Source of the DNA: Erysipelotrichaceae bacterium
GTDB lineage: Bacteria > Bacillota_I > Bacilli_A > RFN20 > CAG-449
Assembly: GCA_015059045.1 (NCBI GenBank)
Contig: SVBD01000001.1
Location: 135,876-199,875 of the forward strand
Direction of reading: 5' to 3'
Length of the DNA: 64,000 bases
The notes below the pieces were generated by a model that saw only the letters and a program-made list of their open reading frames with translations, ran no database searches and had not been told where the DNA came from. Positions 1 through 64,000 of this stretch are shown here, piece after piece; positions within the stretch are counted from its first letter, which is position 1, and every line of letters starts with the position of its first letter. Both the position numbers and the translations under genes were made by a program.

Positions 1-1101
1 TTTATCAAATAAGTGAATTCTATCTGTATCAACTTTAATATTGATTACTGAACCTAATTCATAATTGATTCCAGCTGGAATTTTAATTGTGACTTGGTTT
101 TTAGCTTTTAAGTCAATTTCAGCATCAAGAGCTAATTGACCATAAACAATTGATTCATTACCTAATTGTTCAACAACGTTAACTTTAGCTTGGATACCTG
201 TATCTTCTTCAACAATTGATAAGTGTTCAGGTCTTACACCTAAGATAACAGTCTTTGAACCATCTAAATATGAAGCGTGTGCTTTTGAAATTGTTTCAAA
301 TGGAACTTCGAAATGTTTTCCATCATCAAATGTAACTGTAACTGAATCACCGTGTCTTAATAATGTAACATCGAAGAAGTTCATTTGTGGAGTTCCGATA
401 AATCCAGCAACGAATTTATTTCTTGGTTTGTTATATAAGTTTAATGGTGTGTCAATTTGTTGTACATAACCTAATTTCATAACAACGATTCTTGTACCCA
501 TTGTCATAGCTTCTACTTGGTCATGAGTAACATAGATGAATGTTGTTTGTAATTTTTTATGTAATTTAGTAATTTCTGTTCTCATTTGCGCTCTTAATTT
601 AGCGTCTAAGTTAGATAATGGTTCGTCTAATAAGAATACTTTTGGGTTTCTAACGATTGCTCTACCTAAAGCAACACGTTGACGTTGACCACCTGACATA
701 GCTTTTGGTTTTCTTTCTAGATAATCTTCGATATCAAGAATTCTAGCAGCTTCAAGAACACGGTCTCTAATTTGATCATTAGGCATATGTTTGTTCTTTA
801 AACCGAATGCCATGTTATCATAAACAGTCATGTGTGGATACAAAGCATAGTTTTGGAAAACCATTGCGATATCTCTATCTTTTGGTTCCATATCATTTAC
901 TAAAGTATCACCAATAAATAAGTCACCAGCTGTAATTTCTTCTAAACCAGCAATCATTCTTAATGTAGTAGATTTACCACATCCTGATGGACCAACGAAA
1001 ACAATAAATTCTTTGTCTTCGATGTCGATGTTAAAGTCATTAACAGCTTTATGTCCGTTTTCATAAACCTTGTAAATATGACTTAATTTTAAATTTGCCA
1101 T
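1..1101 (-). CDS. Sugar ABC transporter ATP-binding protein (MalK/MsmK/MsmX family); C-terminus runs off the window start
   Basis: Minus-strand translation starts MANLKLSHIYKVY and contains Walker A GPSGCGKST, the ABC signature LSGGQRQRVALGR, Walker B FLLDEPLSNLD and a TOBE-like C-terminal domain; AGGAGG RBS lies 8 nt upstream of the ATG at 1101. Confidence 0.85.
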   Translation of the reverse strand, partial: MANLKLSHIYKVYENGHKAVNDFNIDIEDKEFIVFVGPSGCGKSTTLRMIAGLEEITAGDLFIGDTLVNDMEPKDRDIAMVFQNYALYPHMTVYDNMAFGLKNKHMPNDQIRDRVLEAARILDIEDYLERKPKAMSGGQRQRVALGRAIVRNPKVFLLDEPLSNLDAKLRAQMRTEITKLHKKLQTTFIYVTHDQVEAMTMGTRIVVMKLGYVQQIDTPLNLYNKPRNKFVAGFIGTPQMNFFDVTLLRHGDSVTVTFDDGKHFEVPFETISKAHASYLDGSKTVILGVRPEHLSIVEEDTGIQAKVNVVEQLGNESIVYGQLALDAEIDLKAKNQVTIKIPAGINYELGSVINIKVDTDRIHLFDK

Positions 1102-1115
1102 TACATTTTTTCCTC

Positions 1116-2972
1116 CTAAATAATTGTAATCGAATATGCAGGAACATTAATAGTTTCAGCAGTAAGTTTCGCATAGTAAGATGATGAAGAAGATAATGAG
1201 TATTTAATTTCGTTAGGCTCTTCTTCTAACCCAAGTTCACTTAGAGGAATAACTTGAGGTTCTTCCCCAAAGCAATAAATTAAATGAATTGATTTACCAT
1301 TATAAGTTTTTTTCATAACGGTATAGAATTTACCAACTTTTACAAATGATTGTTCTCCCCTTGCAATTTCTGGGAATGTAGCTTTAGCTCTTAATACTTC
1401 TCTCATGAAGTTCCATAATGAATCTTGATCTTCCATTTGCTTATCAGCTGGTTCTAAGTATTGCTCTACTGGACTTCCACCAGGAGCATATCTAGTCATA
1501 CCAGTTGTATTAGTTTCTGACCAATACATTGGGTGACGTTTATCTGGGTCTTTATTTTGTTCTATTGAAGGAGTACCGGCTCTCATGCCAATTTCTTCTC
1601 CATAATAGTTATAACTAACACCTCTTAGAGTGTTATTTAATCCCCAGAAGAACTTACATGCATTTTGTAATGCATCAGTTTCTACATCGAAACTTCCGTT
1701 CATTTGATTAATTAAACGAATAGTATCGTGATTGACACCAAAATTTGAATCAATTGCATTTGGATTTGCGGAATATAATCTTTCATCCCACTTTTCAACG
1801 CTGTTTCTAAAATAATCAGCTCCACATGCAGTAGCAAATCCTCTTCCATCGTTTAGGATATAGAATGATTTACCATTGAAATCTTCAGGTGTAGAATATA
1901 TGATTTCTTCTCCTTTTTCTTCAAGGAGTTTAATCTTTTTAATATATTGTGCAGCTTTATTAACTGCTTGAATAAGTTCTGCTTGTCCATTAGATCCATA
2001 ATTGAAGTTCATATATGAAACTCCATTAGTGTTTTCATAATATGTAGATACAGTCTTTGACCATGGGCCTTCTGCAACTAAGAAACATTTTTTATCTCTA
2101 TTTTGAGTAAGTTCCTCTCCCCAACTAGATAATGTATTTAAAAATTCATAGTTTTTTGATTTATCCCAATCATAGAAATGTTGAACTGCATCTAATCTAA
2201 ATCCTCTTACACCACGATCTAGCCAGAATTTCATAATGTTTTTTAATTCATCACGAACTACTTGTTCATCTAGATTTAGATCAGGCATTCCACTATTGAA
2301 ACTTCCTTCATATGACCAATTTGTTCCAGATACTCCATGCCAGCTTGTTCCATCTAATTTTACTGTTCCATTATAAGTAAAATGATAATATCTTAAACTT
2401 GGATACAAGGCTTTTGCTTCTTCTGTTGGTTGACCTGTTACAGGGTCATATTCGTGAACATTTCGAATATCTTGACACGCTTTCTTGAACCAAGGATGTT
2501 GATTTGAGGTATGGTTAATTGCTAAGTCAAGAATTACATCAATTCCTCTAAGTTCACACGCATCAATAAAATTATCAAAATCCTCTAATGTTCCGTAATC
2601 AGGATCAATATTGTAATAATCTGTTGCATCATATTTGTGATATGTAGGACTTGGGAAGATTGGCAATGTATAAATACCATCATAACCCAATGATTTAATA
2701 GAGTTTTTATCTCCATCATTAATATAATCAAGTTTTTGAGTTAATCCGTTTAAATCACCAATTCCATCTCCATTTGAATCATAATAAGAATAAACAAGAA
2801 CTTGGTAATAATTACGATAGACATCGTCTATATAATTATCAGTATGATTTTCTAATTGATAAGTAGGTTTAGTTTTAGATAAATATTTATCATTAAGAGA
2901 CTTTGAACAAGAAGAAAGTCCTGTACTTAATAATAATGTACCAATCATTGTGAATAATAACGACTTCTTCAT
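1116..2972 (-). CDS. GH13 alpha-amylase-family lipoprotein (extracellular maltodextrin/starch-degrading enzyme)
   Basis: Signal peptide with lipobox LSSC; GH13 catalytic regions present (GFRLDAVQH and others); sits in the maltodextrin transporter operon. Confidence 0.75.
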   Translation of the reverse strand: MKKSLLFTMIGTLLLSTGLSSCSKSLNDKYLSKTKPTYQLENHTDNYIDDVYRNYYQVLVYSYYDSNGDGIGDLNGLTQKLDYINDGDKNSIKSLGYDGIYTLPIFPSPTYHKYDATDYYNIDPDYGTLEDFDNFIDACELRGIDVILDLAINHTSNQHPWFKKACQDIRNVHEYDPVTGQPTEEAKALYPSLRYYHFTYNGTVKLDGTSWHGVSGTNWSYEGSFNSGMPDLNLDEQVVRDELKNIMKFWLDRGVRGFRLDAVQHFYDWDKSKNYEFLNTLSSWGEELTQNRDKKCFLVAEGPWSKTVSTYYENTNGVSYMNFNYGSNGQAELIQAVNKAAQYIKKIKLLEEKGEEIIYSTPEDFNGKSFYILNDGRGFATACGADYFRNSVEKWDERLYSANPNAIDSNFGVNHDTIRLINQMNGSFDVETDALQNACKFFWGLNNTLRGVSYNYYGEEIGMRAGTPSIEQNKDPDKRHPMYWSETNTTGMTRYAPGGSPVEQYLEPADKQMEDQDSLWNFMREVLRAKATFPEIARGEQSFVKVGKFYTVMKKTYNGKSIHLIYCFGEEPQVIPLSELGLEEEPNEIKYSLSSSSSYYAKLTAETINVPAYSITII

Positions 2973-2981
2973 TTAAACCTC

Positions 2982-4478
2982 CTAATAATAGATAATACCA
3001 GTGTTAGGTAATAAAACATTATCTTCTAAATCTTTATTGTTAGAAACCATAATAATTTGATTTAAATTGTCTAATTTTACCCCATTTTGCGATAAATTTA
3101 TAACAATTTTGATATTTTCTCTTTGATAAGAAATTACATAATCATCAATGTGATACATATAGAATTCACTAGAAGTAAATTGATTATTTTCTTTTCTTAT
3201 CTTAATTAATTTTTTAATATAATTTAATAACGAATTAGGATCATTTATTTGATCTAAAACATTATTATCATCTCCGTCGAGAGGTAAATATAATTCACCA
3301 TCATAGCTAGAGAATCCTTTATTTTTTGAATTATCCCACTTCATAGGTGTTCTTTCACCCGTTCTTTGATAACCACCATGCTTACTTGGTAAATCAATAT
3401 GCTTCATACCGATTTCATCACCATAATATACAAATGGTACACCAGGTAGTGTAAAGTGAATCATATAGAATAATCTTAATTTAGTATCATCTAAATGAGT
3501 AGCAATTCTTGGGCAATCATGATTTCCAGTAATAATTCCTAATAAACCATTATTTCTTTTTGCTGCTTCAATTCGATTATACAAATCGCTTTTGAAAGCA
3601 TCTTGTCTTGCACCATTTAATACTGATGGGCCAATAGTACTTTCTGTTGCTCTACCAAGGTAGTGGCAGAAATTGTCCCAATGATCTAAGACAAAGTCAC
3701 AATCGAAACCGCATTTTAATGCTTGATCAGGATTGCACCATTCAGAAACTAATACCATCTCTGGATATTCTGATTTGACATCTTTAATTATTTCTTCCCA
3801 AATTTCCATAGTAGCTAATTTTTGATGGTCATTTTTAACTAAGGAATCAGCCATATCAACTCTAAATCCATCTACTCCCATAGAAAGCCAGAATTTCATT
3901 ACCTCTTTTAAGAAGTTTCTTGCTTTAAATGTTCTTTCATCCTTATATGACATTTGCCATTTAGGATGAGTAATTTCATTAAAACCAAAATTTAAAGCTG
4001 GTTGAGTTGAGAAGAAATTAACCATATAACAACCATTTCTATCATATCTTCCAGAAATTAATCTATAAGGTTGTTCTAAATCCCAAACCGAATTATTCCA
4101 GATAAACATATCAGAATATTCATTTCTTTCACTTCGAGCGGACATTTGAAACATCTCATTTTGTTCACTAACATGTCCTGCGACTAAGTCAACGATAATA
4201 CGAACGCCTAATTCGTGAGCTTTGTTAAGTAATTCTTTAAAATCTTCCATTGTTCCAAAAATTGGATTAACTGCAAAGAAATCACTAACATCATATCCCC
4301 CGTCTTTGAAAGGAGATTTGTAGAATGGATTTAACCAAATTGCATTAAATCCCATATCACTTACATATTCAAGCTTAGAAGTAATACCTTTTAAATCCCC
4401 TATTCCATCGGAGTTAGAATCTTTATAAGACGTAGGATATATTTCATAAAATACTGCATTTTTTAGCCAAGAATTCAT
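2982..4478 (-). CDS. GH13 alpha-glucosidase / oligo-1,6-glucosidase-like (cytoplasmic)
   Basis: 498 aa with YDVSDFF, GFRVDM and NHD motifs typical of the GH13 oligo-1,6-glucosidase subfamily; no signal peptide. Confidence 0.75.
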   Translation of the reverse strand: MNSWLKNAVFYEIYPTSYKDSNSDGIGDLKGITSKLEYVSDMGFNAIWLNPFYKSPFKDGGYDVSDFFAVNPIFGTMEDFKELLNKAHELGVRIIVDLVAGHVSEQNEMFQMSARSERNEYSDMFIWNNSVWDLEQPYRLISGRYDRNGCYMVNFFSTQPALNFGFNEITHPKWQMSYKDERTFKARNFLKEVMKFWLSMGVDGFRVDMADSLVKNDHQKLATMEIWEEIIKDVKSEYPEMVLVSEWCNPDQALKCGFDCDFVLDHWDNFCHYLGRATESTIGPSVLNGARQDAFKSDLYNRIEAAKRNNGLLGIITGNHDCPRIATHLDDTKLRLFYMIHFTLPGVPFVYYGDEIGMKHIDLPSKHGGYQRTGERTPMKWDNSKNKGFSSYDGELYLPLDGDDNNVLDQINDPNSLLNYIKKLIKIRKENNQFTSSEFYMYHIDDYVISYQRENIKIVINLSQNGVKLDNLNQIIMVSNNKDLEDNVLLPNTGIIYY

Positions 4479-4484
4479 AAATTC

Positions 4485-5360
4485 CTAACCTTTTACAGCT
4501 CCACCTGTTACGCCAGCAACATAGTATTTTTGTGTTGATAAGAATACTGCCATAATAGGAATTGAAATTAATACCGAACCAGCGAAGAAGTCAACGAAGT
4601 GTTTACCTTTCTTACCGCCAGTATCACTTAACCAAGAGTTCATACCTAGAGCTACAGTGTAGCTATCAACATTTTCTCTTAAGATAACTTTACAGAAGAT
4701 GAAGTCCATCCATGGTCCCATGAATGATTGAACTAATGTATAAACAATAATTGGTTTTGAAAGTGGTAAGATGATTTGGAAGAAGATTTGAGCGTTTGTT
4801 GCTCCATCAATTCTTGCCGCTTCATCAAGGGATTTAGAGATTGTATCAAAGAAACCTTTTGCAACATAGAATCCCATACCAGAAGTCATTGTATAACATA
4901 GAATTAAACCAAATAATGGTGCATTTTCAATTAATCCAACTAATTTTAATAAGTTATAGATAGCAATCATAGACATAAATCCAGGGAACATACCTAAAAT
5001 TAAGTTAACTAACATTAAATTCTTTCTTCCTTTAAATTTTAATCTAGACATTGTATAAGCAACTGCCATAATAAAGAAAGTGTTAATAACCATTGTAACT
5101 AAAGCAACCATTAATGTATTTAAGAACCATTGAATATATGGTTGGTAGTCTGGGTTTAAAATGTTAATGTAGTGACGAAGTGTTAAATCTCCAAGTCCTG
5201 GGAATTGAGATAAAGCAGCTTGGCTATCTTGTGGACTAAATGAGATATAAACAATATAAGCGATAGGAGTTAACCAAATAACACTTAGAATAGCTAATAC
5301 AACATAAATTACCGTATTGATAATTTTGTTTTTTCTTTTCATACTTTTTACACGTGCCAT
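4485..5360 (-). CDS. Sugar ABC transporter permease (MalG-like)
   Basis: 291 aa, 6 TM helices, EAA-type motif (DEAARIDGA). Confidence 0.8.
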   Translation of the reverse strand: MARVKSMKRKNKIINTVIYVVLAILSVIWLTPIAYIVYISFSPQDSQAALSQFPGLGDLTLRHYINILNPDYQPYIQWFLNTLMVALVTMVINTFFIMAVAYTMSRLKFKGRKNLMLVNLILGMFPGFMSMIAIYNLLKLVGLIENAPLFGLILCYTMTSGMGFYVAKGFFDTISKSLDEAARIDGATNAQIFFQIILPLSKPIIVYTLVQSFMGPWMDFIFCKVILRENVDSYTVALGMNSWLSDTGGKKGKHFVDFFAGSVLISIPIMAVFLSTQKYYVAGVTGGAVKG

Positions 5361-6934
5361 TATGCGAAATCCTCCTCATTTTTGAAACTTGCTGAGTTAC
5401 GATAAACAATTAATGAGATAGTAGCAGAAATTACGAAGATTAAGATACCGATAACTGAAGCCATCTTATAGTCTGCTTTACCTTCCATTGTTAATGAGAA
5501 TAACCATGTAACTAATAAGTCTGTATGACCAGCTGAACCATAGAATGAGTTAGTAGTTGGTCCACCACCTGTTAATAAATAAATTACACCGAATGAGTTA
5601 AAGTTACCAATGAATGTCGTAATCAATGATGGTCCCATAACGAATACGATATATTTTAATGTAATTTTGAAGTAAATTGTAACTGGAGAAGCTCCATCGA
5701 TTCTAGCAGATTCATATAAATCTTCTGGAACATTCATTAAAATACCTGTAGTACTTAATACTGTATATGGAATACCAATCCAGATGTTAATAACAACAAT
5801 TAAAATTCTTGCGAAATCAACTGTTAAAATATAATCTCCAATTCTAAATGGAGTTGGTTGACCCCAGAACAAGATGGTCATACCAGTTTGTTGTTTAATA
5901 AATTGAGTAATTGGACCGTATTCTTGGAAAATTTGTCCTAAAGCCATTAATGAAACGAATTGAGGAACAGCAATAGATAATACTAAACATGTTCTCCATA
6001 ATTTTTTAAATTTAATACCTTTTCTATTAATGATAGTAGCAACAATAATACCTAAGAAGAAGTTGATGAATGTAGCTAAAATAGCCCAAACAACTGTCCA
6101 TTTTAAGATTTCTACGAATGTATATCCGAAACCTTTGTTACCAAAGTTACCGAATTCCAAGAAGTTATCTAATCCAACCCAGTTAAAGTAACCTGGATAT
6201 TGGTGTAAATAGTCATAGTTAGTAAATGCCATTAAAATCATATCAATTAATGGTAAAATACTAAATACGATAACACCTAGAATTGGTAATGCTAATAATG
6301 TGATATGGAATTTTGAATTTAAGAATTCAGCCATATCTTCTTTAAATGTAGGAATATGTTTACCTTCTTCTTCTTCAGTTTGAATTTGATAAGAACGATT
6401 TACGCCTTTGACATAGAAGAATGCAAAGATAACAACGATAATAATAGCTAGAATACCATATAATAAGTTTCTTTCTGAATAGTCTCCATCAACAGGTTTT
6501 GGGAATGGACAAACTTGTTGAGCTTCTGGAGAACTACCATACCAGTCAGAACCATTACATGTATATCCAGTACTGTTTTTACCTAAATAAGTGAATTTAT
6601 AAATTGCTTCACCACCGAATAGTACCATTACAAGAATGAATAATACTTCGACAATGATCATTAAGATACCTTTGATGCGTTGTCCTCTTTTAATGTGACT
6701 AACACCTAATACACCAAAAGAAATTTTTGTATAAATATCACCATATTTGAAAGATAAATACATATTTTTAAATGCTTTACCTATTTTAATACCAAATTTT
6801 TTAATACCATATCCAACACTTAGGATAAAGTGCCAAATTCCAAATATAATTTTGAAAAATGTACTATAGATTTTGTATAAAAATTGGCGGAAAGGAGGTA
6901 AAGCACAATAATCAATATATGATAGTGTCTTCAT
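5360..6934 (-). CDS. Sugar ABC transporter permease (MalF-like, extended N-terminus)
   Basis: 524 aa, multiple TM helices, EAA motif (ESARIDGAS); its stop overlaps the downstream gene start. Confidence 0.8.
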   Translation of the reverse strand: MKTLSYIDYCALPPFRQFLYKIYSTFFKIIFGIWHFILSVGYGIKKFGIKIGKAFKNMYLSFKYGDIYTKISFGVLGVSHIKRGQRIKGILMIIVEVLFILVMVLFGGEAIYKFTYLGKNSTGYTCNGSDWYGSSPEAQQVCPFPKPVDGDYSERNLLYGILAIIIVVIFAFFYVKGVNRSYQIQTEEEEGKHIPTFKEDMAEFLNSKFHITLLALPILGVIVFSILPLIDMILMAFTNYDYLHQYPGYFNWVGLDNFLEFGNFGNKGFGYTFVEILKWTVVWAILATFINFFLGIIVATIINRKGIKFKKLWRTCLVLSIAVPQFVSLMALGQIFQEYGPITQFIKQQTGMTILFWGQPTPFRIGDYILTVDFARILIVVINIWIGIPYTVLSTTGILMNVPEDLYESARIDGASPVTIYFKITLKYIVFVMGPSLITTFIGNFNSFGVIYLLTGGGPTTNSFYGSAGHTDLLVTWLFSLTMEGKADYKMASVIGILIFVISATISLIVYRNSASFKNEEDFA

Positions 6935-7014
6935 TTTTCTCCTCCAATAATGTGAAAAATGGTAGCATGAGATTTTTCATAACATGCTACCATAATTTAT
7001 TTAAAATTATGCAA

Positions 7015-8226
7015 CTATGCTTCTACAATTGTATTAACGAAACTGTCGAAGTAATCTGCGATTTCAGATTTAGCAGCTGTACTTAAGTCACTACCAAATG
7101 CTGTTGAAGCATCCCAGAATCCTTGGTTACCGTAGATTGTAGGTTGTTTGAATGTGTGATTTAATTGTTCTGTTTGTGCAACGATTGATGCATCCCATTC
7201 AATTGAATCATCAGAAGCTGTTTGAGCATTAGTTGGAGCAGTTCCTCTTAATGTATAACGTAAAGCTTGAGATTCTGCGTTTGCTAAGTAAGCAGCAAAT
7301 GTAGCAGCTAATTCTGGAGCTTTTGTAACTGCGTTAACACCGATGTGTTTGTAGTCACCAACTGATTTCCATTCATATTCTTGTCCAGCGATTGTTAATT
7401 TTGGTAATGGTGCACAAGCATATGTTCCACCATTGTCAGCCATGTTTTTAGCGATTGTACCAGCTGACCAAGTACCTGTTACACAAGCTGCAACAGAGAT
7501 ACCACATTGAGCATCAGCTGATCCACGGTAGTATTTATCTTTGTTTGGTCCATTATAAACATCCCAAATCCATTTAGCTACATCTAAACCTTTATCTTTT
7601 GGTTCAATACCTTTTGTTGCATCTTCACCAGATTCACCAAAGATTGTACAACCTGCTGAGAAGAAGTATGATTGTAAATACCAACCGTTAGCAACGTCGA
7701 AACCGAAGTTATATGTGTAGTCACCAACATCTTTTGCCATCATTGTTTCTAATGATTTAACATCTTCTGCTGAATAAACACTTGCATCATAGTACATGAA
7801 GTATGTGTTTGGTGTAAATGGAATACCATATTGGTTTCCACCAACTTTACCAGCTTCTAAAACTGCTGAATCGATACCGATGTTAGCTGTTAATGCAGCT
7901 GGGATACCGTATAAGTAATTTGTGCTTACTAATTCACCTAATTGGTCTCCAGCGAAGTGGAATACGTCAGCTGAACCAGCTAAGTCTGTTTTTAATGCAG
8001 CTGGAACGTCTGGTTCTTCAGTGATTGCAAGTTCGATATTTGCATTTGCATATTCTGGATAAGCAGCTTTGAATTTTTCAGCTACTTGACCTAAGAAAGC
8101 TTGGTCATCTTTTGCAGCCCAAACTTTGATTGAGTTGCCACCTTTGTTGCCATTACCACATGATGCCAATGATCCTGCGCCTAATAACATTGCAGCGGCT
8201 AAAAATAAAATCTTTTTGTTTTTCAT
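7015..8226 (-). CDS. Sugar (maltodextrin) ABC transporter substrate-binding lipoprotein (MalE-like)
   Basis: Signal peptide with lipobox LASCG; 403-aa SBP_bac_1-like protein; first gene of the operon. Confidence 0.8.
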   Translation of the reverse strand: MKNKKILFLAAAMLLGAGSLASCGNGNKGGNSIKVWAAKDDQAFLGQVAEKFKAAYPEYANANIELAITEEPDVPAALKTDLAGSADVFHFAGDQLGELVSTNYLYGIPAALTANIGIDSAVLEAGKVGGNQYGIPFTPNTYFMYYDASVYSAEDVKSLETMMAKDVGDYTYNFGFDVANGWYLQSYFFSAGCTIFGESGEDATKGIEPKDKGLDVAKWIWDVYNGPNKDKYYRGSADAQCGISVAACVTGTWSAGTIAKNMADNGGTYACAPLPKLTIAGQEYEWKSVGDYKHIGVNAVTKAPELAATFAAYLANAESQALRYTLRGTAPTNAQTASDDSIEWDASIVAQTEQLNHTFKQPTIYGNQGFWDASTAFGSDLSTAAKSEIADYFDSFVNTIVEA

Positions 8227-8292
8227 TTTTTGTTCTCCCTTTCTACTAATGAAAAATGATATGTATTAACCATCCTCACATATCTACCTTCG

Positions 8293-8321
8293 ATTTTACT
8301 CTAGAAATAAGGTATAGTCAA
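8293..8321 (-). promoter_or_regulatory. Sigma-A-type promoter of the maltodextrin operon
   Basis: Minus strand reads TTGACT, then a 17-nt spacer, then TAAAAT, about 70 nt upstream of the MalE-like start. Confidence 0.5.
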
Positions 8322-8380
8322 CAAAAAAACGAAAACGCTTACATTTTTTTTAGTTATAAATAACTATATGTCGATTATCT

Positions 8381-8418
8381 ATACAAAAAAACTACTCCAA
8401 AACTCTCTTTGAAGTAGT
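8381..8418 (-). terminator. Rho-independent terminator downstream of tex
   Basis: Hairpin ACTACTCCAAA/TTTGAAGTAGT (one mismatch) followed by a T7 run on the minus strand. Confidence 0.55.
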
Positions 8419-8426
8419 ATATTTTT

Positions 8427-10595
8427 CTATTTATTAACTTCTTTCATTGATAAACCAATTTTCTTTTTATCAACATCTACTGAAATTACTTTTACTTTAA
8501 CAATTTGACCAATTTTAACAATATCTAAAGGATGTTTAACATATCCATTTGATAATTGAGAAATATGAATTAAACCATCTTGATGAACACCAATATCAAC
8601 AAATGCTCCAAAATCAATAATATTTCTTACTGTTCCATCTAACACCATACCAACCTTTAGATTTGTAATATCTGTAACATCATTTCTTAAAATAGCTTTT
8701 TGATTTAAATCACGAATATCTCTTCCTGGTTTGACTAGTTCATCTTTAATATCTTGTAATGTTTCTAATCCAACATTCAATTCTTTTGCTATTTTCTCTA
8801 AATCAATATGATTTAGTTTTTCAGCAATCTCATTTGTACCAATACAACTTACATCTAGCTCACATATTTTTAAAAGTTTTAAAGCAACATCATATGATTC
8901 AGGATGGATGCCTGTTCTATCAAGTATATATCCATCTGAAATTCTTAAGAAACCAGCACATTGTTCGAATGCTTTTTTTCCTAATTTAGGAACATTTAAT
9001 AATTCTTTTCTAGATTTAAATGGACCTTTTTCTTCCTTGTATTTAACAATATTTTCAGCAATTGAAGAATTAATACCCGAAACATAATTTAATAGCGAAG
9101 GACTTGCATTATTTACTTCAACACCTACTTGGTTAACGCAATTTTCAACAACACCACCTAATGCTTCTGATAAGTGCTTTTGATTCATATCGTGTTGATA
9201 TTGACCAACACCAATAGATTTAGGATCGATTTTAACAAGTTCACATAAAGGATCTTGAACTCTTCTTGCTAAAGAAATTGCACTTCTAACACTAACATCT
9301 AGATTAGGGAACTCCTTAATTCCAAGTTTTGAAGCGCTATAAACAGAAGCTCCGGCTTCATTAGTAATGATATAATCTACCGTTTGCTTTAGATCATCAT
9401 ATCTACCAAATAAATGTTTATTAATAAACATTTCACTCTCTCTACTTGCTGTTCCATTACCTAATGAAATCAAGTTGACTTTATACTTTTTAATTAAATA
9501 ATATAATCTATCTGCCTCTTTATTAAATAATTCTTCACTACCTAAAGTAACATGGCAAACACCTGTATATAATACAACTCCATTTTCATTGACAATACCT
9601 AATTTACATCCAGTTCTAAAACCAGGGTCAAATCCTAAAACAACCTTATTTTTAATTGGAGATTCTAATAATAATTCTTTCAAATTTAACTTAAAAACTT
9701 CTATTGAACTATTCTCACTAGTTTCTGTTAAATCGTTTCTAATTTCATTTTCAATTGAAGGTTTAATCAAACGAGAATAACTATCTTGAATTGTTTCTTT
9801 TAATATTTCAACAAAAGGAGAATTATTTTTAATAATCTTTCTTTCTAGATATGATAAATTTTCTTCTAAAGGATCGCTGATATTTACTTTTAATACCCAT
9901 AATTTTTCCCCACGATTAATAGCTAAAACTCTATGTGCAGGAATCTTATTGATCTTTTCTTGATAATCATAGTATTGATCAAAAACAATTTTACCTTCTT
10001 CATCTTTATTTTTTGATGAAACAATTAATCCTTTTTTAAAGGTATTATTTCTAATAAACTTTCTAAAATTAGCATCATCAGAAATTCTTTCAGCAATAAT
10101 ATCTTTAGCCCCTTGCAAAGCTTCATCATTTGTTAAAACACCTTTTTCTTCATTAATAAAAGAAGATACATATGAATCAAAATCATATTCGTAAATTTGT
10201 TTTTGAATATAATCTGCAAGTGGTTCCAAGCCTTTTGCTTTTGCAATTGAAGCTCTTGTTTTCTTTTTAGGTTTATATGGACGATAAATATCTTCTAATT
10301 CAGATAAAGTTTTTGCATTAAATAATGCATAATCAATTTCATCACTATATAATCCTTGATCTTGAATTGATTTAACAATCGTATCTAAACGATCGTAAAA
10401 ATTTAAATAATAATGATACTTTTCATCAAAAGTTCTTAAAACTTCATCAGTCATAGAGTTAGTTTTTTCTTTTCTATATCTAGCAATAAAAGGGATTGTA
10501 TCTCCATTATCTAACATTTCAATAACATTATTAACTTGCAATTCGCTTAATTCTAAATCTTCAATCAATCTACTTTTAATTAAATCTAAATGCAT
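8427..10595 (-). CDS. tex: Transcription accessory protein Tex (YqgF/RuvC-like, HhH and S1 domains)
   Basis: 722 aa; N-terminal Tex HTH region, central YqgF domain and a C-terminal S1 domain (GMVLDGTVRNIIDFGAFVDIG). Confidence 0.85.
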   Translation of the reverse strand: MHLDLIKSRLIEDLELSELQVNNVIEMLDNGDTIPFIARYRKEKTNSMTDEVLRTFDEKYHYYLNFYDRLDTIVKSIQDQGLYSDEIDYALFNAKTLSELEDIYRPYKPKKKTRASIAKAKGLEPLADYIQKQIYEYDFDSYVSSFINEEKGVLTNDEALQGAKDIIAERISDDANFRKFIRNNTFKKGLIVSSKNKDEEGKIVFDQYYDYQEKINKIPAHRVLAINRGEKLWVLKVNISDPLEENLSYLERKIIKNNSPFVEILKETIQDSYSRLIKPSIENEIRNDLTETSENSSIEVFKLNLKELLLESPIKNKVVLGFDPGFRTGCKLGIVNENGVVLYTGVCHVTLGSEELFNKEADRLYYLIKKYKVNLISLGNGTASRESEMFINKHLFGRYDDLKQTVDYIITNEAGASVYSASKLGIKEFPNLDVSVRSAISLARRVQDPLCELVKIDPKSIGVGQYQHDMNQKHLSEALGGVVENCVNQVGVEVNNASPSLLNYVSGINSSIAENIVKYKEEKGPFKSRKELLNVPKLGKKAFEQCAGFLRISDGYILDRTGIHPESYDVALKLLKICELDVSCIGTNEIAEKLNHIDLEKIAKELNVGLETLQDIKDELVKPGRDIRDLNQKAILRNDVTDITNLKVGMVLDGTVRNIIDFGAFVDIGVHQDGLIHISQLSNGYVKHPLDIVKIGQIVKVKVISVDVDKKKIGLSMKEVNK

Positions 10596-10599
10596 TATA

Positions 10600-11079
10600 T
10601 TAACCTACTTTCTTAAATGTATCAATCCAATAAACATCATCAACATATTCGCCATTATTATACGAGACAAATAAATAGAAACTTAAATCTTTTTTTTCTG
10701 TTTTATAACTTAAATTATAACCTTTATAATCATTATCCGTTGTGTTATTAACTTCAGATAAATTTAAATTAGAAGAATATCCAATATTTGGCCAAGTAAT
10801 ATCATCATTATCAGTAAAAGGAGACATAATAACTCTTAATGAATTGAGTCTTAATCCATCATATTCAATTTGAATAGTATAAACATATTCATTCTCTTCT
10901 TGATAAATAAATGTATTAATTTTATATGGAGCATCTTTAATGTCAGATAAGTCAGGAATTCTAAATTTATAAATATCATTTTTATATGCTTCCATATCAA
11001 ATTTATCGATTGTATTTTGGTAATTATGACAACCGACTAATCCAAATATCGATAATAAAACTAAAATAATTTTCTTCAT
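10600..11079 (-). CDS. Hypothetical lipoprotein
   Basis: Signal peptide with lipobox LVGC; 159 aa; no recognisable domain. Confidence 0.5.
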   Translation of the reverse strand: MKKIILVLLSIFGLVGCHNYQNTIDKFDMEAYKNDIYKFRIPDLSDIKDAPYKINTFIYQEENEYVYTIQIEYDGLRLNSLRVIMSPFTDNDDITWPNIGYSSNLNLSEVNNTTDNDYKGYNLSYKTEKKDLSFYLFVSYNNGEYVDDVYWIDTFKKVG

Positions 11080-11356
11080 AATTTCACTTCCAAATATATA
11101 TTATCAAAAAGAAAGTTCATTTAAAATAAAAATCACATAATTAAGTAAATGATAAGTGCTGTAAAATAAATTTCTTTTGTTTCAGGCAATAGAAAAGATG
11201 AATACTTAATTTCTTTTACTAAGCATTCATCTATCATACTTAAAAAATAATTTACTTTATAAACAAATTGTTCTTCATTTTTATCTTCGATAATCTCTAC
11301 TTGCAACATATTATCACCAAATTGATTATATACAAGTTACATGTTGAAATTTGTCA

Positions 11357-13759
11357 TTAAATAGCGACGATATTAACAATTTTATTTTTAATAACAATAA
11401 TTTTTTTAATTTCCTTACCTTCGATACGTGTTTTAACCGCATCTAAAGATAAAACTTTTTCTTTAATTTCTTCTTCGCTAGAGTTATTAGCAATCTTCAT
11501 TGTAGCGCGTAATTTACCACAAATTTGAATCGCAATTTCAATTTCATCAAGAACCAATTTAGATTCATCATATGTTGGCCATGCTTCAAAGTCAACGATA
11601 TCATCATGACCTAACATTTGCCACATCTCTTCACCTACGTGAGGACAAATACAGAATAACATTTTAACAAAATTCTCAAAATAAGGTTTATAAACTTTTT
11701 CTTGTTTATATACTTCATTAATGAAAATCATCATTTGCGAAATAGCTGTATTAAATGATAATTTTTCAAAGTCATCAGTAACTTTCTTAACTGTTACATT
11801 ATAAATGTAATCCAACTTACCATCATTTTCTTCTGATAATTTTACTTTTAAATTTTCATCTGCTAAAATTCTAAATACTCTTTCAATAAATCTCTTAGCG
11901 CCATCAAGACCTCCCATTGACCAAGGTAAACTAGCCTCAAGTGGTCCCATGAACATTTCATAAAGTCTTAAAGAGTCAGCGCCATATTTTTCAACTACAT
12001 CATCTGGGTTAATTACATTACCTTTTGATTTAGACATCTTTTCACCATTTTCACCTAAAATCATTCCTTGATGGAATAATTTTTTAAATGGTTCATCAAC
12101 AGGAAGTAATCCTTTATCAAATAAATATTTTGTCCAGAATCTAGAATATAATAAGTGACCTACTGCGTGTTCAGAGCCGCCAATATATAGATCTACAGGC
12201 ATCCAATGTTTTAATAATTCTTGAGATGCAAATTCTTTATCATTATTTGGATCAATATAACGAATAAAGTACCAACTTGAACCAGCACTACCAGGCATTG
12301 TTGAAGTTTCTCTTTTAGCTTCTTTTCCTTCATAAATTAAATTTACCCAATCAGTAGCTTTATCTAATGGAGAATTAGTATTTTTATCTCTCTTATAATC
12401 GCTTAATACTGGAAGAATTAAAGGTAATTCACTATCTTTTAATGGAACAATCTCACCATCAATAAATACAACAGGAATTGGTTCACCCCAATATCTTTGT
12501 CTAGCAAAAATCCATTCTCTTAATTTATAATTTACTTTCTTTTCACCAATATTATTTTCTTCTAAAAATTTAATCATTGCATCAATAGCATCTTGCTTAT
12601 TCATGCCGTTTATAAATCCTGAGTTAATATGTAATCCATCTTCAGTATATGCTTCAACTTCTACATTTCCACCTTCTAATACTGGAATAATTTCTAAGTT
12701 GAACTTTTTAGCAAATGCATAGTCTCTTTCATCATGAGCTGGAACTGCCATAATAGCGCCCGTTCCATAAGTAGCTAAAACATAATCTGAAATCCAAATT
12801 GGAATTTTCTTACCATTTACTGGATTAACTGCATAAGCTCCTGTAAATACACCGGTTTTATCTTTTGATAATTCAGTTCTTTCTAAATCTGATTTTTTAC
12901 TTGCTTCTTCAATATACGCTAAAACAGCACCGTATTGTTCTTTTGAAGCAACTTTTTTGACTAAATAATGTTCAGGAGCGAGTACACAATATGTTGCACC
13001 AAATAAAGTATCGCATCTAGTAGTAAATACAGTGAACTTTTCATCAGTATCTGCAACGTCAAATATTACATGAGCACCTTCAGATTTGCCAATCCAGTTA
13101 CGTTGAATTTCTTTTGTTGATTCAGGCCAATCAATATGATTTAACCCTTCTAATAATGCTTCAGCATATTTAGGAATATCAAGTACCCATTGTTTCATAT
13201 TCTTTCTTACGACTGGGAACCCACCACGTTCACTTTTACCGTTAATGACTTCATCATTAGCTAATACAGTACCTAATTCTTCACACCAATTAACTGGCAT
13301 ATCAATTAATCTAGCATAGCCATCAATTAATAATTGTTTAAAAATCCATTGAGTCCATTTATAGTAACTTGGATCACATGTAGAAATTTGCTTTGACCAG
13401 TCAAAAGAAAAACCTAACATTTTTAATTGCTTTTTAAATGTTTCAATATTTTCTAAAGTAAAACCTTCTGGGTGATTACCTGTATTAATTGCATATTGTT
13501 CTGCTGGTAATCCAAATGAATCAAATCCCATTGGATGAAGAACATTATAGCCTCGCATTCTCTTCATTCTTGAAACAATATCACTAGCAGTATATCCTTC
13601 AGGGTGACCAACGTGTAGACCTTGTCCTGATGGATATGGGAACATATCTAATGTATAATACTTAGGTTTAGAGAAATCATGAGTATCACAAAAATAAGTA
13701 TTGTGTTCTTCCCAATATTTTTGCCATTTCTTTTCAATATTTTGATAATCGTAATTCAT
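11357..13759 (-). CDS. leuS: Leucine--tRNA ligase
   Basis: 800 aa; HIGH-type motif (HVGHPEGY), KMSKS motif and the class I editing domain. Confidence 0.95.
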
Positions 13760-13828
13760 AACTACTACCTCCTAAAAGTTAGCATAACAAAAAAATTATA
13801 ACTACTTTGCTTATAATAAGCAATTAAA

Positions 13829-15271
13829 TTAGTTTGATAGTTTATTTTTTTGTATCATTTGTCGATATAATCTAATGTATTCTTTACTTGCTTTTGTCCA
13901 AGAAGAAGAACTATTCATTGCATTATGAATAATTTTAGACATAATTCTCTTTTTCGAATATAAATCAATTGCAAAAATCACATTCAATAAAAAATTATCA
14001 TCGTCAAAATTAAATAATAATCCATTTGCTACATCTTCGTTTAAAGTATTATAAGATACAATTGTATCTTTTAATCCACCAACCTTACTAGCAATTGGAA
14101 TTGTTCCATATCTTAAAGCAATAAGTTGAGCAATGCCACATGGTTCATATTTACTTGGCATTAATAAGAAATCACTTGCAGCATAAATTTTATGCGCTAA
14201 TTCGTTTGAATATTTTAATAAGCAACATGCATTTTCCTTGGAATCACAATAAAAACTTAGTTGATTTTCAAAGTCTTTTTCTCCTTTTCCAAGGATAACT
14301 AAATTTAAATCTAGTTTTAATAATTTTTGAATATTATTAACAATAAAACTGATACCTTTTTGATGTGTTAATCTACTAACAATGCAAAATAATGGTTTAT
14401 TTGGATCTTTTAGTCCTAGCTCTTCCATTAGATTTTCCTTGTTAATTTTCTTTCCCATATTAACATTATCTTTATTATAATTTGCATAAATATAACGATC
14501 GGTAGTTGGGTTAAATTCTTTTGTATCCAATCCATTCAAAACACCAACAAAATCAGTTCCTTTTGATGGTAGTATTTTTTCTAATCCATAAGAGGAAATT
14601 CCTCTTCTTAATTCATCTCTATGCGTTGGACTAACCGTTGTAACAATGTCTGATAAACAAATAGCGGCTTTTAAAAGATTTACTTTATCATCTAATCTAG
14701 CTAAACCATTATCAAAATAATATTCAGGAAGATTAAAATAATTCCATAAATCATTCCTATCACAAATACCTTGGAATGCAGGATTATGAATAGTTAACAT
14801 AAATCTTATGTTATCGTTTCTATCTTTATAATGATGATGAAGTAAACTAACTGCAGCTCCTTGCCAATCATGGATATGAACAATATCTACTTTTTTAATA
14901 ACTTCTTTAATTACTTTATAGGACGCCAAAGAAAAGAAAGCAAATCTTTCAAAATCATCATTTTCACCATAAATGTCTTTACGAGAAAAATAATATTCAT
15001 TACCTATAAGGTAATAAGTAACGTTATTTATTTCATAACAATACACATCACAAGATAATTTTCTCCATGCCATATCAATGTTTAATGTTGATATTAATCT
15101 AGCATTATCTTTGAATCCTTGACTTTCTTTAATACATTTATATAAAGGTAAAATAATTGATGCGTTAATTTTATTAATAACTAATTTTTTACTTAAGGAA
15201 TATACTACATCAGCAAGTCCACCTACTTTACAAAAAGGCAGAGCTTCACTTGAAACCATTACAACTTTCAT
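13829..15271 (-). CDS. glgA: Glycogen synthase (ADP-glucose type)
   Basis: 480 aa; N-terminal KVGGLADVV motif of GT5 glycogen synthases; immediately downstream of glgC/glgD. Confidence 0.9.
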   Translation of the reverse strand: MKVVMVSSEALPFCKVGGLADVVYSLSKKLVINKINASIILPLYKCIKESQGFKDNARLISTLNIDMAWRKLSCDVYCYEINNVTYYLIGNEYYFSRKDIYGENDDFERFAFFSLASYKVIKEVIKKVDIVHIHDWQGAAVSLLHHHYKDRNDNIRFMLTIHNPAFQGICDRNDLWNYFNLPEYYFDNGLARLDDKVNLLKAAICLSDIVTTVSPTHRDELRRGISSYGLEKILPSKGTDFVGVLNGLDTKEFNPTTDRYIYANYNKDNVNMGKKINKENLMEELGLKDPNKPLFCIVSRLTHQKGISFIVNNIQKLLKLDLNLVILGKGEKDFENQLSFYCDSKENACCLLKYSNELAHKIYAASDFLLMPSKYEPCGIAQLIALRYGTIPIASKVGGLKDTIVSYNTLNEDVANGLLFNFDDDNFLLNVIFAIDLYSKKRIMSKIIHNAMNSSSSWTKASKEYIRLYRQMIQKNKLSN

Positions 15272-16380
15272 TAGACTACGTCTCCTTGCTTAATATAAAT
15301 TGGTTTATTTAATTCACCAATTAATTCTTTTTTATAGAAAACTTGCGCATTTCTATCAACAATTACATTTTCCAAAATTGTATTATCTGATATTACAGAG
15401 TTAGATAGTATAATAGAGTTTTTGATGCGACAATTCTTACCAATTTTAACACTACGACAAATAATAGAATTACTTACTTCGCCTTCAATAATTGCTCCAT
15501 TTGAAACAAATGAATTTTTAATTGAACAATCACCTAAATATCTAGCTGGTGGCGTATTATGTGTCTTTGTATAAATAGGCCACTTATCATCATAGAATGT
15601 ATTAATCATTTCTTTATCTAACAATTCAAGAGAAACTTTAAAATATTTCTCAACCGAATCAATACAACGTAAAAATCCATTATACTCATATGTATCAATA
15701 GTTAAAGTAGAACAAATATAATTAATAATGTCATTTAAATGGAAAAATAAACTTGTCTTTTCCGCAAATCTTAAAATTTCTTTTAATTTAGATGTATTAA
15801 TGATGTAAGTTTCCATACTTAGATTAATACTTTTTTCTGCACCTTTATTTTTATAAATTCCTTTTAAATGATGTAGTTCATCTATATGGAAAGCATTACA
15901 CGAAATAAATTCATTTACATCCTCAACTTTTTTGAAACAAGCTGTTATTTCAGAATTATTTTCAATGTGTTTTTCAATAACTTTATTAAAATCTAATTTA
16001 TATAACATATGTGTTGGAGCAATAACGACATATTTATATAGATTTTCATCTAAAATCCATTCATTTTCAATTAAATTGTTAATATCAGTATTGTATAATT
16101 CCTCATTGGCATATTGCTCATTATAAAGTAAATATAAGGACCCTAATTTTGAATTTTCCGTATATGATTTATTATCATCAATATGTTTGATGATGGAACG
16201 GAAGTGTTTTTTTACTAAAATAGCGGTAGAATTGATTTTAGAGTTACCAAAATTACTTAATGGAATATCACAAAAAGAATATCTACCTAAAAATGTTAAA
16301 GCCGCCAAAGACCTTTTTGATGTCATTTGACCCAAATTCGTTTCATTATGTAAATTTAATAAACCAAGTACTCTATTCAT
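15271..16380 (-). CDS. glgD: Glucose-1-phosphate adenylyltransferase, GlgD regulatory subunit
   Basis: 369 aa; NTP-transferase fold with left-handed beta-helix C-terminus; lacks the catalytic GGxGxRL motif; paired with glgC. Confidence 0.75.
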   Translation of the reverse strand: MNRVLGLLNLHNETNLGQMTSKRSLAALTFLGRYSFCDIPLSNFGNSKINSTAILVKKHFRSIIKHIDDNKSYTENSKLGSLYLLYNEQYANEELYNTDINNLIENEWILDENLYKYVVIAPTHMLYKLDFNKVIEKHIENNSEITACFKKVEDVNEFISCNAFHIDELHHLKGIYKNKGAEKSINLSMETYIINTSKLKEILRFAEKTSLFFHLNDIINYICSTLTIDTYEYNGFLRCIDSVEKYFKVSLELLDKEMINTFYDDKWPIYTKTHNTPPARYLGDCSIKNSFVSNGAIIEGEVSNSIICRSVKIGKNCRIKNSIILSNSVISDNTILENVIVDRNAQVFYKKELIGELNKPIYIKQGDVV

Positions 16381-16382
16381 AA

Positions 16383-17504
16383 TTATTTCTCCACTAAAAT
16401 AACATCAATATTTTCTTCATTGATTATACGATTTTCATCAATTACTACATTAGGTGCAACAATTGATTTATATATTTTTGTTCCTTTATTAATTTTTGCT
16501 CCAGGCATAATAACAGAATCATATATTTGACAATCTTCTTCAATTACGACGTCAGTAAAAATTACACTATGATCGACATTACCATAAATCTTACTACCTT
16601 GATTAACCATACTTCTTTTAATTGAAGCATTAGGTCCAACAAATTGAGGTAGACTTTTTGTATCTTCAGAATAAATTTTAAATGCATCAGCGTCTTCATA
16701 TAATTCTAAACAATTTATGTCATCTAATAAATCCATATTTGCCGCCCACAAACTTGAAAGTGTACCTACATCTCTCCAATATCCTTTAAATGGAAAAGCA
16801 AAAATTTTCTTTTTCTTATTCAATAAATATGGGATTATATCCTTACCAAAATCTCTTGATGAATCTTGATTTTTAGCATCAAATTTTAATGCGTCGTAAA
16901 GAACTTTATATTTAAAAATATAAATACCCATAGAAGCCTTAGTAGATTTAGGCTTTTTAGGTTTTTCAACAAATTTTGTAACTAATTGATTTTTATCTGT
17001 TTCAAGAATACCGAATCTACTTGCTTCAGAAATATCAACTTCTATACAAGCGATTGCAACATCACCATTTTTATGTTTAAGGAAGCTAAGCATTTTAGAA
17101 TAATTCATCTTATAAATGTGATCGCTAGAAGCAATTAATACGTATTCTGGTTCAAATCTATCGATAAAGTCTAAATTTTTATATATAGCATCTGCAGTGC
17201 CTTCATACCAAGAATTTCCTTCTTCTTTTTCTCTTGGGGATAATAAAGTAAATGTAGAATTGTTTCCATCAAACCCCCAGTTTTTACCACTAGAAGTATA
17301 TTGATTCAAGTCAATAGATTCATATTGTGTTATCAATCCGACATTATTGATATTTGAATTTGCAAGATTTGATAAGACAAAATCAACAATGCGATACTTT
17401 CCACCAAAATGTACTGCAGGTTTAGCAGTATTTCTTGTTAAGCCCTTTAAACGAGTACCTTTACCGCCTGCTAAGACTAATGCAACTATCTCTTTTCTAT
17501 CCAT
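16383..17504 (-). CDS. glgC: Glucose-1-phosphate adenylyltransferase catalytic subunit
   Basis: 373 aa; LAGGKGTRL motif plus the beta-helix C-terminal domain. Confidence 0.9.
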   Translation of the reverse strand: MDRKEIVALVLAGGKGTRLKGLTRNTAKPAVHFGGKYRIVDFVLSNLANSNINNVGLITQYESIDLNQYTSSGKNWGFDGNNSTFTLLSPREKEEGNSWYEGTADAIYKNLDFIDRFEPEYVLIASSDHIYKMNYSKMLSFLKHKNGDVAIACIEVDISEASRFGILETDKNQLVTKFVEKPKKPKSTKASMGIYIFKYKVLYDALKFDAKNQDSSRDFGKDIIPYLLNKKKKIFAFPFKGYWRDVGTLSSLWAANMDLLDDINCLELYEDADAFKIYSEDTKSLPQFVGPNASIKRSMVNQGSKIYGNVDHSVIFTDVVIEEDCQIYDSVIMPGAKINKGTKIYKSIVAPNVVIDENRIINEENIDVILVEK

Positions 17505-17507
17505 ACT

Positions 17508-18440
17508 TTACTCCTCCTTTCCATGAATTTGATCATAAATGTCCTCTGCAGATTTAAATATATAATCTATAGTACTGACTTTTTTATCAATTAAATTATG
17601 CTTATATTTTTTTATCAATGATTGAGATAATTTTATTCTTTGATTTGGAACATAAATGGCTAAATAGTTTTCAAATGCTGTTATTGTAATTTTTGAATTA
17701 AAGTACATTTGTAATCTATTTACTAAGCTAATTAATTCATTTGAGCAAATTGAGTTTGTTTTCTTTCCATATGTTGAAAAAACATTAATTTTATTTGGAT
17801 ATTTTGGACTATCATAATAAAAATCAAAGACATTTTTCCCATTGAAATTATTAATTTTATGATTCTCAATAGTATCTAATTGTATAAATTCATTTAAGCA
17901 TTTATTTGAAGAAAATACATATAATGATGAATGTTTAATTTTGCCTTTTGTCGTTATTTGAAATATATCTAAATTACCTTTTTTCTTAATCGAACAAATA
18001 TGTTCGTTAATTTCCATAACAATATTATTAGCTGTATAAATACTATCCATTGTCTTAATATTAAGATTAAATTTGTTTGTATTTATCGAGTAATCTATCA
18101 GTTGAAGTTCGTCAAATATAAAAGAATTATAATATTTTTGATATTTTTTGTTAAAAACAAAATATTCAATTAAAACAATTAAAATAGTTGTTAGTAATGC
18201 GATAAATAACAAGAAGACATTAATTATTGTTTTAATATTTTCTTCAACAAAATAAATTAAATTAAATGTTTCAAAAAAATATTCCCTATAAAAAATATCA
18301 TAAAACGCAGGCAATGAAAAAACTAAATATGTAAAAGAAAAACAACAAAAAGAAATTATCATTGAAATAATAATTTTAGTAAGATAATAAGATCTTAATT
18401 CGATAAGTCTTATATCAATTAATGAATAATCTTTTTTCAT
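17508..18440 (-). CDS. Hypothetical membrane protein (2 N-terminal TM helices)
   Basis: 310 aa; ORF only; no recognisable domain. Confidence 0.4.
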   Translation of the reverse strand: MKKDYSLIDIRLIELRSYYLTKIIISMIISFCCFSFTYLVFSLPAFYDIFYREYFFETFNLIYFVEENIKTIINVFLLFIALLTTILIVLIEYFVFNKKYQKYYNSFIFDELQLIDYSINTNKFNLNIKTMDSIYTANNIVMEINEHICSIKKKGNLDIFQITTKGKIKHSSLYVFSSNKCLNEFIQLDTIENHKINNFNGKNVFDFYYDSPKYPNKINVFSTYGKKTNSICSNELISLVNRLQMYFNSKITITAFENYLAIYVPNQRIKLSQSLIKKYKHNLIDKKVSTIDYIFKSAEDIYDQIHGKEE

Positions 18441-18521
18441 ATTTTTCGTTCCTTTCTTTTATTATATCATATAAAAATAAAACAAATATCAAAAATATTT
18501 ATAAATAATTAATATATTTAT

Positions 18522-18550
18522 AAATAAAAAGGAGAGTATAATTACTCTCC
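18522..18550 (-). terminator. Rho-independent terminator
   Basis: GGAGAGTA-taat-TACTCTCC hairpin followed by a T-run on the minus strand. Confidence 0.55.
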
Positions 18551-18558
18551 ACTAAATT

Positions 18559-18993
18559 CTAGAAATAATCTTCTTCTTTTGGCGCTTTTCTCTTTTTGAA
18601 GATAGCGAAGAAAATAACAAACAGGATTAGGTATGGAACAAACGAGAACCAATTAGCTAGTAATACTTGTGTTACCATTTCATTATTAATTAATCCTGAG
18701 ATTAATCCCATTAGGAAACTATGAAATGTTATGAAAAATTCAGAAATAACTGTAATTCCTGCTAGTAATCCATTACCAAAATCTCCTAAACCAATTAAAG
18801 TAGTATTAACAACTTCGATTGTAGTTAGAAAATAAAGTAACCCATGAATAAATGGCAAGAAGAAAATACTTGCAAAAAATCCTCTAAACCTTGCAATTAA
18901 TAACAAGAAAAAGAATGGTATAATTAACGCACTAAATATTCCACAAACTTCAAGAATAGAAACAATAGTAGATTCTAATAATAACAATTCCAT
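18559..18993 (-). CDS. Small integral membrane protein (4 TM)
   Basis: 144 aa; hydrophobic throughout. Confidence 0.4.
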   Translation of the reverse strand: MELLLLESTIVSILEVCGIFSALIIPFFFLLLIARFRGFFASIFFLPFIHGLLYFLTTIEVVNTTLIGLGDFGNGLLAGITVISEFFITFHSFLMGLISGLINNEMVTQVLLANWFSFVPYLILFVIFFAIFKKRKAPKEEDYF

Positions 18994-19043
18994 AATAAAT
19001 CCTCCTTTATTTATTATATAATAATAATGTTTAATATCAAATA

Positions 19044-22000
19044 TTATTTACGAATTTCAAAAGTATCTACAAATGAACGATTGTTTTGTCTAGAAACAAG
19101 TAAAGTTTTATCAACAATCTTACTTAGATCAGATACTTTTTCACTTGGTGCAGAAAGAATAACTTGAAGACCAAATGATTTTAAAATTTTAATAGATTCA
19201 ATAATTCTTGTTGAGTCCATTTTAGAGAAAGCTTCATCAAAAATTACTAATCTAATTGAGTTATTTAATGAATTAGAGCGAATTCTATATAATTGACTAA
19301 ATGACGCTAAAATTGAAACGTAGAATGGAGTTTGAGTTTCACCACCAGATTGTTTTTTCATATTTTTAGCTAGAGAATAAGTTCTTTCTTCACCTTTAGT
19401 AACTAACATATCAAACATTAAATATGTTCGATAATCAGTGAATTTTTCTACATTTTGTTCAAGAACGCTATCCTTATCTTTGTTTGATCCTGATAAGTCA
19501 CCAATTAATTTAAATAAATTAGACATTACATCTTGATATTTATTTAAGTATAATTGTTCATCTTCCCCATAAGTTAATAATAATTCATCTGTAATCATAT
19601 CGTAATATTCACGATATTGAGGTGCTGGAGAGACGACAAATTGATAACTATCTTGACCAAATCTTGCATCTTTTAATGCTTCATTTAATTCGTCAATTTG
19701 ATTTCTTACACTTTCAATTGATGTCTTTAGTTTAAAGATGAAATCATCTTTAAATTCTTTAGTTGCTTTTTCATAAGCATCTTTAATTTTAGCTTGGTAT
19801 TGAGGAAGTTTAACATCCCTAATATTTTCTAAATCACGGTCAAATTCAACATTTGTTTCTTTTGTAATATCATATGATAGTTTATAAGTTAAAACATATT
19901 CTCTTCTTAATTCTTGAAGAAGATTCATTTGAGCTCTAATCTTATTTTGGCTACGTGTGTATAAATCATCATAATAACTTCTAATAGCGATTAATGAACG
20001 TCCAGTATCTAATTCTTCTTGGAATTTCTCTAACGCGTAATTATTGATGAAATCTTTATCAAATGTTTCATTAATTTCGTTTAAGATACGATTTGAATTT
20101 TCGATTTGATATGGAATTTTTTCTTCAACAATATCCTTAATTGCTTGAGATAAAGTACCTTTTTCTAAGATTAATGATTGTTTGTCATCTTGAAGTTTTT
20201 CAATGTCATGTTCAATCTTTCTAATCTTATTATCAATTGTTGTAACTTCATAAGAACCAGCATTTTCTAATTCTTGTTTATATCCTTCTAAATTCTTTCT
20301 TAAACCAGATAAATTTTCTGCTTCATCTAATACAACTAAAGCTGATTCAACTTCGTTTTTATTTAATACTTCTAATTTAGAAGCAAAACTCAATGCATCA
20401 ACAAATTCCTTTAATAAAGTAATTTCTTCTCCTTCATGAGCAAATTCTCTACCTCTTACATTAATTAAATCTTGAGAAACTCTTCTACCTAATAAAGGGT
20501 ATTGATAATTTCTTTCAGGAATAAAGAAAGATGCAAAGTTACGATATCCTTCACATTTTGGTGTGATACCATGTCCTGACTCTCTTGCTTCAGCAAAAGT
20601 TTCACATTTAATCATTTTTCCTAATAGGAAATTTGTATAATCTTTAGCGCCTTGATGATCTGTAATGATTTCTTCTGCTAAAGAATTAGGTAAAGCGTAG
20701 AATTGTTGTTCATTTAACTTTCTAGCGTCCACTAAACCAGTATTATAATAATTATGAGCTTTTAATATTTCAGGAAGAATTCTATTTGCAGCTTCATAAT
20801 ATTTATCTTCAACGAATAAATTTAGTTTTTGACGATAGATAAATCCTTCTATAGCCTTAATCCATTTTGGAGTCTTAATATCAACTAAATCAGCATAGAT
20901 TAATACATCGACATGTTCATTAAAATAATCAGTTAAACGATGTTGTAATTCGCTTCTAACTTGTTTTAAGTTGTAGTCATACATCTTTGTACCTTGTTGT
21001 AAATCATTGATTTGTTGTTTCTTCAATGTATGACTTGTAACTAACTCATTTAAATAGTTTTTAAGTGAAACGTATACTTCATTAATTACTTCTTTGAATA
21101 AGTTAATAGAATCTCTAAATTCTAATAAACTATGTCTAGAAATATGATCTTCAGAATAAATGACTGACTTGAAATCTTCAGCTTTTTCAACCATATCTAC
21201 ACAAACGCTATTAACTTTATTTAATTCATGTTGATATCTAGTCAAAATTGTTAAATTTTTATTATCACTATCAACAAACGCTAATAATTTTTTAGAAGCA
21301 TTTTCAAAATTATTAATGTATGATGAAAAATTATTTCTAATTGTTTGTAATGATAATTCTAAAGAATTAATTTTCGATTCTAAATTTTCTTTAGCGTTAG
21401 TTAATTCTAAAGTTAAGTTATATGAACCAGAAGAAACCTTTTCTCCAATATATGATTCTTTTTGCTTAGTCAATGAAACAATTTCTAAATCAATTTCCTT
21501 AATTTGATCATCTATTTCAACTAAACGATTCTTGTTTGAATCAACATCCTTTTGTAAGTTAGAAATTTGATCTAAGAATACTTGATAAGTGATGCGCTTT
21601 GAAATGTAGTTAGCTAAATTTAAATCTCTTTTACGAGAAGCAAATTCTTGATATTGTTTATGGATTTCCTCTAAGCGTCTTATCTTAATTTGCATATTTT
21701 CAGCTTCAAGTTCTAAACGTTTATATTGTTGAATATTTGCCCTCATTGAATCGATATTAATTTCATTTGGAACATCGCAAACATATTCAGTTAAAAATTG
21801 TTCAATGTTTGTAATTGGAGTAAATGAAACTGCCTTCTTAAATAATGAGAAGTATTTATGTTTTAAGTTTCCAAAAATTTCTTTAATCTTTTCTTGGTAT
21901 TGAGCGTTTGAATCTGCAAAGAAGAATTCATTACGAGTATAGTTTTGTCCTAAATATTCTACTAATGCCTTATAAGACATAGGAACACCTAAACTAACAA

Positions 22001-22415
22001 ATCCATTATCAGGTAACTTATCTTGTAAAATAAAGAAGTGGTGTTCTTCACTATTATCTTCAAACACATCAAAGACAATACCAGTTACAAATTCTTTTTG
22101 ATTAATATCATCAAACCATTCCATAGCGATATATGAAGTAAAACGACCATTTCTTAAATATTTAAATGATCCTGCTCCATCATCACCAATTTCACCTTTT
22201 AAATACCCTTTTAATGTACGACCTGATTTTTCATTAGCCGCTTTATTAAATGTTCTTCCTGATGTATCACCAAGTAAGACAATTTGCATTGCGTCAATTA
22301 ATGTTGATTTACCAGCAGCATTTTGTCCAGTTAAGAAGTTAACTTGATCAAGTTCAAATGTAACATTGTAGAAATAGTGCCAATTGATAATTCTAATTTT
22401 CTTTAATAACTTCAT
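19044..22415 (-). CDS. SMC-like ATPase of MukB/MksB/JetC type (DUF3584-like)
   Basis: 1123 aa; N-terminal INWHYFYN...LTGQNAAGKSTLIDA Walker A typical of MukB/MksB/JetC; long coiled-coil middle; C-terminal Walker B/D-loop LVIFDEAFSKMD. Confidence 0.65.
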   Translation of the reverse strand: MKLLKKIRIINWHYFYNVTFELDQVNFLTGQNAAGKSTLIDAMQIVLLGDTSGRTFNKAANEKSGRTLKGYLKGEIGDDGAGSFKYLRNGRFTSYIAMEWFDDINQKEFVTGIVFDVFEDNSEEHHFFILQDKLPDNGFVSLGVPMSYKALVEYLGQNYTRNEFFFADSNAQYQEKIKEIFGNLKHKYFSLFKKAVSFTPITNIEQFLTEYVCDVPNEINIDSMRANIQQYKRLELEAENMQIKIRRLEEIHKQYQEFASRKRDLNLANYISKRITYQVFLDQISNLQKDVDSNKNRLVEIDDQIKEIDLEIVSLTKQKESYIGEKVSSGSYNLTLELTNAKENLESKINSLELSLQTIRNNFSSYINNFENASKKLLAFVDSDNKNLTILTRYQHELNKVNSVCVDMVEKAEDFKSVIYSEDHISRHSLLEFRDSINLFKEVINEVYVSLKNYLNELVTSHTLKKQQINDLQQGTKMYDYNLKQVRSELQHRLTDYFNEHVDVLIYADLVDIKTPKWIKAIEGFIYRQKLNLFVEDKYYEAANRILPEILKAHNYYNTGLVDARKLNEQQFYALPNSLAEEIITDHQGAKDYTNFLLGKMIKCETFAEARESGHGITPKCEGYRNFASFFIPERNYQYPLLGRRVSQDLINVRGREFAHEGEEITLLKEFVDALSFASKLEVLNKNEVESALVVLDEAENLSGLRKNLEGYKQELENAGSYEVTTIDNKIRKIEHDIEKLQDDKQSLILEKGTLSQAIKDIVEEKIPYQIENSNRILNEINETFDKDFINNYALEKFQEELDTGRSLIAIRSYYDDLYTRSQNKIRAQMNLLQELRREYVLTYKLSYDITKETNVEFDRDLENIRDVKLPQYQAKIKDAYEKATKEFKDDFIFKLKTSIESVRNQIDELNEALKDARFGQDSYQFVVSPAPQYREYYDMITDELLLTYGEDEQLYLNKYQDVMSNLFKLIGDLSGSNKDKDSVLEQNVEKFTDYRTYLMFDMLVTKGEERTYSLAKNMKKQSGGETQTPFYVSILASFSQLYRIRSNSLNNSIRLVIFDEAFSKMDSTRIIESIKILKSFGLQVILSAPSEKVSDLSKIVDKTLLVSRQNNRSFVDTFEIRK

Positions 22416-22425
22416 AGCCTACCTC

Positions 22426-23043
22426 CTAAAATGCTTCATCTACGCCATATTGAGCAATTTCATCAAAAATAGCGTTAATTTTATCCATGTCAATAACATA
22501 TAGGATTGAAGGTAAAATATAGAATGTAAATGTACGATCTCTAAATTCACCTGCAACACGATTTATAATATTGTGATTTTCTAAAAAACGATAACAGCTT
22601 GCCATACTGACTGCGCTTGGTTTCTTATCAAGACGAACAAGACCTTTTTCAACTAAAACTTTCAATAATTCAGTTGCGTTAGTAAATACTTCAGTAGTCA
22701 TTTGTTCTTCTTCTCTAGCGCATTCATATAAATAACGTAAACCATATACCATAATTGATGTTAAGAAATCTAAACGAATATGATTTTCTTGATATTCATT
22801 ATTAATCGAAATAACACCTAAACGACTATCTTTTTCAATTAACCATCCTGAATATCCTAAGTATTCACGAATTAAATCAATATTTCTTTCGCAAAAAGAA
22901 TAATCACGATTACTCTTCATCATCTTCAAATGACGATCATATGTTTCTCTTAAAATAAATGATTTTAGCATTAATGTATTTACAACATGAGCAAATTCTT
23001 CTTTATCTGCATTTGTAAATTTTTCGTATTCTTCAAAAAACAT
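22426..23043 (-). CDS. MksE/JetB-like (DUF4194-like) kleisin-associated subunit candidate
   Basis: 205 aa acidic protein; position and size match the middle gene of mksFEB/jetABC operons; no independent motif. Confidence 0.45.
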   Translation of the reverse strand: MFFEEYEKFTNADKEEFAHVVNTLMLKSFILRETYDRHLKMMKSNRDYSFCERNIDLIREYLGYSGWLIEKDSRLGVISINNEYQENHIRLDFLTSIMVYGLRYLYECAREEEQMTTEVFTNATELLKVLVEKGLVRLDKKPSAVSMASCYRFLENHNIINRVAGEFRDRTFTFYILPSILYVIDMDKINAIFDEIAQYGVDEAF

Positions 23044-23045
23044 TT

Positions 23046-24482
23046 TTATTCTCCTTTCTTAACATAACCATAATTTGGCATATCGAATTTTTCTTCTTTA
23101 AGAACTCTTTCCATTGGATCTGTTCTTTTTAATGAGTAGAAACAGTTACTAGCATCAGCCTTAACACTACCTAGAATAACCATAATGTAATCTTCAACAT
23201 CTTTAATGTTAATATCTTTAACATTGATTTCTTTTTGATCTTTAAATGCGTTATCCATGAAATCTAAAATTCTTTCATCGCTATATTGGTCCATTATATT
23301 AAGTAAAGATTGCATTAAACCTTCATTGACTTCATGATTGAAATCATCAAGAGCCATAGCTTCCGAATCGAATCTATTATTTCTACGATATGGCTTTTGT
23401 AAACTATACTCATCCATATATCCTTGTTGATATAGAATAATTGAATTATTCACATCTTTAATAATACCTTGATATAAATGAGCATCTTCATCGCCATTAA
23501 TAACTTTAGCAAGCGCTAAGAAGATAGTTTCAAGTTTACCTTTAATAGATTTATCCTGGTTATTTAAATAAATAACTTTTTCTGTTGTAGCTTGGGTATA
23601 TTCTGATTGAGCTTTATCAATTTCTTCCATATCACTAGCAAGTTGAACATAAGTATCAGAAATATAGTTAACTTTTTTAATAATATCATTAATTGCTTCA
23701 TCACGATTTTTTAAAGAATGATTGAACATTAATGCTTGGTCAACTAATTTTTCTCTTACAACTTCACTATTTAACCATTTTTTTAAAATATGATTTATTG
23801 GTCCATTGTATAAAATAATAGAATCATTAGTTTTTAATGGGTGGTAGATTGGATCTACTACGTCTTCTCGAGCAATATCGAAGTGTTGAGTTAATACTTC
23901 ATTTGGTGAGAAGATATTTGCTAATTGTTTATGGAAAACTCTAATTGAGTGATTTAATTTTGATACTTCAAGTTCTAAATCTTTAGTTTTATTGACAGCA
24001 TTAACTAAACTACGATACATAAAATCATCTTGAGTTTCATCTGCATATTGTAAGTCTGCAAAAGTTGAATGAACGTATGAAATATATTTCGCTTCATTAT
24101 CAGAAACAAATTCATAAATAATTTTTAGCATTGAAATTGAATAACTTGGCAAAAGAATATATTCAGCACCAGTTTTAATATCAGTATCAATCATAATCCA
24201 ACCTGTATCAACAAGTCTTCTTACAACTAAATTTGCCTTAGCGCCTAAAGTAGGTTCGCTTAATAAAGTCATATCATCAAAATCATCTACTTCTATTTGA
24301 AATAAATTGATTTCTTTTTCGCCTCGACTTTTTAGTAATGTTAAATAATCTTGCTTTCTAATCTTATTACGATATATGGTTAAGCAATCATATAAAGTCA
24401 CTAAAGCAATACCATAAATATTTTTATTTCTACTTGATAAAATACTAAAGAAATTATCAGGAATCTTTGTAAATAAGTTCAA
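23046..24482 (-). CDS. MksF/JetA-like (DUF3375-like) kleisin candidate
   Basis: 478 aa; size and position (first gene, 2-nt gap to next) match MksF/JetA. Confidence 0.45.
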   Translation of the reverse strand: MNLFTKIPDNFFSILSSRNKNIYGIALVTLYDCLTIYRNKIRKQDYLTLLKSRGEKEINLFQIEVDDFDDMTLLSEPTLGAKANLVVRRLVDTGWIMIDTDIKTGAEYILLPSYSISMLKIIYEFVSDNEAKYISYVHSTFADLQYADETQDDFMYRSLVNAVNKTKDLELEVSKLNHSIRVFHKQLANIFSPNEVLTQHFDIAREDVVDPIYHPLKTNDSIILYNGPINHILKKWLNSEVVREKLVDQALMFNHSLKNRDEAINDIIKKVNYISDTYVQLASDMEEIDKAQSEYTQATTEKVIYLNNQDKSIKGKLETIFLALAKVINGDEDAHLYQGIIKDVNNSIILYQQGYMDEYSLQKPYRRNNRFDSEAMALDDFNHEVNEGLMQSLLNIMDQYSDERILDFMDNAFKDQKEINVKDINIKDVEDYIMVILGSVKADASNCFYSLKRTDPMERVLKEEKFDMPNYGYVKKGE

Positions 24483-24563
24483 AGTATGCCTCCTTTTAGT
24501 TAATAAATCCTTAGCAATTATTATTTTAAATAATAAAAACGCATAATTAACTAATTTTAATTA

Positions 24564-24594
24564 TAAAAAAAGTGTGTTTGCAATGCAACACACT
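24564..24594 (-). terminator. Rho-independent terminator downstream of plsC
   Basis: GTGTGTT(T)GCA...TGCAACACAC hairpin plus a T7 run on the minus strand. Confidence 0.55.
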
Positions 24595-24613
24595 TGTTAA
24601 AATAAAAAATTTT

Positions 24614-25345
24614 TTAAGCATTTTCTAATTCAATTAATTCATTTAATCTATTTTGAACTTTATCATGAATTAAACTAGCAACTTCACTTGTCGTCATATT
24701 TTGATATATTTCTTTAGTAATTGGAGGAAGTATTGAAACTCTAACGCGATATTTTTTCATTTTGCATTTATTATCAAACACATTTTTTGTTCCATAAATT
24801 GCAACCGGATAAATTTTCTTTCCTAAATCCATTGTGTATTTGAATGCGCCTGGTTTAAAATCATTTAAACTCAGATCAGAATTTTTAGTTCTTGTTCCTT
24901 CTGGGAAAACAATATATTTAACATTTTTATCGGTCATATCTTTTTGTATTGATTTCATTATTTTAATTTCTTGACGCAAATTATCTCTTTCAAGATATTT
25001 TCCATCAATCATATTAACAATACTATTAACTGCGGGAATTTTCTTAACTTCTTTTTTACAAACAAATGATAATGGATCATTAAACACATGGAAGAAGATA
25101 AAAGGGTCAATTAAAGCTTGATGATTAGGTGTTAACAAATAAGATTGCTCTACAGATAAATATTCTTTGCCATCAACAACATATTCAATACCTATAAGTG
25201 AAGATACTTTTTCGAGCAAGTTTTTTACTTTTCGATAGACTTTAATTCTAGATTTTTTCTTGAATGTTACACCATAGATAAAAATCCAAAACAAAGAAAC
25301 AAAAACATATGGAATTCCTTTTAAAACAATTTTAATAATTTTCAT
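24614..25345 (-). CDS. plsC: 1-acyl-sn-glycerol-3-phosphate acyltransferase
   Basis: 243 aa; HX4D motif (NHQALID) and FPEGTR motif. Confidence 0.8.
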   Translation of the reverse strand: MKIIKIVLKGIPYVFVSLFWIFIYGVTFKKKSRIKVYRKVKNLLEKVSSLIGIEYVVDGKEYLSVEQSYLLTPNHQALIDPFIFFHVFNDPLSFVCKKEVKKIPAVNSIVNMIDGKYLERDNLRQEIKIMKSIQKDMTDKNVKYIVFPEGTRTKNSDLSLNDFKPGAFKYTMDLGKKIYPVAIYGTKNVFDNKCKMKKYRVRVSILPPITKEIYQNMTTSEVASLIHDKVQNRLNELIELENA

Positions 25346-25620
25346 ATTTGCTCCTTTCCTAAATACGATAAACTTTCACATACTACAACGAATTTACCAT
25401 TATAATATTCAAGTCGCCCTTTAATTAGTAACAAACTACCTTCACTAAAAGTGAAAAGTTCCCCTTTATTGAGTTTATTCCAATTCATAACTGGAATCAA
25501 ATCTTTTTTTATCTTACCGTCATTTTGATGATAATCTTGGCAAATTTCTACATAACGTATATTTTGTAAAAACTCATCATCTTTAATAATTTTTCCCATA
25601 AAAACTGCAACATTTATCAT
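25342..25620 (-). CDS. Hypothetical small protein (possible OB-fold), translationally coupled to plsC
   Basis: 92 aa; 4-nt overlap with plsC. Confidence 0.35.
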   Translation of the reverse strand: MINVAVFMGKIIKDDEFLQNIRYVEICQDYHQNDGKIKKDLIPVMNWNKLNKGELFTFSEGSLLLIKGRLEYYNGKFVVVCESLSYLGKEQI

Positions 25621-25701
25621 ATAATTTCACCCATTAAAATTATAAAATAAATGTAGTTTTTTTTGGTGTTCTATTTTTTCTCAAATTTTATTAAATTAGT
25701 C

Positions 25702-27861
25702 TTATTCCTTAACACAAATAACAAGCGATAAAGGATTTACAACTAAGTGTTGCGAATATAAACTTGAAGTGATTTTACCACTTTCATTAAATAAAATCTT
25801 ATAATAATCACTTAAATCGACTGAAAATGATTCTTTCTTAGGATTAATAAAGATTAATACATCACTATAAGGTGCAATTACATCTTTATTTGAATATCTA
25901 ATCTTTAGAATACCAGAATAGTCATTATTAAATTCAATTGATTGTTCAATTACTTTTCTGTCATTAAGTTTTAAGAATGGTAAAGATTTTCTCATATCAA
26001 CTAAATCTCTAAAGAAATTATACATGTCCTTTCTTTCATCTAATGTATTCCATCTAAATTGATTAACTAAGTCACTTGAACGATATGAATTACCTTCACC
26101 AAATTTAGTCAAACCAATTTCTTGTCCCATATGGAAGAATGGAACACCAATTGAAAACATTACTGCAGCATTAATTAATTTAATACGTCTTAAAATAGTT
26201 TTCTCATCTTCAAGAGGACAACAAGCTTTTAACTTATCATATATCGTGTTATTATCGTGACATTCAACATAGTTAATTGATTGAGATGGTGTTTTAAATA
26301 GAGGTGGATGAGCAATTGGTAAAACAGAACCACTAATTACGTGTTTAAATCCATCTATATAGTTTTTATCACCACTTAAATAACCGCAAACATGTAATTC
26401 ATCATGACCAGTTTTTCCCTTTGTAATATCTCTAAAACGATCATTAAAGAAACCGATATTAGGCATTAGAGAAGCATTATTCATAGACGAACGTTGATTT
26501 TGTGGCATAACCGTAGGCATATCCCATCCTTCACCATAAATAATAATATCTGGTTTAATTTTCTTACATTCAGCATAAACAGCATTAATTGTATCAATAT
26601 CAATTAACCCCATTAAATCAAATCTAAATCCATCAATACCATATTCTTTAACCCAATATATGCATGAATCAATAATATACTTTCTAGCCATTAAATGACG
26701 TGATTCGAATTCATTACCACAGAATGATCCATCTGACTTAGTTCCATCAGCATTAAATTTGAAATAATAATTTGGACATGCTCTTTCAAAGCAAGATGTT
26801 TCCATATTAAATACGTGATTGTAAACAACATCCATTACAACACGAATATTATTTGCGTGTAATTTACTAATAACTTTCTTTAATTCAATAATACGTGATA
26901 AAGGATCTTTAGGATCAGTTGAGAATGATCCTTCTGGAGTATTATAGTTCATTGGATCATAACCCCAGTTATAAGTGTCTTCAGGATGTAAATCATTTGT
27001 TGTTTGGAAGTCATAAATAGGAAGTAATTGAACGTGAGTAACACCTAATGATTTTAAGTAATCAAATCCAATTGGATTACCTTCTTTTGTCTTATGTCCT
27101 TCTTCGATAAATCCTAAATATTTGCCTTTATTAACGATATTTGTATTTAAATCAGAAGTCAAATCTCTAATTGAAAGCTCGTAGATAATCGCATCATTTA
27201 TTGTTCCAAAAGGTTTTAATTTATCTTCATTTAAATCTACCGAAACTTCTTTAGGATTAATAATTACAGCAGATTTAGATAGAACAGTAACTGCCTTTGC
27301 ATATGGATCTAATACATCACGAACTTGATTATTTATTTTCAATAAATAAGAGTAACGGCAATTAGCGTGATCTCCTTTTGCATAACCTTCTAAAATACCA
27401 GTTTTATCATTTTTAGTTAACGAAATTGAAATATGTTCATTTTTGTCTAAACTATCTAATTTTACTACACCACTAGAAGCAAGAGGTGAGAAAATTCTAA
27501 ATGTTGTACCTTTCTTAGAATATATTGCGCCCATTTCTTGATCACTATACATTCTATCTATAAATTTGTCCATTCTTAAAAGACAAGAACAATCCAAATC
27601 AATTACAATATTTCTTTCATCAAAGATAACATAATTTCTTCCAAGTTTTAATTCGTAAGGATTATTTAAAATATAAATAAATTTTTTACCAGAAACACTA
27701 GTAGATTCAATTTTCAATTCTCCCAAAAGTTCGCTATCATCGTATAAAAAGAATTTTTGACATCCTTGTGAGTTATAACTTTTTTCTACAACGACATCAA
27801 TACGTGTTTCATCAATTAAAGTTGCTTTGAATATTTTATTTAAATACATACGTTTCTCCAT
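25702..27861 (-). CDS. Type I pullulanase / glycogen debranching enzyme (GH13)
   Basis: 719 aa; YNWGYDP signature; GFRFDLMG and YNHV regions. Confidence 0.85.
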   Translation of the reverse strand: MEKRMYLNKIFKATLIDETRIDVVVEKSYNSQGCQKFFLYDDSELLGELKIESTSVSGKKFIYILNNPYELKLGRNYVIFDERNIVIDLDCSCLLRMDKFIDRMYSDQEMGAIYSKKGTTFRIFSPLASSGVVKLDSLDKNEHISISLTKNDKTGILEGYAKGDHANCRYSYLLKINNQVRDVLDPYAKAVTVLSKSAVIINPKEVSVDLNEDKLKPFGTINDAIIYELSIRDLTSDLNTNIVNKGKYLGFIEEGHKTKEGNPIGFDYLKSLGVTHVQLLPIYDFQTTNDLHPEDTYNWGYDPMNYNTPEGSFSTDPKDPLSRIIELKKVISKLHANNIRVVMDVVYNHVFNMETSCFERACPNYYFKFNADGTKSDGSFCGNEFESRHLMARKYIIDSCIYWVKEYGIDGFRFDLMGLIDIDTINAVYAECKKIKPDIIIYGEGWDMPTVMPQNQRSSMNNASLMPNIGFFNDRFRDITKGKTGHDELHVCGYLSGDKNYIDGFKHVISGSVLPIAHPPLFKTPSQSINYVECHDNNTIYDKLKACCPLEDEKTILRRIKLINAAVMFSIGVPFFHMGQEIGLTKFGEGNSYRSSDLVNQFRWNTLDERKDMYNFFRDLVDMRKSLPFLKLNDRKVIEQSIEFNNDYSGILKIRYSNKDVIAPYSDVLIFINPKKESFSVDLSDYYKILFNESGKITSSLYSQHLVVNPLSLVICVKE

Positions 27862-27926
27862 CCAATCTATAACATTTAACTTTTTCTAAAACTCTAAATA
27901 GTCATTTTTTTAACAAATCATCTTTT

Positions 27927-30476
27927 TTAATTTTCTTTATTTTTGTTAGCTTCATACTCCTCTAAAGTCATCACAACTATTCTTCTATTGCCGTTTGGAG
28001 CTCTTTTAATAACTCCTTCATCTTGCAAACAATTTAGAATATGATCTGCTCTACCATAACCAATGCCAAATCTAGAACATAAATTACTGGTTGATGCTAT
28101 TCTTGTTGTAATAACGTGTAATTTAACTTGTTCATGTAATACATCTTTTTCTCTTCTGTTAACATATTCACCAGTAACACCTAAATCATCACTATCAATT
28201 AGATTTGTAAAGTTCTCATCATAATCTACATCATGTTGAGAACGAATGAAATCGCAAATATTAATAATTTCTATATTTGAAATATTTGCCCCTTGAACAC
28301 GAACTAATGAATTATGGCGAGGTATTCTACAAAGCATATCACCATATCCAAGTAGCGATTCTGCACCACCTTCATCTAAAATTGTTCTAGAGTCGTTTAC
28401 TTGAGGAACATATAATCCAATTCTAGAAGGAACAACAGCTTTAATATCACCAGTAATAACATTTACTGATGGTCTTTGTGTACAAATAATTAAGTATATA
28501 CCACAAGCTCTTGCTTTTTGAGCAAGTCTTTTTACAAGTGGTTCAATTTCTTTACCATGTTCACTCATAAAATCACTAAATTCATCACAAATCATGACAA
28601 TATTAGGTAATTTTTCATATCCTAATGAATCGGCAAGTTCATTATATTCAGAAATTTTTGAACTTCCTTTTCCATTAGTAAGGAATAGATTATATCTTCT
28701 TTCCATTTCATCAACTAATCGTTTTAAAGCGTTTTTACCTTCTATTGCTTCAGTGATAACTGGACACAATAAATGTGGAAGATTATTGTATTTACTAAAT
28801 TCAATTTTCTTAGGATCAATTAACATTAATTTTAATTCATCAGGTCGATTTCTCATCAATAATGTAGTAATAATACTATTTATAAAAACGGATTTTCCTG
28901 ATCCAGTAGTACCTGCAACTAATAAGTGAGGTAATTCATCTAATGAAACAGAAACGACATTACCTTCAATACCTTTTCCTAAAGGAACTAACAAACGATC
29001 TTTTATAGATGTTTTATTTGCAATTGATTGAATACATTCTTTAAATGATACACTAGCAGCTTTTGCATTACCAATTTCAATTGAAGAAGTATCTCTTCCT
29101 TCAACAACCAATTCTAAACGAACTGTTTTATTTCCACCCAAGTAAATAGCAATTTCATTTTGAATAGAAGAAAGAACATTTACCTTAACGCCTGGATTCA
29201 TTTTAATATTAAATCTAGTACAAGAAGGCCCAATTGTATAAGATATAGCGCTTGCACCAATTTTAAACTCTCTAAATAAATCATTGATTTTATTTAAACG
29301 ACTTTCTGCAACTATTCTATTTTCTGTCGATACATCATCGTTTTGAGGATTTTTTAACAACGATAACGAAGGAAGAACATATGTTGAATATTTTGGTGGC
29401 TCTTCTTCATGTTCACCTTTTTTATTAATATAACTTACATTTTCTATATGAGAAGTTTTGTTTTCATAATCTTTAAAATATGAAGATTCAATTTTTTCTT
29501 CTATTATTTGTTCTTGTTTTGGCGAGATAATTTTAGATTCAATAGGCTCTATATTTTCATCAAATGGTTCAAATTTAGCCACAGGTTTAATCGCAATATC
29601 AATCGTATCTGATTTATATGATTCATTTGGCTCGCTTAAAGTTTTATTTTCAAAATCATCAACAAATAATTCCATTGGAGTTGAATCTTTTTCTACTTCA
29701 ATAGTATTATCAATTGGTTTTTCTTCACTCATTTCTTTTTCAATAATTTCTTTTTTATTCTCAATTAAAGGAGTATTATTTATTTCTTTATTTTCAATAG
29801 TTTTAGATTCATTATTATCCTCAAGTTTCTTTTCTTCAGTTACATTACGAGTTACTTTTTTTTCTTTCTTTTCTCTTCTAGCTAATTTAGCTTTTAAGCG
29901 TTTAAAATATTTTACAAAATAAACAACAAAATCTTTAATAAACACACTTAATCCAACAAATGCAAAAACACCAATTGTAATTGATGTGCCGACACTTGTA
30001 AAACAAGTGTTTAAGAAGCCTCTTAACATATAACCAACAAATCCACCACCAGTATAAGAAATAGCTTCAAAACTATCTATTTTAAATAATGAAATACCTG
30101 GAGTTGCATTTAAAACATTTACATAAGTATTTGAAAAATTACTAATTGTTAACTCAATATTTGTACTTGATGCACCAATTAAGAAACTAAATAAAATTAA
30201 AATAGAAGCCAATAGATATAGATTTATTTTCATGACAAAAATCTTCTTTGTAACAATCAAATACAAAGAAAAGAAAAATAAAAATGCATAAACTAAAAAA
30301 TAAAAATTACCAAATAAGAAAACCATACAGTATTGTAGAAATTGTCCTACTGGTCCTTTTCCAAGTAATCCAATTAACGACAATAATAATATCATTACAC
30401 CTATTAGTGTTGCTTCTACATCGTTTGATAATAGTTTTTCATTCGAACTCTTTGGAACTTTCATTTTACTTTTCAT
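27927..30476 (-). CDS. ftsK: DNA translocase FtsK/SpoIIIE
   Basis: 849 aa; N-terminal TM helices, KE-rich linker, Walker A GTTGSGKSV, C-terminal gamma domain. Confidence 0.9.
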   Translation of the reverse strand: MKSKMKVPKSSNEKLLSNDVEATLIGVMILLLSLIGLLGKGPVGQFLQYCMVFLFGNFYFLVYAFLFFFSLYLIVTKKIFVMKINLYLLASILILFSFLIGASSTNIELTISNFSNTYVNVLNATPGISLFKIDSFEAISYTGGGFVGYMLRGFLNTCFTSVGTSITIGVFAFVGLSVFIKDFVVYFVKYFKRLKAKLARREKKEKKVTRNVTEEKKLEDNNESKTIENKEINNTPLIENKKEIIEKEMSEEKPIDNTIEVEKDSTPMELFVDDFENKTLSEPNESYKSDTIDIAIKPVAKFEPFDENIEPIESKIISPKQEQIIEEKIESSYFKDYENKTSHIENVSYINKKGEHEEEPPKYSTYVLPSLSLLKNPQNDDVSTENRIVAESRLNKINDLFREFKIGASAISYTIGPSCTRFNIKMNPGVKVNVLSSIQNEIAIYLGGNKTVRLELVVEGRDTSSIEIGNAKAASVSFKECIQSIANKTSIKDRLLVPLGKGIEGNVVSVSLDELPHLLVAGTTGSGKSVFINSIITTLLMRNRPDELKLMLIDPKKIEFSKYNNLPHLLCPVITEAIEGKNALKRLVDEMERRYNLFLTNGKGSSKISEYNELADSLGYEKLPNIVMICDEFSDFMSEHGKEIEPLVKRLAQKARACGIYLIICTQRPSVNVITGDIKAVVPSRIGLYVPQVNDSRTILDEGGAESLLGYGDMLCRIPRHNSLVRVQGANISNIEIINICDFIRSQHDVDYDENFTNLIDSDDLGVTGEYVNRREKDVLHEQVKLHVITTRIASTSNLCSRFGIGYGRADHILNCLQDEGVIKRAPNGNRRIVVMTLEEYEANKNKEN

Positions 30477-30550
30477 AACAAAACCTCTTTTACTATTCTA
30501 GCATACTTTATTTTTATAAAAAATAACAAAATGAAAAAAACTAGCCGAAG

Positions 30551-30781
30551 CTAGTATTTTTTCGAATCCTTCTCTGTGAATGTTTTGATTTGTTTAGGAT
30601 AATTGAAACTCAATAGGATGAAACATATCATATTGAAGGATAGGATGGAGGTAGATACAATAATAATTTCATTAAGATATAAGATATTATCCATGAAGAA
30701 TAATGTCACAAATACTGTTGTTGCAACAATTGTTAACCATAGGTCCAACATCAATAAACCTTTTGCAATTTTCTTTTTCAT
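30551..30781 (-). CDS. Small membrane protein
   Basis: 76 aa, 2 TM. Confidence 0.35.
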   Translation of the reverse strand: MKKKIAKGLLMLDLWLTIVATTVFVTLFFMDNILYLNEIIIVSTSILSFNMICFILLSFNYPKQIKTFTEKDSKKY

Positions 30782-30785
30782 AACA

Positions 30786-30998
30786 TTATTTCCTTTCTAA
30801 TTGGATATCTGAATCATTATTTTCATTTTCCATAACAGTAATATCATGGACTAATGATTTGTTAACATTAGATAAAGAACTAGCAACAGGTACAGCGACA
30901 CTCAATGTGATGACCATTAAAAATAAGCCAAAAATACCTAATTTTCTAGCTCTGTAATCAAATTTTGTTTTATTTGCTTTTACTAACTTATTTTTCAT
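30786..30998 (-). CDS. ftsL: FtsL-like cell division protein
   Basis: 70 aa, single TM; directly downstream of rsmH as in dcw clusters. Confidence 0.5.
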   Translation of the reverse strand: MKNKLVKANKTKFDYRARKLGIFGLFLMVITLSVAVPVASSLSNVNKSLVHDITVMENENNDSDIQLERK

Positions 30999-31002
30999 AT
31001 TG

Positions 31003-31929
31003 CTATTTCCTTTCTAAAATTCTTAATTTCGCGCTTTTTGCACGATTATTTTTCTCTAATTCTTCATCAGTCGCTATGATTACTTTTCTGTTTACTAATG
31101 AATAATCTAATTCAATTTGTTGAACAGGTAATCTTCTTGAAGATTGAACTTCTTTTGCAAGGGAGTTAAAGAAGTCTTTTACAATTCTGTCCTCTAATGA
31201 GTTGAATGTGATAACACACATTCTTCCTTTACTTTTTAGTAAAGATACAGTACTTTTCAAAGCCTCTTTTAGAACATTTAATTCATCATTAACTTCTATT
31301 CTAATAGCTTGGAAAGTTTGTTTTGCAGGATGGCCTACTTTGCTTAATACCTTATTAGGTAAAGCTTTTTTTATAACGTCAACTAATTCAAATGTTGTTT
31401 CAATAGGTTTAATTTCTCTACTTTTTATAATTTCTTTAGCAATTTGGTAAGCAAATTTATCTTCACCATAATCTCTAATAATTTTTGTTAACTCTTGTAA
31501 AGAATAATTATTTACCACATCATAAGCTGATAACGTAGCTTGTTGATTCATCCTCATATCAAGTCTTGCATCGAATCTATATGAGAATCCGCGATCTTGC
31601 TCATCAAATTGAGCTGAGCTAACTCCTAAATCAAACATGATCCCATCGACTTTTTCAATTCCTAACTTATTTAACTCTTCTTTCATGTTTTTGAAATTGT
31701 TATTGATAAGTGTAAATTTATTTGAAATTTGTTCAAGTCTTGGTTTTGACTCATTAATCGCTTGAATATCTTGGTCGAAACAATATAAATGACCTGTTGT
31801 AAGTTTTTTTAAGACTTCACTGCTATGTCCACCACGTCCTAATGTTCCATCAACATATATTCCATCTGGTTTGACATTTAATCCTTCAATCGTTTCATCT
31901 AATAATACGGGAATGTGTTTATATTCCAT
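31003..31929 (-). CDS. rsmH: 16S rRNA (cytosine1402-N4)-methyltransferase RsmH (MraW)
   Basis: Start re-assigned to MEYKHIPVLL, the canonical RsmH N-terminus. The longer track ORF overlaps mraZ. Confidence 0.85.
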   Translation of the reverse strand: MEYKHIPVLLDETIEGLNVKPDGIYVDGTLGRGGHSSEVLKKLTTGHLYCFDQDIQAINESKPRLEQISNKFTLINNNFKNMKEELNKLGIEKVDGIMFDLGVSSAQFDEQDRGFSYRFDARLDMRMNQQATLSAYDVVNNYSLQELTKIIRDYGEDKFAYQIAKEIIKSREIKPIETTFELVDVIKKALPNKVLSKVGHPAKQTFQAIRIEVNDELNVLKEALKSTVSLLKSKGRMCVITFNSLEDRIVKDFFNSLAKEVQSSRRLPVQQIELDYSLVNRKVIIATDEELEKNNRAKSAKLRILERK

Positions 31930-31930
31930 A

Positions 31931-32416
31931 CTATTCACCGTATGAGATTTTCGAAGCATATGCTTCATAGTTGTCATCATTACGTTTTGACATTTCTTTA
32001 TGTTGTTCACGATCCCAAATTTCTACGTGATCATCAACACCAATAACAACAACATCTTTAGTAATTGAACATTTTTCGCAAAGTTCACTAGATAACTTAA
32101 TACGACCTTGTTTATCAATTTCACATTCATATGAATTTGAGAAGAATGTTCTCTTATATCCACGATTATCGCTTTGTAATGATGAAGCTTTAGACAAAGA
32201 AGAAGCAATTTGCATAAATGTTTCTTCCGGATAGATAGCTAAACATTTATCAAGCCCCAATGTAACATATACAATTGCACCTAACTTATCTCTAAGGCGT
32301 GAAGGCATAGTAACTCTGTTTTTTTCATCTAGGTTATGATTATATGTACCAATAAAAAACATAGTTTTGCCCCACTTTCCACCATTTGTACCCACATTAT
32401 AACCCTTTTGACCCAC
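31931..32416 (-). CDS. mraZ: Transcriptional regulator MraZ
   Basis: 161 aa; MFFIGTYNHNLDEKNRVTMPSRLR N-terminus. Confidence 0.9.
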   Translation of the reverse strand: MGQKGYNVGTNGGKWGKTMFFIGTYNHNLDEKNRVTMPSRLRDKLGAIVYVTLGLDKCLAIYPEETFMQIASSLSKASSLQSDNRGYKRTFFSNSYECEIDKQGRIKLSSELCEKCSITKDVVVIGVDDHVEIWDREQHKEMSKRNDDNYEAYASKISYGE

Positions 32417-32454
32417 ATTGTAAATATATTTATTACTTTTTTTTGATTTTTTTA

Positions 32455-32486
32455 CATAAAAAAAACGACTGCAGCATTTGCAGTCG
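32455..32486 (-). terminator. Rho-independent terminator
   Basis: CGACTGCAG...CTGCAGTCG hairpin followed by a T8 run on the minus strand. Confidence 0.6.
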
Positions 32487-32496
32487 CTTAATTAAT

Positions 32497-33003
32497 TTAA
32501 TCGAAATCTAAATCACTTAAAACATCAAATGGAGAAGGAGCTTTTTTCTTTCTTTTTTCATATTCATCTTCAGAAATAACTTCCCAAGAATCACCTTCAA
32601 ATGATTCAGGTTCGTTTTCTCCAATAATTTTAATTGGAATAGATGTAATTACGAGCGAAACAATTTCTTTATGTAAATCTATTTCATTATTATCTACGAC
32701 AATAATGGAGTCGTCTTCTAGTTCGTCATTTTGAGTGAATGTATAAGTAATTGTATCTTCTTCGCAAAATTTTAATGTAACAGGAATTAATGAACGAGTT
32801 GATCTAATTTCCATTTCACCTTTTACTTTTATTTTACAAATTGCTAAATCCATCCCTTCAATATATGAAGCATCCAAGTCAACTAAGCAACGATTTAATT
32901 TAATGAATCCCTCAACCTGATTTAAATCCTCATCTTTAACTTGAGTTTTAGAAGATAATTTAATAGATTTATTTGCAAGCAATTCTCTTTTAGTAATAAT
33001 CAT
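32497..33003 (-). CDS. YceD/DUF177 family protein
   Basis: 168 aa acidic protein, size and overall composition consistent with YceD/DUF177. Confidence 0.5.
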   Translation of the reverse strand: MIITKRELLANKSIKLSSKTQVKDEDLNQVEGFIKLNRCLVDLDASYIEGMDLAICKIKVKGEMEIRSTRSLIPVTLKFCEEDTITYTFTQNDELEDDSIIVVDNNEIDLHKEIVSLVITSIPIKIIGENEPESFEGDSWEVISEDEYEKRKKKAPSPFDVLSDLDFD

Positions 33004-35393
33004 TATTTTCTTAACTCCGCTTTAGTAACTTTATACAACTCATTCATAATTGAATCTAATGATTCAGTAATATCTTTTTCAACTAAAGTTTTAGAATCGT
33101 CTTGGAAAGTAATTTTAATTGCTACAGATTTATATCCTTCAGTCATATGTTCTCCTTGATATACATCAAAGATTTCTACATTTTTAACAATACTTCTTCC
33201 AGCTTTTTTAACGCATCTAATAATATCGTCAACTAATACATCTTTTTTAACAACAAGAGCTAGATCTCTTTTTACAGATGGATATTTAGAAATTTGAGCC
33301 ATTTTTGTTTGTGGAACTCTTAATTCTAATAATGCAGTTAAATTTAATTCTAAGACATAAGTTTCACCAATATCTTTAGAATAATTTGGGTGGATTTGTC
33401 CACAAACACCAACCACATTTTTACCAAATAAAATTTTTGTAGTTCTACCAGGGTGATAGAATTTTGAATCTAACAATCTTTCTTCTTTATAACGATTTTT
33501 TTCAATTCCTAACTGTGATAAAATCGCTTCTAAAATACCATGAATATCATAGAAATCATATGGTTCTACTCTTAACTTACCTTGAACTGTTTTATTACCA
33601 TTTAAAACAACACATAATTCTTGATAATTTGAACCTTTAGTGATTACATCACTTACTTCAAAGAACGCAAGATCTTCTTGTTGATGAGATAGGTTGTATT
33701 CAACAATATTTAGTAAAGACTTAACCAATCCTCTTCTAACTACGCTATGATCAATTGTCATTGGGTTAAAAATAACATATGGTTCGTCATTATTTAATAA
33801 TACGAATTGTTCATTTTCTGTTGGTGATACTAAAGTATAAGTTAATGCTTCATTCAATCCAGAATCAATTAAAAGATTGCGAATTCTAAATCTTTTTTCT
33901 TGGAAAGAAGTATATCCACCAACTGTAGTTACCATCAATGGTAATTGAGATTTAATAGCCCCAAATCCTACATAACGAATAATTTCTTCACTTAAATCAG
34001 CATTACATTGTAAATCAATTCTATGAGCAGGTGCAATTGCGATAAAGTTATCATGATCAACATCTATTGTATCGATGAATAATCTATTAAGAATAGTTGT
34101 AATATAATCATAATCAAAATCTGTTCCTAAGCGTTTATTGATATAACTTACAGAACATTCAATCTTAGTTGGTTCTTCATTAATTACAGAATATCTAACT
34201 GTTTCTTCAACTACTTTTGCATCTGCTAATTCAACTAATAATTCTGTAGTTAAATCTAAAACAAATCTATCTTGTTTTGGATTAATTCCTTTCAAGAAGT
34301 GAGCGCTACTATCACTAGACAAGCCAGTCCTTGTTGATGTTCTTCTTACAGTAGAACCCTTGAAATTTGCACTTTCAATTGCAATATTTTTTGTGTTAGA
34401 ATCAACTGCAACTTCTAATAACCCCATAGTTCCAGCTAAACAAACTGGTTTATCATTATTAGTTACAACTAAATCACCTTTTTCAATCTTGTATGTCTTT
34501 TCATCTAAACAAACAACTTCACCTTCAAAATCATTTTTAACAACAAAGTTGTTAGATTCTAATTTATCTAAATCATACATATGAATTGGTTGACCTGTAA
34601 GTATCATTACATAGTTACCAATATCTACAATGTTATTAATTGATCTAATTCCTTGAGCCATTAAGAAATTTTTTAACCATAGTGGTGATTCTTTAGTAAC
34701 TACATCTTTTACAACTTTAATTGAAAATTGAGGACAATCTTCAGTTGCACTAGAACATGTAATTAAAGAAGGAACTTCACTAAATTTTTTTGGTTCTGGA
34801 ATATTTAATTTACGATCAAATAATGCAGACAATTCTTTAGCTAATGAATAAATAGCAAGAATATCGCTTCTATTTGCTAGGACGTTAATATCAAAAATAA
34901 CATCATCTAAACCAAGATATTCTAATACATTTTCATTGCCAACTACAGCATCAGTTGGTAACTCTTCGATACCTTTTATTTGTTCTTCTCTTAAGAAAGT
35001 TTTATCTACACCTAATTCATTTAAAGCACAACACATACCATTAGATTCAACACCTCTAATAGTTGATTTACTAATTGTAAATTTATCTTTTGATAAAACC
35101 GCACCAGGTCTTGCAACAATCACCTTTAAGCCAACCCTTACATTTGGAGCGCCACAAACAATTTGTTCGACTCCATACTTTTCACCTTCATCGACTTGAA
35201 GAATATGTAAGTGATCACTATCTGGATGATTTTCAACTTTTAAAATTTGTCCGATTACTAAATTAGAAGCATATGCTAATCTTTCAACACCTTCAACTTC
35301 TAATCCTGCAAATGTTAATTTATGTTCGATTTCTTCTGGAGTAATACCAGTTAAATCAACAAATTTACTTAATAATTTATAACTAGCTAGCAT
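33003..35393 (-). CDS. pheT: Phenylalanine--tRNA ligase beta subunit
   Basis: 796 aa; tRNA-binding N-terminal domain, B3/B4 and B5 domains. Confidence 0.9.
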   Translation of the reverse strand: MLASYKLLSKFVDLTGITPEEIEHKLTFAGLEVEGVERLAYASNLVIGQILKVENHPDSDHLHILQVDEGEKYGVEQIVCGAPNVRVGLKVIVARPGAVLSKDKFTISKSTIRGVESNGMCCALNELGVDKTFLREEQIKGIEELPTDAVVGNENVLEYLGLDDVIFDINVLANRSDILAIYSLAKELSALFDRKLNIPEPKKFSEVPSLITCSSATEDCPQFSIKVVKDVVTKESPLWLKNFLMAQGIRSINNIVDIGNYVMILTGQPIHMYDLDKLESNNFVVKNDFEGEVVCLDEKTYKIEKGDLVVTNNDKPVCLAGTMGLLEVAVDSNTKNIAIESANFKGSTVRRTSTRTGLSSDSSAHFLKGINPKQDRFVLDLTTELLVELADAKVVEETVRYSVINEEPTKIECSVSYINKRLGTDFDYDYITTILNRLFIDTIDVDHDNFIAIAPAHRIDLQCNADLSEEIIRYVGFGAIKSQLPLMVTTVGGYTSFQEKRFRIRNLLIDSGLNEALTYTLVSPTENEQFVLLNNDEPYVIFNPMTIDHSVVRRGLVKSLLNIVEYNLSHQQEDLAFFEVSDVITKGSNYQELCVVLNGNKTVQGKLRVEPYDFYDIHGILEAILSQLGIEKNRYKEERLLDSKFYHPGRTTKILFGKNVVGVCGQIHPNYSKDIGETYVLELNLTALLELRVPQTKMAQISKYPSVKRDLALVVKKDVLVDDIIRCVKKAGRSIVKNVEIFDVYQGEHMTEGYKSVAIKITFQDDSKTLVEKDITESLDSIMNELYKVTKAELRK

Positions 35394-35398
35394 AATAA

Positions 35399-36430
35399 TT
35401 ACTCCTTATTGAATTGTTTATTAAATCTTTTATCGTTCGCGTAGAATTTTCTAATATCATCGATACCATATTTAAGCATCGCAACACGTTCAACACCAAC
35501 GCCAAAAGCAAATCCTTGATATTCATTAACATCAAATCCACACATTTTTAATACATTTGGATGAACCATACCTGCACCTAAAATTTCAATCCAACCTGTT
35601 CCTTTACAAAGTGAACATCCTTTTCCACCACATTCAAAACATGAAATATCTACTTCAACAGAAGGTTCGGTGAATGGGAAATATGAGGATCTCATTCTTA
35701 CTTCACGTTTTTCTCCAAACATTGATTTTGCAAATAATTCTAATGTAGATAATAAATTACCCATATTAATATTCTTATCAATAACTAAACCTTCAATTTG
35801 ACCAAATTGATGTGAGTGAGTTGCATCATCATCTCTTCTATAAACTTTACCTGGAGAAATAATTTTAATAGGACCAACACCATGTTTACTTAACATAACA
35901 TGCGCTTGAACAGGTGATGTTTGACTTCTCATTAAATTTGTTTCATCAATAAAGAAGCTATCTTGCATATCTCTTGCAGGATGACCTTTTGGTACGTTTA
36001 ATAATTCGAAGTTAAATTCATCAGTTTCTACTTCAGGTCCTTCGGCGATTTGATATCCCATGCCAATAAAGATTTGACTTACTTCATCAACAATAATATT
36101 AAAAGGATGTTTGCTACCACGAGAATATGATTTACCTGGTAATGTAAAATCAATAATTTCAGAATTTAATTTTTCTTGTAGTTTTGCTTCTTCCAATATT
36201 TTTTTCTTTTCTTCTAATTTATTCGAAATATCCTCTTTGATTGAATTAATTAATTGGCCAAAAGCCACTCTTTCTTCACCAGAAAGATTTCTCATATGAG
36301 ACATATAAGACATTAATTCACTTTTTTTAGATAAGTAGATATTTCTGATATTTTGTAATTCTTCTAAATGATTAATAGATTCAATATCATTTAAAGCCTT
36401 ACTATGAATTTCTTGTAATTTTTCTTTCAT
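35399..36430 (-). CDS. pheS: Phenylalanine--tRNA ligase alpha subunit
   Basis: Start moved to [10 protein letters not shown], which gives 343 aa and has an AGGAG RBS; class II aaRS motifs present. Confidence 0.9.
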
Positions 36431-36534
36431 ACCAAAACTCCTTTTAACACTAATTTTAATTATGTTATTTTCATATGTTAAAGTCAATTTATTTAACTCA
36501 ATTATTATAAAAATAATATTAAAATTAATATTAA

Positions 36535-36575
36535 AAAATAAAAAGATCCTCATTTTTCATTTCTAAATGAGGAAT
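36535..36575. terminator. Bidirectional hairpin terminator at the 3' end of the sigG-like gene
   Basis: CCTCATTT...AAATGAGG hairpin flanked by A/T runs on both sides. Confidence 0.5.
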
Positions 36576-37342
36576 TTTTTTAAAGTACTTAATGCATTTT
36601 TCTCTAATCTACTAACTTGTGCTTGAGATATTTTGTAATATTTCGCGATTTCAACTTGAGACTTTCCTTCATAGTATCTTTTATTGATTATATCTCTTTC
36701 CATCGCATTTAATGCTTCTAATCCTTGATTAAGCGAAAGATGATTAATCATCTTTTCATATGACTGATTATTATCAGAAACAACATCTTGAAGTAATATC
36801 GATTGATCAAAATCATTATATAATGGTTCACTCAAAGATGATATTGGAAGAGTTGATTCTATCGCCTCTTGAATTTGATATAAATTTACATTCAACTTTT
36901 TTGCCATATATTCATTTGTTGGAGATATACCAAATTCGTTAATATACTTTTCTTTTTCTTTCATATAATGATACGCTGTATCCTTTATTTGACGGGATAT
37001 TCTTAGCATAGTTGAATCTCTCAAATACCTTCTAATTTCACCTTCAATCATTGGTACTGCATATGTTGAAAACTTAACATCTAAATCCAAATCAAAATTT
37101 TCAATTGCTTTTAATAATCCTAATGAGCCAATTTGAAATAAATCATTGCATTGTTCACTTCTTTTACCATACTTATTTACTATAGATAAAACCAACTTTA
37201 AATTACCATTAACAAGGATATCTAAGTCTTCTTTATTACCTTCTTGACGGTATTTTTTCAAATATTCTAACGACTGCTCACTTGATAACACTTTTAATTT
37301 ATTTGTATCAATTCCAACAATTTCTACTTTGTTTTTTCCCAT
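36563..37342 (-). CDS. sigG: Sporulation sigma factor (SigG/SigF-type)
   Basis: 259 aa; sigma-70 regions 2-4; located after spoIIGA-sigE as in Bacilli/Clostridia. Confidence 0.7.
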   Translation of the reverse strand: MGKNKVEIVGIDTNKLKVLSSEQSLEYLKKYRQEGNKEDLDILVNGNLKLVLSIVNKYGKRSEQCNDLFQIGSLGLLKAIENFDLDLDVKFSTYAVPMIEGEIRRYLRDSTMLRISRQIKDTAYHYMKEKEKYINEFGISPTNEYMAKKLNVNLYQIQEAIESTLPISSLSEPLYNDFDQSILLQDVVSDNNQSYEKMINHLSLNQGLEALNAMERDIINKRYYEGKSQVEIAKYYKISQAQVSRLEKNALSTLKKFLI

Positions 37343-37414
37343 AAAATTCTCCTAATTTTAATATGGGCAAAAATAAAAAAATTACACAAAAAAAAGAAGC
37401 ATATGCTCCTTTTA

Positions 37415-37957
37415 TTAAATAAATAAATCAGTTTTTGAAGTAAATGGACTACTTACTGGTTCGTTGATTTTATCACAAGCAGAAAATATTGCGCTTACAA
37501 GGTCTTGAAAATATCTTTTCTTAACATTTTTGAAGACAACTTTTGTAGGTTTAAGTATATTAGTTGGATATTCAAACCAGACAACTTTTTTTCTAATAGA
37601 AAAATATAAAGTCAAAAATAAAAGTGAAAGAACCAAAAAGACTGCTCCAGAACCAATTAAGATAGGTTTAATTAAATCAAACATAGTTTTATCATACATG
37701 AAAAAATATGCAATTCCACCACCTACACCTAAAGTAAAAAATAGGAAAATTAATGATAATGCCAATAATAATTTATTTTTAGAGAATTGATATCTAACTG
37801 CGGAAATTTTATCGATTTGAATAATTTTCTTAGTTTCAATTTTTCTGAATTTACGCTTTTTTCCATTTACAATGTAAATTCTTTTGTTACTAACCAAAAT
37901 AGGATATAAATCTCTAACAATTATTTCGTCTTTAGTAGCTAAAACTTGTTCTTTCAT
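37415..37957 (-). CDS. Hypothetical membrane protein
   Basis: 180 aa, 2-3 TM. Confidence 0.35.
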   Translation of the reverse strand: MKEQVLATKDEIIVRDLYPILVSNKRIYIVNGKKRKFRKIETKKIIQIDKISAVRYQFSKNKLLLALSLIFLFFTLGVGGGIAYFFMYDKTMFDLIKPILIGSGAVFLVLSLLFLTLYFSIRKKVVWFEYPTNILKPTKVVFKNVKKRYFQDLVSAIFSACDKINEPVSSPFTSKTDLFI

Positions 37958-38025
37958 TTTGTATCACCTTGTAATTATAATAATTTATAATCAAATATAT
38001 TTCAATTCTAATGATAAAAAGAAAT

Positions 38026-38262
38026 TTATTTTATTGTAAAACAATATATATTGTCTTCTAATTTTTCTCTTGTTCCACTTAATGCATATACATATCCACT
38101 TAAAAAATCAACGATTCGACATTTAGAAATATTAGAACTATTAGTCAAATTAATTATTATTTGATGATGTTTTTTTAATCCTTCAAGTAATGAATGTATA
38201 TCAGTCTCACCATTAACTAAAAATACTTTAGGCATTAATTCATTACTTTTAATTTTACTCAT
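38026..38262 (-). CDS. Hypothetical small protein
   Basis: 78 aa ORF, 8-nt overlap with sigE. Confidence 0.3.
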   Translation of the reverse strand: MSKIKSNELMPKVFLVNGETDIHSLLEGLKKHHQIIINLTNSSNISKCRIVDFLSGYVYALSGTREKLEDNIYCFTIK

Positions 38263-38953
38263 GATTTTTCATCGTTTTCTTTAATTTATTAAGTATTCTT
38301 TTTTCTAAACGAGATATGTAAGATTGTGAAATTGATAACTTATCACTTGTTTCTTTTTGAGTTAATTCCTCATGTCCATCTAGTCCAAATCTCATTACTA
38401 AAATTTCTTTTTCTCTAGGTTTTAATTTATCTATCGCATCGTTCAATTGATTAATAATTTCTTCTTTATCTAATGAATCATAAATATTTTCATTTTGATC
38501 GTATAAAATATCTTCTAAAAGCAGTTCATTACCATCATAATCAACCTTTAATGGTTCATCTAATGATATTTCTACTCTTGCTTTTGATTTTTTTCTTAAA
38601 TACATTAGTATTTCATTTTCTATACATCGCGATGCATATGTTGCCAATTTAATATTTTTATCCAATTTAAATGTATTAATTGCTTTAATTAAACCTAACG
38701 TTCCAATTGAAATTAAATCTTCTAAATTACTTATATTTGTATCATATCTTTTTGCAACATATACTACTAATCTTAAGTTGTGCTCTATTAAAATATTTCT
38801 AGATTTTAAATCACCTTTTTCAAATTGACTTACATGATAATCTTCTTCCTCTTTTGACAAAGGTGGAAGTAAATTATCTTTTCCATTTATATAGAAAGTA
38901 GTTAGATTAATATTTAATTTTTTTAGTAATACATCAGTTATTTTATTTATCAT
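38255..38953 (-). CDS. sigE: Sporulation sigma factor SigE (pro-sigma-E)
   Basis: 232 aa; sigma-70 regions 2/4; immediately downstream of spoIIGA. Confidence 0.75.
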   Translation of the reverse strand: MINKITDVLLKKLNINLTTFYINGKDNLLPPLSKEEEDYHVSQFEKGDLKSRNILIEHNLRLVVYVAKRYDTNISNLEDLISIGTLGLIKAINTFKLDKNIKLATYASRCIENEILMYLRKKSKARVEISLDEPLKVDYDGNELLLEDILYDQNENIYDSLDKEEIINQLNDAIDKLKPREKEILVMRFGLDGHEELTQKETSDKLSISQSYISRLEKRILNKLKKTMKNHE

Positions 38954-38956
38954 AAA

Positions 38957-39763
38957 TTACCTCAAATATGCATTTAATAAAACTTCACAACCATTGAAAT
39001 CTTTAATTTCATTTATTAAAACAACATAGACAAAATATTCTTCATTCGAAGAATTAATACTAATTAACGATTTGTACGCTTCATATTTATCTGAACCAGA
39101 TATTGTTGACACTTCAATCATTGTGGAGTTTATTTTAGGAAAAAGCCAGGAGGAATCGATACAAAATATAACTGGGACATTATCATATTTAAGCGTATTC
39201 CCACTGTCAAAGTATGCTTTATAAGCAATTTTCTGTTCATTATTGCTAATAATGCACGTAGTTTTATAAACATGCAAATGAAATAAAGCGTCAACAATTC
39301 TTGTTGAAATATACATAATTACCCCAAATAGAGGGATTAATAAAGCGTAAATAATTCCAATTGGACTATTTATAGCTAGATAGATATTTAATAAGAATAA
39401 ATAATTTGAGATGCTAGAAAAGAATAAATTTATCGTAAAAAAGACAATTGAAAAAATTACAAATTTTATTGTTCCTTTTTTGCTTATTAATTTAAATATC
39501 GTCATATTTATTATAAAAAAACAAAATAAGGATACAATTAATGAAAATTTAATAGTAAAAAATAAAATGGAATTTGCAATAATTAAAGCTATTTTCACGC
39601 TCCTTTTTTCGCGATATGTAAGTAGTAATTCCAAACCATAAATACATACCATAATTTCAATTACCAATAACACCAGACTTAAATCTATGTAGACGTCCAA
39701 AGTGATCACCTTAAATATAGTAACACAAAAAAAGTGCGAACTTTGTCGCACTTTGATATCCAT
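38957..39763 (-). CDS. spoIIGA: Sigma-E processing peptidase SpoIIGA-like
   Basis: 268 aa; 5 N-terminal TM helices and a C-terminal domain with a DSGN aspartic protease motif; between ftsZ and sigE. Confidence 0.65.
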   Translation of the reverse strand: MDIKVRQSSHFFCVTIFKVITLDVYIDLSLVLLVIEIMVCIYGLELLLTYREKRSVKIALIIANSILFFTIKFSLIVSLFCFFIINMTIFKLISKKGTIKFVIFSIVFFTINLFFSSISNYLFLLNIYLAINSPIGIIYALLIPLFGVIMYISTRIVDALFHLHVYKTTCIISNNEQKIAYKAYFDSGNTLKYDNVPVIFCIDSSWLFPKINSTMIEVSTISGSDKYEAYKSLISINSSNEEYFVYVVLINEIKDFNGCEVLLNAYLR

Positions 39764-39772
39764 AAATTTAAA

Positions 39773-40873
39773 TTAATCTTCGTTTTTCTTAAATAGAGAA
39801 TTGAAGAAATTTGGAAGAATACTTCCACTTTCTTGGTGCTGTTCTTTTTCTTCAACTTCTTCTTCAACTTGTGGTTTTGCTATACGAGTATTGATTTGTG
39901 GTTGTTCAGGAATTGTGTATTCTTCATCAAAATCAGTAGCAATAACACTAATCAACATTTGATCATTTAATTCAGGGTTTTGTTGAACACCAAAAATAAT
40001 GTTAACATTTGCGCCCGCAGCTTCAGTAATATAAGAAATTGCTTCTTGAGTTTCGTCAAGTGTTACTCCATTTCCACCAGTTACATTAATGATTGCACTA
40101 TGAGCACCTTTAATTGATGCTTCTAGTAAAGGCGAAGCAATTGCATTTGTCGCAGCTTCCATAGCTTTTCTTTCACCGCTACCCATACCGAATCCAATTA
40201 AAGCAATACCTTTGTTCATTAATGTAGCTTTAACATCTGCAAAGTCTAAATTAATTAATCCTGGCAATAAAATTAAATCAGTAATTGTTTTAACTGACTG
40301 AGCAAGTACTCTATCAGATTCAGCAAACGCCTCAGCGATTGATTTATTACCATTCATCATCATTAATTTATCATTAGAAACAATAATAATTGAATCAACA
40401 CATTGTTTTAATTCATTTAATCCTTCAACAGCTCGTGCTTTTCTAGTATTACCTTCGAATGTAAATGGTCTTGTTACAATTGCAACAGTTAAAGCTCCAC
40501 AATCCTTAGCTACTTTTGCAATTACTGGAGCCGCACCAGTACCAGTACCACCACCCATACCAGCAGCAATGAATACCATATTCGCACCTTCACAAATTTC
40601 ACGAAGATCATCAATACTTGCTTCAGCAGCATTTCTTCCAATCTCAGGATTTCCTCCAGCACCTAAACCTTTAGTATAATCCTTTCCTAAAACATATTTA
40701 TGTTCCGCTCTAGATGTAGCTAAAGCTTGTGCATCTGTGTTAACAACCCAGAAATCAATATTTGCAATATTTTCTTCAATCATTTGGTTGACTGCATTAT
40801 TACCAGCGCCACCAACACCGATAACTACAATTTTCGCATATGATTCATATGCATCAAAATTAAATTCTTGCAT
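39773..40873 (-). CDS. ftsZ: Cell division protein FtsZ
   Basis: 366 aa; tubulin signature GGGTGTGAAPVIA. Confidence 0.95.
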   Translation of the reverse strand: MQEFNFDAYESYAKIVVIGVGGAGNNAVNQMIEENIANIDFWVVNTDAQALATSRAEHKYVLGKDYTKGLGAGGNPEIGRNAAEASIDDLREICEGANMVFIAAGMGGGTGTGAAPVIAKVAKDCGALTVAIVTRPFTFEGNTRKARAVEGLNELKQCVDSIIIVSNDKLMMMNGNKSIAEAFAESDRVLAQSVKTITDLILLPGLINLDFADVKATLMNKGIALIGFGMGSGERKAMEAATNAIASPLLEASIKGAHSAIINVTGGNGVTLDETQEAISYITEAAGANVNIIFGVQQNPELNDQMLISVIATDFDEEYTIPEQPQINTRIAKPQVEEEVEEKEQHQESGSILPNFFNSLFKKNED

Positions 40874-40885
40874 TTTACATTCCTC

Positions 40886-42100
40886 CTATAATTCTTCATC
40901 AAAGTTATATTGTGTTAAATTCTTCTTGTTTGAAGTTTTCGGCATCACTCTTGAAATTGTTGTGTTTGTAAGTTCATCAATTTCTTCATTAATTAAATGG
41001 ACACCAGCATAATATATTAAGCCTAAACAGTTTTGATAAGTTTTATCTCTTGCCCCAAAACTATATGGCGAATAGTCAATAACTTGAAGTTCTAATTTTT
41101 TCTCTAAAATATTTTTGAAATTATTTAATTTACTACCTCCCCCTGTAATTACAATTGGAAGGTATCTTTGATCAGCACTACTCCAAGAAGCAATTTGCTT
41201 TTTAATCGCTACGATAAGAGGATCAAGAGCATCATTAATTACTTTAGCTAAATCATCTAAAGAAATATTCTTATAAATATTTACATTAAATGAAGGTGAT
41301 TTATCTATTCCATATTTTTCTTTTAACATTTTTGCTTCTTTTAATGAAATATCAAATCTATCAGCGATACATTGAGTAATACGATCCGAACCAAATTTGA
41401 AACAAGAGTTTTGATATACCAAAGTATTTTGAGAAATTTGAGTTAAAGTAGTAATTTCACTACCAAAATTCAATAAGTAATATGATGAAGGAATATCATC
41501 TTCTATCGACATATATAAACTAGAAGAATATGGCGCAATAACTAATTGTTGAATAAATAATCCAGCATTTTCAATTGCTTTTACATAACCATTAACAAGG
41601 CTATCATCCAAAGCAAAAATAGTGGCATGAACTGTTAATGTTGATGAAATTTTGCCAATAGGTGGAACTTGAGAAAACTCTTTATTATCCAAAACAAATT
41701 GATAAGGAACAATATCAACGATTCTTAATCCTTCGCTGAATCGATATTTTCTAAGTTGACTAATTGCATTATTTACATCAATTTGAACAACAACATTATC
41801 TACTCCAATTGTATTAGTTGTACTACTTTCTCTACAGAAAACCAATCCCATAGGAGGTAAACAAACAATTACTTCTTTTACTTTAATTTGTAAAGTTTCA
41901 TTTAATGCATTAATAACACCTTTAACCGCGTTAGTAACTTGATCCATATCAGTTACTATTCCACCATCAAGAGCGTTAATTGAAGTTTCTAATGCATGTA
42001 AAACGTGAACTTTGTCATCTTGGCAATATCCGTAGACTAAGCGAACTGATTTTGATGTAATTTCTATAGCTGCATAACGTTTATTTTTATCTTTTGACAT
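40886..42100 (-). CDS. ftsA: Cell division protein FtsA
   Basis: 404 aa actin-like ATPase; adjacent to ftsZ. Confidence 0.9.
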   Translation of the reverse strand: MSKDKNKRYAAIEITSKSVRLVYGYCQDDKVHVLHALETSINALDGGIVTDMDQVTNAVKGVINALNETLQIKVKEVIVCLPPMGLVFCRESSTTNTIGVDNVVVQIDVNNAISQLRKYRFSEGLRIVDIVPYQFVLDNKEFSQVPPIGKISSTLTVHATIFALDDSLVNGYVKAIENAGLFIQQLVIAPYSSSLYMSIEDDIPSSYYLLNFGSEITTLTQISQNTLVYQNSCFKFGSDRITQCIADRFDISLKEAKMLKEKYGIDKSPSFNVNIYKNISLDDLAKVINDALDPLIVAIKKQIASWSSADQRYLPIVITGGGSKLNNFKNILEKKLELQVIDYSPYSFGARDKTYQNCLGLIYYAGVHLINEEIDELTNTTISRVMPKTSNKKNLTQYNFDEEL

Positions 42101-42114
42101 CTAAATCCCCCTCC

Positions 42115-42987
42115 TTAATTATTCGGACTAGCAATATAATTTGCAGTATTAGTACCAAATTCATATTCAATTTTAACAAGAATTGAATAATATTCAAATG
42201 ATGTTAGATTATTTTGATATTTTTTTATTACTAATCCACTATCATTTTTCGACAAAAATTCATTTATATATCTTTGATGAGCCTCTTTATCTATCGCATA
42301 AGATATATCATCGATATTTTTGATGTTATTTGGTAATGTGATTTTTACTTCATATGTATATTCATCAAAATAGAAAAATGAAATATTTTTCTCATCATAA
42401 ATATTATAATATTTTATTTTATTTCTAAATTCTTCAGATAATGAAAAATAAATATCAGAAAATAATAAGATATCTTCTTCTGAAAGTTTAAATTCATTTA
42501 GTGAAACTGGTAATTCCATGCACAAATCAACAAATCTTTCAGGTATTGATGGAGATAAAATAAAATTACTTTCCTTAAATGTTCCATCGTTGAAATAATA
42601 ATTTCCGTCATTTGTTCTTAAAACCGGAGTGATTTCTTCAATTTCAATATTTAAACCAAAAATATTATTATTAATTTTTGCTTCTTTAATTAATGGATGA
42701 TTATTTAATAAATTTAAACACTCATTTTCATCAATTAGAAAAAGACTTGTATCTCTATCAATATGACAAATATCTAATACCTCTTCTTCATTCAAATTCA
42801 AATTACCTTGCAAACGATAATTATTTACTTGAGACAATGGTGTAAATAAATAGGCAAAAAGCAACGCAAAAACAATTCCAATGAAACTTATTTTGGAAAT
42901 TAATCGTCTGTTATATTTCTTTTTCATTTCTAATAATTGTTCTTCAAATGTGTTGTTCTTTTTTGCTTTTTCGTTCATATTCACCAT
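42115..42987 (-). CDS. divIB: Cell division protein DivIB/FtsQ
   Basis: 290 aa; single N-terminal TM followed by a POTRA-like domain; upstream of ftsA. Confidence 0.65.
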   Translation of the reverse strand: MVNMNEKAKKNNTFEEQLLEMKKKYNRRLISKISFIGIVFALLFAYLFTPLSQVNNYRLQGNLNLNEEEVLDICHIDRDTSLFLIDENECLNLLNNHPLIKEAKINNNIFGLNIEIEEITPVLRTNDGNYYFNDGTFKESNFILSPSIPERFVDLCMELPVSLNEFKLSEEDILLFSDIYFSLSEEFRNKIKYYNIYDEKNISFFYFDEYTYEVKITLPNNIKNIDDISYAIDKEAHQRYINEFLSKNDSGLVIKKYQNNLTSFEYYSILVKIEYEFGTNTANYIASPNN

Positions 42988-43829
42988 TAATAAATTATTT
43001 TAATTTCTGTTTCAATAAATAATCCGATATTATTATATAATACTTCTTGTATCCTTTCAATTAATTTAACTAGATTTAGAATATCTAAATCTTTTCTCAA
43101 CTCGATAAAATTTTTATGAGTTTGACAAATAGAATATCCATTATATTCAGTAAAGTTTACATATTTATCAATCAGTTGATAAACTTTTATATTACTTAGA
43201 TTTTTAAATGTTGATCCTAAGCTATGAATTTGAGGCTGATTTTTTATTCGATAATTGATTGCAAGCAATTTATTTTTCAATAATTCATTAAAGCTTTTTC
43301 TTTTTACTTTAAATATCGCTTTATAAATAAAATAACCTTCATCTAATATTTTTATATTAATTTTACGGTAATTTAATTCTACTTCCTCTTTTTTTATAAT
43401 TCTAAAATTACCCTGTTTATCTATTATTAAAAGATATAATAAATTATCTGATATACATTGATCTAAAAAAGATGCATTATTAAAGATACTACCACCTAAT
43501 AAACCTGGAATTGTCATTAATTTTTCAAATCCTGAAATACCATTATTATTACATATATTACCCAGTATGCTTAGCGGCATACCAGAATCGACTACAATTA
43601 AATTTTTATATATTTTCATTTCTTTAGAAATGAACTTAATAATTTTGATTTCTTTATATTTGAAGCAAAATAATGTTTTGGAGGTATTACCTATAAATAA
43701 ATAACCACCTTCTTTTATAATGTTTTTAATCAAAGCAATTGAAGTAGTTTCTATATAAAATTTACATATGGCATCATTTTTAGCGTATGAAATTTCCTTT
43801 AAATTATATTCTCTTTGATAATTAATCAT
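42987..43829 (-). CDS. murB: UDP-N-acetylenolpyruvoylglucosamine reductase MurB-like
   Basis: 280 aa; FAD-binding region resembling MurB ([15 protein letters not shown]). Confidence 0.55.
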
Positions 43830-44418
43830 TTTCTACCTCATTAATTATTTTATCAATTGGATTAATATCAATTTTATATGTGTTTTTTCTTTTCATTGAA
43901 ACAATATGCGCCTCAATATTTTCTTTTGTAAAATCCTTTTCTTTAATTATCGAAATATATTTTTCAAAATATTTTGCATTTTTTTCTTGATGATTGTTTT
44001 TAACATATGGAGAAGGAATACAAACTATTTCTACACCACTTTTTAATACTTCTAATAATGTAGTTGCACCAGCTCTTGTAAATACTAAATCATAATATTC
44101 TAATTCGTACTTCATATTAATTTTTGATTTTACTTTAATATATATTGGGTTTTTATCTCTTAATTCTATAAAACTATTTTGTTTGCCTGATGAACGTCCA
44201 TTTAAAGGGAAAAATAGGTGACAATAATGAGTAGCGTCCTTTTCTATAGCCCATATTTTTATAGTATTTGCTATTATTTCTATAGCGTTATTAGATAATT
44301 CAAGATAATTATCTTTACACTTAATAAATTCTAAATAGATTTCTTTTGGAAATCTTCTTTTCATTTCTTCATCATTAAAAGTATTTTCACCATACATGCT
44401 TAATAATTTATTTTTCAT
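43822..44418 (-). CDS. Glycosyltransferase family 28 C-terminal domain protein (MurG C-domain only)
   Basis: 198 aa; [42 protein letters not shown] matches the MurG C-terminal UDP-GlcNAc-binding region; the N-terminal half of MurG is absent. Confidence 0.55.
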
Positions 44419-44427
44419 GTTTACCTC

Positions 44428-45236
44428 CTAAAATAAGATAATTAATATAATTGAAGCAAAAGATAATACTAACCCAACAATGAAAAAATACATTACAATT
44501 TGGTATTCTTTAAATCCTTTTAATTCTAAATGATGATGAAAAGGTGCCATCAAGAATAAGCGTTTTTTCGTTAATTTAAAAAAACTAACTTGAAGTATCA
44601 CACTTAATGTTTCAAAAATAAATAAACCACCACTAATTAAAAGAAATATTTCTTTATGCAATATAATTGCACTTATCCCTAATAACAATCCTAAAGATAA
44701 CGATCCAGAATCACCCATAAAAATTTTGCTAGGATGGAGGTTAAAACTTATGAATCCTAAAGTCGCACCAAAACTAGAAATCAATAAATATGTTAGGTAA
44801 TATTCCTTTTCAATTAAAGAAAATAAGATAAATGGAATAACCGCCAATAAGTATAAAGAGGAACTTAATCCATCCAATCCATCAGTTAAATTTACGCTAT
44901 TAGAACATCCAACTAAAATAAATGGAAACAAAATAAATATATATTTACCAATATTGATTTTATAATCATTTAATAAATTAATATTTTCAAATAAATAATG
45001 CTCTTGAAGATAATATAAACATATCAATGATAATACTAATTCTAAAAGAAATCTGATTATCGAAGGAATTCCATGATAATCTTTAAATTTAACTTTAATC
45101 AAATCATCAACTAATCCTATCAAGAAAAATGAAGTAATCATAATTATTATTACTTTAAAATAACTATAATTATAATATTGATAATATAAGATAGTAGTAA
45201 ATAAGACACTAATGATAATAGCAACACCCCCTAAAG
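44428..45236 (-). pseudogene. mraY: mraY 3' fragment (about 268 codons), separated from its 5' end by the inserted element
   Basis: The frame is open from 44428 up to a TAA created at the element boundary (45237..45239); it encodes SLGGVAIIS...DGLDGL...MGDSGS MraY motifs; the track ORF begins at an internal Met. Confidence 0.85.
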
Positions 45237-45246
45237 ATGGTGCAAC
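45223..45246. other. Left attachment junction (attL-like): host half-site, AAAG direct repeat, then element terminal IR GGTGCAACTTAGGGATTT
   Basis: The host mraY reading frame stops here; base composition switches sharply; the 18-bp IR matches the right end in 17/18 positions. Confidence 0.7.
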
Positions 45247-45306
45247 TTAGGGATTTACGAAAAACAGTAAATTTTTGAGCGACACCTTCAAGCGGGGCAA
45301 ACAAGT

Positions 45307-45353
45307 AAAGACCACACATAAGGATAAAACCTTGTGTGTGGTCTTTCTTTTTG
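45307..45353. terminator. Strong hairpin terminator at the left inner end of the element
   Basis: Perfect 12-bp stem AAAGACCACACA/TGTGTGGTCTTT with a T-rich tail; lies just 3' of the last cargo gene. Confidence 0.6.
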
Positions 45354-45356
45354 CGT

Positions 45357-45635
45357 TTAATCTTCTCCTGTGAGCAACATCACATCAAGCATCGTTCTTG
45401 CACCGAGCCGAAACGCATACACGAATATTGCCTCTTCTGCAAGGCTGGCGTATTCACTCCAACAATCATCGAACCGTTCTAAAATATCACGTTGCTCATC
45501 GGTCATTGCTTTTAGTAGGTCTTCGTGATGCCGAGCCATATACTCCATTAACTGCTTCATCTCGGGAGTGTTGTTACGGCTATCCGATTGCGGATTTATA
45601 TTGCCGTGCCACAATTCTGCAAGCGTATTTTTCAT
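45357..45635 (-). CDS. Hypothetical 92-aa acidic protein (last gene of the cargo operon)
   Basis: Start reassigned to MKNTLAELW, which has an AAGGAGGTG RBS; no recognisable domain. Confidence 0.5.
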   Translation of the reverse strand: MKNTLAELWHGNINPQSDSRNNTPEMKQLMEYMARHHEDLLKAMTDEQRDILERFDDCWSEYASLAEEAIFVYAFRLGARTMLDVMLLTGED

Positions 45636-45722
45636 ATGCACACCTCCTTGTAGCACAACACTATACCACAGGTCTGCGCATAAGTCCAGATAACAAATTG
45701 TGAACGAAACTTTGCCGCAGAG

Positions 45723-47051
45723 TTAGTTTTCTAAAGAGGCTGAAATATAATTTATACCTTCCAAAAAATAGAATTTGGAAAACTTATCTTTTCCCGCTAT
45801 TGGGCGGAATGTAATTTTTATATTTTTCTTTTTTCTCTTTTTTTGTTTTTCAACCGATTCTGCGTTATTTACTTTTGCATCTTTATAAACAATAATATAT
45901 TTTTCTGCTGAAAATCGTTGACCATGTAATGTAATGCCTAGAACTTTACCTTCAACAGCTATTTCGGAAGAAAGGGGTTCTTCTGCAAAGTCATCTGGTA
46001 TTCGGTCGTAATCACAGCGGGTTTCATCGCAAAAATTCGTTTTTACATGATGCCACTTTCCTACTAATGAAGAAGCTAGGATATATGCAGCTCTATAATC
46101 GCTTGTGTATACATCTCCAATACTAATATCAAATTTGCAACCAGTATGTTTTTCTATTGTAAGAAGGTTTTCAATGTAAGCAATAAGATGAGGGGCATTT
46201 TTAAACATTGGCGCCGACAATTCATTTTCATCCAATGTTGCATTTAACAACTCTTTGTCTCCAATCTTGATGGAAAGTTGCTTTGTTTTACCGATTTCAT
46301 TAATGAGCCGTTCACGAGCTAATTGTACATTCAAATCTAACGACGGAACTTTAGTAATATTAAAATCTGTGCGTGCTACATTATCATAAGCGGTAATTGA
46401 AAAATCAAATCCTTGCCCATTAGAAATTGTGCCAAATATCATTTTCCCATACTCAAGACATGGTTTTCTCCTCAATTGAATTTCGATGATTATATTACCC
46501 GATTGGATTGTGGCGGATACGGCAGGTGGAAACTCCGGTGCACCGATTATAGTTATCATTCCATCACGATATTCCATGTTAGGAAAAGGGTCTTCGATTT
46601 CGCCAAGATATTCTCGGTACGCTGTCGTTTTAAGCTCAACCCTTGTTTGTGTTCTATATGCATAATCCCATGGGGTTTCGGACTTACTCATATGAGGATA
46701 CTTTTTGTAGTCAATTTGATAGGTTCCCTTGATTTTTTTGGGATATTTAGATAATGCATCCGCTGTTTCGGGAGTGCTCACCAAGCGCCCTAAATCAGCG
46801 TTGGGTTTTACTGTAAAATCGGGATACAGTGGGTGAACTTTTTTGGCGGCAGAAAGAAAGTCCGTAAACTGTCTTTGAATAATATCATACTTTCCTATCT
46901 GACCGAGGATCGAAATCATTTCTGGCGTATTATTGCAGAAAACAGGAGACTCAACCGTGCTATCCTGAATAACGACATTGTGATTAGAATTTCTGCCGAT
47001 AGTTGAATTGTTTGATGAAGATTTTTTCCAAAACATAGTCTCTCCGTTCAT
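45723..47051 (-). CDS. Hypothetical 442-aa cytoplasmic protein (candidate effector)
   Basis: ORF with GC-rich codon usage; no Walker A and no TM helix; start codon overlaps (ATGA) the upstream 52-aa TM ORF. Confidence 0.5.
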   Translation of the reverse strand: MNGETMFWKKSSSNNSTIGRNSNHNVVIQDSTVESPVFCNNTPEMISILGQIGKYDIIQRQFTDFLSAAKKVHPLYPDFTVKPNADLGRLVSTPETADALSKYPKKIKGTYQIDYKKYPHMSKSETPWDYAYRTQTRVELKTTAYREYLGEIEDPFPNMEYRDGMITIIGAPEFPPAVSATIQSGNIIIEIQLRRKPCLEYGKMIFGTISNGQGFDFSITAYDNVARTDFNITKVPSLDLNVQLARERLINEIGKTKQLSIKIGDKELLNATLDENELSAPMFKNAPHLIAYIENLLTIEKHTGCKFDISIGDVYTSDYRAAYILASSLVGKWHHVKTNFCDETRCDYDRIPDDFAEEPLSSEIAVEGKVLGITLHGQRFSAEKYIIVYKDAKVNNAESVEKQKKRKKKNIKITFRPIAGKDKFSKFYFLEGINYISASLEN

Positions 47052-47206
47052 TTTTTCACATCACTGTTTTGTATTACTGTATTTCCATCACCTTTGATTT
47101 TTGCTTTTGCTTTGGATTTTCTTTCTATTGTTTTACCTGTAAAGAGACCTGCCACAAAGGTTGCTATAGGGAGCGCAACATCAATAAGCCAAAATTTCCA
47201 ATCCAT
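47048..47206 (-). CDS. 52-aa single-pass membrane peptide, translationally coupled to the 442-aa ORF
   Basis: Encodes MDWKFWLIDVALPIATFVAGLFTGKTIERKSKAKAKIKGDGNTVIQNSDVKK; one TM helix and a basic C-tail; absent from the track because it is under 60 aa. Confidence 0.45.
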   Translation of the reverse strand: MDWKFWLIDVALPIATFVAGLFTGKTIERKSKAKAKIKGDGNTVIQNSDVKK

Positions 47207-47224
47207 TTTAATTCACTTCCTTTG

Positions 47225-47722
47225 TTAATTTTTAGGAATTAGCGTCCGAAAATCAATCCCGTTTGCGCTTGTATCCCATTTTCCTACTTGCATTTGTTTT
47301 ATACGCTTACCGTCACCGAAATCAAGCAAGTCGAGCCTATTGAAATTGTTGAGAATCTTATTCAAACTACCGAGCCCCGCAGAAGACAACAAAAATGCTT
47401 CTGCCGGATCGCACAATTTACAATACGCCCATAACTGACCCAAGTCGTGGAGATTTAACTGTGTTTTCTTAGCTTCTATAAAAACAATGCTTGTCTTTTT
47501 ACCCTTTATGATTATACCGAGAACATCAATTTGAATATCCAAACCCACGGTTTGTGGATAATTGTCTATGACTCCGTATTTCTCAAGAAAAAGGTCGAGA
47601 GTTTGCGCATGAGAGTCAACAGTGATTATTGTTGCCCCCGGATATTTTTCTTCCAAATACGTTTGAAGCCAACACCGCATCGGCTCATATAACTCAAATT
47701 CTTTTTTTACATTATTCGCCAT
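47225..47722 (-). CDS. PD-(D/E)xK-like nuclease candidate (165 aa)
   Basis: Residues D...GLDIQIDVLG...IVFIEAKKT form a D/(D/E)xK pattern typical of the restriction-endonuclease fold; 11-nt overlap with the upstream gene. Confidence 0.4.
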   Translation of the reverse strand: MANNVKKEFELYEPMRCWLQTYLEEKYPGATIITVDSHAQTLDLFLEKYGVIDNYPQTVGLDIQIDVLGIIIKGKKTSIVFIEAKKTQLNLHDLGQLWAYCKLCDPAEAFLLSSAGLGSLNKILNNFNRLDLLDFGDGKRIKQMQVGKWDTSANGIDFRTLIPKN

Positions 47723-48584
47723 AACCTAAGAACCTCGCCAAATCTGTCCAAGAGTCAAAGTGCTTTCCACGAATTTCTTCGGGCAAACTATGGTCGTGCT
47801 CACCAGGATGAAGGGGCTTGCTTGCGCGTTTAACAGTTTTTTCCCAATAGAATTTATGGGTTTTAACTGGGTCGATAAACTCTAAAAGTTCTTCGCTGTA
47901 TTTCTCAAGAGCATCCTGCTTGTGTTTAATGTTGAATCCGACGGCAAGGAACTCATTAGCAAATATTTTAACTTGATGTTCCTTTTTCCAAAAGTTCGGT
48001 TTGCCTTCGTTGTATTTTACTAGCTTTCCGTCTCTAAAGTTGGGATGACCGAAATCAATAGTTTGTACGGGAACATCAATATCCTTGAGCATATTTGCGA
48101 TGTCGATAACCATATACCAATTTCCGGGGATTTCAATATAAACTCTGTGCGCACCGTCTTGACCGAACGCAATATTGCTTTTTCTTATGTATCCTGTAAC
48201 GTCTGCGATTCCTCGAAGCAACGCACGCTTTTGGTCAGAAGTTATAGAAAACAGCTCTGGGTTCATTCTCATAGTTGAATGATGTCTGCCACCGCCAATG
48301 AGACGTATGATTTCTCTCATAACGTATTCATCGTTGGGTTTTGTGAACGAGAGCTTCGTCGAATGGGGCGCTTCAGTAACAACCAAATTGTGCCCAATCA
48401 AAGGCTCTACTATAGAACGAATATCAACAATACTAGCCTTTACATATATTGCGACATCTTTCAAATCGTCCGTGTATAAATTTTTATAAGGAATATCTAT
48501 GGTAACGGTTGTGGTGCTAGTTCCTCTTTGAATTTCACCGTTGCCTAATATCATTCCGAGTAAATATGACATTTCTGCATTCAT
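47712..48584 (-). CDS. Hypothetical protein with two LAGLIDADG-like segments (290 aa)
   Basis: Start reassigned to MNAEMSYLLGMILGNGEIQ, which has an AAGGCGG RBS; a second segment ALLRGIADVTGYI lies about 120 aa downstream; canonical catalytic Asp not conserved. Confidence 0.3.
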   Translation of the reverse strand: MNAEMSYLLGMILGNGEIQRGTSTTTVTIDIPYKNLYTDDLKDVAIYVKASIVDIRSIVEPLIGHNLVVTEAPHSTKLSFTKPNDEYVMREIIRLIGGGRHHSTMRMNPELFSITSDQKRALLRGIADVTGYIRKSNIAFGQDGAHRVYIEIPGNWYMVIDIANMLKDIDVPVQTIDFGHPNFRDGKLVKYNEGKPNFWKKEHQVKIFANEFLAVGFNIKHKQDALEKYSEELLEFIDPVKTHKFYWEKTVKRASKPLHPGEHDHSLPEEIRGKHFDSWTDLARFLGYGE

Positions 48585-48600
48585 AAATATTACCGCCTTA

Positions 48601-49329
48601 TTAAAGATTATATCCGCGTTCAAATTCTGCTTGATAACCTCTATCAATCGCTAGTTTGCGGATTTCAGTTGTGTTTTGTATATCACCAAACCTAAAACCA
48701 TACCTCTCAACAAGAGTAAGAACAAATTTTGACTTATTAATTCTGCCGACACAAGAACCATTTCCTGCGCCCATATTATCTCTTAAAATTTGAGGACAAT
48801 TCCGCAAGCTGGAAAAATTAATTCTAAATTGAGGGCTTAATTTGTTTGGCATTCCACTCGGTGTATCTCCCATAGTGATAGGACGATAGGTCTGTCCGGG
48901 GAAAAGTTCCTCAAAAATATCATCTCTTCCATCCATAGGAACTTCTGCTTCAATTGAACCAATTCTGCCGGGGCGAGCCATATATCCTACCAACTCATAC
49001 ATCTGCTGTTCGTTTCTGACAGCTATAGTCTGCGAACGAGGTCCCAACAACGAGGATGCTGCACGTCCTTGAGAAGAAAACATTTTTGTTGGCTGAATAG
49101 CCTGAGCAGGGTGCGTTGCCGCCGTAGGGGGTGTGGTTAAAACGACTTCCTTGTTAGCTTCATTTACAATGTTTTGAAGTTCGGCGTCAAAAATGGTAAA
49201 GAATTTATCAAATCCTTTTACCAAGAATGTTTTTTCAGCCGTTTCAAATTTGACTTTGATTTGTCCGTTAGCAACAGAGGTAACGATACCATCACCGAAA
49301 ACACGGTGTTTTACTTTATATGCTGACAT
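48601..49329 (-). CDS. Hypothetical protein (242 aa), directly downstream of the MTase
   Basis: ORF abuts the MTase stop; N-terminal small domain, Pro/Ala/Thr-rich linker and a C-terminal domain; no known motif. Confidence 0.45.
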   Translation of the reverse strand: MSAYKVKHRVFGDGIVTSVANGQIKVKFETAEKTFLVKGFDKFFTIFDAELQNIVNEANKEVVLTTPPTAATHPAQAIQPTKMFSSQGRAASSLLGPRSQTIAVRNEQQMYELVGYMARPGRIGSIEAEVPMDGRDDIFEELFPGQTYRPITMGDTPSGMPNKLSPQFRINFSSLRNCPQILRDNMGAGNGSCVGRINKSKFVLTLVERYGFRFGDIQNTTEIRKLAIDRGYQAEFERGYNL

Positions 49330-51441
49330 TTATTTTGCCCCCAATATTTCATAAATTTGGTCTGAGATGGCTTTTGCCATTAAAGGCGGAACAGCATTGC
49401 CTATTTGAGTGCGAATATAAACCTTCGAGCCGATAAATACAAATTTATCATCGAAAGACTGTATTCTAGCCGCTTCACGAGGTGTGATTGCTCTGTGCAA
49501 GAAAGGGTGATTGTTCGTACCGTTGGATGAGGCATCGAAGCGTGTATCAATTGTTGGTGATACAGCATCCCACTTCAAACGTCCCCAAGTACCGCTAAAC
49601 TGTTGTTTTCCGGTTAATTCATCAGGGAGATACTCTTTTCCGCATTCTGGTGGAATCATTTGCAATTTTCTTATTGCAATTTCCGCATGATTAGAAGCCT
49701 TGTGATTATAGAGTTTTTTGCTGCCTTGGCGCATCATTCTTTGATAATCACTTGTGGGCTCGGTAATATATTCTTGTTCAAAATCTCCTTCATTTGAGTT
49801 TAAGTATGCTAAATCATATATAGCATCTCTTACAGTAACGGGAGTAACACAAGTTGGCAACGGCAACGGCACTTTTTTTCTTTTAGAGCATATAAATATT
49901 GCTCTTTGCCGTGCTTGAGGAACACCAAAATCGGATGCGGTCAAAACACCGTAAGACACGGTATAGCCCATTTGCGATACCTTTTCAACAATTTGGTTTT
50001 TGAACCATCCCGCAGAGGTTGACAATAAAGCTTTTACATTTTCAATAACAAATACTTCGGGTTGGAGAATTGAAACTATATTTAAATATTCATTGAATAG
50101 GAAGTTGCGAGGGTCATCTAAACCGAGTTTTTTGCCTTTAAGAGAAAAACCTTGACAAGGGGGACCACCAATAATCATATTGACATTCCTTGCCTTGCTC
50201 AATTCGATAATCCGCTCGCGCACTTTGCTATCAGTGATATCACCCGAAACAACTTCCGTTTGAGGCATATTATATTTAAATGTCTTCAGGGCTTGTTCGT
50301 TAAAATCTAATGCCACAGACGTAGTAAAATGCTCGTTTTTTTCCATGCCATATGACATTCCGCCTGCACCGCTAAATAAGTCCAAAATGCGGAATTCACT
50401 AATTTCGGGATTGTTAAGTCTTCTATTGCGTATCAAAATCCTTTTGAAAACTTCCTTTCCGTTAATTGTTGGCTTAAATAAATCGTATTCATTATCAGAA
50501 CCGTGATTTGCTTCACCTACAATTTCAAATTGTTCGCTGTTATATCTATTGACTATAGTAATAGGAACAGCCATAATACCGGGGTAATCATACGGAATAT
50601 CTGTTATAGTTTTTACGTGAATTGCATCGTAATTATCGTATTTAGGATATTCCTCGGGCGTATACTTCTTGGTCAACGGCAACTCGGTATGTCTTCTATC
50701 ATTATCGAGATTGGTGAGCCACATAGCGTTTCCAAGACTACGCCATTTTTGACCGCTCTCATCAACCCAATATCTTGTTGAGCGCGGTTCAGATGATTGC
50801 GGTACACGGAATTTCATTTCTCCAAATTGATATCCCGTCCATACTTCGTTATTCTGAATTAAAGGAAAAATTTCCTTATATGTAAGAGCATTTTGATTTC
50901 CAATCAGCAAAAAGCTCTTTTTATATTTCATAATTTCAGCTACAATTTCTTTAAATAATGAAAAAGGTGGGTTTGTAACAACAATATCACATTCGCGTAA
51001 ATATTTAATACACTCAGGACTTCTAAAATCTCCATCACCCTTGAGTTTTTTAATTATGCGACTGCCCGAAAGGAAACGCGAAACAAAATCATCTGAAAGT
51101 TCTTCTTTGCCTTCGCCAATTTCTTTTACATCGAGAACATATCCATTATCTGCGCATAAAGGTTCATTCTCGTCATCAAATAAACTTAATTGTGTTGAGA
51201 CAACCTTTGAGGAACGATATGACGTGCATATCAAACGCTTTAGCTGAAGTTTATTAAAGTTTCTTAAAAAGAATTTACAAAAATTAGATTCAAAGGGGTC
51301 ATCACAATTACATAAAACGGTTTTTCCATAAAACTGCTCCGTATAATGGAAAACCTCAGCTTCGATGGTTTCATATGTTGTATAGAATTCATCGTCCCTT
51401 GCGCGTTTTGCCGCTTGAAGGTTCGTGTTCTTATTTCCCAT
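49330..51441 (-). CDS. Fused DNA methyltransferase: N-terminal amino-MTase-like domain plus C-terminal C5-cytosine MTase
   Basis: N-terminal half contains DIVVTNPPFS, the motif IV of N6A/N4C MTases; C-terminal half contains LFSGAGG (motif I), GGPPCQGFS (motif IV), ENV (motif VI), QARQR (motif VIII) and GNAVPP (motif X); AGGAG RBS. Confidence 0.85.
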   Translation of the reverse strand: MGNKNTNLQAAKRARDDEFYTTYETIEAEVFHYTEQFYGKTVLCNCDDPFESNFCKFFLRNFNKLQLKRLICTSYRSSKVVSTQLSLFDDENEPLCADNGYVLDVKEIGEGKEELSDDFVSRFLSGSRIIKKLKGDGDFRSPECIKYLRECDIVVTNPPFSLFKEIVAEIMKYKKSFLLIGNQNALTYKEIFPLIQNNEVWTGYQFGEMKFRVPQSSEPRSTRYWVDESGQKWRSLGNAMWLTNLDNDRRHTELPLTKKYTPEEYPKYDNYDAIHVKTITDIPYDYPGIMAVPITIVNRYNSEQFEIVGEANHGSDNEYDLFKPTINGKEVFKRILIRNRRLNNPEISEFRILDLFSGAGGMSYGMEKNEHFTTSVALDFNEQALKTFKYNMPQTEVVSGDITDSKVRERIIELSKARNVNMIIGGPPCQGFSLKGKKLGLDDPRNFLFNEYLNIVSILQPEVFVIENVKALLSTSAGWFKNQIVEKVSQMGYTVSYGVLTASDFGVPQARQRAIFICSKRKKVPLPLPTCVTPVTVRDAIYDLAYLNSNEGDFEQEYITEPTSDYQRMMRQGSKKLYNHKASNHAEIAIRKLQMIPPECGKEYLPDELTGKQQFSGTWGRLKWDAVSPTIDTRFDASSNGTNNHPFLHRAITPREAARIQSFDDKFVFIGSKVYIRTQIGNAVPPLMAKAISDQIYEILGAK

Positions 51442-51468
51442 TTTTATCTCCTAATAATGGTTAAATTT

Positions 51469-51678
51469 TTAATTGTTGTCGGGTATGACTTCCATAATGT
51501 CTCCGACATCGCATTCCAATGCTTGACATATTCTCACAATCACTTCGGTATTAACATTTTCATCGTGACCGAGCTTTGCCATTGTACCTCTGCTTATACC
51601 GGTAGCAGCAATAAGGTCTTTTTTCTTCATTTTTTTATCAATTAGCAATTTCCATAGTTTGTTATAGCAAACAGCCAT
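51469..51678 (-). CDS. XRE-family HTH regulator (C-protein-like controller and/or element repressor)
   Basis: 69 aa from the ATG MAVCYNKLWKLL, which has a GAGGTG RBS; HTH segment DLIAATGISRGTMAKL; 27 bp upstream of the MTase and divergent from the primase gene. Confidence 0.7.
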   Translation of the reverse strand: MAVCYNKLWKLLIDKKMKKKDLIAATGISRGTMAKLGHDENVNTEVIVRICQALECDVGDIMEVIPDNN

Positions 51679-51879
51679 ATCGCACCTCAAATAAAATTTT
51701 TGTTTTAGATATTATATCACAGATAGCAAGAAAAGGCAATATATTTTACTAAAATTAAAAGCATTTTTGTCAAAGGCTTTTGAAAAATGTTCATATTTGT
51801 AGACTTTTTCTAAAGTGCCATCCGTTCCTTCCGGGGAGCGGATTTTTTATTTTCTGAAGATTTTTCAAAAAGGGGCTTA

Positions 51880-52460
51880 AAAAATGTCGTTTTCGTGAGC
51901 TACCTATGAGGAAAAATTTATGCAAAGGGGGTTAACTTTTGCCGTTTTCGTGACCTACCAGTAGAGGAAAAAAATTATTTTTGCTAAACCCTTCAATTTT
52001 TTCCATTACCGAGGCTTGTATATGAGAGGCGGAAAGATTTATAAACTTTTTTTCAAAAAGCGGACCAAAGCCGATAAAAATCTCCAACCAGGTAGTGAGG
52101 AGAGAAAAATTATCTTTTTTTCGTAAAAGCGGACCAAACGGCATTTCATTTTCCAGCCAGGGGATGAAGAGAGAAAATATTAAGATTTTTCTCGTTTCGG
52201 TGGAAAAACGACTCTCGATTCTCCAACAGGTGGTGAAATGGAAAATATTTTTTGAAGATTTTTCGGAAAACTCCCCCCCCAATATGCCACTCAAATCTCC
52301 GTATAACGAAAATCGAAAAATTTTTTTGAAAAACGGGTCCCCAATAAGCCCTCCAAATCTCCGTATAACGAAGGCGGTAAAAATCATTTGTTTTTTTTCG
52401 ATTTTCACGATTTGGTGGAAAAACGGCTTTCCATTTTCCAACTGGGGAGTGAAGGCACCC
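51880..52460. repeat. Array of about 8 degenerate direct repeats (period about 65-70 bp; iteron-like) in the 840-bp non-coding region upstream of the primase-helicase gene; putative replication origin
   Basis: Recurring cores TCTCCAACCAGGTAGTGAGGAGAGAAAAATTA, TTTTCCAGCCAGGGGATGAAGAGAGAAAATATTA, TTCTCCAACAGGTGGTGAAATGGAAAATATTT, TTTTCCAACTGGGGAGTGAAGG, plus two copies of AAATCTCCGTATAACGAA and two of CGTTTTCGTGA(G/C)CTACC; a C8 tract at 52273..52280. Confidence 0.7.
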
Positions 52461-52528
52461 AACAACCAAGAAAGGAGGTACACCGATGAACACAACGCTT
52501 ACAACAAAAATGAAAGGAGGTCGATACG

Positions 52529-54820
52529 ATGCAGGATTTTATGGCGGAGCTGAAAGCAATGTCCATATGGTTTCATTGGCATTGGGAACAGGATAAGAAC
52601 GGACGGCAGACCAAAGTGCCTCACGCAGCAAGAGGCGGCGCAACCGGAACTTCCGAGCAGTGGGCGCATACGTGGGTCACATATGAAGATGCACTTGCCC
52701 TGAAAGATGAGCAACACGCCTCGGGGCTTGGCTTCAAGGTACCTGATGGCTACTTCTTTCTTGATGCCGATCATTACGGACTTGAAGATCCCTTTATACA
52801 AGTGCTCCTTGAACGCTTCAATTCATATACGGAACGTTCGGTCAGCGGCGGAGGCATCCACATCTACGGCAGATGCGATGTCGGAAAGCTACCCATTGTT
52901 ACCGATAAAAACGGAAAGCAAAAGCTCGACGGCGCATTCTACGTAAAAAATCCCGGCAACCGCCTTGAACTTTATATCGGTGATCTTACCAACCGCTTTG
53001 CCGTATTCACCGGAGACGTGGTATGGGAGCAACCTCTTAAGGAATGCACCAATGCCGTGCTTACAACCCTCGATAAAAATATGCGCCGATCCGAAAAGAA
53101 GAAGTACAGCGAAAGCCGTGATGGGGACAAGGTTACCTTTGACCTCATATGCAATCTGCGAAAGCAGAAGAACGGAGATAAATTTCGTAAGCTCTTCGAT
53201 GACGGCGATATCAGTGACTACGGTTCTCACTCTGAAGCCGATGCCGCCCTGTGTGCCTTGATAGCCTTTCGCGCCGGGGATGACCCCGAGATGATTGATA
53301 TGCTCTTTCGACAATCAGCTCTCTATCGTGAGAAGTGGGAGCGTGATGACTATCGGAGTGCCACTATCAACATCGGCATTCGTGCCTGCAACGGAGAGTA
53401 TCACCGCTCCAAAATGCCTCATCCGTATTTTATCAAGTTTGACGATGATGGAATTCCTCACATTTGCGTTCCACTCCTTGCCAAATACGTGCGAGAGCAT
53501 CTTTGCTATCTGCTTGTCCGTGATAACGGCAAACAAGGACTCCTTCGGTACGTTTACGATGAGGACGGATGCTACCGCTTATATTCCTCGGATATGTTCC
53601 TCGGGGCAATCAAACGGTTTATTGCCGACTATGATGAGGAGCTTGTAAAAATGAGCAAGGTCAATGAAGTCTTACAGCACATCAGCACCGACCTCAACTA
53701 CATCAGCCAAGAGGAGCTTGACAGTAATGAGAGCATCATCAATTTCAAGAACGGCTTGCTGCAAGTAACAGAGACGGACACAACGCTCCTTATGCATACT
53801 CCCGAGGTCATCTCTACCATACAGATTCCGTGCGAGTGGCGTGGGCATCCGACCCCAACACCGGTATTTGACCGTTATATGCATACCCTCACCAACGGAG
53901 ATAAAGCCACCGAGGAACTTCTCCTGCAGTTCATAGGCGCGTGTATTTCCAATATAAAAGGATGGCGAATGAAAAAATCCCTCTTCCTTGTGGGTGACGG
54001 CAATACGGGTAAATCACAGCTCAAAAGCCTCGTGGAGCGGTTGCTCGGCAAAGGCAACTTTATCGGTATCGACCTCAAAGAGATCGAGGCTCGGTTCGGC
54101 ACGGGTGCTGTATACGGCACTCGTCTCGCAGGTAGTTCAGATATGAGCTTTCTCACCGTGGACGAGCTTAAGACCTTTAAGAAAATGACGGGCGGTGACA
54201 GCCTTTACGCAGAGTTCAAGGGTCAGCAAGCCTTTGAGTATACCTACGGCGGGTTGCTTTGGTTCTGTATGAATCGCTTGCCGAAGTTCGGAGGTGACGA
54301 TGGGCAATGGGTATATGACCGCATTATGGTCGTCAACTGTCCCAACGTGATACCGAAGGACAAGCAAGACAAAAAGCTCCTCGATAAGATGTATGCCGAG
54401 CGTGAGGGCATCGTTTACAAAGCTGTAAAAGCCTTGCAGACCGTTATCGCAAACGGCTATAGGTTCTCCGAGCCTGAATCCGTAAGCCTTGCACGTGAGC
54501 GTTATATGAACGAGAACAGCACGGTGGTCTCCTTCTTTGAGGAGTGTATGTGTCCGCTCCCCGGCGGCAAAATCAATCCCCATTGTACTACCGGGCGCAT
54601 CTTCCGTGTGTACCAGGCTTGGTGCTTTGAGAACAACCACGGCTATGCAAAGTCAGCCAAGGAGTTCCGAGAGGAGCTTGCCGACTACCTCGGTACTACT
54701 CATGCTGATATGACTATGCGCCAAAAAGGAAACACCTACTACCGCGAGTACACGCTTACGCTTGAAACCAAGGAGCAATATTCAAGGGAGTACGGCTTTG
54801 ATACCACGGAGTTCTTATGA
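52529..54820 (+). CDS. Replication primase-polymerase/SF3 helicase (phage/plasmid P4-family primase, D5-like)
   Basis: 763 aa; N-terminal prim-pol motifs (FFLDADH, SGGGIHIY); C-terminal SF3 helicase Walker A GDGNTGKS; AAGGAGG RBS. Confidence 0.8.
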   Translation: MQDFMAELKAMSIWFHWHWEQDKNGRQTKVPHAARGGATGTSEQWAHTWVTYEDALALKDEQHASGLGFKVPDGYFFLDADHYGLEDPFIQVLLERFNSYTERSVSGGGIHIYGRCDVGKLPIVTDKNGKQKLDGAFYVKNPGNRLELYIGDLTNRFAVFTGDVVWEQPLKECTNAVLTTLDKNMRRSEKKKYSESRDGDKVTFDLICNLRKQKNGDKFRKLFDDGDISDYGSHSEADAALCALIAFRAGDDPEMIDMLFRQSALYREKWERDDYRSATINIGIRACNGEYHRSKMPHPYFIKFDDDGIPHICVPLLAKYVREHLCYLLVRDNGKQGLLRYVYDEDGCYRLYSSDMFLGAIKRFIADYDEELVKMSKVNEVLQHISTDLNYISQEELDSNESIINFKNGLLQVTETDTTLLMHTPEVISTIQIPCEWRGHPTPTPVFDRYMHTLTNGDKATEELLLQFIGACISNIKGWRMKKSLFLVGDGNTGKSQLKSLVERLLGKGNFIGIDLKEIEARFGTGAVYGTRLAGSSDMSFLTVDELKTFKKMTGGDSLYAEFKGQQAFEYTYGGLLWFCMNRLPKFGGDDGQWVYDRIMVVNCPNVIPKDKQDKKLLDKMYAEREGIVYKAVKALQTVIANGYRFSEPESVSLARERYMNENSTVVSFFEECMCPLPGGKINPHCTTGRIFRVYQAWCFENNHGYAKSAKEFREELADYLGTTHADMTMRQKGNTYYREYTLTLETKEQYSREYGFDTTEFL

Positions 54821-54828
54821 CCCCTTGG

Positions 54829-54958
54829 GTAGCAGAGGTAGCAGTAGTAGCAGTTTCAAAATCTTCTCAGCAAAATTCAAAAAACTTTATAAGTAGGTGT
54901 GTAGGTAGAAAGAAGATATAAAAATCTGTCAGCAGAATTGAAATTACTGCTACCTCTG
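54829..54958. repeat. 17-bp inverted repeat pair (GGTAGCAGAGGTAGCAG / CTGCTACCTCTGCTACC) separated by about 95 bp, just 3' of the primase gene
   Basis: Seen directly in the sequence; an additional GTGTAGGTAG/CTACCTACAC pairing; a possible 14-codon leader ORF (MIVFTDAEGPVKSL) with a strong RBS follows. Confidence 0.5.
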
Positions 54959-55134
54959 CTACCTACACGAAAGGAGGTGGTGCCTATGATTGTGTTTACC
55001 GATGCCGAGGGCCCGGTCAAATCTCTGTGACTAAAAATACGTACAGCGGGCAAGGGCTTTCACGCGCAAAAATTCGAATTCAAACGGGGTATTAACCCCT
55101 AATTCAAACATTCATCAAGAAAGGAACAATTATT

Positions 55135-55416
55135 ATGAAATTTAAGCCTATTTACAACAAAAAATTCCGTGTTTCCGCATCGGACAGAGATGCATTCTCG
55201 ACCAAGGACTACACCTGTATGTTCATTCTGCAGACGATGAAGGGAAAGCCCGTGGCGGTGTCGAGGGCAAACGACCCGGATTTGCTCATTTGGAGAGTGC
55301 AGTACGGCTTTTCTACCATCTACTTCGCTGACTATGCCGAAGCGATGGATTTCTGCCGTGAGCATTTTTGTGACCTCGACGGCAAGAAGCTGAAGAAGGC
55401 AAAGGAGAAGAAATAA
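55135..55416 (+). CDS. Hypothetical protein (93 aa)
   Basis: ORF in the element's GC-rich codon usage; first of a small operon. Confidence 0.4.
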   Translation: MKFKPIYNKKFRVSASDRDAFSTKDYTCMFILQTMKGKPVAVSRANDPDLLIWRVQYGFSTIYFADYAEAMDFCREHFCDLDGKKLKKAKEKK

Positions 55417-55709
55417 TGTTTCGGCTTTCAAATTATTTTCAGAAGCATTTGAAAGGATATATAGATTTCGATGCCTTCGTTCTTATTGCCGTTATTCCCC
55501 GTAGAAAGAAGTCTGCGGTAGTGCTTCTCGCACCGAAATACGAGCGCGAATATTGCTACTTCGCATTACAATGCGGAAAAGAAAACAGCTATCATTCGTC
55601 TCTCGACAATATGCTGAAAGCCGCCCATAAGAGTTACGGAATCAGCAAATTCAAGCTGTGGCGTTGTCGCAAACGTTATGAACGTTTCAAAAGGAGTGGT
55701 CGCATATGA
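55416..55709 (+). CDS. Hypothetical basic protein (97 aa)
   Basis: ORF; ATGA overlap with the upstream gene. Confidence 0.4.
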   Translation: MFRLSNYFQKHLKGYIDFDAFVLIAVIPRRKKSAVVLLAPKYEREYCYFALQCGKENSYHSSLDNMLKAAHKSYGISKFKLWRCRKRYERFKRSGRI

Positions 55710-55987
55710 AAAGATATTATCCTCTCATTGATATGGATACAACCGGGACGATAAAGGTGCCGATGTTTCCTGCCAATGATTACAAAAAAGCATTACGGAG
55801 GAGTAATTTTGCTCTCGGAGAGGTTACCCGTAACCGCTACCGCTTGATTGCCGTGACTCCTCATGCTATGAGAGATTATCTCTCTTACGACATCCGTTGT
55901 CCCAAGTGCGGTGCGACAATGGATGTAACCGAACCGCACGAAGGTGAGTATGTTCTCGGAGAATATACTTGCGAAAACTGTCAATAA
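55706..55987 (+). CDS. Hypothetical zinc-ribbon protein (93 aa)
   Basis: CPKCG...CENC four-Cys arrangement at the C-terminus. Confidence 0.4.
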   Translation: MKRYYPLIDMDTTGTIKVPMFPANDYKKALRRSNFALGEVTRNRYRLIAVTPHAMRDYLSYDIRCPKCGATMDVTEPHEGEYVLGEYTCENCQ

Positions 55988-56007
55988 AATTTTGGAGGTA
56001 TAAAACT

Positions 56008-56946
56008 ATGACGATTGACGCTATTAAAGAAAGAGACTATGCCTTGGCTATGTCCGAATACGATTATGCGTTTTGGAATGCCGTAAAGCGCAAACCCCAC
56101 AATGCCCAGGAATTAAAAAAAGGTATTTGGGCTGAAAACGCATATCTTCCGCTTGGAGGAAATTTAAAAATGACCGCTGCCCTCAAGAGAGAAAGCGTAT
56201 TCCGTTCACTCGCTACCATTGCATATTTGAGAGATCCCGGCGGTATCGTTCTCGCAAAGCATTGCACCACAGAGAGCTGTTGGGTGCCCGAACACGGAAT
56301 GTATACCTTTACCCAGGGCGAAGGTGAATTTACAAATTACAATATCAAAGCTCATAAGCTCGGAGCTCTTCTCAAGTACGATGAGGTGTTTATGACAGAT
56401 ATCGGTCTTGATATGGAAAATCATCTGATCGACAGCATTGCAAAGAGTTTCGGTGCGATGGAAGATGCCGCTTATGTAAACGGCACGGGAGATATTCAGC
56501 CCACCGGTATTCTCCATAACACACGTGGTGCGCAGATTGGAGCAACTACTGCGGCTCTCACTTATGAGGATGTAGTCAAGCTCTACTTCTCGGTCAAGCC
56601 TGAATATCGCAAGCATGGGACTTGGATGATGAACGATGAGACCGCATACTATCTCCGCACTCTCAAGGATGAAGGCGGCAACTACATTTGGAATCATACC
56701 AACGATACCATTCTCGGCAAGCCTGTACGCATTTGCAATGATATGCCGAGCATCGGTGCCGGAAACAAGCCTATTGCATTCGGAGATTTCTCCTACTATT
56801 GGATTATTCTCCGTGATGACGTAAGTATCAATATCCTCAAGGAGCTTTACTATGATATGGGGCAGGTCGGCTACATCGCCCGTGAATATCTCGATGCAAA
56901 GCTTATCCGTCCCGAGGCAATTAAGGTCATTCGGATGACCGAGTGA
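56008..56946 (+). CDS. Phage major capsid protein, HK97-fold family
   Basis: Start at MTIDAIKERD, which has a GGAGG RBS; C-terminal ILGKPVRICNDMP...IAFGDFSYYWIILRD region is characteristic of HK97-type capsid proteins. Confidence 0.6.
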   Translation: MTIDAIKERDYALAMSEYDYAFWNAVKRKPHNAQELKKGIWAENAYLPLGGNLKMTAALKRESVFRSLATIAYLRDPGGIVLAKHCTTESCWVPEHGMYTFTQGEGEFTNYNIKAHKLGALLKYDEVFMTDIGLDMENHLIDSIAKSFGAMEDAAYVNGTGDIQPTGILHNTRGAQIGATTAALTYEDVVKLYFSVKPEYRKHGTWMMNDETAYYLRTLKDEGGNYIWNHTNDTILGKPVRICNDMPSIGAGNKPIAFGDFSYYWIILRDDVSINILKELYYDMGQVGYIAREYLDAKLIRPEAIKVIRMTE

Positions 56947-56956
56947 GGACGAGCCT

Positions 56957-57124
56957 ATGGAGAAAACCAAGGAATGCTCTCATAAGACCGAAACCGTTAT
57001 TGACGGCACGGTCTATATCGTGGAATCGGTGAGTGCCGAATCCGCCAAGGACGTGGTGTACGGCAAGGTGAAAAAGCTCATCCTTGACCACGCAAAGTTA
57101 TCCGTAAGTTCACAAGCATCATAA
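56957..57124 (+). CDS. Hypothetical small protein (55 aa) upstream of the recombinase
   Basis: Encodes MEKTKECSHKTETVIDGTVYIVESVSAESAKDVVYGKVKKLILDHAKLSVSSQAS; not in the track because it is under 60 aa. Confidence 0.35.
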   Translation: MEKTKECSHKTETVIDGTVYIVESVSAESAKDVVYGKVKKLILDHAKLSVSSQAS

Positions 57125-58876
<1,752 letters not shown>

Positions 58877-58888
58877 CCCAGGGATTAA

Positions 58889-58914
58889 AAATCCCTAATT
58901 TGCACCCACAAAAG
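58889..58914. other. Right attachment junction (attR-like): element terminal IR AAATCCCTAATTTGCACC followed by the AAAG direct repeat
   Basis: Mirror image of the left end; host mraY coding resumes immediately on the minus strand. Confidence 0.7.
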
Positions 58915-59086
58915 TCGGGGTCAATTTTTTATTTTGATGATTTTCAAATAAATAAGTGCTAATCGCTTGTCCTTTTACATGCTTTTTCTGAATTTTAATT
59001 ATTGATTTATTTAAAATTAAACTAACAACAAAAGACATAAAGAAACAACATATAGATGTTAATCCTATATACGTTTGGCTAAACAT
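58892..59086 (-). pseudogene. mraY: mraY 5' fragment (first about 58 codons plus an element-derived FVGAN tail)
   Basis: Encodes MFSQTYIGLTSICCFFMSFVVSLILNKSIIKIQKKHVKGQAISTYLFENHQNKKLTPT, matching the MraY N-terminus up to the conserved TPT(M/L)GG motif, then runs into the element IR and a TAG. Confidence 0.8.
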
Positions 59087-60411
59087 TTTTCTACCTCTAA
59101 ATAATCGTTATGATATAATTTAATACCATTCATTAATATAAAATCTTCATTCCCCTTACCAAGAATAAGAAGCATTTTATTACTATCCAATAAATCGATT
59201 CCTCTTTTTATAGCAAGTTTTCTTGATTCAATAACTTCATTATTTTCCAAATATAAAGTAATATCTTCAATTATCTTATCTGGTTTTTCATTTCTAGGAT
59301 TATCCATAGTTACAATAGAATATGCATGATATTTATTAGCGATTTCAGCATATTCTCTTCGTTTTGAAGTATCTCTATCCCCACCAGAACCAAATACTAA
59401 AATTAATTTTTTATTAAATAATATCTTGCATTCATTAATTATATTTTCAAAACTGGAAGCTGTATGAGCATAATCGATAATAATTAACGGATTATAATTT
59501 ACTATGTCTAATCTACCTTTATAGGGATGTATCTTACTTAATATCTGTTTATAATTTTTTACTTTAATTTCTTTTAAGAAATAATAACAAAAACTTAAAT
59601 TAATTAAATTTGTTTTAAAAATTAAATTATTATTAATAATTTTATTATTAATAAATAAAATGTGCTTACCATTTTTTAAAGTAATATTATAATCTACATT
59701 TATATATTCATCATTTTTAATTAGATTTTTATCAATATTATTATCAATAAATTTAATCGCATTGCTATTTTCAATATATTCAATCTTAGTTTTTACATAC
59801 TCTTTTAAACTTTTGTGATAATCTAAATGATCACTACTAATGTTTGTTAAAAATAAATAATCAAAATTGATATTATTTACTCTACCTTCATTAATACCTA
59901 TCGAACTTATTTCAATAATTAAAAAATCTAATTTTTGCCTGTTAGCTTTTTTAAATATCTCAAATAATTTAAAACTATCTGGGGTAGTATTATTTGCTTT
60001 ATAACTATTATCTTCTTTTACACATACTACATTCTTTACTTTATTATTATTTAATAATAAAGATTGCTTCAAAAAATTACTTAAAGAACTTTTTCCATTA
60101 GTTCCTGTTATTCCAATTAATTTGAATTTTCTTTCAAATTTATAAAAATCGATTAAAAATCGATTCAGATTTTGTTTTAAATTCTTACAATAAATAACAC
60201 CATCTATATCATGAATTGAGATAATTAGATAAGCGGCGTTACGTTTTGCTTCTTCAATATATTCTTTTGCATGTTCCTTACTAGATAAATTAAAGTAAAT
60301 CCAATTTATTTTTTTTGTACTAGAATTATCACTTACTGATAAAATATCCTTTTCATCACTACTATCAATATCAAAATAAGATAATATATCTTTAACCTTC
60401 ATATAATTCAC
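59065..60411 (-). CDS. murE: UDP-N-acetylmuramoyl-L-alanyl-D-glutamate--2,6-diaminopimelate (or L-lysine) ligase MurE
   Basis: 448 aa; Mur ligase P-loop IGITGTNGKSS and DNPRNE motif; located between the PBP gene and mraY. Confidence 0.8.
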   Translation of the reverse strand: MNYMKVKDILSYFDIDSSDEKDILSVSDNSSTKKINWIYFNLSSKEHAKEYIEEAKRNAAYLIISIHDIDGVIYCKNLKQNLNRFLIDFYKFERKFKLIGITGTNGKSSLSNFLKQSLLLNNNKVKNVVCVKEDNSYKANNTTPDSFKLFEIFKKANRQKLDFLIIEISSIGINEGRVNNINFDYLFLTNISSDHLDYHKSLKEYVKTKIEYIENSNAIKFIDNNIDKNLIKNDEYINVDYNITLKNGKHILFINNKIINNNLIFKTNLINLSFCYYFLKEIKVKNYKQILSKIHPYKGRLDIVNYNPLIIIDYAHTASSFENIINECKILFNKKLILVFGSGGDRDTSKRREYAEIANKYHAYSIVTMDNPRNEKPDKIIEDITLYLENNEVIESRKLAIKRGIDLLDSNKMLLILGKGNEDFILMNGIKLYHNDYLEVEKCLAKRI

Positions 60412-62383
60412 CCAATTGAATCATGATATATGATCCTTCCTTAACATACTCTCCAACACGAGGGACTTGATCAATAACATACTCTCCTTCGCCATTAAAT
60501 TTAAAATAGTAATTTCTTGATTTTAGTTCGCTCTTTTTTTTGCCTATATAATTTTCAACCATGTACGTTTTTTCATCCATCCAAGTATATTCTTTACTAG
60601 GGCCATCAAAGTTTTTTTCTATGTTTAAATATGTAAATATATCACTCATAATTCTTCTTATAATTGGACCAACAGTAGTTCCTCCATATTGAATACAATT
60701 AGTTGGCTCTCTAATTGCAAAATACACCACCACTTTGGGATTATTCATTGGAGCACCAGCAATAAAAGAAAGAATGTATCTTCCATCCTTATAAACACCA
60801 TTTTCACTTATCTGAGCAGTACCAGTTTTTCCACCAATCCGAAGACCATCTACATAAGCTTTTCTACCGCTACCGAGACTTACAACACATTCTAGTGCTC
60901 TTCTCATAGTATCACTTGTTTGCTTCGTTATAACTTGTCTTTTTACTGTCGGTTTTACTTCGTAAATAGTTTCATTAAAATTATTGATTAACGCTTTACC
61001 AACATATGGTTTAAATAAATAACCTCCATTAATGCAACTTGAAAAAGCAGTAACTAATTGAATAGGAGTGGTGGAAATCCCCTGACCAAAACTAGTAGTT
61101 GCACATTCCAATTCCTTAAAGTTTTCTTTAGAAAAAAACACTCCTTTATTCTCTCCTTGAATATCAATTTGACTCTTCTCAAGAAAACCAAAATCTTTTA
61201 CATATTGATACATTTTTTCAATTCCTAATTTCCTAGATATTTGAACAAACCCAGGGTTTGATGAATTTTGTAATACTTCCAAATAAGTTTGTAGTCCATG
61301 TCCTCCCTTTTTCCATGATTTTATCGTTCTATTTGAAACAATTTCATAGCCTTTATCGTAATAGTAATCATTGTCTATATCTATTAAATTTTCATTAATC
61401 GCGGCAGCAAAACTGAAACTTTTAAAAGTAGATCCAGGTTCAAATGAGGAATAAATTGGAAGTAACCTATTATATATTTCCTGAGAATAATTTTGGTAAT
61501 AATTATTATTATATGTCGGACGATTTCCTATAGCTAAAATTTCACCATTATTTGGATCCATAACTATCCCCATAACTTCCAAAGCATTATATTCTAAATA
61601 AGCATTACTTAATTCTCTTTCTAAAATAGTTTGAATATTAATATCAATAGTTAATTTTAATGATAGTCCTTTTTGCGGTGATACAATAGTATAAAACTTA
61701 TTTGAAAATAAGCCTCCTTTCGCATCCATGATATATGACAATGTGCCGTCTTTACCTTTAAGATAATTATCATAATATGATTCTAGTCCTGCAAATCCTA
61801 AATTATCTATACCACAAAAACCTAATAAAGATGATAAATATTCATTATACGGATAATTTCTTTTAGTATCTTGCACTAAGAAAACACCTTTCAAATTAAG
61901 TTGAGATATTTTATTTGCAATTTGATAATCCAGTTTTTTTCCTTGTGGATGAAAAGAAACAATACTTGTTTTTTTCGTAATGCGATTTAATATTTCTTTA
62001 TAATCTAAATCGATATATTCACTTAAAACTTTAGCAGTATTTTCTTTATCCTTAACTTGATTAGGAACTACATAAAGCGATAAGGTTGGTTCATTATTAG
62101 CCAAAATTACTCCATTTCTATCATAAATAATTCCTCTTTCGCTTTTTAATGGAAATGATCTATTCCATAAATCCTCTGCAGAAGATTTTAAAGTATTATG
62201 CATAAAAATAGTATTATACGAAAGTTTAAAAACAACCATTGAAAACAAAATTAATACTATGATTGCAATAGTCTTGATACGACTTAAAAATAGTCTAGGA
62301 AGCATATTATCACCTAGATAAATATATGTTTTAATTTTGGTAATATGAAAAAAGTAACCGAATTGGTTACTTTGTAATATCAA
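60392..62383 (-). CDS. Class B penicillin-binding protein (FtsI/PBP2B/SpoVD-type transpeptidase)
   Basis: 663 aa; N-terminal TM; STFK active-site motif, SSN and KTGT motifs. Confidence 0.85.
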   Translation of the reverse strand: MILQSNQFGYFFHITKIKTYIYLGDNMLPRLFLSRIKTIAIIVLILFSMVVFKLSYNTIFMHNTLKSSAEDLWNRSFPLKSERGIIYDRNGVILANNEPTLSLYVVPNQVKDKENTAKVLSEYIDLDYKEILNRITKKTSIVSFHPQGKKLDYQIANKISQLNLKGVFLVQDTKRNYPYNEYLSSLLGFCGIDNLGFAGLESYYDNYLKGKDGTLSYIMDAKGGLFSNKFYTIVSPQKGLSLKLTIDINIQTILERELSNAYLEYNALEVMGIVMDPNNGEILAIGNRPTYNNNYYQNYSQEIYNRLLPIYSSFEPGSTFKSFSFAAAINENLIDIDNDYYYDKGYEIVSNRTIKSWKKGGHGLQTYLEVLQNSSNPGFVQISRKLGIEKMYQYVKDFGFLEKSQIDIQGENKGVFFSKENFKELECATTSFGQGISTTPIQLVTAFSSCINGGYLFKPYVGKALINNFNETIYEVKPTVKRQVITKQTSDTMRRALECVVSLGSGRKAYVDGLRIGGKTGTAQISENGVYKDGRYILSFIAGAPMNNPKVVVYFAIREPTNCIQYGGTTVGPIIRRIMSDIFTYLNIEKNFDGPSKEYTWMDEKTYMVENYIGKKKSELKSRNYYFKFNGEGEYVIDQVPRVGEYVKEGSYIMIQLGELYEG

Positions 62384-63854
62384 TTGTTTCTTTTTTTATT
62401 TGAGCCTTATTATAGAAATAATAACCTATTAATCCAGATATAAATAATAATGAACAAGAACAAGTTAATATAAATGATTTGGTTTGTGATTCAATATAAT
62501 CCTTATAATAAGCATCAATTAATTGTTCATTAACATATTCGACAGAATCAATTTTTAAATAATATGTAATCACATCTTTACTGTCTTTACTAATAGTAGA
62601 TTTAATAACAACGCTAGTTCCTTCTTCTTCTGAAACTAAATTATTTAAATCAATGTAATCATTTAAAGCATTTGGAACGACAAATGTATATTCGCTATAT
62701 TTATTTTCGTTATCAGTAATTGTTAACTTAACAGCGGTATCTATTGTTATAGTTTTTATATTGCCTTCAATAGTAGTCATTCCATCATATGAAATAGGTT
62801 TTGAAGTAAATAACGTCATTCCAGAGAACCCACAAATAATTGCTAAAACAACACCAGCCATGACAATTGTTGACTTTAAAGATTTATTTTTAATTTCATG
62901 ATATCCAATAACTTTATTGTTTAAATGAGCATACTTTAATCCAAGTTTAAAATCATCAATTCCTTCAATTTGATATTTTTTCTTTAAGTTAACAACTTTT
63001 TTATAAGCCAAATAAACATTAATTAATAAGGCAATTAGGAATAAATATTGTTTTGTAATAAGGACAAACGCTAATATGATTCCTAAAAGTAATAGTTGAA
63101 TAATAATTGCTGATATGATGTCAACAATGAGATTTTTCTTTTTTTCTTCTCTAAATTGCTTACCAATTAAAGTAAAAGATTTAATTTGATTTTCTGAATA
63201 TTTTTCATTCGCTTGATTATCTTCTACTACATCTGTATTTTCATTTTCAACTTCTTGAGATACTTCTTCTGAAACGATATCTTCTTTAATTTCATTTTTA
63301 TGTTCAATCTTATAATAGTCTAATAATTCTTTTTTAAATTCTACACCTTTATTATTAAAGAAAATAATAACATCTTTAGTCATTGGGTGATTATATAAAA
63401 GAGGAAGAATTAATCTTTTATTTTCACCAACTAATGCAATATATTGATTAGTCATTATACTTGATTTTACATCATCTAAAGAGTAGTTAGCATCCTTTTT
63501 AAATAATTTATGAACTCTAATGTCTTCATAAATTAATGTAAATGAAAATAAACAATCTAAAATATATTTACATGATAAAATTACAAATAAAACTAATAAT
63601 ATTAGATACAATAAATAAGAATTTTCACCTAATTTCTTTAAAATAGCCAAAATCAAAAATAATAATAATCCAGCATTAGAAACAATATTAATTATTAATG
63701 AAAATCTTAATGTCTTTTTATTACTAGCAATTAAAATTTCTCCTTCTTTTAGAACGATATTGGATACAGTTTTCTTTCTATTAATCAATACATATAAAAT
63801 AGTTGCTAAAGATAATATAAAGCCAATACTACAAAATATAATTTGAATAATCAT
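62367..63854 (-). CDS. Hypothetical polytopic membrane protein
   Basis: Start moved to MIIQIIFCSIGF, which has an AGGAGG RBS; multiple TM helices; no known domain. Confidence 0.4.
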   Translation of the reverse strand: MIIQIIFCSIGFILSLATILYVLINRKKTVSNIVLKEGEILIASNKKTLRFSLIINIVSNAGLLLFLILAILKKLGENSYLLYLILLVLFVILSCKYILDCLFSFTLIYEDIRVHKLFKKDANYSLDDVKSSIMTNQYIALVGENKRLILPLLYNHPMTKDVIIFFNNKGVEFKKELLDYYKIEHKNEIKEDIVSEEVSQEVENENTDVVEDNQANEKYSENQIKSFTLIGKQFREEKKKNLIVDIISAIIIQLLLLGIILAFVLITKQYLFLIALLINVYLAYKKVVNLKKKYQIEGIDDFKLGLKYAHLNNKVIGYHEIKNKSLKSTIVMAGVVLAIICGFSGMTLFTSKPISYDGMTTIEGNIKTITIDTAVKLTITDNENKYSEYTFVVPNALNDYIDLNNLVSEEEGTSVVIKSTISKDSKDVITYYLKIDSVEYVNEQLIDAYYKDYIESQTKSFILTCSCSLLFISGLIGYYFYNKAQIKKETIDITK

Positions 63855-63864
63855 AAATTTCCTC

Positions 63865-64000
63865 CTATTTAATTTCAGTAACATTGAAAGTTACACATTT
63901 ATTTCCTCTATATTGATCGATTTCTAAACGACCAATTAATTTAATATATTCTTTATTTAATAATTCTTTATCTATATTAAAATGGATAAACGAACACTTT
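63865..64000 (-). CDS. Partial CDS (C-terminal 45 codons) of an unidentified protein running off the window end
   Basis: Open minus-strand frame ending ...EIDQYRGNKCVTFNVTEIK followed by TAG. Confidence 0.35.
   Translation of the reverse strand, partial: KCSFIHFNIDKELLNKEYIKLIGRLEIDQYRGNKCVTFNVTEIK

What the first reader, a model, noticed from the sequence alone, without database searches (positions are those of the whole stretch)
19044..24482. Chromosomal three-gene MksFEB/JetABC-like SMC module without the JetD/MksG nuclease-topoisomerase partner
Three minus-strand genes are packed head to tail: 478 aa, a 2-nt gap, 205 aa, a 10-nt gap, then an 1123-aa SMC-like ATPase. The ATPase has an N-terminus characteristic of MukB/MksB/JetC (INWHYF...FLTGQNAAGKSTLIDA), a long coiled coil and a C-terminal Walker B LVIFDEAF. 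Gene order and sizes match jetA-jetB-jetC (mksF-mksE-mksB). No Toprim/DUF2220 JetD-like gene follows; the next ORFs are small membrane proteins. In an endospore-forming Firmicute that would normally rely on SMC-ScpAB, an MksBEF-type complex is unusual. It could be an auxiliary condensin or a plasmid-restricting Wadjet relic that has lost, or never had, its cleavage subunit.
Basis: partly seen in the sequence, partly recalled or inferred. Interest (0 to 1): 0.6.

Follow-up and report, generated by a model that had tools for sequence, protein, structure and literature searches.

The report
Nuclease-less JetABC SMC operon, vertically inherited
This is an intact three-gene SMC motor of the Wadjet plasmid-defence type that has lost its DNA-cutting subunit, and a whole lineage of uncultured gut Firmicutes has kept it as tightly conserved as a housekeeping gene, so it probably now organises DNA instead of destroying plasmids.

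Summary
Three minus-strand genes (478, 205 and 1123 aa; gaps of 2 and 10 nt) are full-length type I Wadjet JetA (kleisin), JetB (KITE) and JetC (SMC-like ATPase) with intact ATPase motifs.

No JetD, and no remnant of one, exists in the 64-kb window or in about 30 related loci.

- **Setting:** the operon lies among housekeeping genes (ftsK, pulA, plsC | jetABC | glgCDA, leuS) at host-like GC.
- **Inheritance:** this arrangement recurs in uncultured gut Bacilli/Erysipelotrichales genomes down to about 40% JetC identity, and JetC divergence tracks that of neighbouring glgC and glgD.
- **Constraint:** jetABC is under strong purifying selection (omega 0.00-0.13), and is as conserved as leuS.
- **Origin:** the JetD-less sequences form one clade (96/100 bootstraps) nested among JetD-bearing relatives, so one ancestral loss of JetD is inferred.
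- **Neighbours:** the 310-aa downstream protein is a TtfA-like membrane protein of the glycogen operon, not a JetD substitute. The 144-aa membrane protein appears co-transcribed with jetABC.

Best reading: a domesticated, nuclease-free loop extruder like MksBEF. This is a new member of a known kind, not a decaying relic. Two things are untested: whether SMC-ScpAB or a remote jetD exists elsewhere in the genome.

The parts
23046..24482 (-). jetA: kleisin subunit (478 aa, TTG start), type I Wadjet JetA family
   Evidence: Pfam PF18982 JetA at 1.3e-77 covering profile positions 14-433 of 434. PADLOC JetA1 at 4.7e-105 covering 1-461 of 464. AAGGAGG sits 6 nt before the TTG start. Omega is 0.02-0.08 in pairs with dS below about 1.3.
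22426..23043 (-). jetB: KITE subunit (205 aa), DUF4194/MukE-like
   Evidence: Pfam DUF4194 at 2.7e-13. PADLOC JetB1 at 1.5e-65. A family profile hits the solved P. aeruginosa JetB 8dk1_E at 7.5e-4. Omega is 0.00-0.09.
19044..22415 (-). jetC: SMC-like ATPase (1123 aa) with head, long coiled coil and hinge
   Evidence: PADLOC JetC1 at E=0, 1060 bits, over the full length. Pfam AAA_29, SbcC_Walker_B and MukB N-terminal domains. Walker A (G30, G35, K36), signature (S1023, G1024, G1025, E1026) and Walker B (D1060, E1061) residues are all kept at columns that are invariant or nearly invariant across 34 JetC sequences. The profile's best solved match is JetC of E. coli GF4-3, 8as8, at 9e-55.
18559..18993 (-). 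orf144: small membrane protein with about four hydrophobic segments. It is probably the last gene of the jet transcription unit. Its functional link to JetABC is uncertain.
   Evidence: It starts 50 nt after jetC and has its own Shine-Dalgarno and a TTGATA-16-TATAAT site. A hairpin terminator follows it. It is present right after jetC in loci with JetC identity of about 49% or more, but absent in deeper branches. It has a conserved ARFRG motif and a C-terminal tail of basic residues followed by acidic and aromatic ones. No family hit was found.
24570..24595 (-). Terminator-like hairpin after the plsC-like gene, marking the upstream boundary of the jet unit
   Evidence: A 9-bp stem followed by a T-run; sequence read.
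18531..18550 (-). Terminator-like hairpin after orf144, marking the downstream boundary of the jet unit
   Evidence: GGAGAGTA-ATTA-TACTCTCC followed by TTTTTATTT.

Best explanation
The locus encodes an intact type I Wadjet-derived JetA-JetB-JetC complex (kleisin, KITE dimer, SMC-like ATPase) that lost its Toprim nuclease JetD once, in the ancestor of a lineage of uncultured gut Bacilli/Erysipelotrichales. Since then it has been inherited vertically as a fixed chromosomal gene set.

Shown here: all three subunits are full length; the ATPase motifs are intact; JetD is absent locally; the neighbourhood is housekeeping genes in conserved order; the genes co-diverge with their neighbours; and they are under purifying selection at housekeeping level.

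Inferred: the complex still loads on DNA and extrudes loops using ATP, as characterised JetABC does. Lacking a nuclease, it acts as an MksBEF-like organiser of chromosomal DNA, affecting compaction or segregation, and does not cut plasmids.
For: - **Family assignment:**
- **No JetD:** a profile built from four JetD proteins, extended to five, was run against the six-frame translation of the window and the loci fetched up to each call. It recovers every known JetD (E 1e-124 to 1e-187, plus a truncated one at 7e-23). It finds nothing in the window or in any in-clade locus.
- **Synteny:** ftsK-pulA-orf92-plsC-jetABC-(orf144)-(DUF3137-like)-glgCDA-leuS is conserved in 18 genome loci. In more distant in-clade loci (about 37-49% JetC identity) jetABC is still JetD-less, and where the flanks are known it sits beside glgCDA, leuS or other housekeeping genes.
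- **Composition:** GC across the locus (0.24-0.29) equals that of the flanks.
- **Selection:** for window versus L003, identity is 82% (jetA), 87% (jetB) and 82% (jetC). That compares with leuS 82%, ftsK 73%, pulA 74%, glgC 72% and glgA 60%. Omega is 0.00-0.13 where dS is about 1.3 or less.
- **Co-divergence:** JetC versus GlgC gives Mantel r=0.65 (0 of 5000 permutations reach it). JetC versus GlgD gives r=0.86, comparable to GlgC versus GlgD at 0.81.
- **Phylogeny:** the JetD-less clade is monophyletic in 96 of 100 bootstraps. Its sister group contains a JetD-bearing locus (P0158/L035), and another JetD-bearing relative (P0127/L029) is at 38% identity.
[quoted passage not shown] Mycobacterial MksB is described as a condensin (PMC11329512, abstract).
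Against: - There is no functional data.
- Only 64 kb of this genome and at most 10 kb of flank in relatives were visible. A jetD elsewhere cannot be excluded, and the presence of SMC-ScpAB is unknown.
- The N-terminal JetB motif (M-F/W-x-E-x-F/Y-x-x-L) corresponds by position to the helix reported to contact JetD. It is as conserved in the JetD-less clade as in JetD-bearing sisters (PMC10586767), which hints at a persisting partner or a second role.
- A co-transcribed membrane protein (orf144) is not explained by a pure condensin model.
- SMC-ScpAB is ancestral and widespread in Firmicutes (PMC8136486), so any condensin role would probably be auxiliary.
Confidence: 0.6

Rival explanations
1. 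It is still a plasmid-defence system that works without cutting. JetABC recognises small circular DNA by complete extrusion and then blocks its replication, transcription or partition. It might do this by tethering the plasmid to the membrane through the co-transcribed 144-aa protein, in the way Smc5/6 silences episomes without a nuclease.
For: The proteins belong to the type I Wadjet family. orf144 lies inside the same terminator-bounded unit and carries a conserved C-terminal tail of basic then acidic and aromatic residues that looks like a docking peptide. The JetB N-terminal motif is retained. Smc5/6 as a nuclease-free restriction factor is reviewed in PMC10586767.
Against: In every tested Wadjet/MksBEFG system the nuclease is required for restriction (PMC10586767; PMC10123090). 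orf144 is absent from deeper JetD-less branches, so it cannot be an obligate partner. Housekeeping-level constraint, fixed synteny and vertical descent are not what I would expect of a defence gene (my own general knowledge).
Confidence: 0.15
2. It is a split but complete Wadjet system: JetD is encoded elsewhere in the genome and still partners with JetABC to cleave plasmids.
For: Only 64 kb of the genome was visible. The JetB N-terminal motif associated with JetD contact is conserved.
Against: In all five JetD-bearing loci retrieved here, jetD directly follows jetC, and a sixth locus (L035) has a partial jetD in the same position. The characterised systems are likewise described as single operons (PMC10586767). 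About 30 JetD-less loci spanning 40-99% JetC identity show no jetD within up to 10 kb on either side.
Confidence: 0.1
3. It is a decaying relic of a defence system with no current function.
For: The effector gene is missing.
Against: All three ORFs are intact and full length against the family profiles. The catalytic motifs are kept. Omega is 0.00-0.13, with jetB 100% identical at dS 0.63 in one pair. The genes are retained across a clade that has diverged to about 40% JetC identity.
Confidence: 0.02

Closest known systems
Type I Wadjet JetABCD (E. coli GF4-3, P. aeruginosa PA14)
   Same: It has the same three core families in the same order: JetA (PF18982), JetB (DUF4194) and JetC. The best solved-structure matches are JetC 8as8 (9e-55) and 8dk2 (1.6e-43), and JetB 8dk1. 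It presumably has the same dimer-of-dimers loop-extruding architecture.
   Different: It has no JetD Toprim nuclease. It sits in a fixed housekeeping context and not on a mobile or patchy island. It is inherited vertically under strong constraint. Sequence identity to the nearest JetD-bearing relative is only about 34-38%.
MksBEF without MksG (P. aeruginosa; mycobacterial MksB)
   Same: It is a three-gene kleisin-KITE-SMC operon lacking the nuclease. [quoted passage not shown]
   Different: This is an independent loss in Firmicutes from a type I JetA lineage. It is conserved across a whole clade, whereas MksBEF is described as 'scattered over the phylogenetic tree' (abstract).
MukBEF of gamma-proteobacteria
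   Same: It has the same gene order (kleisin, KITE, SMC), the same architecture, and vertical inheritance as a housekeeping complex. MukBEF is also hypothesised to descend from a Wadjet-like ancestor.
   Different: It is only remotely similar. The JetC profile hits MukB at 3e-14 against 9e-55 for JetC, and the Pfam MukB N-terminal hit is weak. MukBEF replaced SMC-ScpAB; whether that happened here is unknown.

Membership tests
Wadjet type I (JetABCD) defence system | JetA kleisin of the PF18982/DUF5716 family | tested here: met
   Pfam at 1.3e-77; PADLOC JetA1 at 4.7e-105 over the full length.
Wadjet type I (JetABCD) defence system | JetB KITE subunit (DUF4194) | tested here: met
   Pfam at 2.7e-13; PADLOC JetB1 at 1.5e-65; a family profile hits solved JetB 8dk1_E.
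Wadjet type I (JetABCD) defence system | JetC SMC-like ATPase with intact Walker A, Walker B and signature motifs | tested here: met
   PADLOC JetC1 at E=0. The motif residues are kept at invariant or nearly invariant columns. The best solved-structure match is JetC 8as8 at 9e-55.
Wadjet type I (JetABCD) defence system | JetD Toprim/CAP nuclease (DUF2220/JetD_C with DUF3322) encoded in the operon | tested here: not met
   No PADLOC or Pfam hit in 18 flanking ORFs. The JetD profile against the six-frame window and all clade loci gave no hit with E below 1. The rest of the genome was not visible.
Wadjet type I (JetABCD) defence system | Restriction of small circular plasmids by cleavage | not testable with these tools
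   This needs transformation or plasmid-stability assays.
MksBEF-type nuclease-less condensin | Kleisin-KITE-SMC operon with no MksG/JetD | tested here: met
   Terminator-like hairpins bound the unit jetA-jetB-jetC-orf144.
MksBEF-type nuclease-less condensin | Stable chromosomal gene evolving like host genes | tested here: met
   Synteny; omega 0.00-0.13; co-divergence with glgC and glgD.
MksBEF-type nuclease-less condensin | Acts on the chromosome (folding, segregation) | not testable with these tools
   This needs Hi-C, ChIP-seq or deletion phenotypes in a host that is so far uncultured.
MksBEF-type nuclease-less condensin | Relationship to SMC-ScpAB in the same genome (coexists with it or replaces it) | not testable with these tools
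   No smc, scpA or scpB was found among the annotated window ORFs.
MukBEF | MukB/MukF/MukE sequence families | tested here: not met
   There is only a weak MukB N-terminal Pfam hit (1.7e-7). The profile hits MukB at 3e-14 against 9e-55 for JetC. No MukF or MukE hit was found.
SMC-ScpAB | Canonical SMC (SMC_N with hinge) plus ScpA/ScpB families | tested here: not met
   SMC_N scores 23 bits, below the 40-bit cut-off. The partner proteins are JetA and DUF4194, not ScpA and ScpB.

The most novel reading that the evidence does not exclude
In this lineage of gut Firmicutes the JetD-less JetABC has become the principal chromosome condensin and has displaced SMC-ScpAB, as MukBEF did in gamma-proteobacteria. 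That would make it a living example of the proposed route from plasmid-defence SMC to housekeeping condensin. The evidence does not exclude this: conservation is at the level of leuS, the operon appears fixed across the clade, and no smc or scpAB could be looked for outside the 64-kb window.
Probability: 0.12. Interest if true: 0.8.

Novelty: new member of a known kind. Interest (0 to 1): 0.5.

Why it matters
The SMC field has proposed that MukBEF and MksBEF descend from Wadjet-like defence complexes that lost their nuclease (PMC10586767). Natural intermediates for that transition appear to be few.

This clade gives a dated, single-origin loss of JetD. JetD-bearing sister lineages are available for comparison. 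The loss was followed by long-term retention at housekeeping-level constraint in a spore-forming Firmicute background. That makes several questions directly testable:
- which changes in JetA, JetB and JetC accompany the switch from plasmid killing to a chromosomal role;
- whether adding back a sister JetD restores cleavage;
- how such a complex shares the chromosome with SMC-ScpAB, or replaces it.

There is also a practical point. PADLOC gave JetA, JetB and JetC hits here but no JetD hit, so detectors that score Wadjet only when all four genes are present would probably miss such loci. Genome annotations that label these genes 'Wadjet anti-phage system protein' (as seen for JetA) may overstate a defence role.

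Tried and rejected
1. **The 310-aa downstream protein as a degenerate JetD or replacement effector: rejected.**
   - A profile-profile comparison with JetD gives probability 0.1%.
   - It belongs to a divergent DUF3137 family (profile versus L022 at 1.5e-38; versus L030 at 4e-37).
   - The AlphaFold model (pLDDT 83) shows a two-helix membrane anchor plus an alpha/beta domain. Its only significant solved match is the mycobacterial transport factor TtfA, 6t84, at E 2e-4.
   - It has its own extended -10 promoter and sits 3 nt from glgC, so it belongs to the glycogen unit.
2. **JetD pseudogene remnants between jetC and glgC: none found**.
3. **The divergently encoded 147-aa proteins upstream of jetA in L019 and L022 as homologues of orf144: no** (E 0.08-0.77).
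4. **Testing whether clade genomes exist without jetABC.** I fetched metagenome loci through GlgC. Nearly all 80 were from outside the clade (GlgD identity 27-36%). The single in-clade locus (L038) had jetABC upstream of glgC. The test is therefore uninformative.
5. **Solved-structure searches that failed.** A single-sequence search with JetC found nothing, so a profile was needed. The JetA profile found no true solved relative.
7. **Literature.** Searches for JetD-less Wadjet in Firmicutes, or for SMC loss in Erysipelotrichales, found no specific report.
Full report
**Observation.**
The three minus-strand ORFs are at exactly the reported coordinates: 23046..24482 (478 aa, TTG start), 22426..23043 (205 aa) and 19044..22415 (1123 aa). 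The gaps between them are 2 nt and 10 nt. The TTG start of the first gene has an AAGGAGG Shine-Dalgarno 6 nt upstream.

**Identity of the three proteins.**
- The 478-aa protein is a JetA kleisin. Pfam gives PF18982 at 1.3e-77. PADLOC gives a full-length JetA1 match at 4.7e-105.
- The 205-aa protein is a JetB KITE subunit. Pfam gives DUF4194 at 2.7e-13 and PADLOC gives JetB1 at 1.5e-65.
- The 1123-aa protein is a JetC ATPase. Pfam finds AAA_29, SbcC_Walker_B and a MukB N-terminal domain. PADLOC gives a full-length JetC1 match at E=0, 1060 bits.
- In an alignment of 34 JetC sequences from both JetD-bearing and JetD-less loci, the window protein keeps the residues at the invariant or nearly invariant columns: Walker A (G30, G35, K36), signature (S1023, G1024, G1025, E1026) and Walker B (D1060, E1061).
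- A profile of that alignment matches solved JetC of E. coli GF4-3 (8as8, 9e-55) and of P. aeruginosa PA14 (8dk2, 1.6e-43). Type II JetC (2e-21) and MukB (3e-14) match much less well.
- The JetB profile finds PA14 JetB. The JetA profile finds no solved relative by sequence.
- So this is a type I Wadjet-type JetABC. The kleisin is of the DUF5716/JetA family, not DUF3375.

**Absence of JetD.**
- None of 18 ORFs around the locus hits a JetD model in Pfam or PADLOC.
- I took JetD proteins from annotated plasmid Wadjet operons in Cohnella, Rossellomorea, Butyrivibrio and Erythrobacter, and later one from a metagenomic relative. I built profiles from them and searched the six-frame translation of the window and of every fetched locus.
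- All true JetDs were recovered at E 1e-124 to 1e-187, and a truncated one at 7e-23. Nothing was found in the window or in any in-clade locus.
- There is therefore no jetD, and no recognisable remnant of one, within 64 kb.

**Genomic setting.**
- The neighbours are housekeeping genes. On one side are ftsK, a pullulanase, a 92-aa OB-fold-like ORF and a PlsC-type acyltransferase. On the other are glgC, glgD, glgA, leuS and tex.
- GC across the locus (0.24-0.29) matches the flanks.
- Terminator-like hairpins lie after the acyltransferase gene (24595-24570) and after the 144-aa gene (18550-18531). The likely transcription unit is therefore jetA-jetB-jetC-orf144.
- The 310-aa gene has its own extended -10 promoter and ends 3 nt before glgC, so it belongs with the glycogen genes.
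- Farther along, the window carries the dcw cluster with ftsA, ftsZ, sigE and sigG, plus a spoVD-like penicillin-binding protein.

**Comparative evidence.**
- A scan of one genome per species found 18 loci, all from uncultured gut metagenome-assembled genomes (MAGs). Most are labelled Bacilli, Bacillales or Erysipelotrichaceae; a few carry labels that look implausible.
- In these loci the order ftsK-pulA-orf92-plsC-jetABC-(about 150-aa membrane protein)-(about 310-aa protein)-glgCDA-leuS is conserved down to 57% JetC identity. None has JetD.
- More distant JetC homologues, at 37-49% identity, are also JetD-less. Where their flanks are known they lie beside glgCDA, leuS, rpmB or other housekeeping genes. 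These are P0058, P0071, P0078, P0125, P0126, P0128, P0129 and P0132.
- The nearest JetD-bearing relatives found are P0127 (38%; JetD of 413 aa directly after jetC) and P0158 (34%; partial JetD at a contig end).
- In a neighbour-joining tree of 60 JetC sequences, the JetD-less sequences form one clade in 96 of 100 bootstraps. The smallest clade holding all confirmed JetD-less members never includes a JetD-bearing sequence (100 of 100).
- The sister group of that clade contains the JetD-bearing P0158. The clade together with P0158 and P0127 excludes the plasmid-borne outgroups in 87 of 100 bootstraps.
- The simplest history is a single loss of jetD at the base of the clade.
- Independent JetD-less loci exist elsewhere in Firmicutes. 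One is L036. Another is on a 251-kb Agathobacter rectalis replicon, L027.

**Selection and co-divergence.**

| Gene | Identity, window vs L003 |
|---|---|
| JetA | 82% |
| JetB | 87% |
| JetC | 82% |
| LeuS | 82% |
| FtsK | 73% |
| PulA | 74% |
| GlgC | 72% |
| GlgA | 60% |

- In pairs where synonymous sites are not saturated, omega is 0.02-0.08 for jetA, 0.00-0.07 for jetB and 0.02-0.13 for jetC. These values are equal to or lower than those of glgC and leuS. One pair has identical JetB at dS 0.63.
- Pairwise JetC distances track those of the neighbouring genes. Against GlgC the Mantel r is 0.65, reached by 0 of 5000 permutations. Against GlgD r is 0.86, comparable to GlgC against GlgD at 0.81.
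- This is the signature of a vertically inherited, functionally important gene set. It is neither a relic nor a mobile defence island.

**The downstream genes.**
- The 310-aa protein is not a JetD substitute. It has two transmembrane helices and belongs to a divergent DUF3137 family.
- It shows no profile similarity to JetD (hhalign probability 0.1%).
- Its model (pLDDT 83) resembles only the mycobacterial transport factor TtfA.
- orf144 has about four hydrophobic segments, a conserved ARFRG motif and a conserved C-terminal tail of basic then acidic and aromatic residues (for example KKRKAPKEEDYF).
- orf144 follows jetC in the subclade with JetC identity of about 49% or more, but is missing from deeper JetD-less branches. 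Any role with JetABC is therefore optional.

**Interpretation.**
- Characterised type I JetABC is an ATP-driven loop extruder that senses small circular DNA, and JetD carries out the cleavage. All four genes are needed for restriction (PMC10586767; PMC10123090).
[quoted passage not shown] It also proposes that Wadjet-like systems gave rise to MukBEF.
- The locus studied here fits that pattern, in a different phylum and from a type I lineage. I therefore favour a domesticated, nuclease-free loop extruder like MksBEF acting on the chromosome (confidence about 0.6).
- Rivals are:
  - nuclease-free plasmid interference, possibly using orf144 as a membrane tether (0.15);
  - a jetD encoded elsewhere (0.1);
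  - a decaying relic (0.02, contradicted by the selection data).

**Unresolved.**
- The JetB N-terminus (M-F/W-x-E-x-F/Y-x-x-L) is as conserved in the JetD-less clade as in JetD-bearing sisters. By position it corresponds to the short JetB helix reported to contact JetD. This suggests either another role for that helix or a persisting partner.
- SMC-ScpAB is ancestral and widespread in Firmicutes (PMC8136486), so coexistence is the default expectation.

**Novelty and score.**
- Nuclease-less MksBEF complexes are known, and their origin from Wadjet has been proposed. This is therefore a new member of a known kind.
- What is new is a clade-wide, single-origin, strongly constrained JetD-less type I JetABC in spore-forming gut Firmicutes, with JetD-bearing sisters available for comparison.
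- I found no report of it in the searchable literature.
- Interest is moderate (0.5). It would rise sharply if these genomes prove to lack SMC-ScpAB.

Noticed in passing
window 45239-58906 (mraY pieces at 58895-59086 and 44428-~45240, minus strand): The essential cell-wall gene mraY appears to be split by a 13.65-kb element of higher GC (38-47% against about 27%). The N-terminal 63-aa fragment ends '...KKLTPTFVGAN*'. The C-terminal part resumes '*VAPSLGGVAII...' and matches mraY profile positions 71-321. Joining the two restores the TP(S/T)xGG motif. The element has 18-nt terminal inverted repeats (94% complementary). It carries a large serine recombinase (57143-58852), a phage capsid gene, a primase-polymerase/D5-type helicase and a fused EcoRI-type adenine methylase plus C5-cytosine methylase. 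As far as I know, elements of this kind usually interrupt sporulation genes, not an essential vegetative gene.
   Followed up: partly
window 36563-37342 (sigG-like), 38255-38953 (sigE-like), 38957-39763, 60392-62383 (spoVD-like PBP): Sporulation sigma factors sit directly after ftsA and ftsZ in the dcw cluster. The sigG-like and sigE-like hits score below the NCBIfam equivalog cut-offs. The 268-aa ORF in the position where spoIIGA would be expected has no family hit. The organism is a probable spore-former although its relatives are labelled Bacilli or Erysipelotrichaceae.
   Followed up: no
L001 and L002 versus the window: Two relatives whose JetC is 81-82% identical to the window's have locus GC of 0.52 and 0.48, against 0.27 here. 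Synonymous sites are saturated between the high-GC locus L001 and the low-GC relative L003. That is a very large shift in base composition between fairly close relatives.
   Followed up: no
window 17508-18440 (-): This 310-aa membrane-anchored protein belongs to a divergent DUF3137 family and has a TtfA-like fold. It is the first gene of the glgC-glgD-glgA unit, 3 nt from glgC, and it keeps that position across much of the clade. A membrane factor coupled to glycogen synthesis genes is unexplained.
   Followed up: partly
window 18559-18993 (-), C-terminus: orf144 homologues diverge quickly (about 40% identity) but keep a C-terminal tail of several lysines and arginines followed by Y/E-D-D/Y-F/E, for example KKRKAPKEEDYF, YSDYDE and YDDDF. 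It looks like a short docking motif with no known partner.
   Followed up: no
JetB N-terminus, window 23019-23043 (-) and alignment A6: The first nine residues, M-F/W-x-E-x-F/Y-x-x-L, are conserved equally in JetD-less and JetD-bearing relatives. By position they correspond to the JetB helix reported to contact JetD, so their retention after JetD loss is unexplained.
   Followed up: partly
L027 (Agathobacter rectalis 251-kb replicon NZ_CP143948.1) and L036: These are further, unrelated JetABC operons without JetD in other Firmicutes. One is followed by a gamma-carbonic anhydrase gene, the other by a Spore_YtfJ gene. Loss of JetD seems to have happened more than once.
   Followed up: partly
whole window: Rfam at gathering thresholds and ARAGORN found no RNA gene or element at all in 64 kb. 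That includes no T-box leader before leuS or pheS, whose upstream gaps are only about 70 nt and 9 nt.
   Followed up: no

Follow-up and report, generated by a model that had tools for sequence, protein, structure and literature searches.

A putative two-subunit, Type IIS-like restriction-modification system with a LAGLIDADG-fold subunit, stacked beside an AbiGii-like gene pair on an integrative island

Analysis of a row of eight genes (45357-51678) in the window, the whole 64,000-nucleotide stretch of DNA under study, indicates that the row is composed of independent modules, namely a putative Type II restriction-modification (R-M) module (47225-51678) and an AbiGii-like pair (45723-47206), followed by a DUF6809 gene of the mobile-element backbone. 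The core of the R-M module is best read as a Type IIS-like system of two subunits, one of which has a fold not previously described for restriction enzymes. The original prediction of undescribed content in the operon was supported, as no library searched describes it; the features are collected in Table 1.

Table 1. Coordinates of the operon, its likely signals, and the island that carries it
Feature	Position	Strand	Basis
Promoter-like site TTGCCT-17-TGnTATAAT, 5' of HTH gene	51711..51739	-	Consensus scan and sequence
XRE-family HTH protein, 69 aa	51469..51678	-	Pfam HTH_26, E 3e-22
Bifunctional DNA methyltransferase, 703 aa	49330..51441	-	Pfam EcoRI_methylase and DNA_methylase
242-aa accessory protein	48601..49329	-	ORF; outside conserved core
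290-aa double-LAGLIDADG-fold protein, proposed DNA-recognition subunit	47712..48584	-	Structure model, alignments
165-aa PD-(D/E)XK nuclease, proposed cleavage subunit	47225..47722	-	Structure model, conserved residues
52-aa single-pass membrane peptide, partner of 442-aa protein	47048..47206	-	Hydrophobic window, residues 5-23
442-aa AbiGii-like protein	45723..47051	-	PADLOC AbiGii
Promoter-like site of DUF6809 gene, in 87-nt gap	45660-45688		Consensus match only
DUF6809 protein, 92 aa	45357..45635	-	Pfam DUF6809, E 7e-23
Hairpin, 17-bp stem, likely terminator	45307..45346	.	Hairpin scan; directly 3' of 92-aa gene
Integrative island carrying the operon, 13.7 kb	45241..58904	.	GC, Pfam domains, terminal repeats, mraY frame
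Primase/helicase of island	52529-54820		Pfam domains of identical genes
HK97-type capsid of island	55969-56946		Pfam domains of identical genes
Large serine recombinase of island	57143-58852		Pfam domains of identical genes

An open reading frame check of the window confirmed eight intact, co-oriented genes on the minus strand, as had been predicted, with junctions of +27, 0, +16, -11, +18, -4, and +87 nt from the HTH gene to the DUF6809 gene. Where three overlaps had been claimed there are two overlaps and one abutment, whereas the 87-nt gap before the last gene was correctly described, and the terminator placed after that gene corresponds to the hairpin in Table 1. The HTH gene starts at an ATG behind a GAGGTG ribosome-binding site, and about 30 nt upstream of its promoter-like site there is a second one, of the TTGACA type; all promoter-like sites are consensus matches only, and they are as numerous in the region as shuffling predicts. 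The genes are probably cotranscribed, because they are co-oriented and tightly spaced and a consensus scan of both strands found no hairpin resembling a terminator in the gap that separates the 165-aa gene from the 52-aa gene. The same features favor the reading that all eight genes form one new multicomponent defense system, which is nevertheless highly improbable in view of how these genes are distributed elsewhere.

The gene order m6A methyltransferase, m5C methyltransferase, 290-aa gene, 165-aa gene was common to 80 loci from different species, with the four members present at 77/80, 80/80, 80/80, and 79/80 loci, respectively, and all misses at contig ends. The single-system claim is contradicted, since only these methyltransferase domains and the 290- and 165-aa proteins travel together (80/80): among the cassettes of other species, the 52-aa and 442-aa genes each occurred in none of the 80, and the 242-aa and DUF6809 genes in one each. 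The suspected linkage of the unassigned genes to the methyltransferase thus held in the neighborhood check for the 290-aa and 165-aa genes but not for those encoding 52, 442, 242, and 92 aa. The cassettes at L020 to L024 are minimal, without the 242-aa gene, and the only genes on a 6.5-kb Lactiplantibacillus plantarum plasmid are rep, those for a fused methyltransferase and for proteins of 292 and 168 aa, and a toxin-antitoxin pair. Also against a single system, Gabija comes after the 165-aa gene at L011 to L016, the 52-aa and 442-aa pair is found elsewhere either alone or behind Type III and BpuJI-like R-M systems, and the DUF6809 gene has a promoter-like site of its own (a consensus match only). 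Tight, co-oriented rows on mobile elements can be stacks of independent defense modules, and the lesson for annotation is that one such row is not necessarily one system.

Only the methyltransferase had been thought confidently assignable, but three more proteins can be assigned, as HTH_26, DUF6809, and AbiGii-like. The 703-aa methyltransferase is a true fusion of two full-length domains, an N-terminal N6-adenine-type domain (residues 7 to 339; Pfam EcoRI_methylase, E 5e-120) and a C-terminal C-5 domain (residues 350 to 697; Pfam DNA_methylase, E 9e-69). Most relatives have the halves as separate genes (58% and 69% identity), while L105, L106, and L107 also have the fused form. The XRE-family HTH protein is a probable controller of the R-M operon and an optional component of the cassette: a small HTH-type open reading frame stands 5' of the methyltransferases at about 20 of 63 evaluable loci, in four kinds unrelated by sequence, and an HTH_3 protein occupies that position at L020 to L024. 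The 242-aa protein, for which profile searches gave no family match, is likewise an optional accessory and not part of the conserved core. The one cassette in which it was counted (L077) has a 153-aa version of its C-terminal domain, upstream of the cassette and not in the slot seen in the window; at L107, a copy 51% identical occupies that same slot.

The call of a PD-(D/E)XK nuclease in the 165-aa protein was borne out by its modeled fold and by residues D66, E83, and K85, conserved in 84 to 85 of 85 family sequences, and the best structural matches of the model include nonspecific Type IIS cleavage domains. This intact nuclease motif comes without an NTPase: Pfam and a motif scan found no ATPase among the eight proteins, in agreement with the statement that the unassigned proteins lack Walker A and helicase motifs, and the sole regular-expression match (AGLFTGKT) lies within the transmembrane helix of the 52-aa peptide and is not a genuine Walker A. 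As in Type II R-M systems, the methyltransferase gene or genes stand beside the nuclease gene and are inherited with it (80/80 loci).

A PD-(D/E)XK protein of 165 aa could in principle be a complete restriction endonuclease by itself, a small Type IIP-like enzyme, with the 290-aa protein acting as a WhiA-like DNA-binding regulator and not as part of the enzyme. We consider this distinctly unlikely. The presence of two different methyltransferases points to a site that is asymmetric and that a small homodimer would not read, and the structural matches to Type IIS cleavage domains also argue against it. The 165-aa gene overlaps the 290-aa gene by 11 nt, and the two abut or overlap in every other context whose gene calls were read. 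Furthermore, the two proteins occur as natural single chains: P0388 (557 aa) consists of a LAGLIDADG domain, a linker, and a domain that shares 35% identity with the 165-aa protein (E 4e-21), and P0404 is another such form, both with a long linker between the parts. P0388 adjoins two amino-methyltransferases, and a separate MarR-type regulator lies beside the fused form. WhiA itself regulates transcription, has an HTH at its C terminus, and lacks the nuclease partner and the methyltransferases that accompany the 290-aa protein. The earlier statement that the operon does not resemble a Type II/IIS endonuclease was wrong in spirit, the best reading being a recognition subunit and a separate cleavage subunit with two methyltransferases.

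The LAGLIDADG-like segments noted in the 290-aa protein, with noncanonical residues at the acidic positions, proved to belong to a monomeric double alpha-beta-beta-alpha-beta-beta-alpha fold with two LAGLIDADG-like helices, like that of I-Tsp061I, I-DmoI, and PI-SceI. The model is of medium confidence (pLDDT 71.6); four stretches of it are disordered, and these take in the most conserved loop, GHPNFRD. In 84 sequences, the catalytic Asp/Glu sites are nonacidic (N15, with 81 N and 3 R; T130, with 81 T and 3 A), relatives also have R, K, A, or G there, and no D or E was found at either position in 29 diverse members. That the gene is a selfish homing endonuclease present in an R-M locus by chance would fit its fold and the mobility of such genes, but it is extremely improbable: besides the nonacidic catalytic positions in all members, its slot between the methyltransferase and the 165-aa gene is fixed at 80/80 loci, it is co-inherited with its nuclease partner down to 27 to 33% identity, and it has no intron, intein, free-standing homing, or target-gene context. 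These findings contradict a homing endonuclease identity; the protein differs from LAGLIDADG homing endonucleases in lacking the catalytic acids and in always being tied to methyltransferases and a PD-(D/E)XK partner.

Across 84 sequences of the 290-aa family, nine residues never vary (H180, N182, R184, D185, E202, H203, Q204, K206, and H259), E262 and H275 almost never do, and most of the invariant residues are also conserved across the 29 diverse members. Base-reading residues would be expected to vary, and these do not; H180, H203, H275, E202, and E262 could make up another active site, in which case the protein would do more than read DNA. It might then cut one strand through a noncanonical His/Glu site, in a heterodimer with two active sites and one strand per subunit, as in BtsI/BsrDI. 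In this direction also points L108, where a fused enzyme is paired with a nuclease paralog without E-x-K and where dimerization, not a second nuclease site, may therefore matter. We regard a catalytic 290-aa protein as unlikely, however, because the conserved residues fit no known nuclease motif, part of the region is of low confidence in the model, and structural comparison gave no match to the active site of a nuclease. In BtsI/BsrDI, the large subunit is a relative of BsmI and has a PD-Xn-E-X12-QR site of its own (PMC1950550), whereas the 290-aa protein has no such motif and no BsmI match. The canonical motif and fold of the small subunit are also present in the 165-aa protein, but the heterodimeric enzymes BtsI/BsrDI and BspD6I are accompanied by amino-methyltransferases, in contrast to the m6A and m5C activities here.

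In the preferred reading, with a noncatalytic reader, the bifunctional methyltransferase would modify an asymmetric site, methylating adenine at N6 in one strand and cytosine at C5 in its complement. With both of its catalytic acids lost, the 290-aa protein would serve as a monomeric double-LAGLIDADG scaffold that binds the unmethylated site and recruits the 165-aa nuclease, which would cut nearby in the fashion of a Type IIS cleavage domain. To cleave both strands, the nuclease would probably work as a dimer. Operon expression would be tuned by the HTH protein, the 242-aa protein may serve as an optional accessory of this module, and the system may protect its host against phages.

Compared with FokI and PaqCI, whose cleavage domains the 165-aa model resembles in fold, most members have recognition and cleavage on two different polypeptides, the recognizing one has a LAGLIDADG fold instead of the recognition domains of those enzymes, and no sequence similarity was detectable. 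Alw26I/Eco31I/Esp3I-type systems are a precedent for guarding an asymmetric site by an adenine and a C5-cytosine methyltransferase activity, which are sometimes fused; their endonucleases are HNH enzymes. The C5 domains of those systems are circularly permuted (PMC5944983), whereas that in the window is collinear with Pfam DNA_methylase positions 1 to 323. A comparable design is artificial: in inactive I-SceI fused to FokI or PvuII, a dead meganuclease reads and a restriction-type nuclease cuts, and the natural single chains P0388 and P0404, with their long linker, resemble these fusions. The fusions, however, were made in the laboratory, have an 18-bp site, and come without a methyltransferase (PMC2685105, PMC3258161), while the 290/165 family is natural and paired with methylation.

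This family looks like a widespread, undescribed R-M system. At 90% identity, the 290-type and 165-type proteins form about 1,800 and 2,700 sequence clusters, with genes in Streptococcus suis, Ruminococcus torques ATCC 27756, and L. plantarum among others; both proteins are labeled "hypothetical" in annotated plasmid and phage records and wherever the source names them. Distant relatives keep the 290/165 pair but beside other methyltransferase families, as at L109, L116, and L117, where pairs of 27 to 33% identity adjoin N6_N4 methyltransferases. Nothing similar to the core was found in Pfam, NCBIfam, PADLOC, PDB sequences, or the searchable literature; REBASE lay outside this scope, and a characterized member may exist. 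Restriction enzymes are thought to use five catalytic folds, and the LAGLIDADG fold is not known among their recognition parts; the word LAGLIDADG is absent from a review of these Type II enzymes that runs to 266,000 characters (PMC4081073).

We lean, by a little over even chances, toward regarding this as the first natural restriction endonuclease family with a dead LAGLIDADG reader and a detachable FokI-like cutter, occurring in two-subunit, single-chain, and larger fused forms with at least three methyltransferase combinations and spread between phyla in animal guts on plasmids, phages, integrative and conjugative elements, and satellite-like islands. If so, nature has made the engineers' hand-built design of a dead meganuclease with a FokI-type cutter, and two protein families now called hypothetical would gain a function. 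It counts against this reading that the sites of LAGLIDADG proteins usually span 14 to 22 bp, more than would be useful in restriction; if the reading is right, the LAGLIDADG saddle would be tunable to sites short enough for defense. Enzyme engineering would then also gain a new reader/cutter pair whose parts can be separated, and perhaps new Type IIS specificities.

The 52-aa and 442-aa genes form a separate two-gene module, presumed to act in abortive infection or as a toxin. The 442-aa protein matches PADLOC AbiGii (E 1.4e-13, 291/378 profile positions), and Pfam AbiGii_2 is matched by 4 of 24 members of its family (best E 7.5e-8), the protein in the window falling below Pfam detection. A gene of 52 to 60 aa stands before every 442-aa homolog examined, and the peptide homologs in L017 and L019 are about 60% identical. 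The 442-aa protein is a distant homolog of AbiGii of the lactococcal AbiG system, but its partner here is a membrane peptide instead of AbiGi, for which Pfam and PADLOC gave no match at E <= 0.1 with any of the eight proteins. This second module, of the peptide and the AbiGii-like protein, is often placed behind R-M systems. The DUF6809 gene is a backbone gene of the mobile element; at L019 it adjoins the backbone genes DUF6076 and AAA_25.

The view that the operon is defense cargo on an integrative, satellite-like island was supported. The island is inserted inside the host mraY gene, whose reading frame is restored when the flanks are joined, and its ends have a TGCA core and inverted terminal repeats (15/16). 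Its GC content (35 to 49%) exceeds that of the host (about 27%). Fourteen metagenome contigs carry this island with identical genes, so it is not an assembly artifact.

The eight intact ORFs of the operon, all on the minus strand, were confirmed by ORF calling, with junctions, in gene order, of +27, 0, +16, -11, +18, -4, and +87 nt. Because the same island occurs with identical genes on 14 metagenome contigs, the eight-gene arrangement can be regarded as real; NCBI attributes one of the proteins to an Erysipelotrichaceae MAG. The original prediction, a candidate undescribed defense system, holds only in part: the row contains a restriction-modification (R-M) family that is probably undescribed and widespread, but its eight genes are not a single system. 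Our results strongly support a resolution of the row into four parts: this R-M family, a separate AbiGii-like pair, an accessory gene that is optional, and a backbone gene.

The R-M family was delimited by its conservation across genomes. Among 90%-identity clusters, we found 1,785 relatives of the 290-aa protein and 2,678 of the 165-aa protein. A scan of 185,579 species-representative genomes yielded 292 with a relative, and components were counted by tblastn on the best 80 of these loci (66 to 88% identity). The m5C methyltransferase (MTase) was present in all 80, the m6A MTase in 77, and the 165-aa gene in 79, the misses being contig ends; gene order was constant throughout. The 52- and 442-aa genes were found in none of the 80 loci, the 242-aa gene in 1, a 111-aa ORF in 10, and the window-type helix-turn-helix (HTH) gene in 15. 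These counts do not support one eight-gene system, and among the six ORFs originally listed as unassigned, only the 290- and 165-aa genes stay linked to the MTase. In ICE/IME-like elements from the human gut (L011 to L016), the row is m6A MTase, m5C MTase, 111-aa ORF, 290-aa gene, and 166-aa gene, followed by Gabija, with identities to the window of 58% and 69% for the m6A and m5C MTases and 86% and 85% for the 290- and 166-aa proteins; in five other loci (L020 to L024), HTH_3, m6A MTase, m5C MTase, 290, and 165 follow one another without intervening genes. On a 6.5-kb Lactiplantibacillus plantarum plasmid, the only genes are rep, a fused 700-aa MTase gene, 292- and 168-aa genes, and a toxin-antitoxin pair, and the cassette is also present in two gut phages. 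Carriers include R. torques ATCC 27756, R. albus 8, S. suis strains, and L. plantarum P9. The synteny across elements, genomes, plasmid, and phages therefore defines the conserved unit as a pair of MTase activities together with the 290- and 165-aa proteins. The 80 loci are labeled Bacillota, Bacteroidales, Alphaproteobacteria, Desulfobulbaceae, Treponema, Saccharibacteria, and Gastranaerophilales, many being MAGs, mostly from animal guts. That the four-gene cassette proteins are 66 to 88% identical across genomes so labeled points to recent cross-phylum transfer, with some MAG binning errors possible.

Both structural suggestions made from the sequence, a PD-(D/E)XK nuclease for the 165-aa protein and a LAGLIDADG-like 290-aa protein with noncanonical acidic positions, were borne out. 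The AlphaFold2 model of the 165-aa protein (pLDDT 84.7, pTM 0.83) had PD-(D/E)XK nucleases as its best fold matches (NgoMIV, 9.1), including Type IIS cleavage domains (PaqCI, 8.9; FokI, 8.6; N.BspD6I, 8.6; BspD6I small subunit, 8.4), and D66 is present in all 85 sequences compared, with E83 and K85 each present in 84 of them. For the 290-aa protein, all top 50 Foldseek matches were LAGLIDADG proteins; fold matches were PI-SceI (15.1), PI-PfuI (14.8), WhiA (14.2), and I-DmoI (13.3), with no solved restriction enzyme among those listed. Its LAGLIDADG-like helices read LLGMILGNG and LRGIADVTG, placing N15 and T130 at the positions of the catalytic Asp/Glu of homing endonucleases. Across 84 family sequences the first position is N or R and the second T or A, and neither is acidic in any of 29 diverse members (25 to 86% identity), which argues that the canonical active sites are gone. 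The 290-aa protein is thus predicted to be a meganuclease fold without canonical active sites, as in WhiA, the precedent for a dead LAGLIDADG reader; its identification as a homing endonuclease fails on catalytic residues and on context. Invariant in the family are H180, N182, R184, D185, E202, H203, Q204, K206, and H259, with E262 and H275 nearly so. This His/Glu-rich set, which lies partly within a loop disordered in the model, may serve to hold the partner protein, to contact the backbone, or to build a second active site. In most relatives, the C-terminal tail additionally contains three Cys that are missing from the window's clade.

In the window, the 290- and 165-aa genes share 11 nt, and they abut or overlap in all other contexts with gene calls that were read. 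We rejected a single restriction enzyme gene split by a frameshift as an explanation, since the boundaries recur in every gene-called context read, at 27 to 99% identity. Relatives at 27 to 33% identity remain paired (316 to 321 plus 156 to 168 aa) and adjoin N6_N4 MTases. Single-chain proteins of approximately 540 to 557 aa were retrieved from the full library with HMMER; in order, they comprise a LAGLIDADG domain, a linker rich in Lys and Glu, and a C-terminal domain that shares 35% identity with the 165-aa protein (E = 4e-21). One of these, a 557-aa protein with a zinc-ribbon insert at locus L108, adjoins two amino-MTases of other families and a MarR-like gene and is followed by a 165-aa paralogue of its own nuclease domain in which E-x-K is changed to N-R-E; this paralogue is a hint of dimeric action by the nuclease module. 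A LAGLIDADG-like domain of the family also forms the C terminus of proteins of 991 to 1,299 aa, and the only context read for these (P0423) adjoins an MTase. Thus, MTases of unrelated families accompany one nuclease-side family, as is usual for restriction enzymes. At locus L110, a 991-aa protein combines a C-terminal LAGLIDADG-like domain of the 290 family with a large N-terminal region without assignment, and its gene adjoins those of an N6_N4 MTase and of an 1,853-aa helicase of the DEAD/RecQ type that contains an RNase_T domain; the locus may encode a distinct, larger system sharing the reader domain.

We propose, with moderate confidence, that the 290-aa protein reads and the 165-aa protein cuts. 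The MTase, with both domains present, would modify both strands of an asymmetric site; the 290-aa protein, with its DNA-binding saddle fold, would bind the unmodified site as a monomer; and the 165-aa nuclease, with its intact PD-(D/E)XK site, would be recruited and, probably dimerized, cut close by. In the single-chain forms, the long linker is compatible with cleavage some way from the site, as for Type IIS enzymes, and no ATPase was found in the MTase/290/165 system. Closest in function are FokI-type Type IIS enzymes and the heterodimers BtsI/BsrDI and BspD6I (PMC1950550). The large subunits of BtsI/BsrDI are BsmI related and have a PD-Xn-E-X12-QR site (PMC1950550), whereas the 290-aa protein has neither, which excludes membership in that group. 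The 703-aa protein joins a complete EcoRI-like N6-adenine MTase to a collinear C5-cytosine MTase. The m6A-plus-m5C pairing has a precedent in Alw26I/Eco31I/Esp3I, but because the C5 domains of those enzymes are circularly permuted (PMC5944983) and that of the window is not, the MTase falls outside the Alw26I/Esp3I/BsmBI group. MhoVII, another fused-MTase R-M system, is unrelated, its MTases being of the YhdJ and D12 classes.

The 242-, 290-, 165-, and 52-aa proteins had no significant match in Pfam, NCBIfam, PHROGs, or PADLOC or among PDB sequences, and neither single-sequence nor profile searches of the 290, 165, and 442 families gave a PDB sequence match. The 242-aa protein had no match within phage or plasmid collections, and viral contigs scanned with P0388 (the L108 single-chain protein) and P0354 gave none. 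The core proteins are annotated "hypothetical" in the plasmid and phage records that were read. A 2014 survey of Type II enzymes does not mention LAGLIDADG (PMC4081073), and full-text literature searches gave no natural LAGLIDADG restriction enzyme or defense system; man-made equivalents are the engineered I-SceI*-FokI and I-SceI*-PvuII fusions (PMC2685105, PMC3258161). In this comparison, made outside REBASE, the R-M system probably has a new restriction enzyme architecture and recognition fold.

The 442-aa protein matches PADLOC AbiGii (E = 1.4e-13; 291 of 378 profile positions), and 4 of 24 relatives reach Pfam AbiGii_2. In this small family (97 relatives), a 52- to 60-aa gene precedes the 442-aa homolog in five independent contexts, all without the MTase/290/165 cassette: behind a BpuJI-like R-M system (L019), behind a Type III R-M system (L113), at a prophage end (L017), and elsewhere. 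Two aligned homologs of the small protein are approximately 60% identical to the window's peptide. These contexts show that the 52- and 442-aa genes form a separate two-gene module; since AbiGi is lacking, it is not a canonical AbiG system. Such a pair immediately follows R-M systems of three unrelated kinds (the new kind in the window, BpuJI-like, and Type III), suggesting a preference for a "second line" position behind R-M systems. The C terminus of the 52-aa peptide (GNTVIQNSDV) resembles the N terminus of the 442-aa protein (NHNVVIQDSTV), and the motif is conserved in both families (alignments A1 and A6). AGLFTGKT in the transmembrane helix of the peptide fits the Walker A pattern by chance.

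Features of the operon, its island, and related loci
Feature	Locus	Position
Eight-gene operon (minus strand)	window	45357-51678
Island block, also encoding a D5/primase-helicase, an HK97-type capsid protein, and a large serine recombinase	window	~45.2-58.9 kb
TGCA core at island ends	window	45241-45244 and 58901-58904
Split host mraY and neighboring "murG"	window	44428-45141, 58895-59086, 43822-44418
Invariant His/Glu-rich set of 290-aa protein: GHPNFRD, KEHQVK, HPGE, GKHF	window	47712-48584, residues 178-206 and 259-275
52-aa peptide	window	47048-47206
442-aa protein	window	45723-47051
52-aa plus AbiGii-like pair	window	45723-47206
52-aa plus AbiGii-like pair	L019	5812-7302
52-aa plus AbiGii-like pair	L113	4828-6305
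111-aa ORF	L011-L016	7653-7988
111-aa ORF	L045, L046, L050, L055, L074, L086	
557-aa single-chain protein and neighbors	L108	1187-5675
991-aa protein and neighbors	L110	1211-11186

The 242-aa gene is an optional accessory that occupies the same slot in a diverged cassette (L107; 51% identity); a version with only its C-terminal domain lies upstream of the cassette at L077. The 111-aa ORF occupies the slot between MTase and 290 in 6 of 80 cassettes and is found close by in a further 4. Compared with the 242-aa protein of the same slot, it gave no significant score (BLAST E = 0.32; hhalign probability, 1.3%), but three collinear motifs common to it and the C-terminal domain of the 242-aa protein suggest distant homology. 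The first gene encodes an XRE-type HTH protein; small HTH-type ORFs lie upstream in about one-third of evaluable cassettes and are of four kinds, unrelated by sequence. The 87-nt gap before the last gene, which encodes DUF6809, contains a separate promoter-like site for this gene, and in L019 DUF6809 is surrounded by element backbone genes.

The block holding the operon has a GC content of 35 to 49%, compared with approximately 27% for the host. The island is inserted within the host mraY gene, its inverted terminal repeats agree at 15 of 16 positions, and joining its flanks restores the mraY reading frame. The insertion splits the coding sequence after approximately codon 62, and the neighboring "murG" is chimeric (GSIII_N plus Glyco_tran_28_C) and no longer than 198 aa, so that the lipid II pathway of this Erysipelotrichaceae MAG looks broken; murE, a PBP gene, ftsA, and ftsZ look intact in the same MAG. 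The same mraY insertion was seen on three long contigs from different samples.

Follow-up and report, generated by a model that had tools for sequence, protein, structure and literature searches.

Whether the three minus-strand genes that close a methyltransferase-led, restriction-modification (RM)-like operon form a defence or addiction system of their own, and which of them belong to it, is the question raised by this locus of the window (the whole stretch of DNA that was analysed, 64,000 nucleotides in length). A preliminary description had grouped the three, encoding a membrane peptide of 52 residues, a soluble protein of 442 residues and an acidic protein of 92 residues, into one sub-module. 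All three open reading frames (ORFs) were recovered from the ORF listing on the minus strand at the coordinates collected in Table 1. The grouping itself had to be given up: the module consists of the peptide gene and the large gene, which encodes an AbiGii-like protein, and the 92-residue gene is unassociated with both. This two-gene cassette is cargo of a 13.7-kb serine-recombinase integrative element, in which it sits behind the RM-like operon. The element has a GC content of 35-49% against 21-30% in its flanks, splits the reading frame of mraY with a TT crossover, and contains, as judged from Pfam matches, a large serine recombinase, a capsid-family gene and a prim-pol/D5-like helicase, together with the methyltransferase operon, the two-gene module and a DUF6809 gene. 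The hairpin at its left end had been taken for a strong terminator of the 92-residue gene. The 17-bp stem does exist, but its T-run scores as a terminator on the plus strand only (tail CTTTTTGCGT), the minus-strand tail being ACTTGTTTG; the hairpin is terminator-like on the plus strand and is possibly used in both directions.

Table 1. Coordinates of the features of the locus within the window, with the basis of each assignment
Feature	Position	Strand	Basis or remark
Peptide gene, 52 residues, proposed effector or anchor	47048..47206	-	ORF, homologue clusters, dN/dS, fixed position
Peptide transmembrane (TM) helix, residues 3-31	47114..47200	-	AlphaFold2, Kyte-Doolittle, alignments
Peptide ribosome-binding site (RBS), AAAGGAAGTGA, strong	47213..47223	-	Read from sequence
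Peptide tail motif KGDGNTVIQNSDV, residues 38-50	47057..47095	-	Alignments; N42 invariant, Q46 nearly so
Gene of AbiGii-like soluble protein	45723..47051	-	442 residues from first ATG; 437 residues from ATG 47036
Large-gene RBS GGAGAG, 5 nt upstream of second ATG (47036)	47040..47045	-	Read from sequence
Large-protein N-terminal motif IGRNSNHNVVIQDSTV, residues 18-33	46953..47000	-	Family alignment
Promoter-like site TGGACT, 17-nt spacer, TG-TATAGT	45660..45688	-	Consensus scan, 9/12 matches, extended -10; consensus match only
Acidic DUF6809 gene, 92 residues, element backbone	45357..45635	-	Pfam, cluster size, locus distribution
Hairpin, 17-bp stem, closes left end of element	45307..45346	.	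Terminator scan and sequence
Integrative element, ~13.7 kb, inserted in host mraY	45234..58912	.	GC shift, split mraY frame, TT crossover, Pfam matches

A 52-residue ORF by itself proves nothing, because ORFs of such size are common locally (36 of at least 30 residues within 4.5 kb here). The peptide (MDWKFWLIDVALPIATFVAGLFTGKTIERKSKAKAKIKGDGNTVIQNSDVKK) is accepted as the product of a real gene because its homologues form 126 clusters of 50-70 residues, its dN/dS values lie between 0.09 and 0.21, and its position upstream of the large gene is fixed; the dN/dS range denotes purifying selection, which speaks against an untranslated ORF. One 'member' of the peptide cluster, the 317-residue P0369, was set aside as an apparent clustering artefact, its sequence being unrelated to the peptide. 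The RBS of the gene precedes the ATG by 6 nt and follows the stop of the upstream 165-residue gene after 18 nt. The peptide is without an NCBI accession in the source genome, its exact sequence being present in JGI, ENA and Logan, and two of the three RefSeq/GenBank records examined leave the micro-peptide unannotated. The preliminary description of an unannotated, single-pass membrane peptide with a Lys-rich tail was borne out in each respect: there is a single hydrophobic segment (19-mer Kyte-Doolittle mean of 1.83), AlphaFold2 predicts one helix encompassing residues 3-31 (pLDDT 91-96 for residues 1-20), and the tail is Lys-rich, with a pI of 9.9 for the peptide. The hydrophobic core of the helix spans residues 5-23 and is preceded by an aromatic MDWKFW cap; the segment is only moderately hydrophobic and holds a conserved Asp and Pro. 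In the alignments an invariant G20 and a G24 that at least 90% of homologues retain make up a GxxxG pair.

The ATGA overlap of the peptide stop with the first ATG of the large gene, reported earlier as a stop/start coupling, is present at 47051..47048, but translation of the large gene probably does not begin there. The second ATG is the probable start, as judged from sequence, since the family alignment (in which homologues begin at a Met aligned with ATG 47036), the 437-residue annotation of NCBI (MBE6131928.1) and the GGAGAG RBS all agree. A -1 frameshift fusion of the peptide and the large protein on the A-run of the ATGA junction was also considered and was rejected, because other loci have spacers of 6-22 nt or other overlaps and because a good RBS precedes the second ATG. 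The AbiGii model of PADLOC matched the window protein with E=1.4e-13, aligning residues 120-431 with profile positions 66-356 of 378. The Pfam model AbiGii_2 gave no match to the window protein, even at E=10, and was matched by five of 30 family members (best 7.5e-8); more remote relatives obtained in a family-profile search reach 4e-13, with the NCBI name 'abortive infection system toxin AbiGii family protein'. By these profile matches the large protein counts as a distant homologue of AbiGii that lies outside the boundary of the curated Pfam family. It has 97 close homologues and an AlphaFold2 model with a pLDDT of 85.6, and no TM segment was detected in it, in keeping with its earlier description as soluble; the resemblance to abortive-infection arrangements noted at the same time is substantiated by the AbiGii homology seen with PADLOC, with Pfam for its relatives and in the NCBI names, and no homologue of housekeeping type was found. 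The structure search returned no solved or viral structural neighbour of the AbiGii-like fold, and consequently no biochemical activity can be assigned to the large protein.

The pair of peptide and AbiGii-like genes recurs in 32 distinct loci of Clostridia and Bacilli, including Geobacillus and Terribacillus plasmids and Brassicibacter (the reach of the tblastn search of relatives against plasmids was limited to Bacilli). A TM ORF of 50-71 residues lies directly upstream of the AbiGii-like gene in all 32 pairs, the position of the peptide immediately 5' of the large gene is fixed in every intact related locus, and every divergent peptide that was looked up precedes an AbiGii-like gene. Tight linkage is universal, the spacing between the two genes in relatives ranging from +22 to -32 nt. 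The flanking genes differ between loci and are mostly RM or other defence genes: RM genes adjoin the pair in about 10 of 17 contexts, and elsewhere it is found behind type I, II and III RM systems and TIR, KAP-NTPase, HipA-like and CBASS genes, as well as in chromosomal defence islands beside other systems of abortive-infection type. The conclusion that the peptide and the large protein constitute a self-contained mobile cassette, independent of the neighbouring RM-like genes, is thus supported, and the earlier proposal of an independent second system holds for the pair, which occurs behind varied defence genes, but not for the 92-residue gene. A search for an AbiGi partner gave no match among the six other operon proteins (Pfam, PADLOC, NCBIfam, PHROGs), and no AbiGi Pfam match (PF10899) was obtained among the neighbours in any related locus; the 52-, 165-, 311- and 242-residue proteins had no credible match in the same four collections. 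What emerges is a widespread branch of the AbiGii superfamily that is always accompanied by a micro-peptide. PADLOC and Pfam detect only one of the two cassette genes, which indicates that small ORFs escape current defence-finder models.

One motif is found twice in the cassette, in the cytoplasmic C-terminal tail of the peptide (KGDGNTVIQNSDV) and at the N-terminus of the large protein (NSNHNVVIQDSTV), and it is common to both partners in 32 of 32 pairs. Within the copy on the large protein N25 is invariant and I18, S22 and Q29 are nearly so. Both copies are conserved yet predicted to be disordered, the AlphaFold2 model of the peptide tail having a pLDDT of about 50 and residues 1-40 of the large protein being modelled with low confidence despite their conservation. 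The tail scored a mean of 45 in local alignment against its own N-terminus, compared with 22 +/- 6 against the shuffled N-terminus. Across 15 lineage representatives the cognate mean was 52.4 against 33.7 for non-cognate combinations, a value reached by none of 100,000 permutations, which shows that the motif co-varies locus by locus between lineages; the co-variation rests on the divergent lineages, because in the core clade, to which the window belongs, conservation of the motif is so high that cognate pairs do not rise above the others (ranks 10-13 of 15). Matched copies include VNINS/VNINS (L011), VNQN/VNQN (L041), INQKGN/INQKGN (L019) and QKNGxVFGDAIVAN in both partners (L046). The two copies in the window are identical at 14 of 30 nt, and since a codon is shared at only one of the six residues that are identical, it is at the protein level that the match is maintained; recent gene conversion as the sole cause of the similarity was rejected for the window on these counts. 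The copies are close at the DNA level in at least L046 (50/60 nt) and L041 (53/75 nt), and recent local duplication or gene conversion, not selection, may therefore explain part of the matching, gene conversion being a plausible cause in these two loci. In many loci the motif codons of the two partners have diverged.

The AbiGii homology, the conserved pairing, the purifying selection, the co-varying motif, the defence-gene neighbours and the precedents of AbiG and Bab/Agp together point to a two-gene cassette of abortive-infection type, in which an activated sensor is coupled to a membrane effector by motif pairing, a reading to which an even chance is given. The cassette is probably anti-phage. 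We infer this role along with the assignment of sensor and effector, the motif-to-motif binding and membrane damage as the killing step. Only a few N-terminal residues of the peptide would lie outside the cell, followed by one TM helix bearing the GxxxG pair, a juxtamembrane Lys-rich segment and a disordered tail in the cytoplasm that ends in G-x-N-x-V-I-Q-N-S-x-V, and its partner would be a soluble 437-residue protein of the AbiGii superfamily whose disordered N-terminus bears the same motif. The AbiGii-like protein would serve as the sensor, triggered perhaps by a phage structural protein as in lactococcal AbiG, and once activated would present or cluster its N-terminal motif, which could then pair strand-to-strand with the matching peptide tail. 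Such pairing would allow the TM helices to assemble and to permeabilise or depolarise the membrane, and the infected cell would stop growing or die ahead of the release of phage progeny. [quoted passage not shown] AbiG is a classic abortive-infection system without a known mechanism or a recognisable fold, for which the pair offers a testable model of motif coupling. A more specific and, at present, rather unlikely version, drawn from analogy, is that the two motif copies constitute a bacterial signalling pair of a new, amyloid-like kind (cross-beta templating), the AbiGii-family sensor templating the tail of the TM peptide into an oligomeric, lethal membrane lesion; if true, the peptide would be the smallest known amyloid-controlled executioner of cell death, the system would be the first of its kind in Bacillota, and a first mechanistic handle on the AbiG family would be gained.

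The roles of the two partners could also be distributed differently. One family member, P0162, is a natural fusion of a TM helix with an AbiGii-like domain, and membrane placement of the large protein may for this reason be what matters; the large protein itself might then be the effector, with the peptide as a membrane tether whose tail binds the N-terminal motif or the same pocket, and with sensing (for example of incoming tail or DNA-injection components) and toxic activity both residing in the AbiGii-like protein at the inner face. The invariant polar residues of the family alignment (H73, E125, R133, Q135, E147, R195 and E247) could form an active site, there is a conserved polybasic patch close to the C-terminus, and both Pfam and NCBI label AbiGii as a toxin. 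That label, however, is a computational guess and no catalytic fold was found, a plain tether would not obviously need a GxxxG pair and a motif on both partners, and the remote relatives of ~570-590 residues carry an N-terminal domain of ~175-200 residues, not a TM helix, in place of the motif. The tether arrangement is regarded as unlikely.

Improbable, too, is a role chiefly in addiction, in which the peptide would be a membrane toxin resembling those of type I toxin-antitoxin systems, restrained by binding of the large protein to its tail (or with the two roles exchanged), and the cassette would mainly stabilise the element and its RM cargo. In its size, its single helix and its basic tail the peptide does resemble small membrane toxins, the tight linkage of the two genes and their occurrence on mobile elements and plasmids are as expected of such a pair, and Pfam describes AbiGi/AbiGii as an antitoxin/toxin pair; but the Rfam scan of positions 45000-52600 gave no RNA family, antisense or otherwise, a highly conserved antitoxin of about eight times the size of its toxin would be unusual, and the presence of the pair in chromosomal defence islands next to abortive-infection-type systems does not favour a mere stabilising function. 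Toxin-antitoxin behaviour and abortive infection can coexist. Quite improbable is the proposition that the pair serves some other membrane function of mobile elements, such as the exclusion of related elements, the motif being a relic of partial duplication of a once-fused gene. It would accommodate a pair without a known phenotype and with an uncharacterised AbiGii fold, the high DNA identity of the motif copies in some loci, which fits duplication, and the outcome of the IMG/VR scans with the family alignment and two remote members, in which no relative was found in viral contigs and which leave a direct phage link unproven. It sits poorly with a motif kept on both partners across Clostridia and Bacilli while its codons diverged, with the consistent placement of the pair amid RM, TIR and CBASS genes, and with the homology of the large protein to a proven abortive-infection family (PMC12184496).

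The 92-residue protein is acidic (pI 4.63) and its gene has a good RBS (AAGGAGG), as had been described; it matched Pfam DUF6809 (PF20648) over the full profile, residues 1-85 on positions 1-85 of 85, with E=5.4e-23 and 82.1 bits against a cut-off of 27. The gene is assigned to the element backbone because most module loci lack DUF6809, which is common elsewhere. That the protein is, as the preliminary description had it, a third component of the system, for instance a neutraliser of the other two, is scarcely credible: its gene does share the orientation of the pair, follows 87 nt downstream with no terminator between, and is collinear with both genes at about 72% DNA identity in one other contig (L001), but this is the only one of ~30 other loci in which DUF6809 adjoins the module from downstream (in L009 it lies upstream on the opposite strand), it occurs without the module in L043 and L044, unrelated small virome contigs, its cluster at 90% identity comprises 214 members across Clostridia whereas that of the large protein comprises seven, and in addition to its own RBS it has a promoter-like site in the 87-nt gap. 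In annotation, DUF6809 should not be taken as part of such systems.

The two-gene abortive-infection-type cassette was finally compared with known systems. AbiG is an abortive-infection system activated by the major tail protein of phage p2 (PMC12184496), and no solved structural neighbour has been reported for the AbiGi and AbiGii folds (review, PMC13064643). With AbiG of the Lactococcus plasmid pCI750 (AbiGi + AbiGii) the present pair shares an AbiGii homologue by sequence, the organisation as a two-gene cassette on mobile DNA and a fold without a solved structural neighbour. It departs from AbiG in that there is no AbiGi, the partner being a 52-residue membrane peptide without similarity to any family, in that the homology begins only at residue ~120, leaving the N-terminal ~120 residues with the motif outside the AbiGii models, and in that the window protein falls under the Pfam threshold. 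The membrane toxins of type I toxin-antitoxin systems and holin-like peptides resemble the peptide as basic, single-helix products of ~50 residues that could depolarise the membrane; unlike such toxins, the peptide has no antisense RNA partner in the scanned interval and comes with a structured partner protein that is conserved, as is its putative C-terminal interaction motif.

The pattern of an effector C-terminal motif matching the N-terminal motif of a sensor is known from fungal and actinobacterial NLR systems. In the fungal pair HET-S / NWD2 control of a membrane-inserting executioner with a HeLo domain lies in its C-terminal motif, a 21-residue beta-solenoid repeat, for which the homologous motif at the N-terminus of the neighbouring receptor serves as template. 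That family has both fused ('all-in-one') and split members, a situation paralleled here by P0162 and the ~570-590-residue relatives; the eukaryotic pair has no sequence relationship with the present one. The closest analogue of the motif pattern would appear to lie in the defence pairs that use amyloid signalling, among them Bab/Agp. In this abortive-infection system a 109-residue protein carries a hydrophobic helix in its N-terminal part and a motif at its C-terminus, and the corresponding motif at the N-terminus of an adjacent sensor activates it (bioRxiv 10.1101/2024.11.07.622273). In common with Bab/Agp (E. coli ECOR25) and the BASS pairs (Bell-domain effector + NLR), the cassette has adjacent genes for a small proposed effector, whose N-terminal part is a hydrophobic helix, and for a larger proposed sensor, a motif of 11-30 residues at the effector C-terminus that is found again at the sensor N-terminus (bioRxiv 10.1101/2024.11.07.622273, 10.1101/2020.01.06.895854), a greater likeness of the motifs of one pair to each other than to those of other pairs, an Asn that is invariant in the motif, and a location in defence islands or on mobile elements. 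It differs in its proposed effector, a TM helix with a tail and no Bell, HeLo-type or Babybell globular domain, so that the hydrophobic helix is the sole point of analogy, in its AbiGii-like large protein, which is without the sensor-type Pfam domain of such pairs, and in its hosts, which are Bacillota, where Bell-domain and NLR-like architectures were found to be rare or absent (bioRxiv 10.1101/2020.01.06.895854). Membership of the RHIM / PP / BASS3 group, whose central signature is G-phi-Q-phi-G (bioRxiv 10.1101/2020.01.06.895854), was rejected because that core is absent: the core here, phi-phi-Q-(N/D)-S, reads (T/V)-V-I-Q-(N/D)-S, with a polar residue after the Q and no flanking glycines. 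If confirmed, the present pair would extend the matching of effector C-terminal and sensor N-terminal motifs to gut Firmicutes and to a sensor that is not an NLR.

The 52-aa open reading frame upstream of the large AbiGii-like gene is a real gene and the obligate partner of the large protein. All three open reading frames of the preliminary description were found at 45357-47206 on the minus strand, and the absence of an NCBI accession for the exact peptide is consistent with its report that the annotation track had missed this gene. The product is, as claimed, a single-pass membrane peptide with a Lys-rich tail (pI 9.9): it has a single hydrophobic stretch (Kyte-Doolittle mean 1.83, residues 5-23), modelled by AlphaFold2 as a helix of residues 3-31 with a tail predicted to be disordered, and a GxxxG pair in which G20 is invariant and G24 at least 90% conserved. 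A strong RBS, AAAGGAAGTGA, lies 18 nt beyond the stop codon of the preceding 165-aa gene. Wherever a related locus still includes the beginning of the large gene with the DNA before it, a 50-71-aa ORF encoding a single transmembrane helix is found directly 5' of that gene, at a spacing of +22 to -32 nt; the distinct peptide/protein pairs (n=32) include those of Geobacillus pBt40, Terribacillus pDMT04 and Brassicibacter mesophilus. A profile built from the peptides yielded 126 clusters, of which almost all measure 50-70 aa and none has a name more specific than 'hypothetical protein', and each divergent peptide looked up was followed by a ~435-aa gene without a Pfam match. The peptide is under purifying selection, with dN/dS values of 0.09-0.21 where dS was unsaturated.

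Annotation and defence-finder tools often miss the micro-peptide. On plasmid pBt40 of Geobacillus genomosp. 3 (NC_022092.1), a 62-aa transmembrane peptide ORF at 3802-3990, upstream of the hypothetical protein WP_020961672.1 and with a type I RM system adjoining, is unannotated in RefSeq; unlike in pBt40 and the window's source genome, the equivalent 67-aa ORF of Terribacillus pDMT04 carries an annotation. The AbiGii-like gene of Peribacillus sp. R9-11 plasmid pA (L038) is N-terminally truncated, beginning at an HPYYP motif, and has neither the terminal motif described below nor an upstream peptide, and is therefore apparently a decayed copy.

Features of the window, with strand and basis where available
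Feature	Position	Strand	Basis or remark
mraY fragments	44428-45233 and 58913-~59050	-	
92-aa DUF6809 gene	45635..45357	-	Pfam, 5.4e-23; next to left attachment site
Large protein ORF, 442 aa	47051..45723	-	ORF reading
52-aa peptide ORF	47206..47048	-	ORF reading
Peptide + large protein genes	47206..45723	-	
Three orphan ORFs (242, 311, 165 aa)	47225-49329	-	downstream of methyltransferase
Methyltransferase-led operon	49330..51441	-	EcoRI-type N6A + C5 methyltransferase fusion at head
Prim-pol/D5-like helicase	52529..54820		
Phage_capsid-family protein	55969..56946		1.8e-57
Large serine recombinase	57143..58852		

The ATGA overlap proposed to couple the two genes is present in the sequence. However, the functional start of the large gene is probably 47036, since homologues begin at a Met aligned with M6, NCBI annotates the 437-aa form and GGAGAG is located 5 nt 5' of the second ATG. 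The large protein had no match in Pfam, NCBIfam or PHROGs; PADLOC matched it to AbiGii (E=1.4e-13, residues 120-431). Structure searches found no neighbour in PDB or BFVD, and there was no PDB sequence match. The AlphaFold2 model is confident overall (pLDDT 85.6), with residues 1-40 as the exception. AbiGi and AbiGii are likewise without structural neighbours, according to a 2026 review of lactococcal Abi systems (PMC13064643). The 97 close homologues (39-96% identity, Clostridia gut metagenomes) are all unnamed or 'hypothetical', and Pfam AbiGii_2 was matched by 5 of 30 close homologues (best 7.5e-8). Searching 1.84 billion representatives with a profile gave 297 relatives, among which one class of ~425-445 aa bears the NCBI name 'abortive infection system toxin AbiGii family protein'. 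The cassette is regarded as a variation within the AbiG superfamily in which the partner gene differs and encodes a micro-peptide. Residues ~408-423 of the large protein (window 45783-45830, minus strand) form a conserved polybasic patch, KQKKRKKKNIKITFRP (family consensus KNxKKKKKNILITFRP), which might bind anionic lipid or nucleic acid.

The same motif was found in the last ~15 residues of the peptide and in residues ~18-33 of the large protein.

Terminal motif in six peptide/protein pairs
Pair	Peptide tail	Large-protein N-terminus
Window	KGDGNTVIQNSDV	NSNHNVVIQDSTV
L011	KIGHHSNNNNVNINS	WIGSHSNSNQVNINS
L041	AKSKIGNNSNNNIVNQN	AKAKIGNHSNNNQVNQN
L019 (Geobacillus)	KINQKGNNNNAYVNSTIINY	TINQKGNRNIAIQNSHITIY
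L037 (Terribacillus)	GNNNVAHSGTTINY	GNGNVAFQNTTVNIY
L046	NKNVQKNGNVFGDAIVANTI	NKIIQKNGKVFGDAIVANEV

Local alignment of each tail to its own partner's N-terminus gave a mean score of 45, against 22 +/- 6 for shuffled N-termini. Among 15 lineage representatives, cognate pairs scored 52.4 and non-cognate pairs 33.7, and 0 of 100,000 permutations reached the observed score. This co-variation stems from divergent lineages; the motif is nearly fixed inside the core clade, and the window's own pair therefore does not stand out. The two window copies share 14 of 30 nucleotides, and one of six identical residues uses the same codon, indicating conservation of the amino-acid sequence. In L046 and L041, resemblance between the copies extends to the DNA, and some lineages therefore owe part of the match to local conversion. 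Although predicted to be disordered, both motif regions are conserved, as expected of segments that fold on binding.

The N-terminal motif G-(D/N)-x-phi-Q-(N/D)-(S/C) is shared by nearly all relatives of ~425-445 aa. It is absent from an AbiGii-like class of ~570-590 aa (P0138, P0145, P0148 and others), which instead has a helical N-terminal extension of ~175-200 aa without a Pfam match, beginning with the conserved hydrophobic segment x-Y/F-I/L-A-x-L-G-L-D-A-x-K; this domain may be a fused effector, which would make the class an 'all-in-one' version of what the peptide system divides between two genes. In the relative P0162, a transmembrane helix is fused directly to the AbiGii-like domain. 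Fused and split forms thus coexist in the family, as they do in NLR/effector systems. The P0162 fusion, together with invariant polar residues in the large protein, supports a model in which the peptide does no more than anchor a toxic large protein to the membrane, which we nevertheless consider unlikely.

In about 10 of 17 contexts, RM components, with types I, II and III all represented, lie immediately upstream of the cassette; elsewhere that position is taken by TIR, KAP NTPase, HipA-like or CBASS genes. No relatives were found in IMG/VR viral contigs. In Brassicibacter mesophilus (L045, 214-4326) the pair directly follows, on the same strand, a CBASS-like pair of a SAVED-domain protein and a DncV-like cyclase. 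The behaviour of the cassette is that of an autonomous module of defence islands. A toxin-antitoxin or addiction role for the pair appears improbable, and a non-defensive function with the motif as a duplication relic is given still less credence.

A three-gene system including the 92-aa gene, as first envisaged, is contradicted by comparative genomics and is highly improbable. As described, the 92-aa gene has a good RBS (AAGGAGG) and an acidic product (pI 4.63); its ORF extends to a GTG at 45656. The Pfam match of the protein to DUF6809 is full-length, and the gene is not part of the module. Among other loci it lies downstream only in L001, which is ~72% identical to the window over all three genes with a different RM system upstream; in L009 it lies upstream on the opposite strand, and it is absent from all other module loci examined. 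Its 90% cluster has 214 members, from Christensenellales and other Clostridia, against seven for the large protein, and DUF6809 occurs in two module-free human-gut virome contigs, L043 (MT835887.1, 15.9 kb) and L044 (MT836114.1, 12.9 kb). A promoter-like site with an extended -10 is present in the 87-nt gap 5' of the gene. The strong terminator reported behind the operon corresponds to a 17-bp hairpin (45307..45346) that scores as a terminator on the plus strand only, the minus-strand tail having a weaker U-run. The preliminary observation was partly confirmed and its interpretation partly supported: what is retained is a putative independent defence system beside the RM-like genes, in the form of a two-gene cassette with AbiGii homology. 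The virome homologues (60% and 40% identity in L043 and L044, respectively) lie on contigs of about the size of the window's element, and L044 also shares a primase N-terminus (30% identity), which hints at packaging of DUF6809-bearing elements as satellite-like particles.

The carrier, a ~13.7-kb element (about 45234..58912), forms a 35-49% GC block within 21-30% GC host DNA of a metagenome-assembled Erysipelotrichaceae genome. The junctions place its insertion point within mraY, between the TPT and LGG codons (TPT|LGG): the 5' portion of the gene now ends ...KKLTPT|FVGAN*, the 3' portion resumes LGGVAIIISVLF, and the putative TT crossover gives attL ccccgacTTtgtggg and attR caccatcTTtaggggg. 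As mraY is normally essential, either the gene is inactive here, the element is present in part of the population only, or there is a second copy. Directly after mraY, where murD, ftsW and murG are expected, a chimeric 198-aa host ORF (43822-44418, minus strand) joins a glutamine synthetase type III N-terminal domain (1.3e-20) to a MurG C-terminal domain (4e-16); the host dcw cell-wall cluster looks rearranged or decayed. Degenerate direct repeats of 55-70 nt (71-82% identity) at 51850-52450, within the ~1.1 kb of non-coding DNA that separates the methyltransferase operon from the prim-pol/helicase gene, are a candidate replication origin with iterons, and the overlapping 'ORFs' there are probably repeat artefacts. 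The 165-, 311- and 242-aa ORFs had no match in Pfam, PADLOC, NCBIfam or PHROGs; on visual inspection, a PD-(D/E)xK-like pattern, D...FIEAKK, was noted in the 165-aa protein and two LAGLIDADG-like segments (LLGMILGNGE and LLRGIADVTGY) in the 311-aa protein, and the three may make up the nuclease component of an RM system of unusual type.

In the literature searched, no description of a motif-pair architecture in the AbiG superfamily was found. The cassette was not placed among RHIM/BASS3 or Bell-domain effectors, because its motif lacks the G-phi-Q-phi-G core and its peptide a Bell domain. Lactococcal AbiG is an abortive-infection system triggered by the major tail protein of phage p2 (PMC12184496). 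The motif-pair pattern was first defined on Bell-domain/NLR pairs (bioRxiv 10.1101/2020.01.06.895854), and in Bab/Agp the activated component is a 109-aa protein that has a hydrophobic helix at its N-terminus and a motif at its C-terminus; the neighbouring sensor bears the matching motif at its own N-terminus and through it activates this protein, which leads to membrane damage (bioRxiv 10.1101/2024.11.07.622273). On the AbiG and Bab/Agp precedents, we propose that the AbiGii-like protein would sense infection and its motif pair, strand to strand, with that of the peptide tail, perhaps in an amyloid-like manner, which would drive the transmembrane peptides to assemble into a membrane lesion; Bab/Agp is the closest mechanistic analogue of the cassette's anatomy.

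Follow-up and report, generated by a model that had tools for sequence, protein, structure and literature searches.

The gene cassette described here, on the minus strand of a 64,000-nucleotide stretch of DNA from an Erysipelotrichaceae bacterium (that whole stretch being the window), is likely to be a Type II restriction-modification system of a new architecture, where an inactivated LAGLIDADG scaffold, the product of ORF B, would recognise the DNA, leaving its cleavage to a separate PD-(D/E)xK subunit, the product of ORF C. Restriction enzymes are known with the PD-(D/E)xK, HNH, GIY-YIG, phospholipase-D and half-pipe folds. The LAGLIDADG fold is not known outside homing enzymes, maturases and WhiA. 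It is nowhere mentioned in the large 2014 review of Type II enzymes (PMC4081073), and a full-text search of the literature retrieved no report tying LAGLIDADG to restriction or defence, and none on the B-C family. Judged on the literature and on Pfam, NCBIfam and PADLOC, the B-C pair looks like a so far unnamed type of restriction-modification system. All members of the family (B and C sequences such as MBE6131930.1, MBE6131929.1 and WP_220639322.1) are annotated as 'hypothetical protein', and no PADLOC, Pfam or NCBIfam model exists for them. As a result, these cassettes would be counted as orphan methyltransferases in surveys of defence functions on mobile elements of the gut.

Layout of the cassette

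The features of the cassette, in the order of transcription, are as follows:

51711..51739, minus strand: candidate promoter, sigma-70-like (TTGCCT, 17-nt spacer, TG-TATAAT), called from consensus match alone
51469..51690, minus strand: small Cro/C1-type HTH protein, 69-73 aa (Pfam HTH_26)
49330..51441, minus strand: fused DNA methyltransferase, 703 aa (PF13651 + PF00145)
48601..49329, minus strand: ORF A, 242 aa, optional accessory gene (A-family HMM, locus comparison)
47712..48584, minus strand: ORF B, 290 aa, LAGLIDADG fold, proposed DNA-recognition subunit (AlphaFold2, Foldseek)
47225..47722, minus strand: ORF C, 165 aa, PD-(D/E)xK, proposed catalytic subunit (model, invariant residues)

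The gene order is thus HTH, fused methyltransferase, (A), B and C. The ORF listing confirmed A, B and C at these positions on the minus strand. A preliminary description of this DNA had reported three ORFs of 242, 290 and 165 aa, the first two separated by 16 nt and the last two overlapping by 11 nt, and rechecking of the coordinates found everything as described: 16 nt lie between the stop of A (48601) and the ATG of B (48584), B and C share 11 nt (47712-47722), and the methyltransferase stop (49330) abuts the start of A (49329). The frame of B extends over 47712-48647, giving 311 aa from the first TTG and 290 aa from the ATG at 48584. The 290-aa reading is correct, because homologues have a length of about 290 aa in all 120 matches listed and because sequenced relatives begin with M-N-x-E-M-S-Y-L-L-G. 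Homologues of B and C form 1785 and 2678 clusters at 90% identity, respectively, about 95 independent loci repeat the succession of methyltransferase, B and C together with its 11-nt overlap, and identical copies of the A, B and C proteins are found on 7-15 further contigs, so that the three are real genes and not chance ORFs. Searches of Pfam, PHROGs, NCBIfam, PADLOC and the PDB sequences gave a match for none of them, a weak one of C to YhcG_C (E 0.19) aside.

The candidate promoter lies directly upstream of the HTH gene, with 10/12 hexamer matches and an extended -10 TG; promoter-like sites are no more numerous in the region than in shuffles of it. A scan across 45000-52600 found no minus-strand terminator-like site. 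The HTH protein matches Pfam HTH_26 (E 3.2e-22) and PDB entry 3tyr, a 'transcriptional regulator' (E 4e-21), and a gene of this kind (HTH_26 or HTH_3) precedes the methyltransferase in many related loci. Its position suggests that it is likely to be a C-protein-like controller of the cassette. Inverted repeats were sought upstream of the HTH gene, but no C-box was called there since they are AT-rich and imperfect.

The methyltransferase couples an EcoRI-like N6-adenine domain (PF13651, residues 7-339, E 5e-120) to a C5-cytosine domain with motifs in linear order (PF00145, residues 350-697, E 9e-69). Related loci either carry the same fusion or encode the two parts in neighbouring genes, of about 345 and 355 aa. 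Its PDB neighbours are HaeIII, HhaI and Dnmt1, which give no clue to specificity. As expected of a Type II restriction-modification system, it is directly upstream of, and co-oriented with, the nuclease gene or genes.

The proposed recognition and cleavage subunits

The motifs quoted in the preliminary description are all present: LLGMILGN15G and LRGIADVT130G in B (encoded at 48537-48563 and 48192-48218, respectively), GLDIQID66VLG...IVFIE83AK85K in C, and a Pro/Thr/Ala-rich stretch in A. That description had also read the B motifs as LAGLIDADG-like helices with N and T where the catalytic Asp normally sits, and model, fold search and family alignment all bear it out. The AlphaFold2 model of B (pLDDT 85, pTM 0.87) repeats twice the succession alpha-beta-beta-alpha-beta-beta-alpha. 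A Foldseek search of the PDB, the fold check that had been suggested, returned LAGLIDADG proteins for all of the best 50 matches, with probabilities of 0.98-1.00, among them I-AniI (E 1.6e-5), I-Tsp061I (TM 0.68), I-DmoI, PI-SceI and WhiA (8dy9, 8dy7). As modelled, B is a single-chain pseudo-dimeric LAGLIDADG scaffold. Neither LAGLIDADG helix ends in an acidic metal-binding residue (N15, T130) and, across 136 sequences, D or E is found at neither place: position 15 is R in 110, N in 21 and K in 5, and position 130 is A in 77, S in 32, T in 25 and I in 2. At a threshold of E <= 1, neither B nor ten of its distant relatives matched any family of Pfam, NCBIfam or PHROGs, and a PDB sequence search with B gave no match.

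Conservation in B is uneven. The invariant residues (D128, R147, N155, D177, H180, N182, D185, E202, H203, Q204, K206, K222, H259, E262 and H275) cluster in domain 2 and in the C-terminal tail, with few in domain 1, and include a GHPN-x-RD / EHQ-x-K segment. The tail itself, about 50 aa long, is conserved and rich in His, Glu and Asp, its only helices being short ones at 239-245, 260-263 and 279-285. No HTH family was detected in B with Pfam.

With C, we propose a predicted PD-(D/E)xK nuclease subunit. Eight residues show no variation across 136 sequences (E8, Y12, D66, E83, K85, G95, Q96 and Y100), and the residue preceding D66 is Pro in 115/136 relatives. In the model (pLDDT 91), which follows the order alpha-beta-beta-beta-alpha-beta, D66 opens the strand 67-73, E83 and K85 belong to the strand 76-85, and Q96 lies in the next helix; the core D66...E83-A-K85 is encoded at 47468-47527. 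Foldseek matches are weak, yet all are PD-(D/E)xK nucleases: MspJI, BamHI, Can2, EcoT38I, Hjc and FokI in the PDB (best E 0.014), and Cas4/RecB, Mrr-like, VRR-NUC and restriction endonucleases in BFVD (best E 3e-4). The similarity to Pfam YhcG_C mentioned above is likewise to a PDDEXK family. The core that the preliminary description had proposed for this product agrees with these invariant residues, with the model and with the nuclease-only fold matches.

Association of B and C, and other readings of the pair

B always has a methyltransferase gene on one side and C on the other, or else forms a single protein with C; it has no intron, intein or free-standing homing context. The two genes are adjacent in about 110 loci, and C overlaps the end of B in some 77 of 80 genome loci, that is, wherever the contig permits. 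In a distant clade, with about 33% identity to B, all 13 loci that have downstream sequence show a C homologue after B. At least 205 distant relatives are B-C fusion proteins of about 545 aa, in which a long linker joins the two parts; adjoining these fused forms is a C-like paralogue, C', in which E and K have been lost. A profile of the fused family searched against PDB sequences found no nuclease, and its pentatricopeptide-repeat matches were confined to the low-complexity linker.

The methyltransferase partners vary. An EcoRI-like m6A enzyme with a C5 enzyme, fused or split, is found in about 95 loci, in many of which the methyltransferase stop overlaps the start of B by 4 nt. The distant split clade carries MethyltransfD12 with N6_N4_Mtase, and the fusions are accompanied by D12 with N6_N4 or by N6_Mtase/Eco57I with N6_N4. 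An HTH regulator is usually present across these combinations. The cassette is reduced to methyltransferase, B and C in a phage and on the 6.5-kb Lactiplantibacillus plantarum plasmid p9 (Rep, DUF536, methyltransferase, B, C and a toxin-antitoxin pair), and no further nuclease candidate was found in these minimal cassettes. Within mobile elements, the cassette is found in the region of defence cargo, next to Gabija-like, Kiwa, reverse-transcriptase or AbiGii-like genes. Conserved synteny and natural fusions support the view that B and C would act as one unit beside the methyltransferase.

ORF A stands apart. It comprises a lineage-specific, beta-rich N-terminal domain (about 1-62), a P/T/A-rich linker (about 63-95), at the place where a Pro/Thr/Ala-rich linker between two domains had previously been noticed, and an 'A-family' domain (about 96-242). 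This last domain is 63-65% identical to a 164-aa gene occupying the same slot in another locus (L007). A 142-aa slot gene from the distant clade ties A to slot genes of 111 aa (hhalign probabilities 97.6% and 97.2%); aligned directly by hhalign, the 111-aa and the 164/242-aa slot genes show no homology, which becomes clear only through the 142-aa bridging sequences. The A-family HMM matches 30/114 loci scanned, at varying positions and on either strand, and the gene is absent from loci where B and C are 79-88% identical to those of the window (for example L020 and L030). A tblastn search of A against plasmids and phages gave no match. That A might be a degenerate C-like paralogue in the role of C' was considered and rejected (hhalign probability 1% or less). 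A is an optional accessory of the system and probably not a core part of the enzyme. The preliminary description had envisaged a multi-subunit endonuclease made of all three products; its pairing of a LAGLIDADG-like protein with a separate PD-(D/E)xK subunit is largely supported, with two core parts instead of three, since a gene missing from most loci and variably placed in the others speaks against a single three-subunit enzyme.

The likely new architecture would work in the following way. The HTH protein would control a single operon. The fused methyltransferase would modify an asymmetric target, adding m6A to one strand and m5C to the opposite one; that the site of the B-C system is asymmetric is probable, paired methyltransferases of different chemistry being known from characterised asymmetric-site systems such as BsrDI and BtsI (PMC1950550) or MhoVII (PMC12898733). 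B, no longer cleaving via its LAGLIDADG centre, would recognise the unmethylated target with its beta-sheet saddle, and methyl groups in the major groove would block its binding. It would recruit C, through non-covalent contacts in the window and, in the fusions, by carrying it on a tether as the C-terminal domain, and C would hydrolyse the DNA. There is one canonical nuclease site per B:C unit, so that a double-strand break would need either FokI-like C-C pairing of two complexes or an additional, non-canonical site that B would supply. A simple dimer cutting both strands is no more than a possibility, given this single site and a C' without E and K. A might modulate the system from outside the enzyme.

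Among the other readings, the one that survives best, and which we nevertheless judge unlikely, is a Type IIT-like enzyme, with B as a site-specific nickase that has rebuilt an active site in domain 2 and C cutting the other strand, in parallel with the subunits of BtsI/BsrDI and the fused BsmI/BsrI. The invariant polar pattern of B could indeed, as far as the alignment tells, be that of a catalytic or metal site instead of a passive scaffold, given its heavy concentration in domain 2 and the tail. There is also a single intact PD-(D/E)xK site per B:C, C' being inactive by its residues, and the alternation of split and fused forms mirrors that of BtsI/BsrDI and BsmI/BsrI (PMC1950550). Against this stand the canonical metal-binding positions of both LAGLIDADG motifs, never acidic, and the Pfam, NCBIfam and PDB searches, which recognise no nuclease motif in B; moreover, a structural metal site or a docking surface for C would explain the invariant cluster equally well.

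BtsI and BsrDI, with BspD6I and BstNBI, combine a larger recognition subunit with a small one of about 165 aa with a canonical PD...ExK (PMC1950550; PMC4081073); the BtsI ORFs measure 495 bp for the small subunit and 987 bp for the large one (PMC1950550; PMC4081073). BtsI and BsrDI also resemble the cassette in having two methyltransferases for an asymmetric site and, in BsmI and BsrI, single-chain relatives comparable to the B-C fusions. Their large subunit, by contrast, is a nickase of PD-(D/E)xK type, whereas B has a LAGLIDADG fold. Neither a profile search of the PDB nor Foldseek found sequence or fold similarity of B-C to BtsI, BsrDI, BsmI or BsrI. Structures of BsmI have been published (PMC11889245), yet the best 50 matches of B are all LAGLIDADG proteins. 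Homology of B and C to BtsI/BsrDI was rejected on that account: the sizes agree, but the fold of B does not.

Far less probable is the idea that B would be nothing but a domesticated transcriptional regulator akin to WhiA, leaving a homodimer of C alone as the restriction enzyme. WhiA (DUF199) is among the structural neighbours of B and provides a precedent for the domestication of LAGLIDADG, as a degenerate scaffold kept for DNA binding, just as we propose for B, and C is small, like some homodimeric Type IIP enzymes. WhiA, however, regulates transcription, in a housekeeping or developmental role, and has an HTH domain at its C-terminus, whereas B has no HTH, is paired or fused with a nuclease and moves along with methyltransferases on mobile elements. 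The fusions, at least 205 of them, disfavour this reading because they fit an enzyme of recognition plus cleavage, not a regulator joined to its target gene. The cassette already has a dedicated HTH regulator, the presence of two methyltransferase activities points to an asymmetric site, which a simple homodimer would not read, and a C of 165 aa, conserved mostly at its catalytic core, presumably has little room for recognition.

We give just as little credence to a B-C pair not cognate to the methyltransferases, which would then be orphan anti-restriction enzymes of the mobile element beside a Vsr-like repair nickase, a modification-dependent nuclease or a homing nuclease by which the cassette spreads: orphan methyltransferases are frequent on mobile elements, a single active nuclease site suits a nickase, Vsr genes typically come after C5 methyltransferase genes and LAGLIDADG ancestry hints at homing. 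But the pair is kept with methyltransferase sets that include no C5 enzyme (D12 + N6_N4), so that deamination repair does not fit, and a nuclease dependent on modification would destroy its own host if its translation were coupled to that of methyltransferases. Moreover, neither an intron or intein context nor canonical LAGLIDADG catalytic residues are present, and the tiny plasmid p9 retains exactly the methyltransferase, B and C, a classic addiction-type restriction-modification layout.

Relation to other enzymes and significance

LAGLIDADG homing endonucleases (I-AniI, I-DmoI, I-Tsp061I, I-SceI, PI-SceI) share with B the two-domain fold and helices ending in conserved glycines. B differs from them in its methyltransferase operon, in the replacement of the acids and in its additional C-terminal tail. 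Enzymes of the FokI type (Type IIS) join, as we propose here, a non-cutting reading module to a PD-(D/E)xK cleavage module, with a long linker as in the ~545-aa fusions; dimerisation, established for FokI, is for C something that we infer. The nucleases Alw26I, Eco31I and Esp3I are HNH (His-Me) enzymes, and their names reportedly occur in a survey of His-Me fingers. The ~545-aa fusions were considered as enzymes of the BsaI/Eco31I type and rejected, since the latter are HNH enzymes and have circularly permuted C5 methyltransferases. This GTCTC family does resemble the cassette in its pair of m6A and m5C methyltransferases, acting on complementary strands of an asymmetric site, as the title of Bitinaite 1992 states (cited in PMC6700114); the permutation of its C5 enzymes (PMC5944983) sets it apart from the linear C5 domain of the window (PF00145). 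MhoVII, which recognises GATG/CATC and has a fusion of YhdJ and D12 methyltransferases (PMC12898733), was considered a possible characterised relative of the fused-type B-C loci, in a comparison by description alone.

If the likely reading holds, B-C would represent a new structural class of restriction enzyme, with thousands of gene clusters, and a new evolutionary bridge linking homing endonucleases to restriction enzymes. It would also be the natural counterpart of the engineered nuclease fusions of inactive I-SceI (PMC3258161, PMC2685105). Those constructs, in which inactive I-SceI is joined to FokI, PvuII or MutH (PMC2685105, PMC3258161, PMC3627573), are man-made, whereas the B-C combination is natural, ancient and widespread, and in the window it is split. 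A bolder generalisation, which we regard as doubtful, is that a dead or re-armed LAGLIDADG scaffold has repeatedly been used as the reading module of restriction enzymes, with a rebuilt site in B or with an unusually long asymmetric recognition site. LAGLIDADG would then join the restriction-enzyme folds, the system would offer a natural and evolvable 'meganuclease-plus-cleavage-domain' platform, and the optional A would be a new kind of restriction modulator. The system is easy to test: besides the 6.5-kb L. plantarum plasmid, cultured strains carry it, namely [Ruminococcus] torques ATCC 27756, Ruminococcus albus 8 and Streptococcus suis.

Gene order around the methyltransferase

The three small genes that the preliminary description had placed, tightly linked, 3′ of the methyltransferase have in the ORF listing exactly the sizes (242, 290 and 165 aa), the 16-nt gap between A and B and the 11-nt overlap between B and C that it had reported.

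Features of the cassette in the window
48601-49329, minus strand: ORF A, 242 aa
47712-48584 from ATG, minus strand: ORF B, 290 aa
47225-47722, minus strand: ORF C, 165 aa
5′ of the methyltransferase gene, minus strand: Cro/C1-type HTH gene, 69-73 aa
51739-51711, minus strand: sigma-70-like promoter candidate

An earlier TTG start in the ORF listing gives B 311 aa; all 120 listed homologues have about 290 aa and its relatives, where sequenced, start with MN-x-EMSYLLG. The start codon of A directly adjoins the stop of the 703-aa methyltransferase (M), which carries an N-terminal EcoRI-like N6-adenine domain (PF13651, E 5e-120) and a fused C5-cytosine domain (PF00145, E 9e-69). No terminator-like site was found on the minus strand across the scanned 45000-52600, and this, together with the HTH gene, the promoter candidate and the gene order, is consistent with a single operon comprising HTH, M, A, B and C.

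In the public record, A, B and C are alike labelled 'hypothetical protein'. Searches of Pfam, PHROGs, NCBIfam and PADLOC gave nothing significant for any of them, and no PDB sequence matched. The sole profile trace is that of C with the PD-(D/E)xK family YhcG_C (E 0.19), and neither B nor C is covered by a model in annotation resources.

Folds of B and C and their proposed division of labour

The model of B, built from an alignment of 136 sequences (pLDDT 85, pTM 0.87), follows the order alpha-beta-beta-alpha-beta-beta-alpha twice. Its best 50 matches in the PDB (Foldseek) are all LAGLIDADG proteins: I-AniI (E 1.6e-5), I-Tsp061I (target TM 0.68), I-DmoI, PI-SceI, I-SceI, I-OnuI, the bI3 maturase and WhiA, the last resembling B as a domesticated LAGLIDADG protein. 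Two LAGLIDADG-like helices with N and T in place of the catalytic Asp had been noticed from the sequence, and the fold match bears this out: the helices (residues 3-15 and 116-130) end in N15-G16 and T130-G131, where active enzymes hold their metal-binding acid at the positions of N15 and T130. Neither position is acidic in any of the 136 sequences (position 15: R 110, N 21, K 5; position 130: A 77, S 32, T 25, I 2). Structurally akin to LAGLIDADG proteins, B departs from that family in catalytic residues, profile and context. As for C, the suspected PD-(D/E)xK core was recovered: D66, E83 and K85 are invariant in 136 sequences, as are E8, Y12, G95, Q96 and Y100; a proline precedes D66 in 115 of them; and the model (pLDDT 91) displays the order alpha-beta-beta-beta-alpha-beta. 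Its fold matches, which are weak, are of one kind, restriction enzymes and other PD-(D/E)xK nucleases: MspJI, BamHI, Can2, EcoT38I, Hjc and FokI in the PDB; Cas4/RecB, Mrr-like and VRR-NUC proteins in BFVD.

We class the cassette as a putative restriction-modification system with a new nuclease architecture; in the literature searched, no component with a LAGLIDADG fold is described for restriction-modification or other defence systems. The folds, the residue patterns, the fusion of B with C and the linkage to paired methyltransferases are what the data show. The reading that we favour, and consider probable, is that B reads DNA without cutting and C cuts. The methyltransferase would mark both strands of an asymmetric site; B would grip the unmethylated site by its beta-saddle, with no cutting via the LAGLIDADG centre; and cleavage would fall to C, docked on B or, in fusions, tethered to it. 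Since there is one canonical active site per unit, and C′, a C-like paralogue that accompanies the fusions, is inactive, a double-strand break would require that C domains pair, as they do in FokI, or that B has a second site. That B itself has such a second active site beside C seems rather unlikely to us. The residues that bear on it are the invariant polar ones of the second domain and tail of B (D128, R147, N155, D177, H180, N182, D185, E202, H203, Q204, K206, K222, H259, E262 and H275), which, judging from conservation, may make up a rebuilt active site, a metal site or a docking surface for C.

The B-C architecture is that of engineered fusions of inactive I-SceI with FokI, PvuII or MutH (PMC2685105, PMC3258161, PMC3627573). 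The closest functional analogues of the cassette are the heterodimeric BtsI and BsrDI, which consist of a small PD-ExK subunit of 164 aa and a large recognition subunit, with two methyltransferases, and have BsmI and BsrI as fused relatives (PMC1950550; PMC4081073). Their large subunit is a PD-(D/E)xK nickase, whereas B has a LAGLIDADG fold, and no homology was found. The nucleases of Alw26I/Eco31I/Esp3I (GTCTC family) are HNH enzymes. The m6A and m5C pairing of the cassette recalls this family, whose C5 methyltransferases are permuted (PMC5944983).

Distribution, fused forms and the optional gene A

Homologous clusters number 1785 for B and 2678 for C. The order m6A and m5C methyltransferases, B, C is shared by 15 metagenome loci and 80 loci of species-representative genomes; the methyltransferases are fused or two genes, B and C again overlap by 11 nt, and in most loci the end of the methyltransferase gene and the start of B share 4 nt. 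Hosts comprise Clostridia, Bacilli, Bacteroidales, Treponema, Saccharibacteria and others, and 66-88% identity over such diverse hosts points to horizontal spread. The cassette occurs in cultured strains too, among them [Ruminococcus] torques ATCC 27756, Ruminococcus albus 8, Streptococcus suis, S. pseudopneumoniae and Haloimpatiens lingqiaonensis. The minimal cassette M-B-C also occurs in an Anaeroplasmataceae phage, and a 6.5-kb Lactiplantibacillus plantarum plasmid contains Rep, DUF536, the fused methyltransferase, B, C, a toxin-antitoxin pair and nothing else. The site 3′ of C is a swap slot for variable cargo: Gabija-like OLD and UvrD, KwaA/KwaB or a reverse transcriptase elsewhere, a 52-aa membrane peptide and a 442-aa AbiGii-like protein in the window.

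Searched exhaustively, the 50%-identity representatives yielded 266 relatives of B. In a split clade about 33% identical to B, a C homologue lies directly 3′ in all 13 loci with downstream sequence, several having MethyltransfD12 and N6_N4_Mtase genes upstream. Proteins of about 545 aa are B-C fusions, their C-terminal parts sharing LYEP..WL, (P)D-V, F(I/V)E-x-K and GQL-GY with the window's C; at least 205 are found, in Nanoarchaeota, Patescibacteria, Acinetobacter baumannii prophages, Empedobacter and others. Two methyltransferase genes flank them (D12 and N6_N4, or N6_Mtase/Eco57I and N6_N4), and an HTH gene is present in two of the three contexts. B-C thus stays with paired methyltransferases while methyltransferase families change, as one would expect of a restriction-modification nuclease whose target is asymmetric. 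The fusions are followed by C′ (158-167 aa; 27% identity to C, E 5e-14; hhalign 96%), which has N/S-R-T/S in place of E-x-K. At four loci (L016-L019), two of them from A. baumannii (L016/L017), the C′ gene overlaps the fused gene. In A. baumannii the surroundings of the cassette are prophage-like: terminase, tail-spike, holin and endolysin genes on one side, an ArdA anti-restriction gene on the other. A CxxC...CxxC zinc-ribbon insertion within the first LAGLIDADG domain is present in many fused forms. Four larger proteins (P0322, P0326, P0335, P0366; ~990-1300 aa) end in a complete B-like degenerate LAGLIDADG domain that keeps the GHPNIRD, KEHQLK and HP-E-N..LP..LRG-H-D motifs; Pfam gave no match over the ~700-1000 aa that make up their N-terminal region, and they lack a C-like domain.

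The earlier idea of one endonuclease assembled from all three ORFs did not survive comparison of loci. A gene between M and B is absent from 73 of 94 evaluable loci; elsewhere it encodes 111-115 or 164-167 aa, and 242 aa in the window. The two-part layout ascribed to A stands: about 62 N-terminal residues, a Pro/Thr/Ala-rich linker, and residues ~96-242, which are 63-65% identical to the 164-aa form. Among the loci compared, the N-terminal part and linker are found only in the window's own lineage, and this part might possibly be a small beta-rich domain, SH3- or Tudor-like. A 142-aa gene that fills this slot in the distant split clade with D12/N6_N4 aligns both with the 111-aa type (hhalign 97.2%, E 4.6e-11) and with the window type (97.6%, E 3e-12), so that all of these form one family. 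The A-family HMM finds matches in 30 of 114 loci scanned, between M and B, 3′ of C on either strand, or 5′ of the HTH gene. Frequent absence and shifting position make A a recurrent, optional companion, not an obligatory subunit. By hhalign, A is unrelated to C or C′.

The mobile element and its surroundings

Host DNA in the window, at 21-33% G+C, includes genes for cell division and the cell wall (ftsZ, ftsA, mur genes). An Erysipelotrichaceae MAG encodes identical proteins. An island of ~13.7 kb (~45.2-58.9 kb) has 34-49% G+C and encodes a primase-helicase, an HK97-type capsid protein and a large serine recombinase; the cassette is thus cargo of an integrated mobile element.

This island appears to interrupt mraY, apparently an essential cell-wall gene (44428-45250 and 58852-59086). 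A 63-aa minus-strand ORF (58895-59086) resembles the MraY N-terminus and terminates in GQAISTYLFENHQNKKLTPTFVGAN before its stop; the remaining MraY (Glycos_transf_4) picks up at ~45235, with ...SLGGVAIIISV... in frame, and its gene call starts only at ATG 45141. The same split is found in another sample (L100). At the murG position (43822-44418) lies a 198-aa chimera of a glutamine-synthetase-III N-terminal segment (PF12437) and the C-terminal half only of MurG (PF04101), which, with the split mraY, hints at decay of the peptidoglycan pathway in this low-G+C Erysipelotrichaceae host.

The genes at 52529-58852 recall a phage satellite: the primase-helicase is of the D5/NrS-1 type (52529-54820) and is accompanied by three small ORFs, the capsid protein (55969-56946) and the recombinase, which carries DUF4368 (57143-58852, adjoining the mraY junction); terminase and tail genes were not found in the window. 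Between the HTH gene and the divergent primase gene, a gene-poor stretch of ~850 bp (51700-52530), with spurious overlapping ORFs called on both strands, contains two copies (77% match) of a 69-bp unit (52046-52182) and could be an origin or iteron region. Directly 3′ of C, the gene for the predicted membrane peptide (47048-47206) is overlapped by that for the 442-aa protein (45723-47051; weak PADLOC AbiGii match, E 1.4e-13; none in Pfam). The final island gene before mraY encodes a 99-aa DUF6809 protein (45357-45656), and just past its 3′ end, near the inferred left junction, lies a hairpin (45307-45346) with a 17-bp stem and, if read on the plus strand, a T-run.
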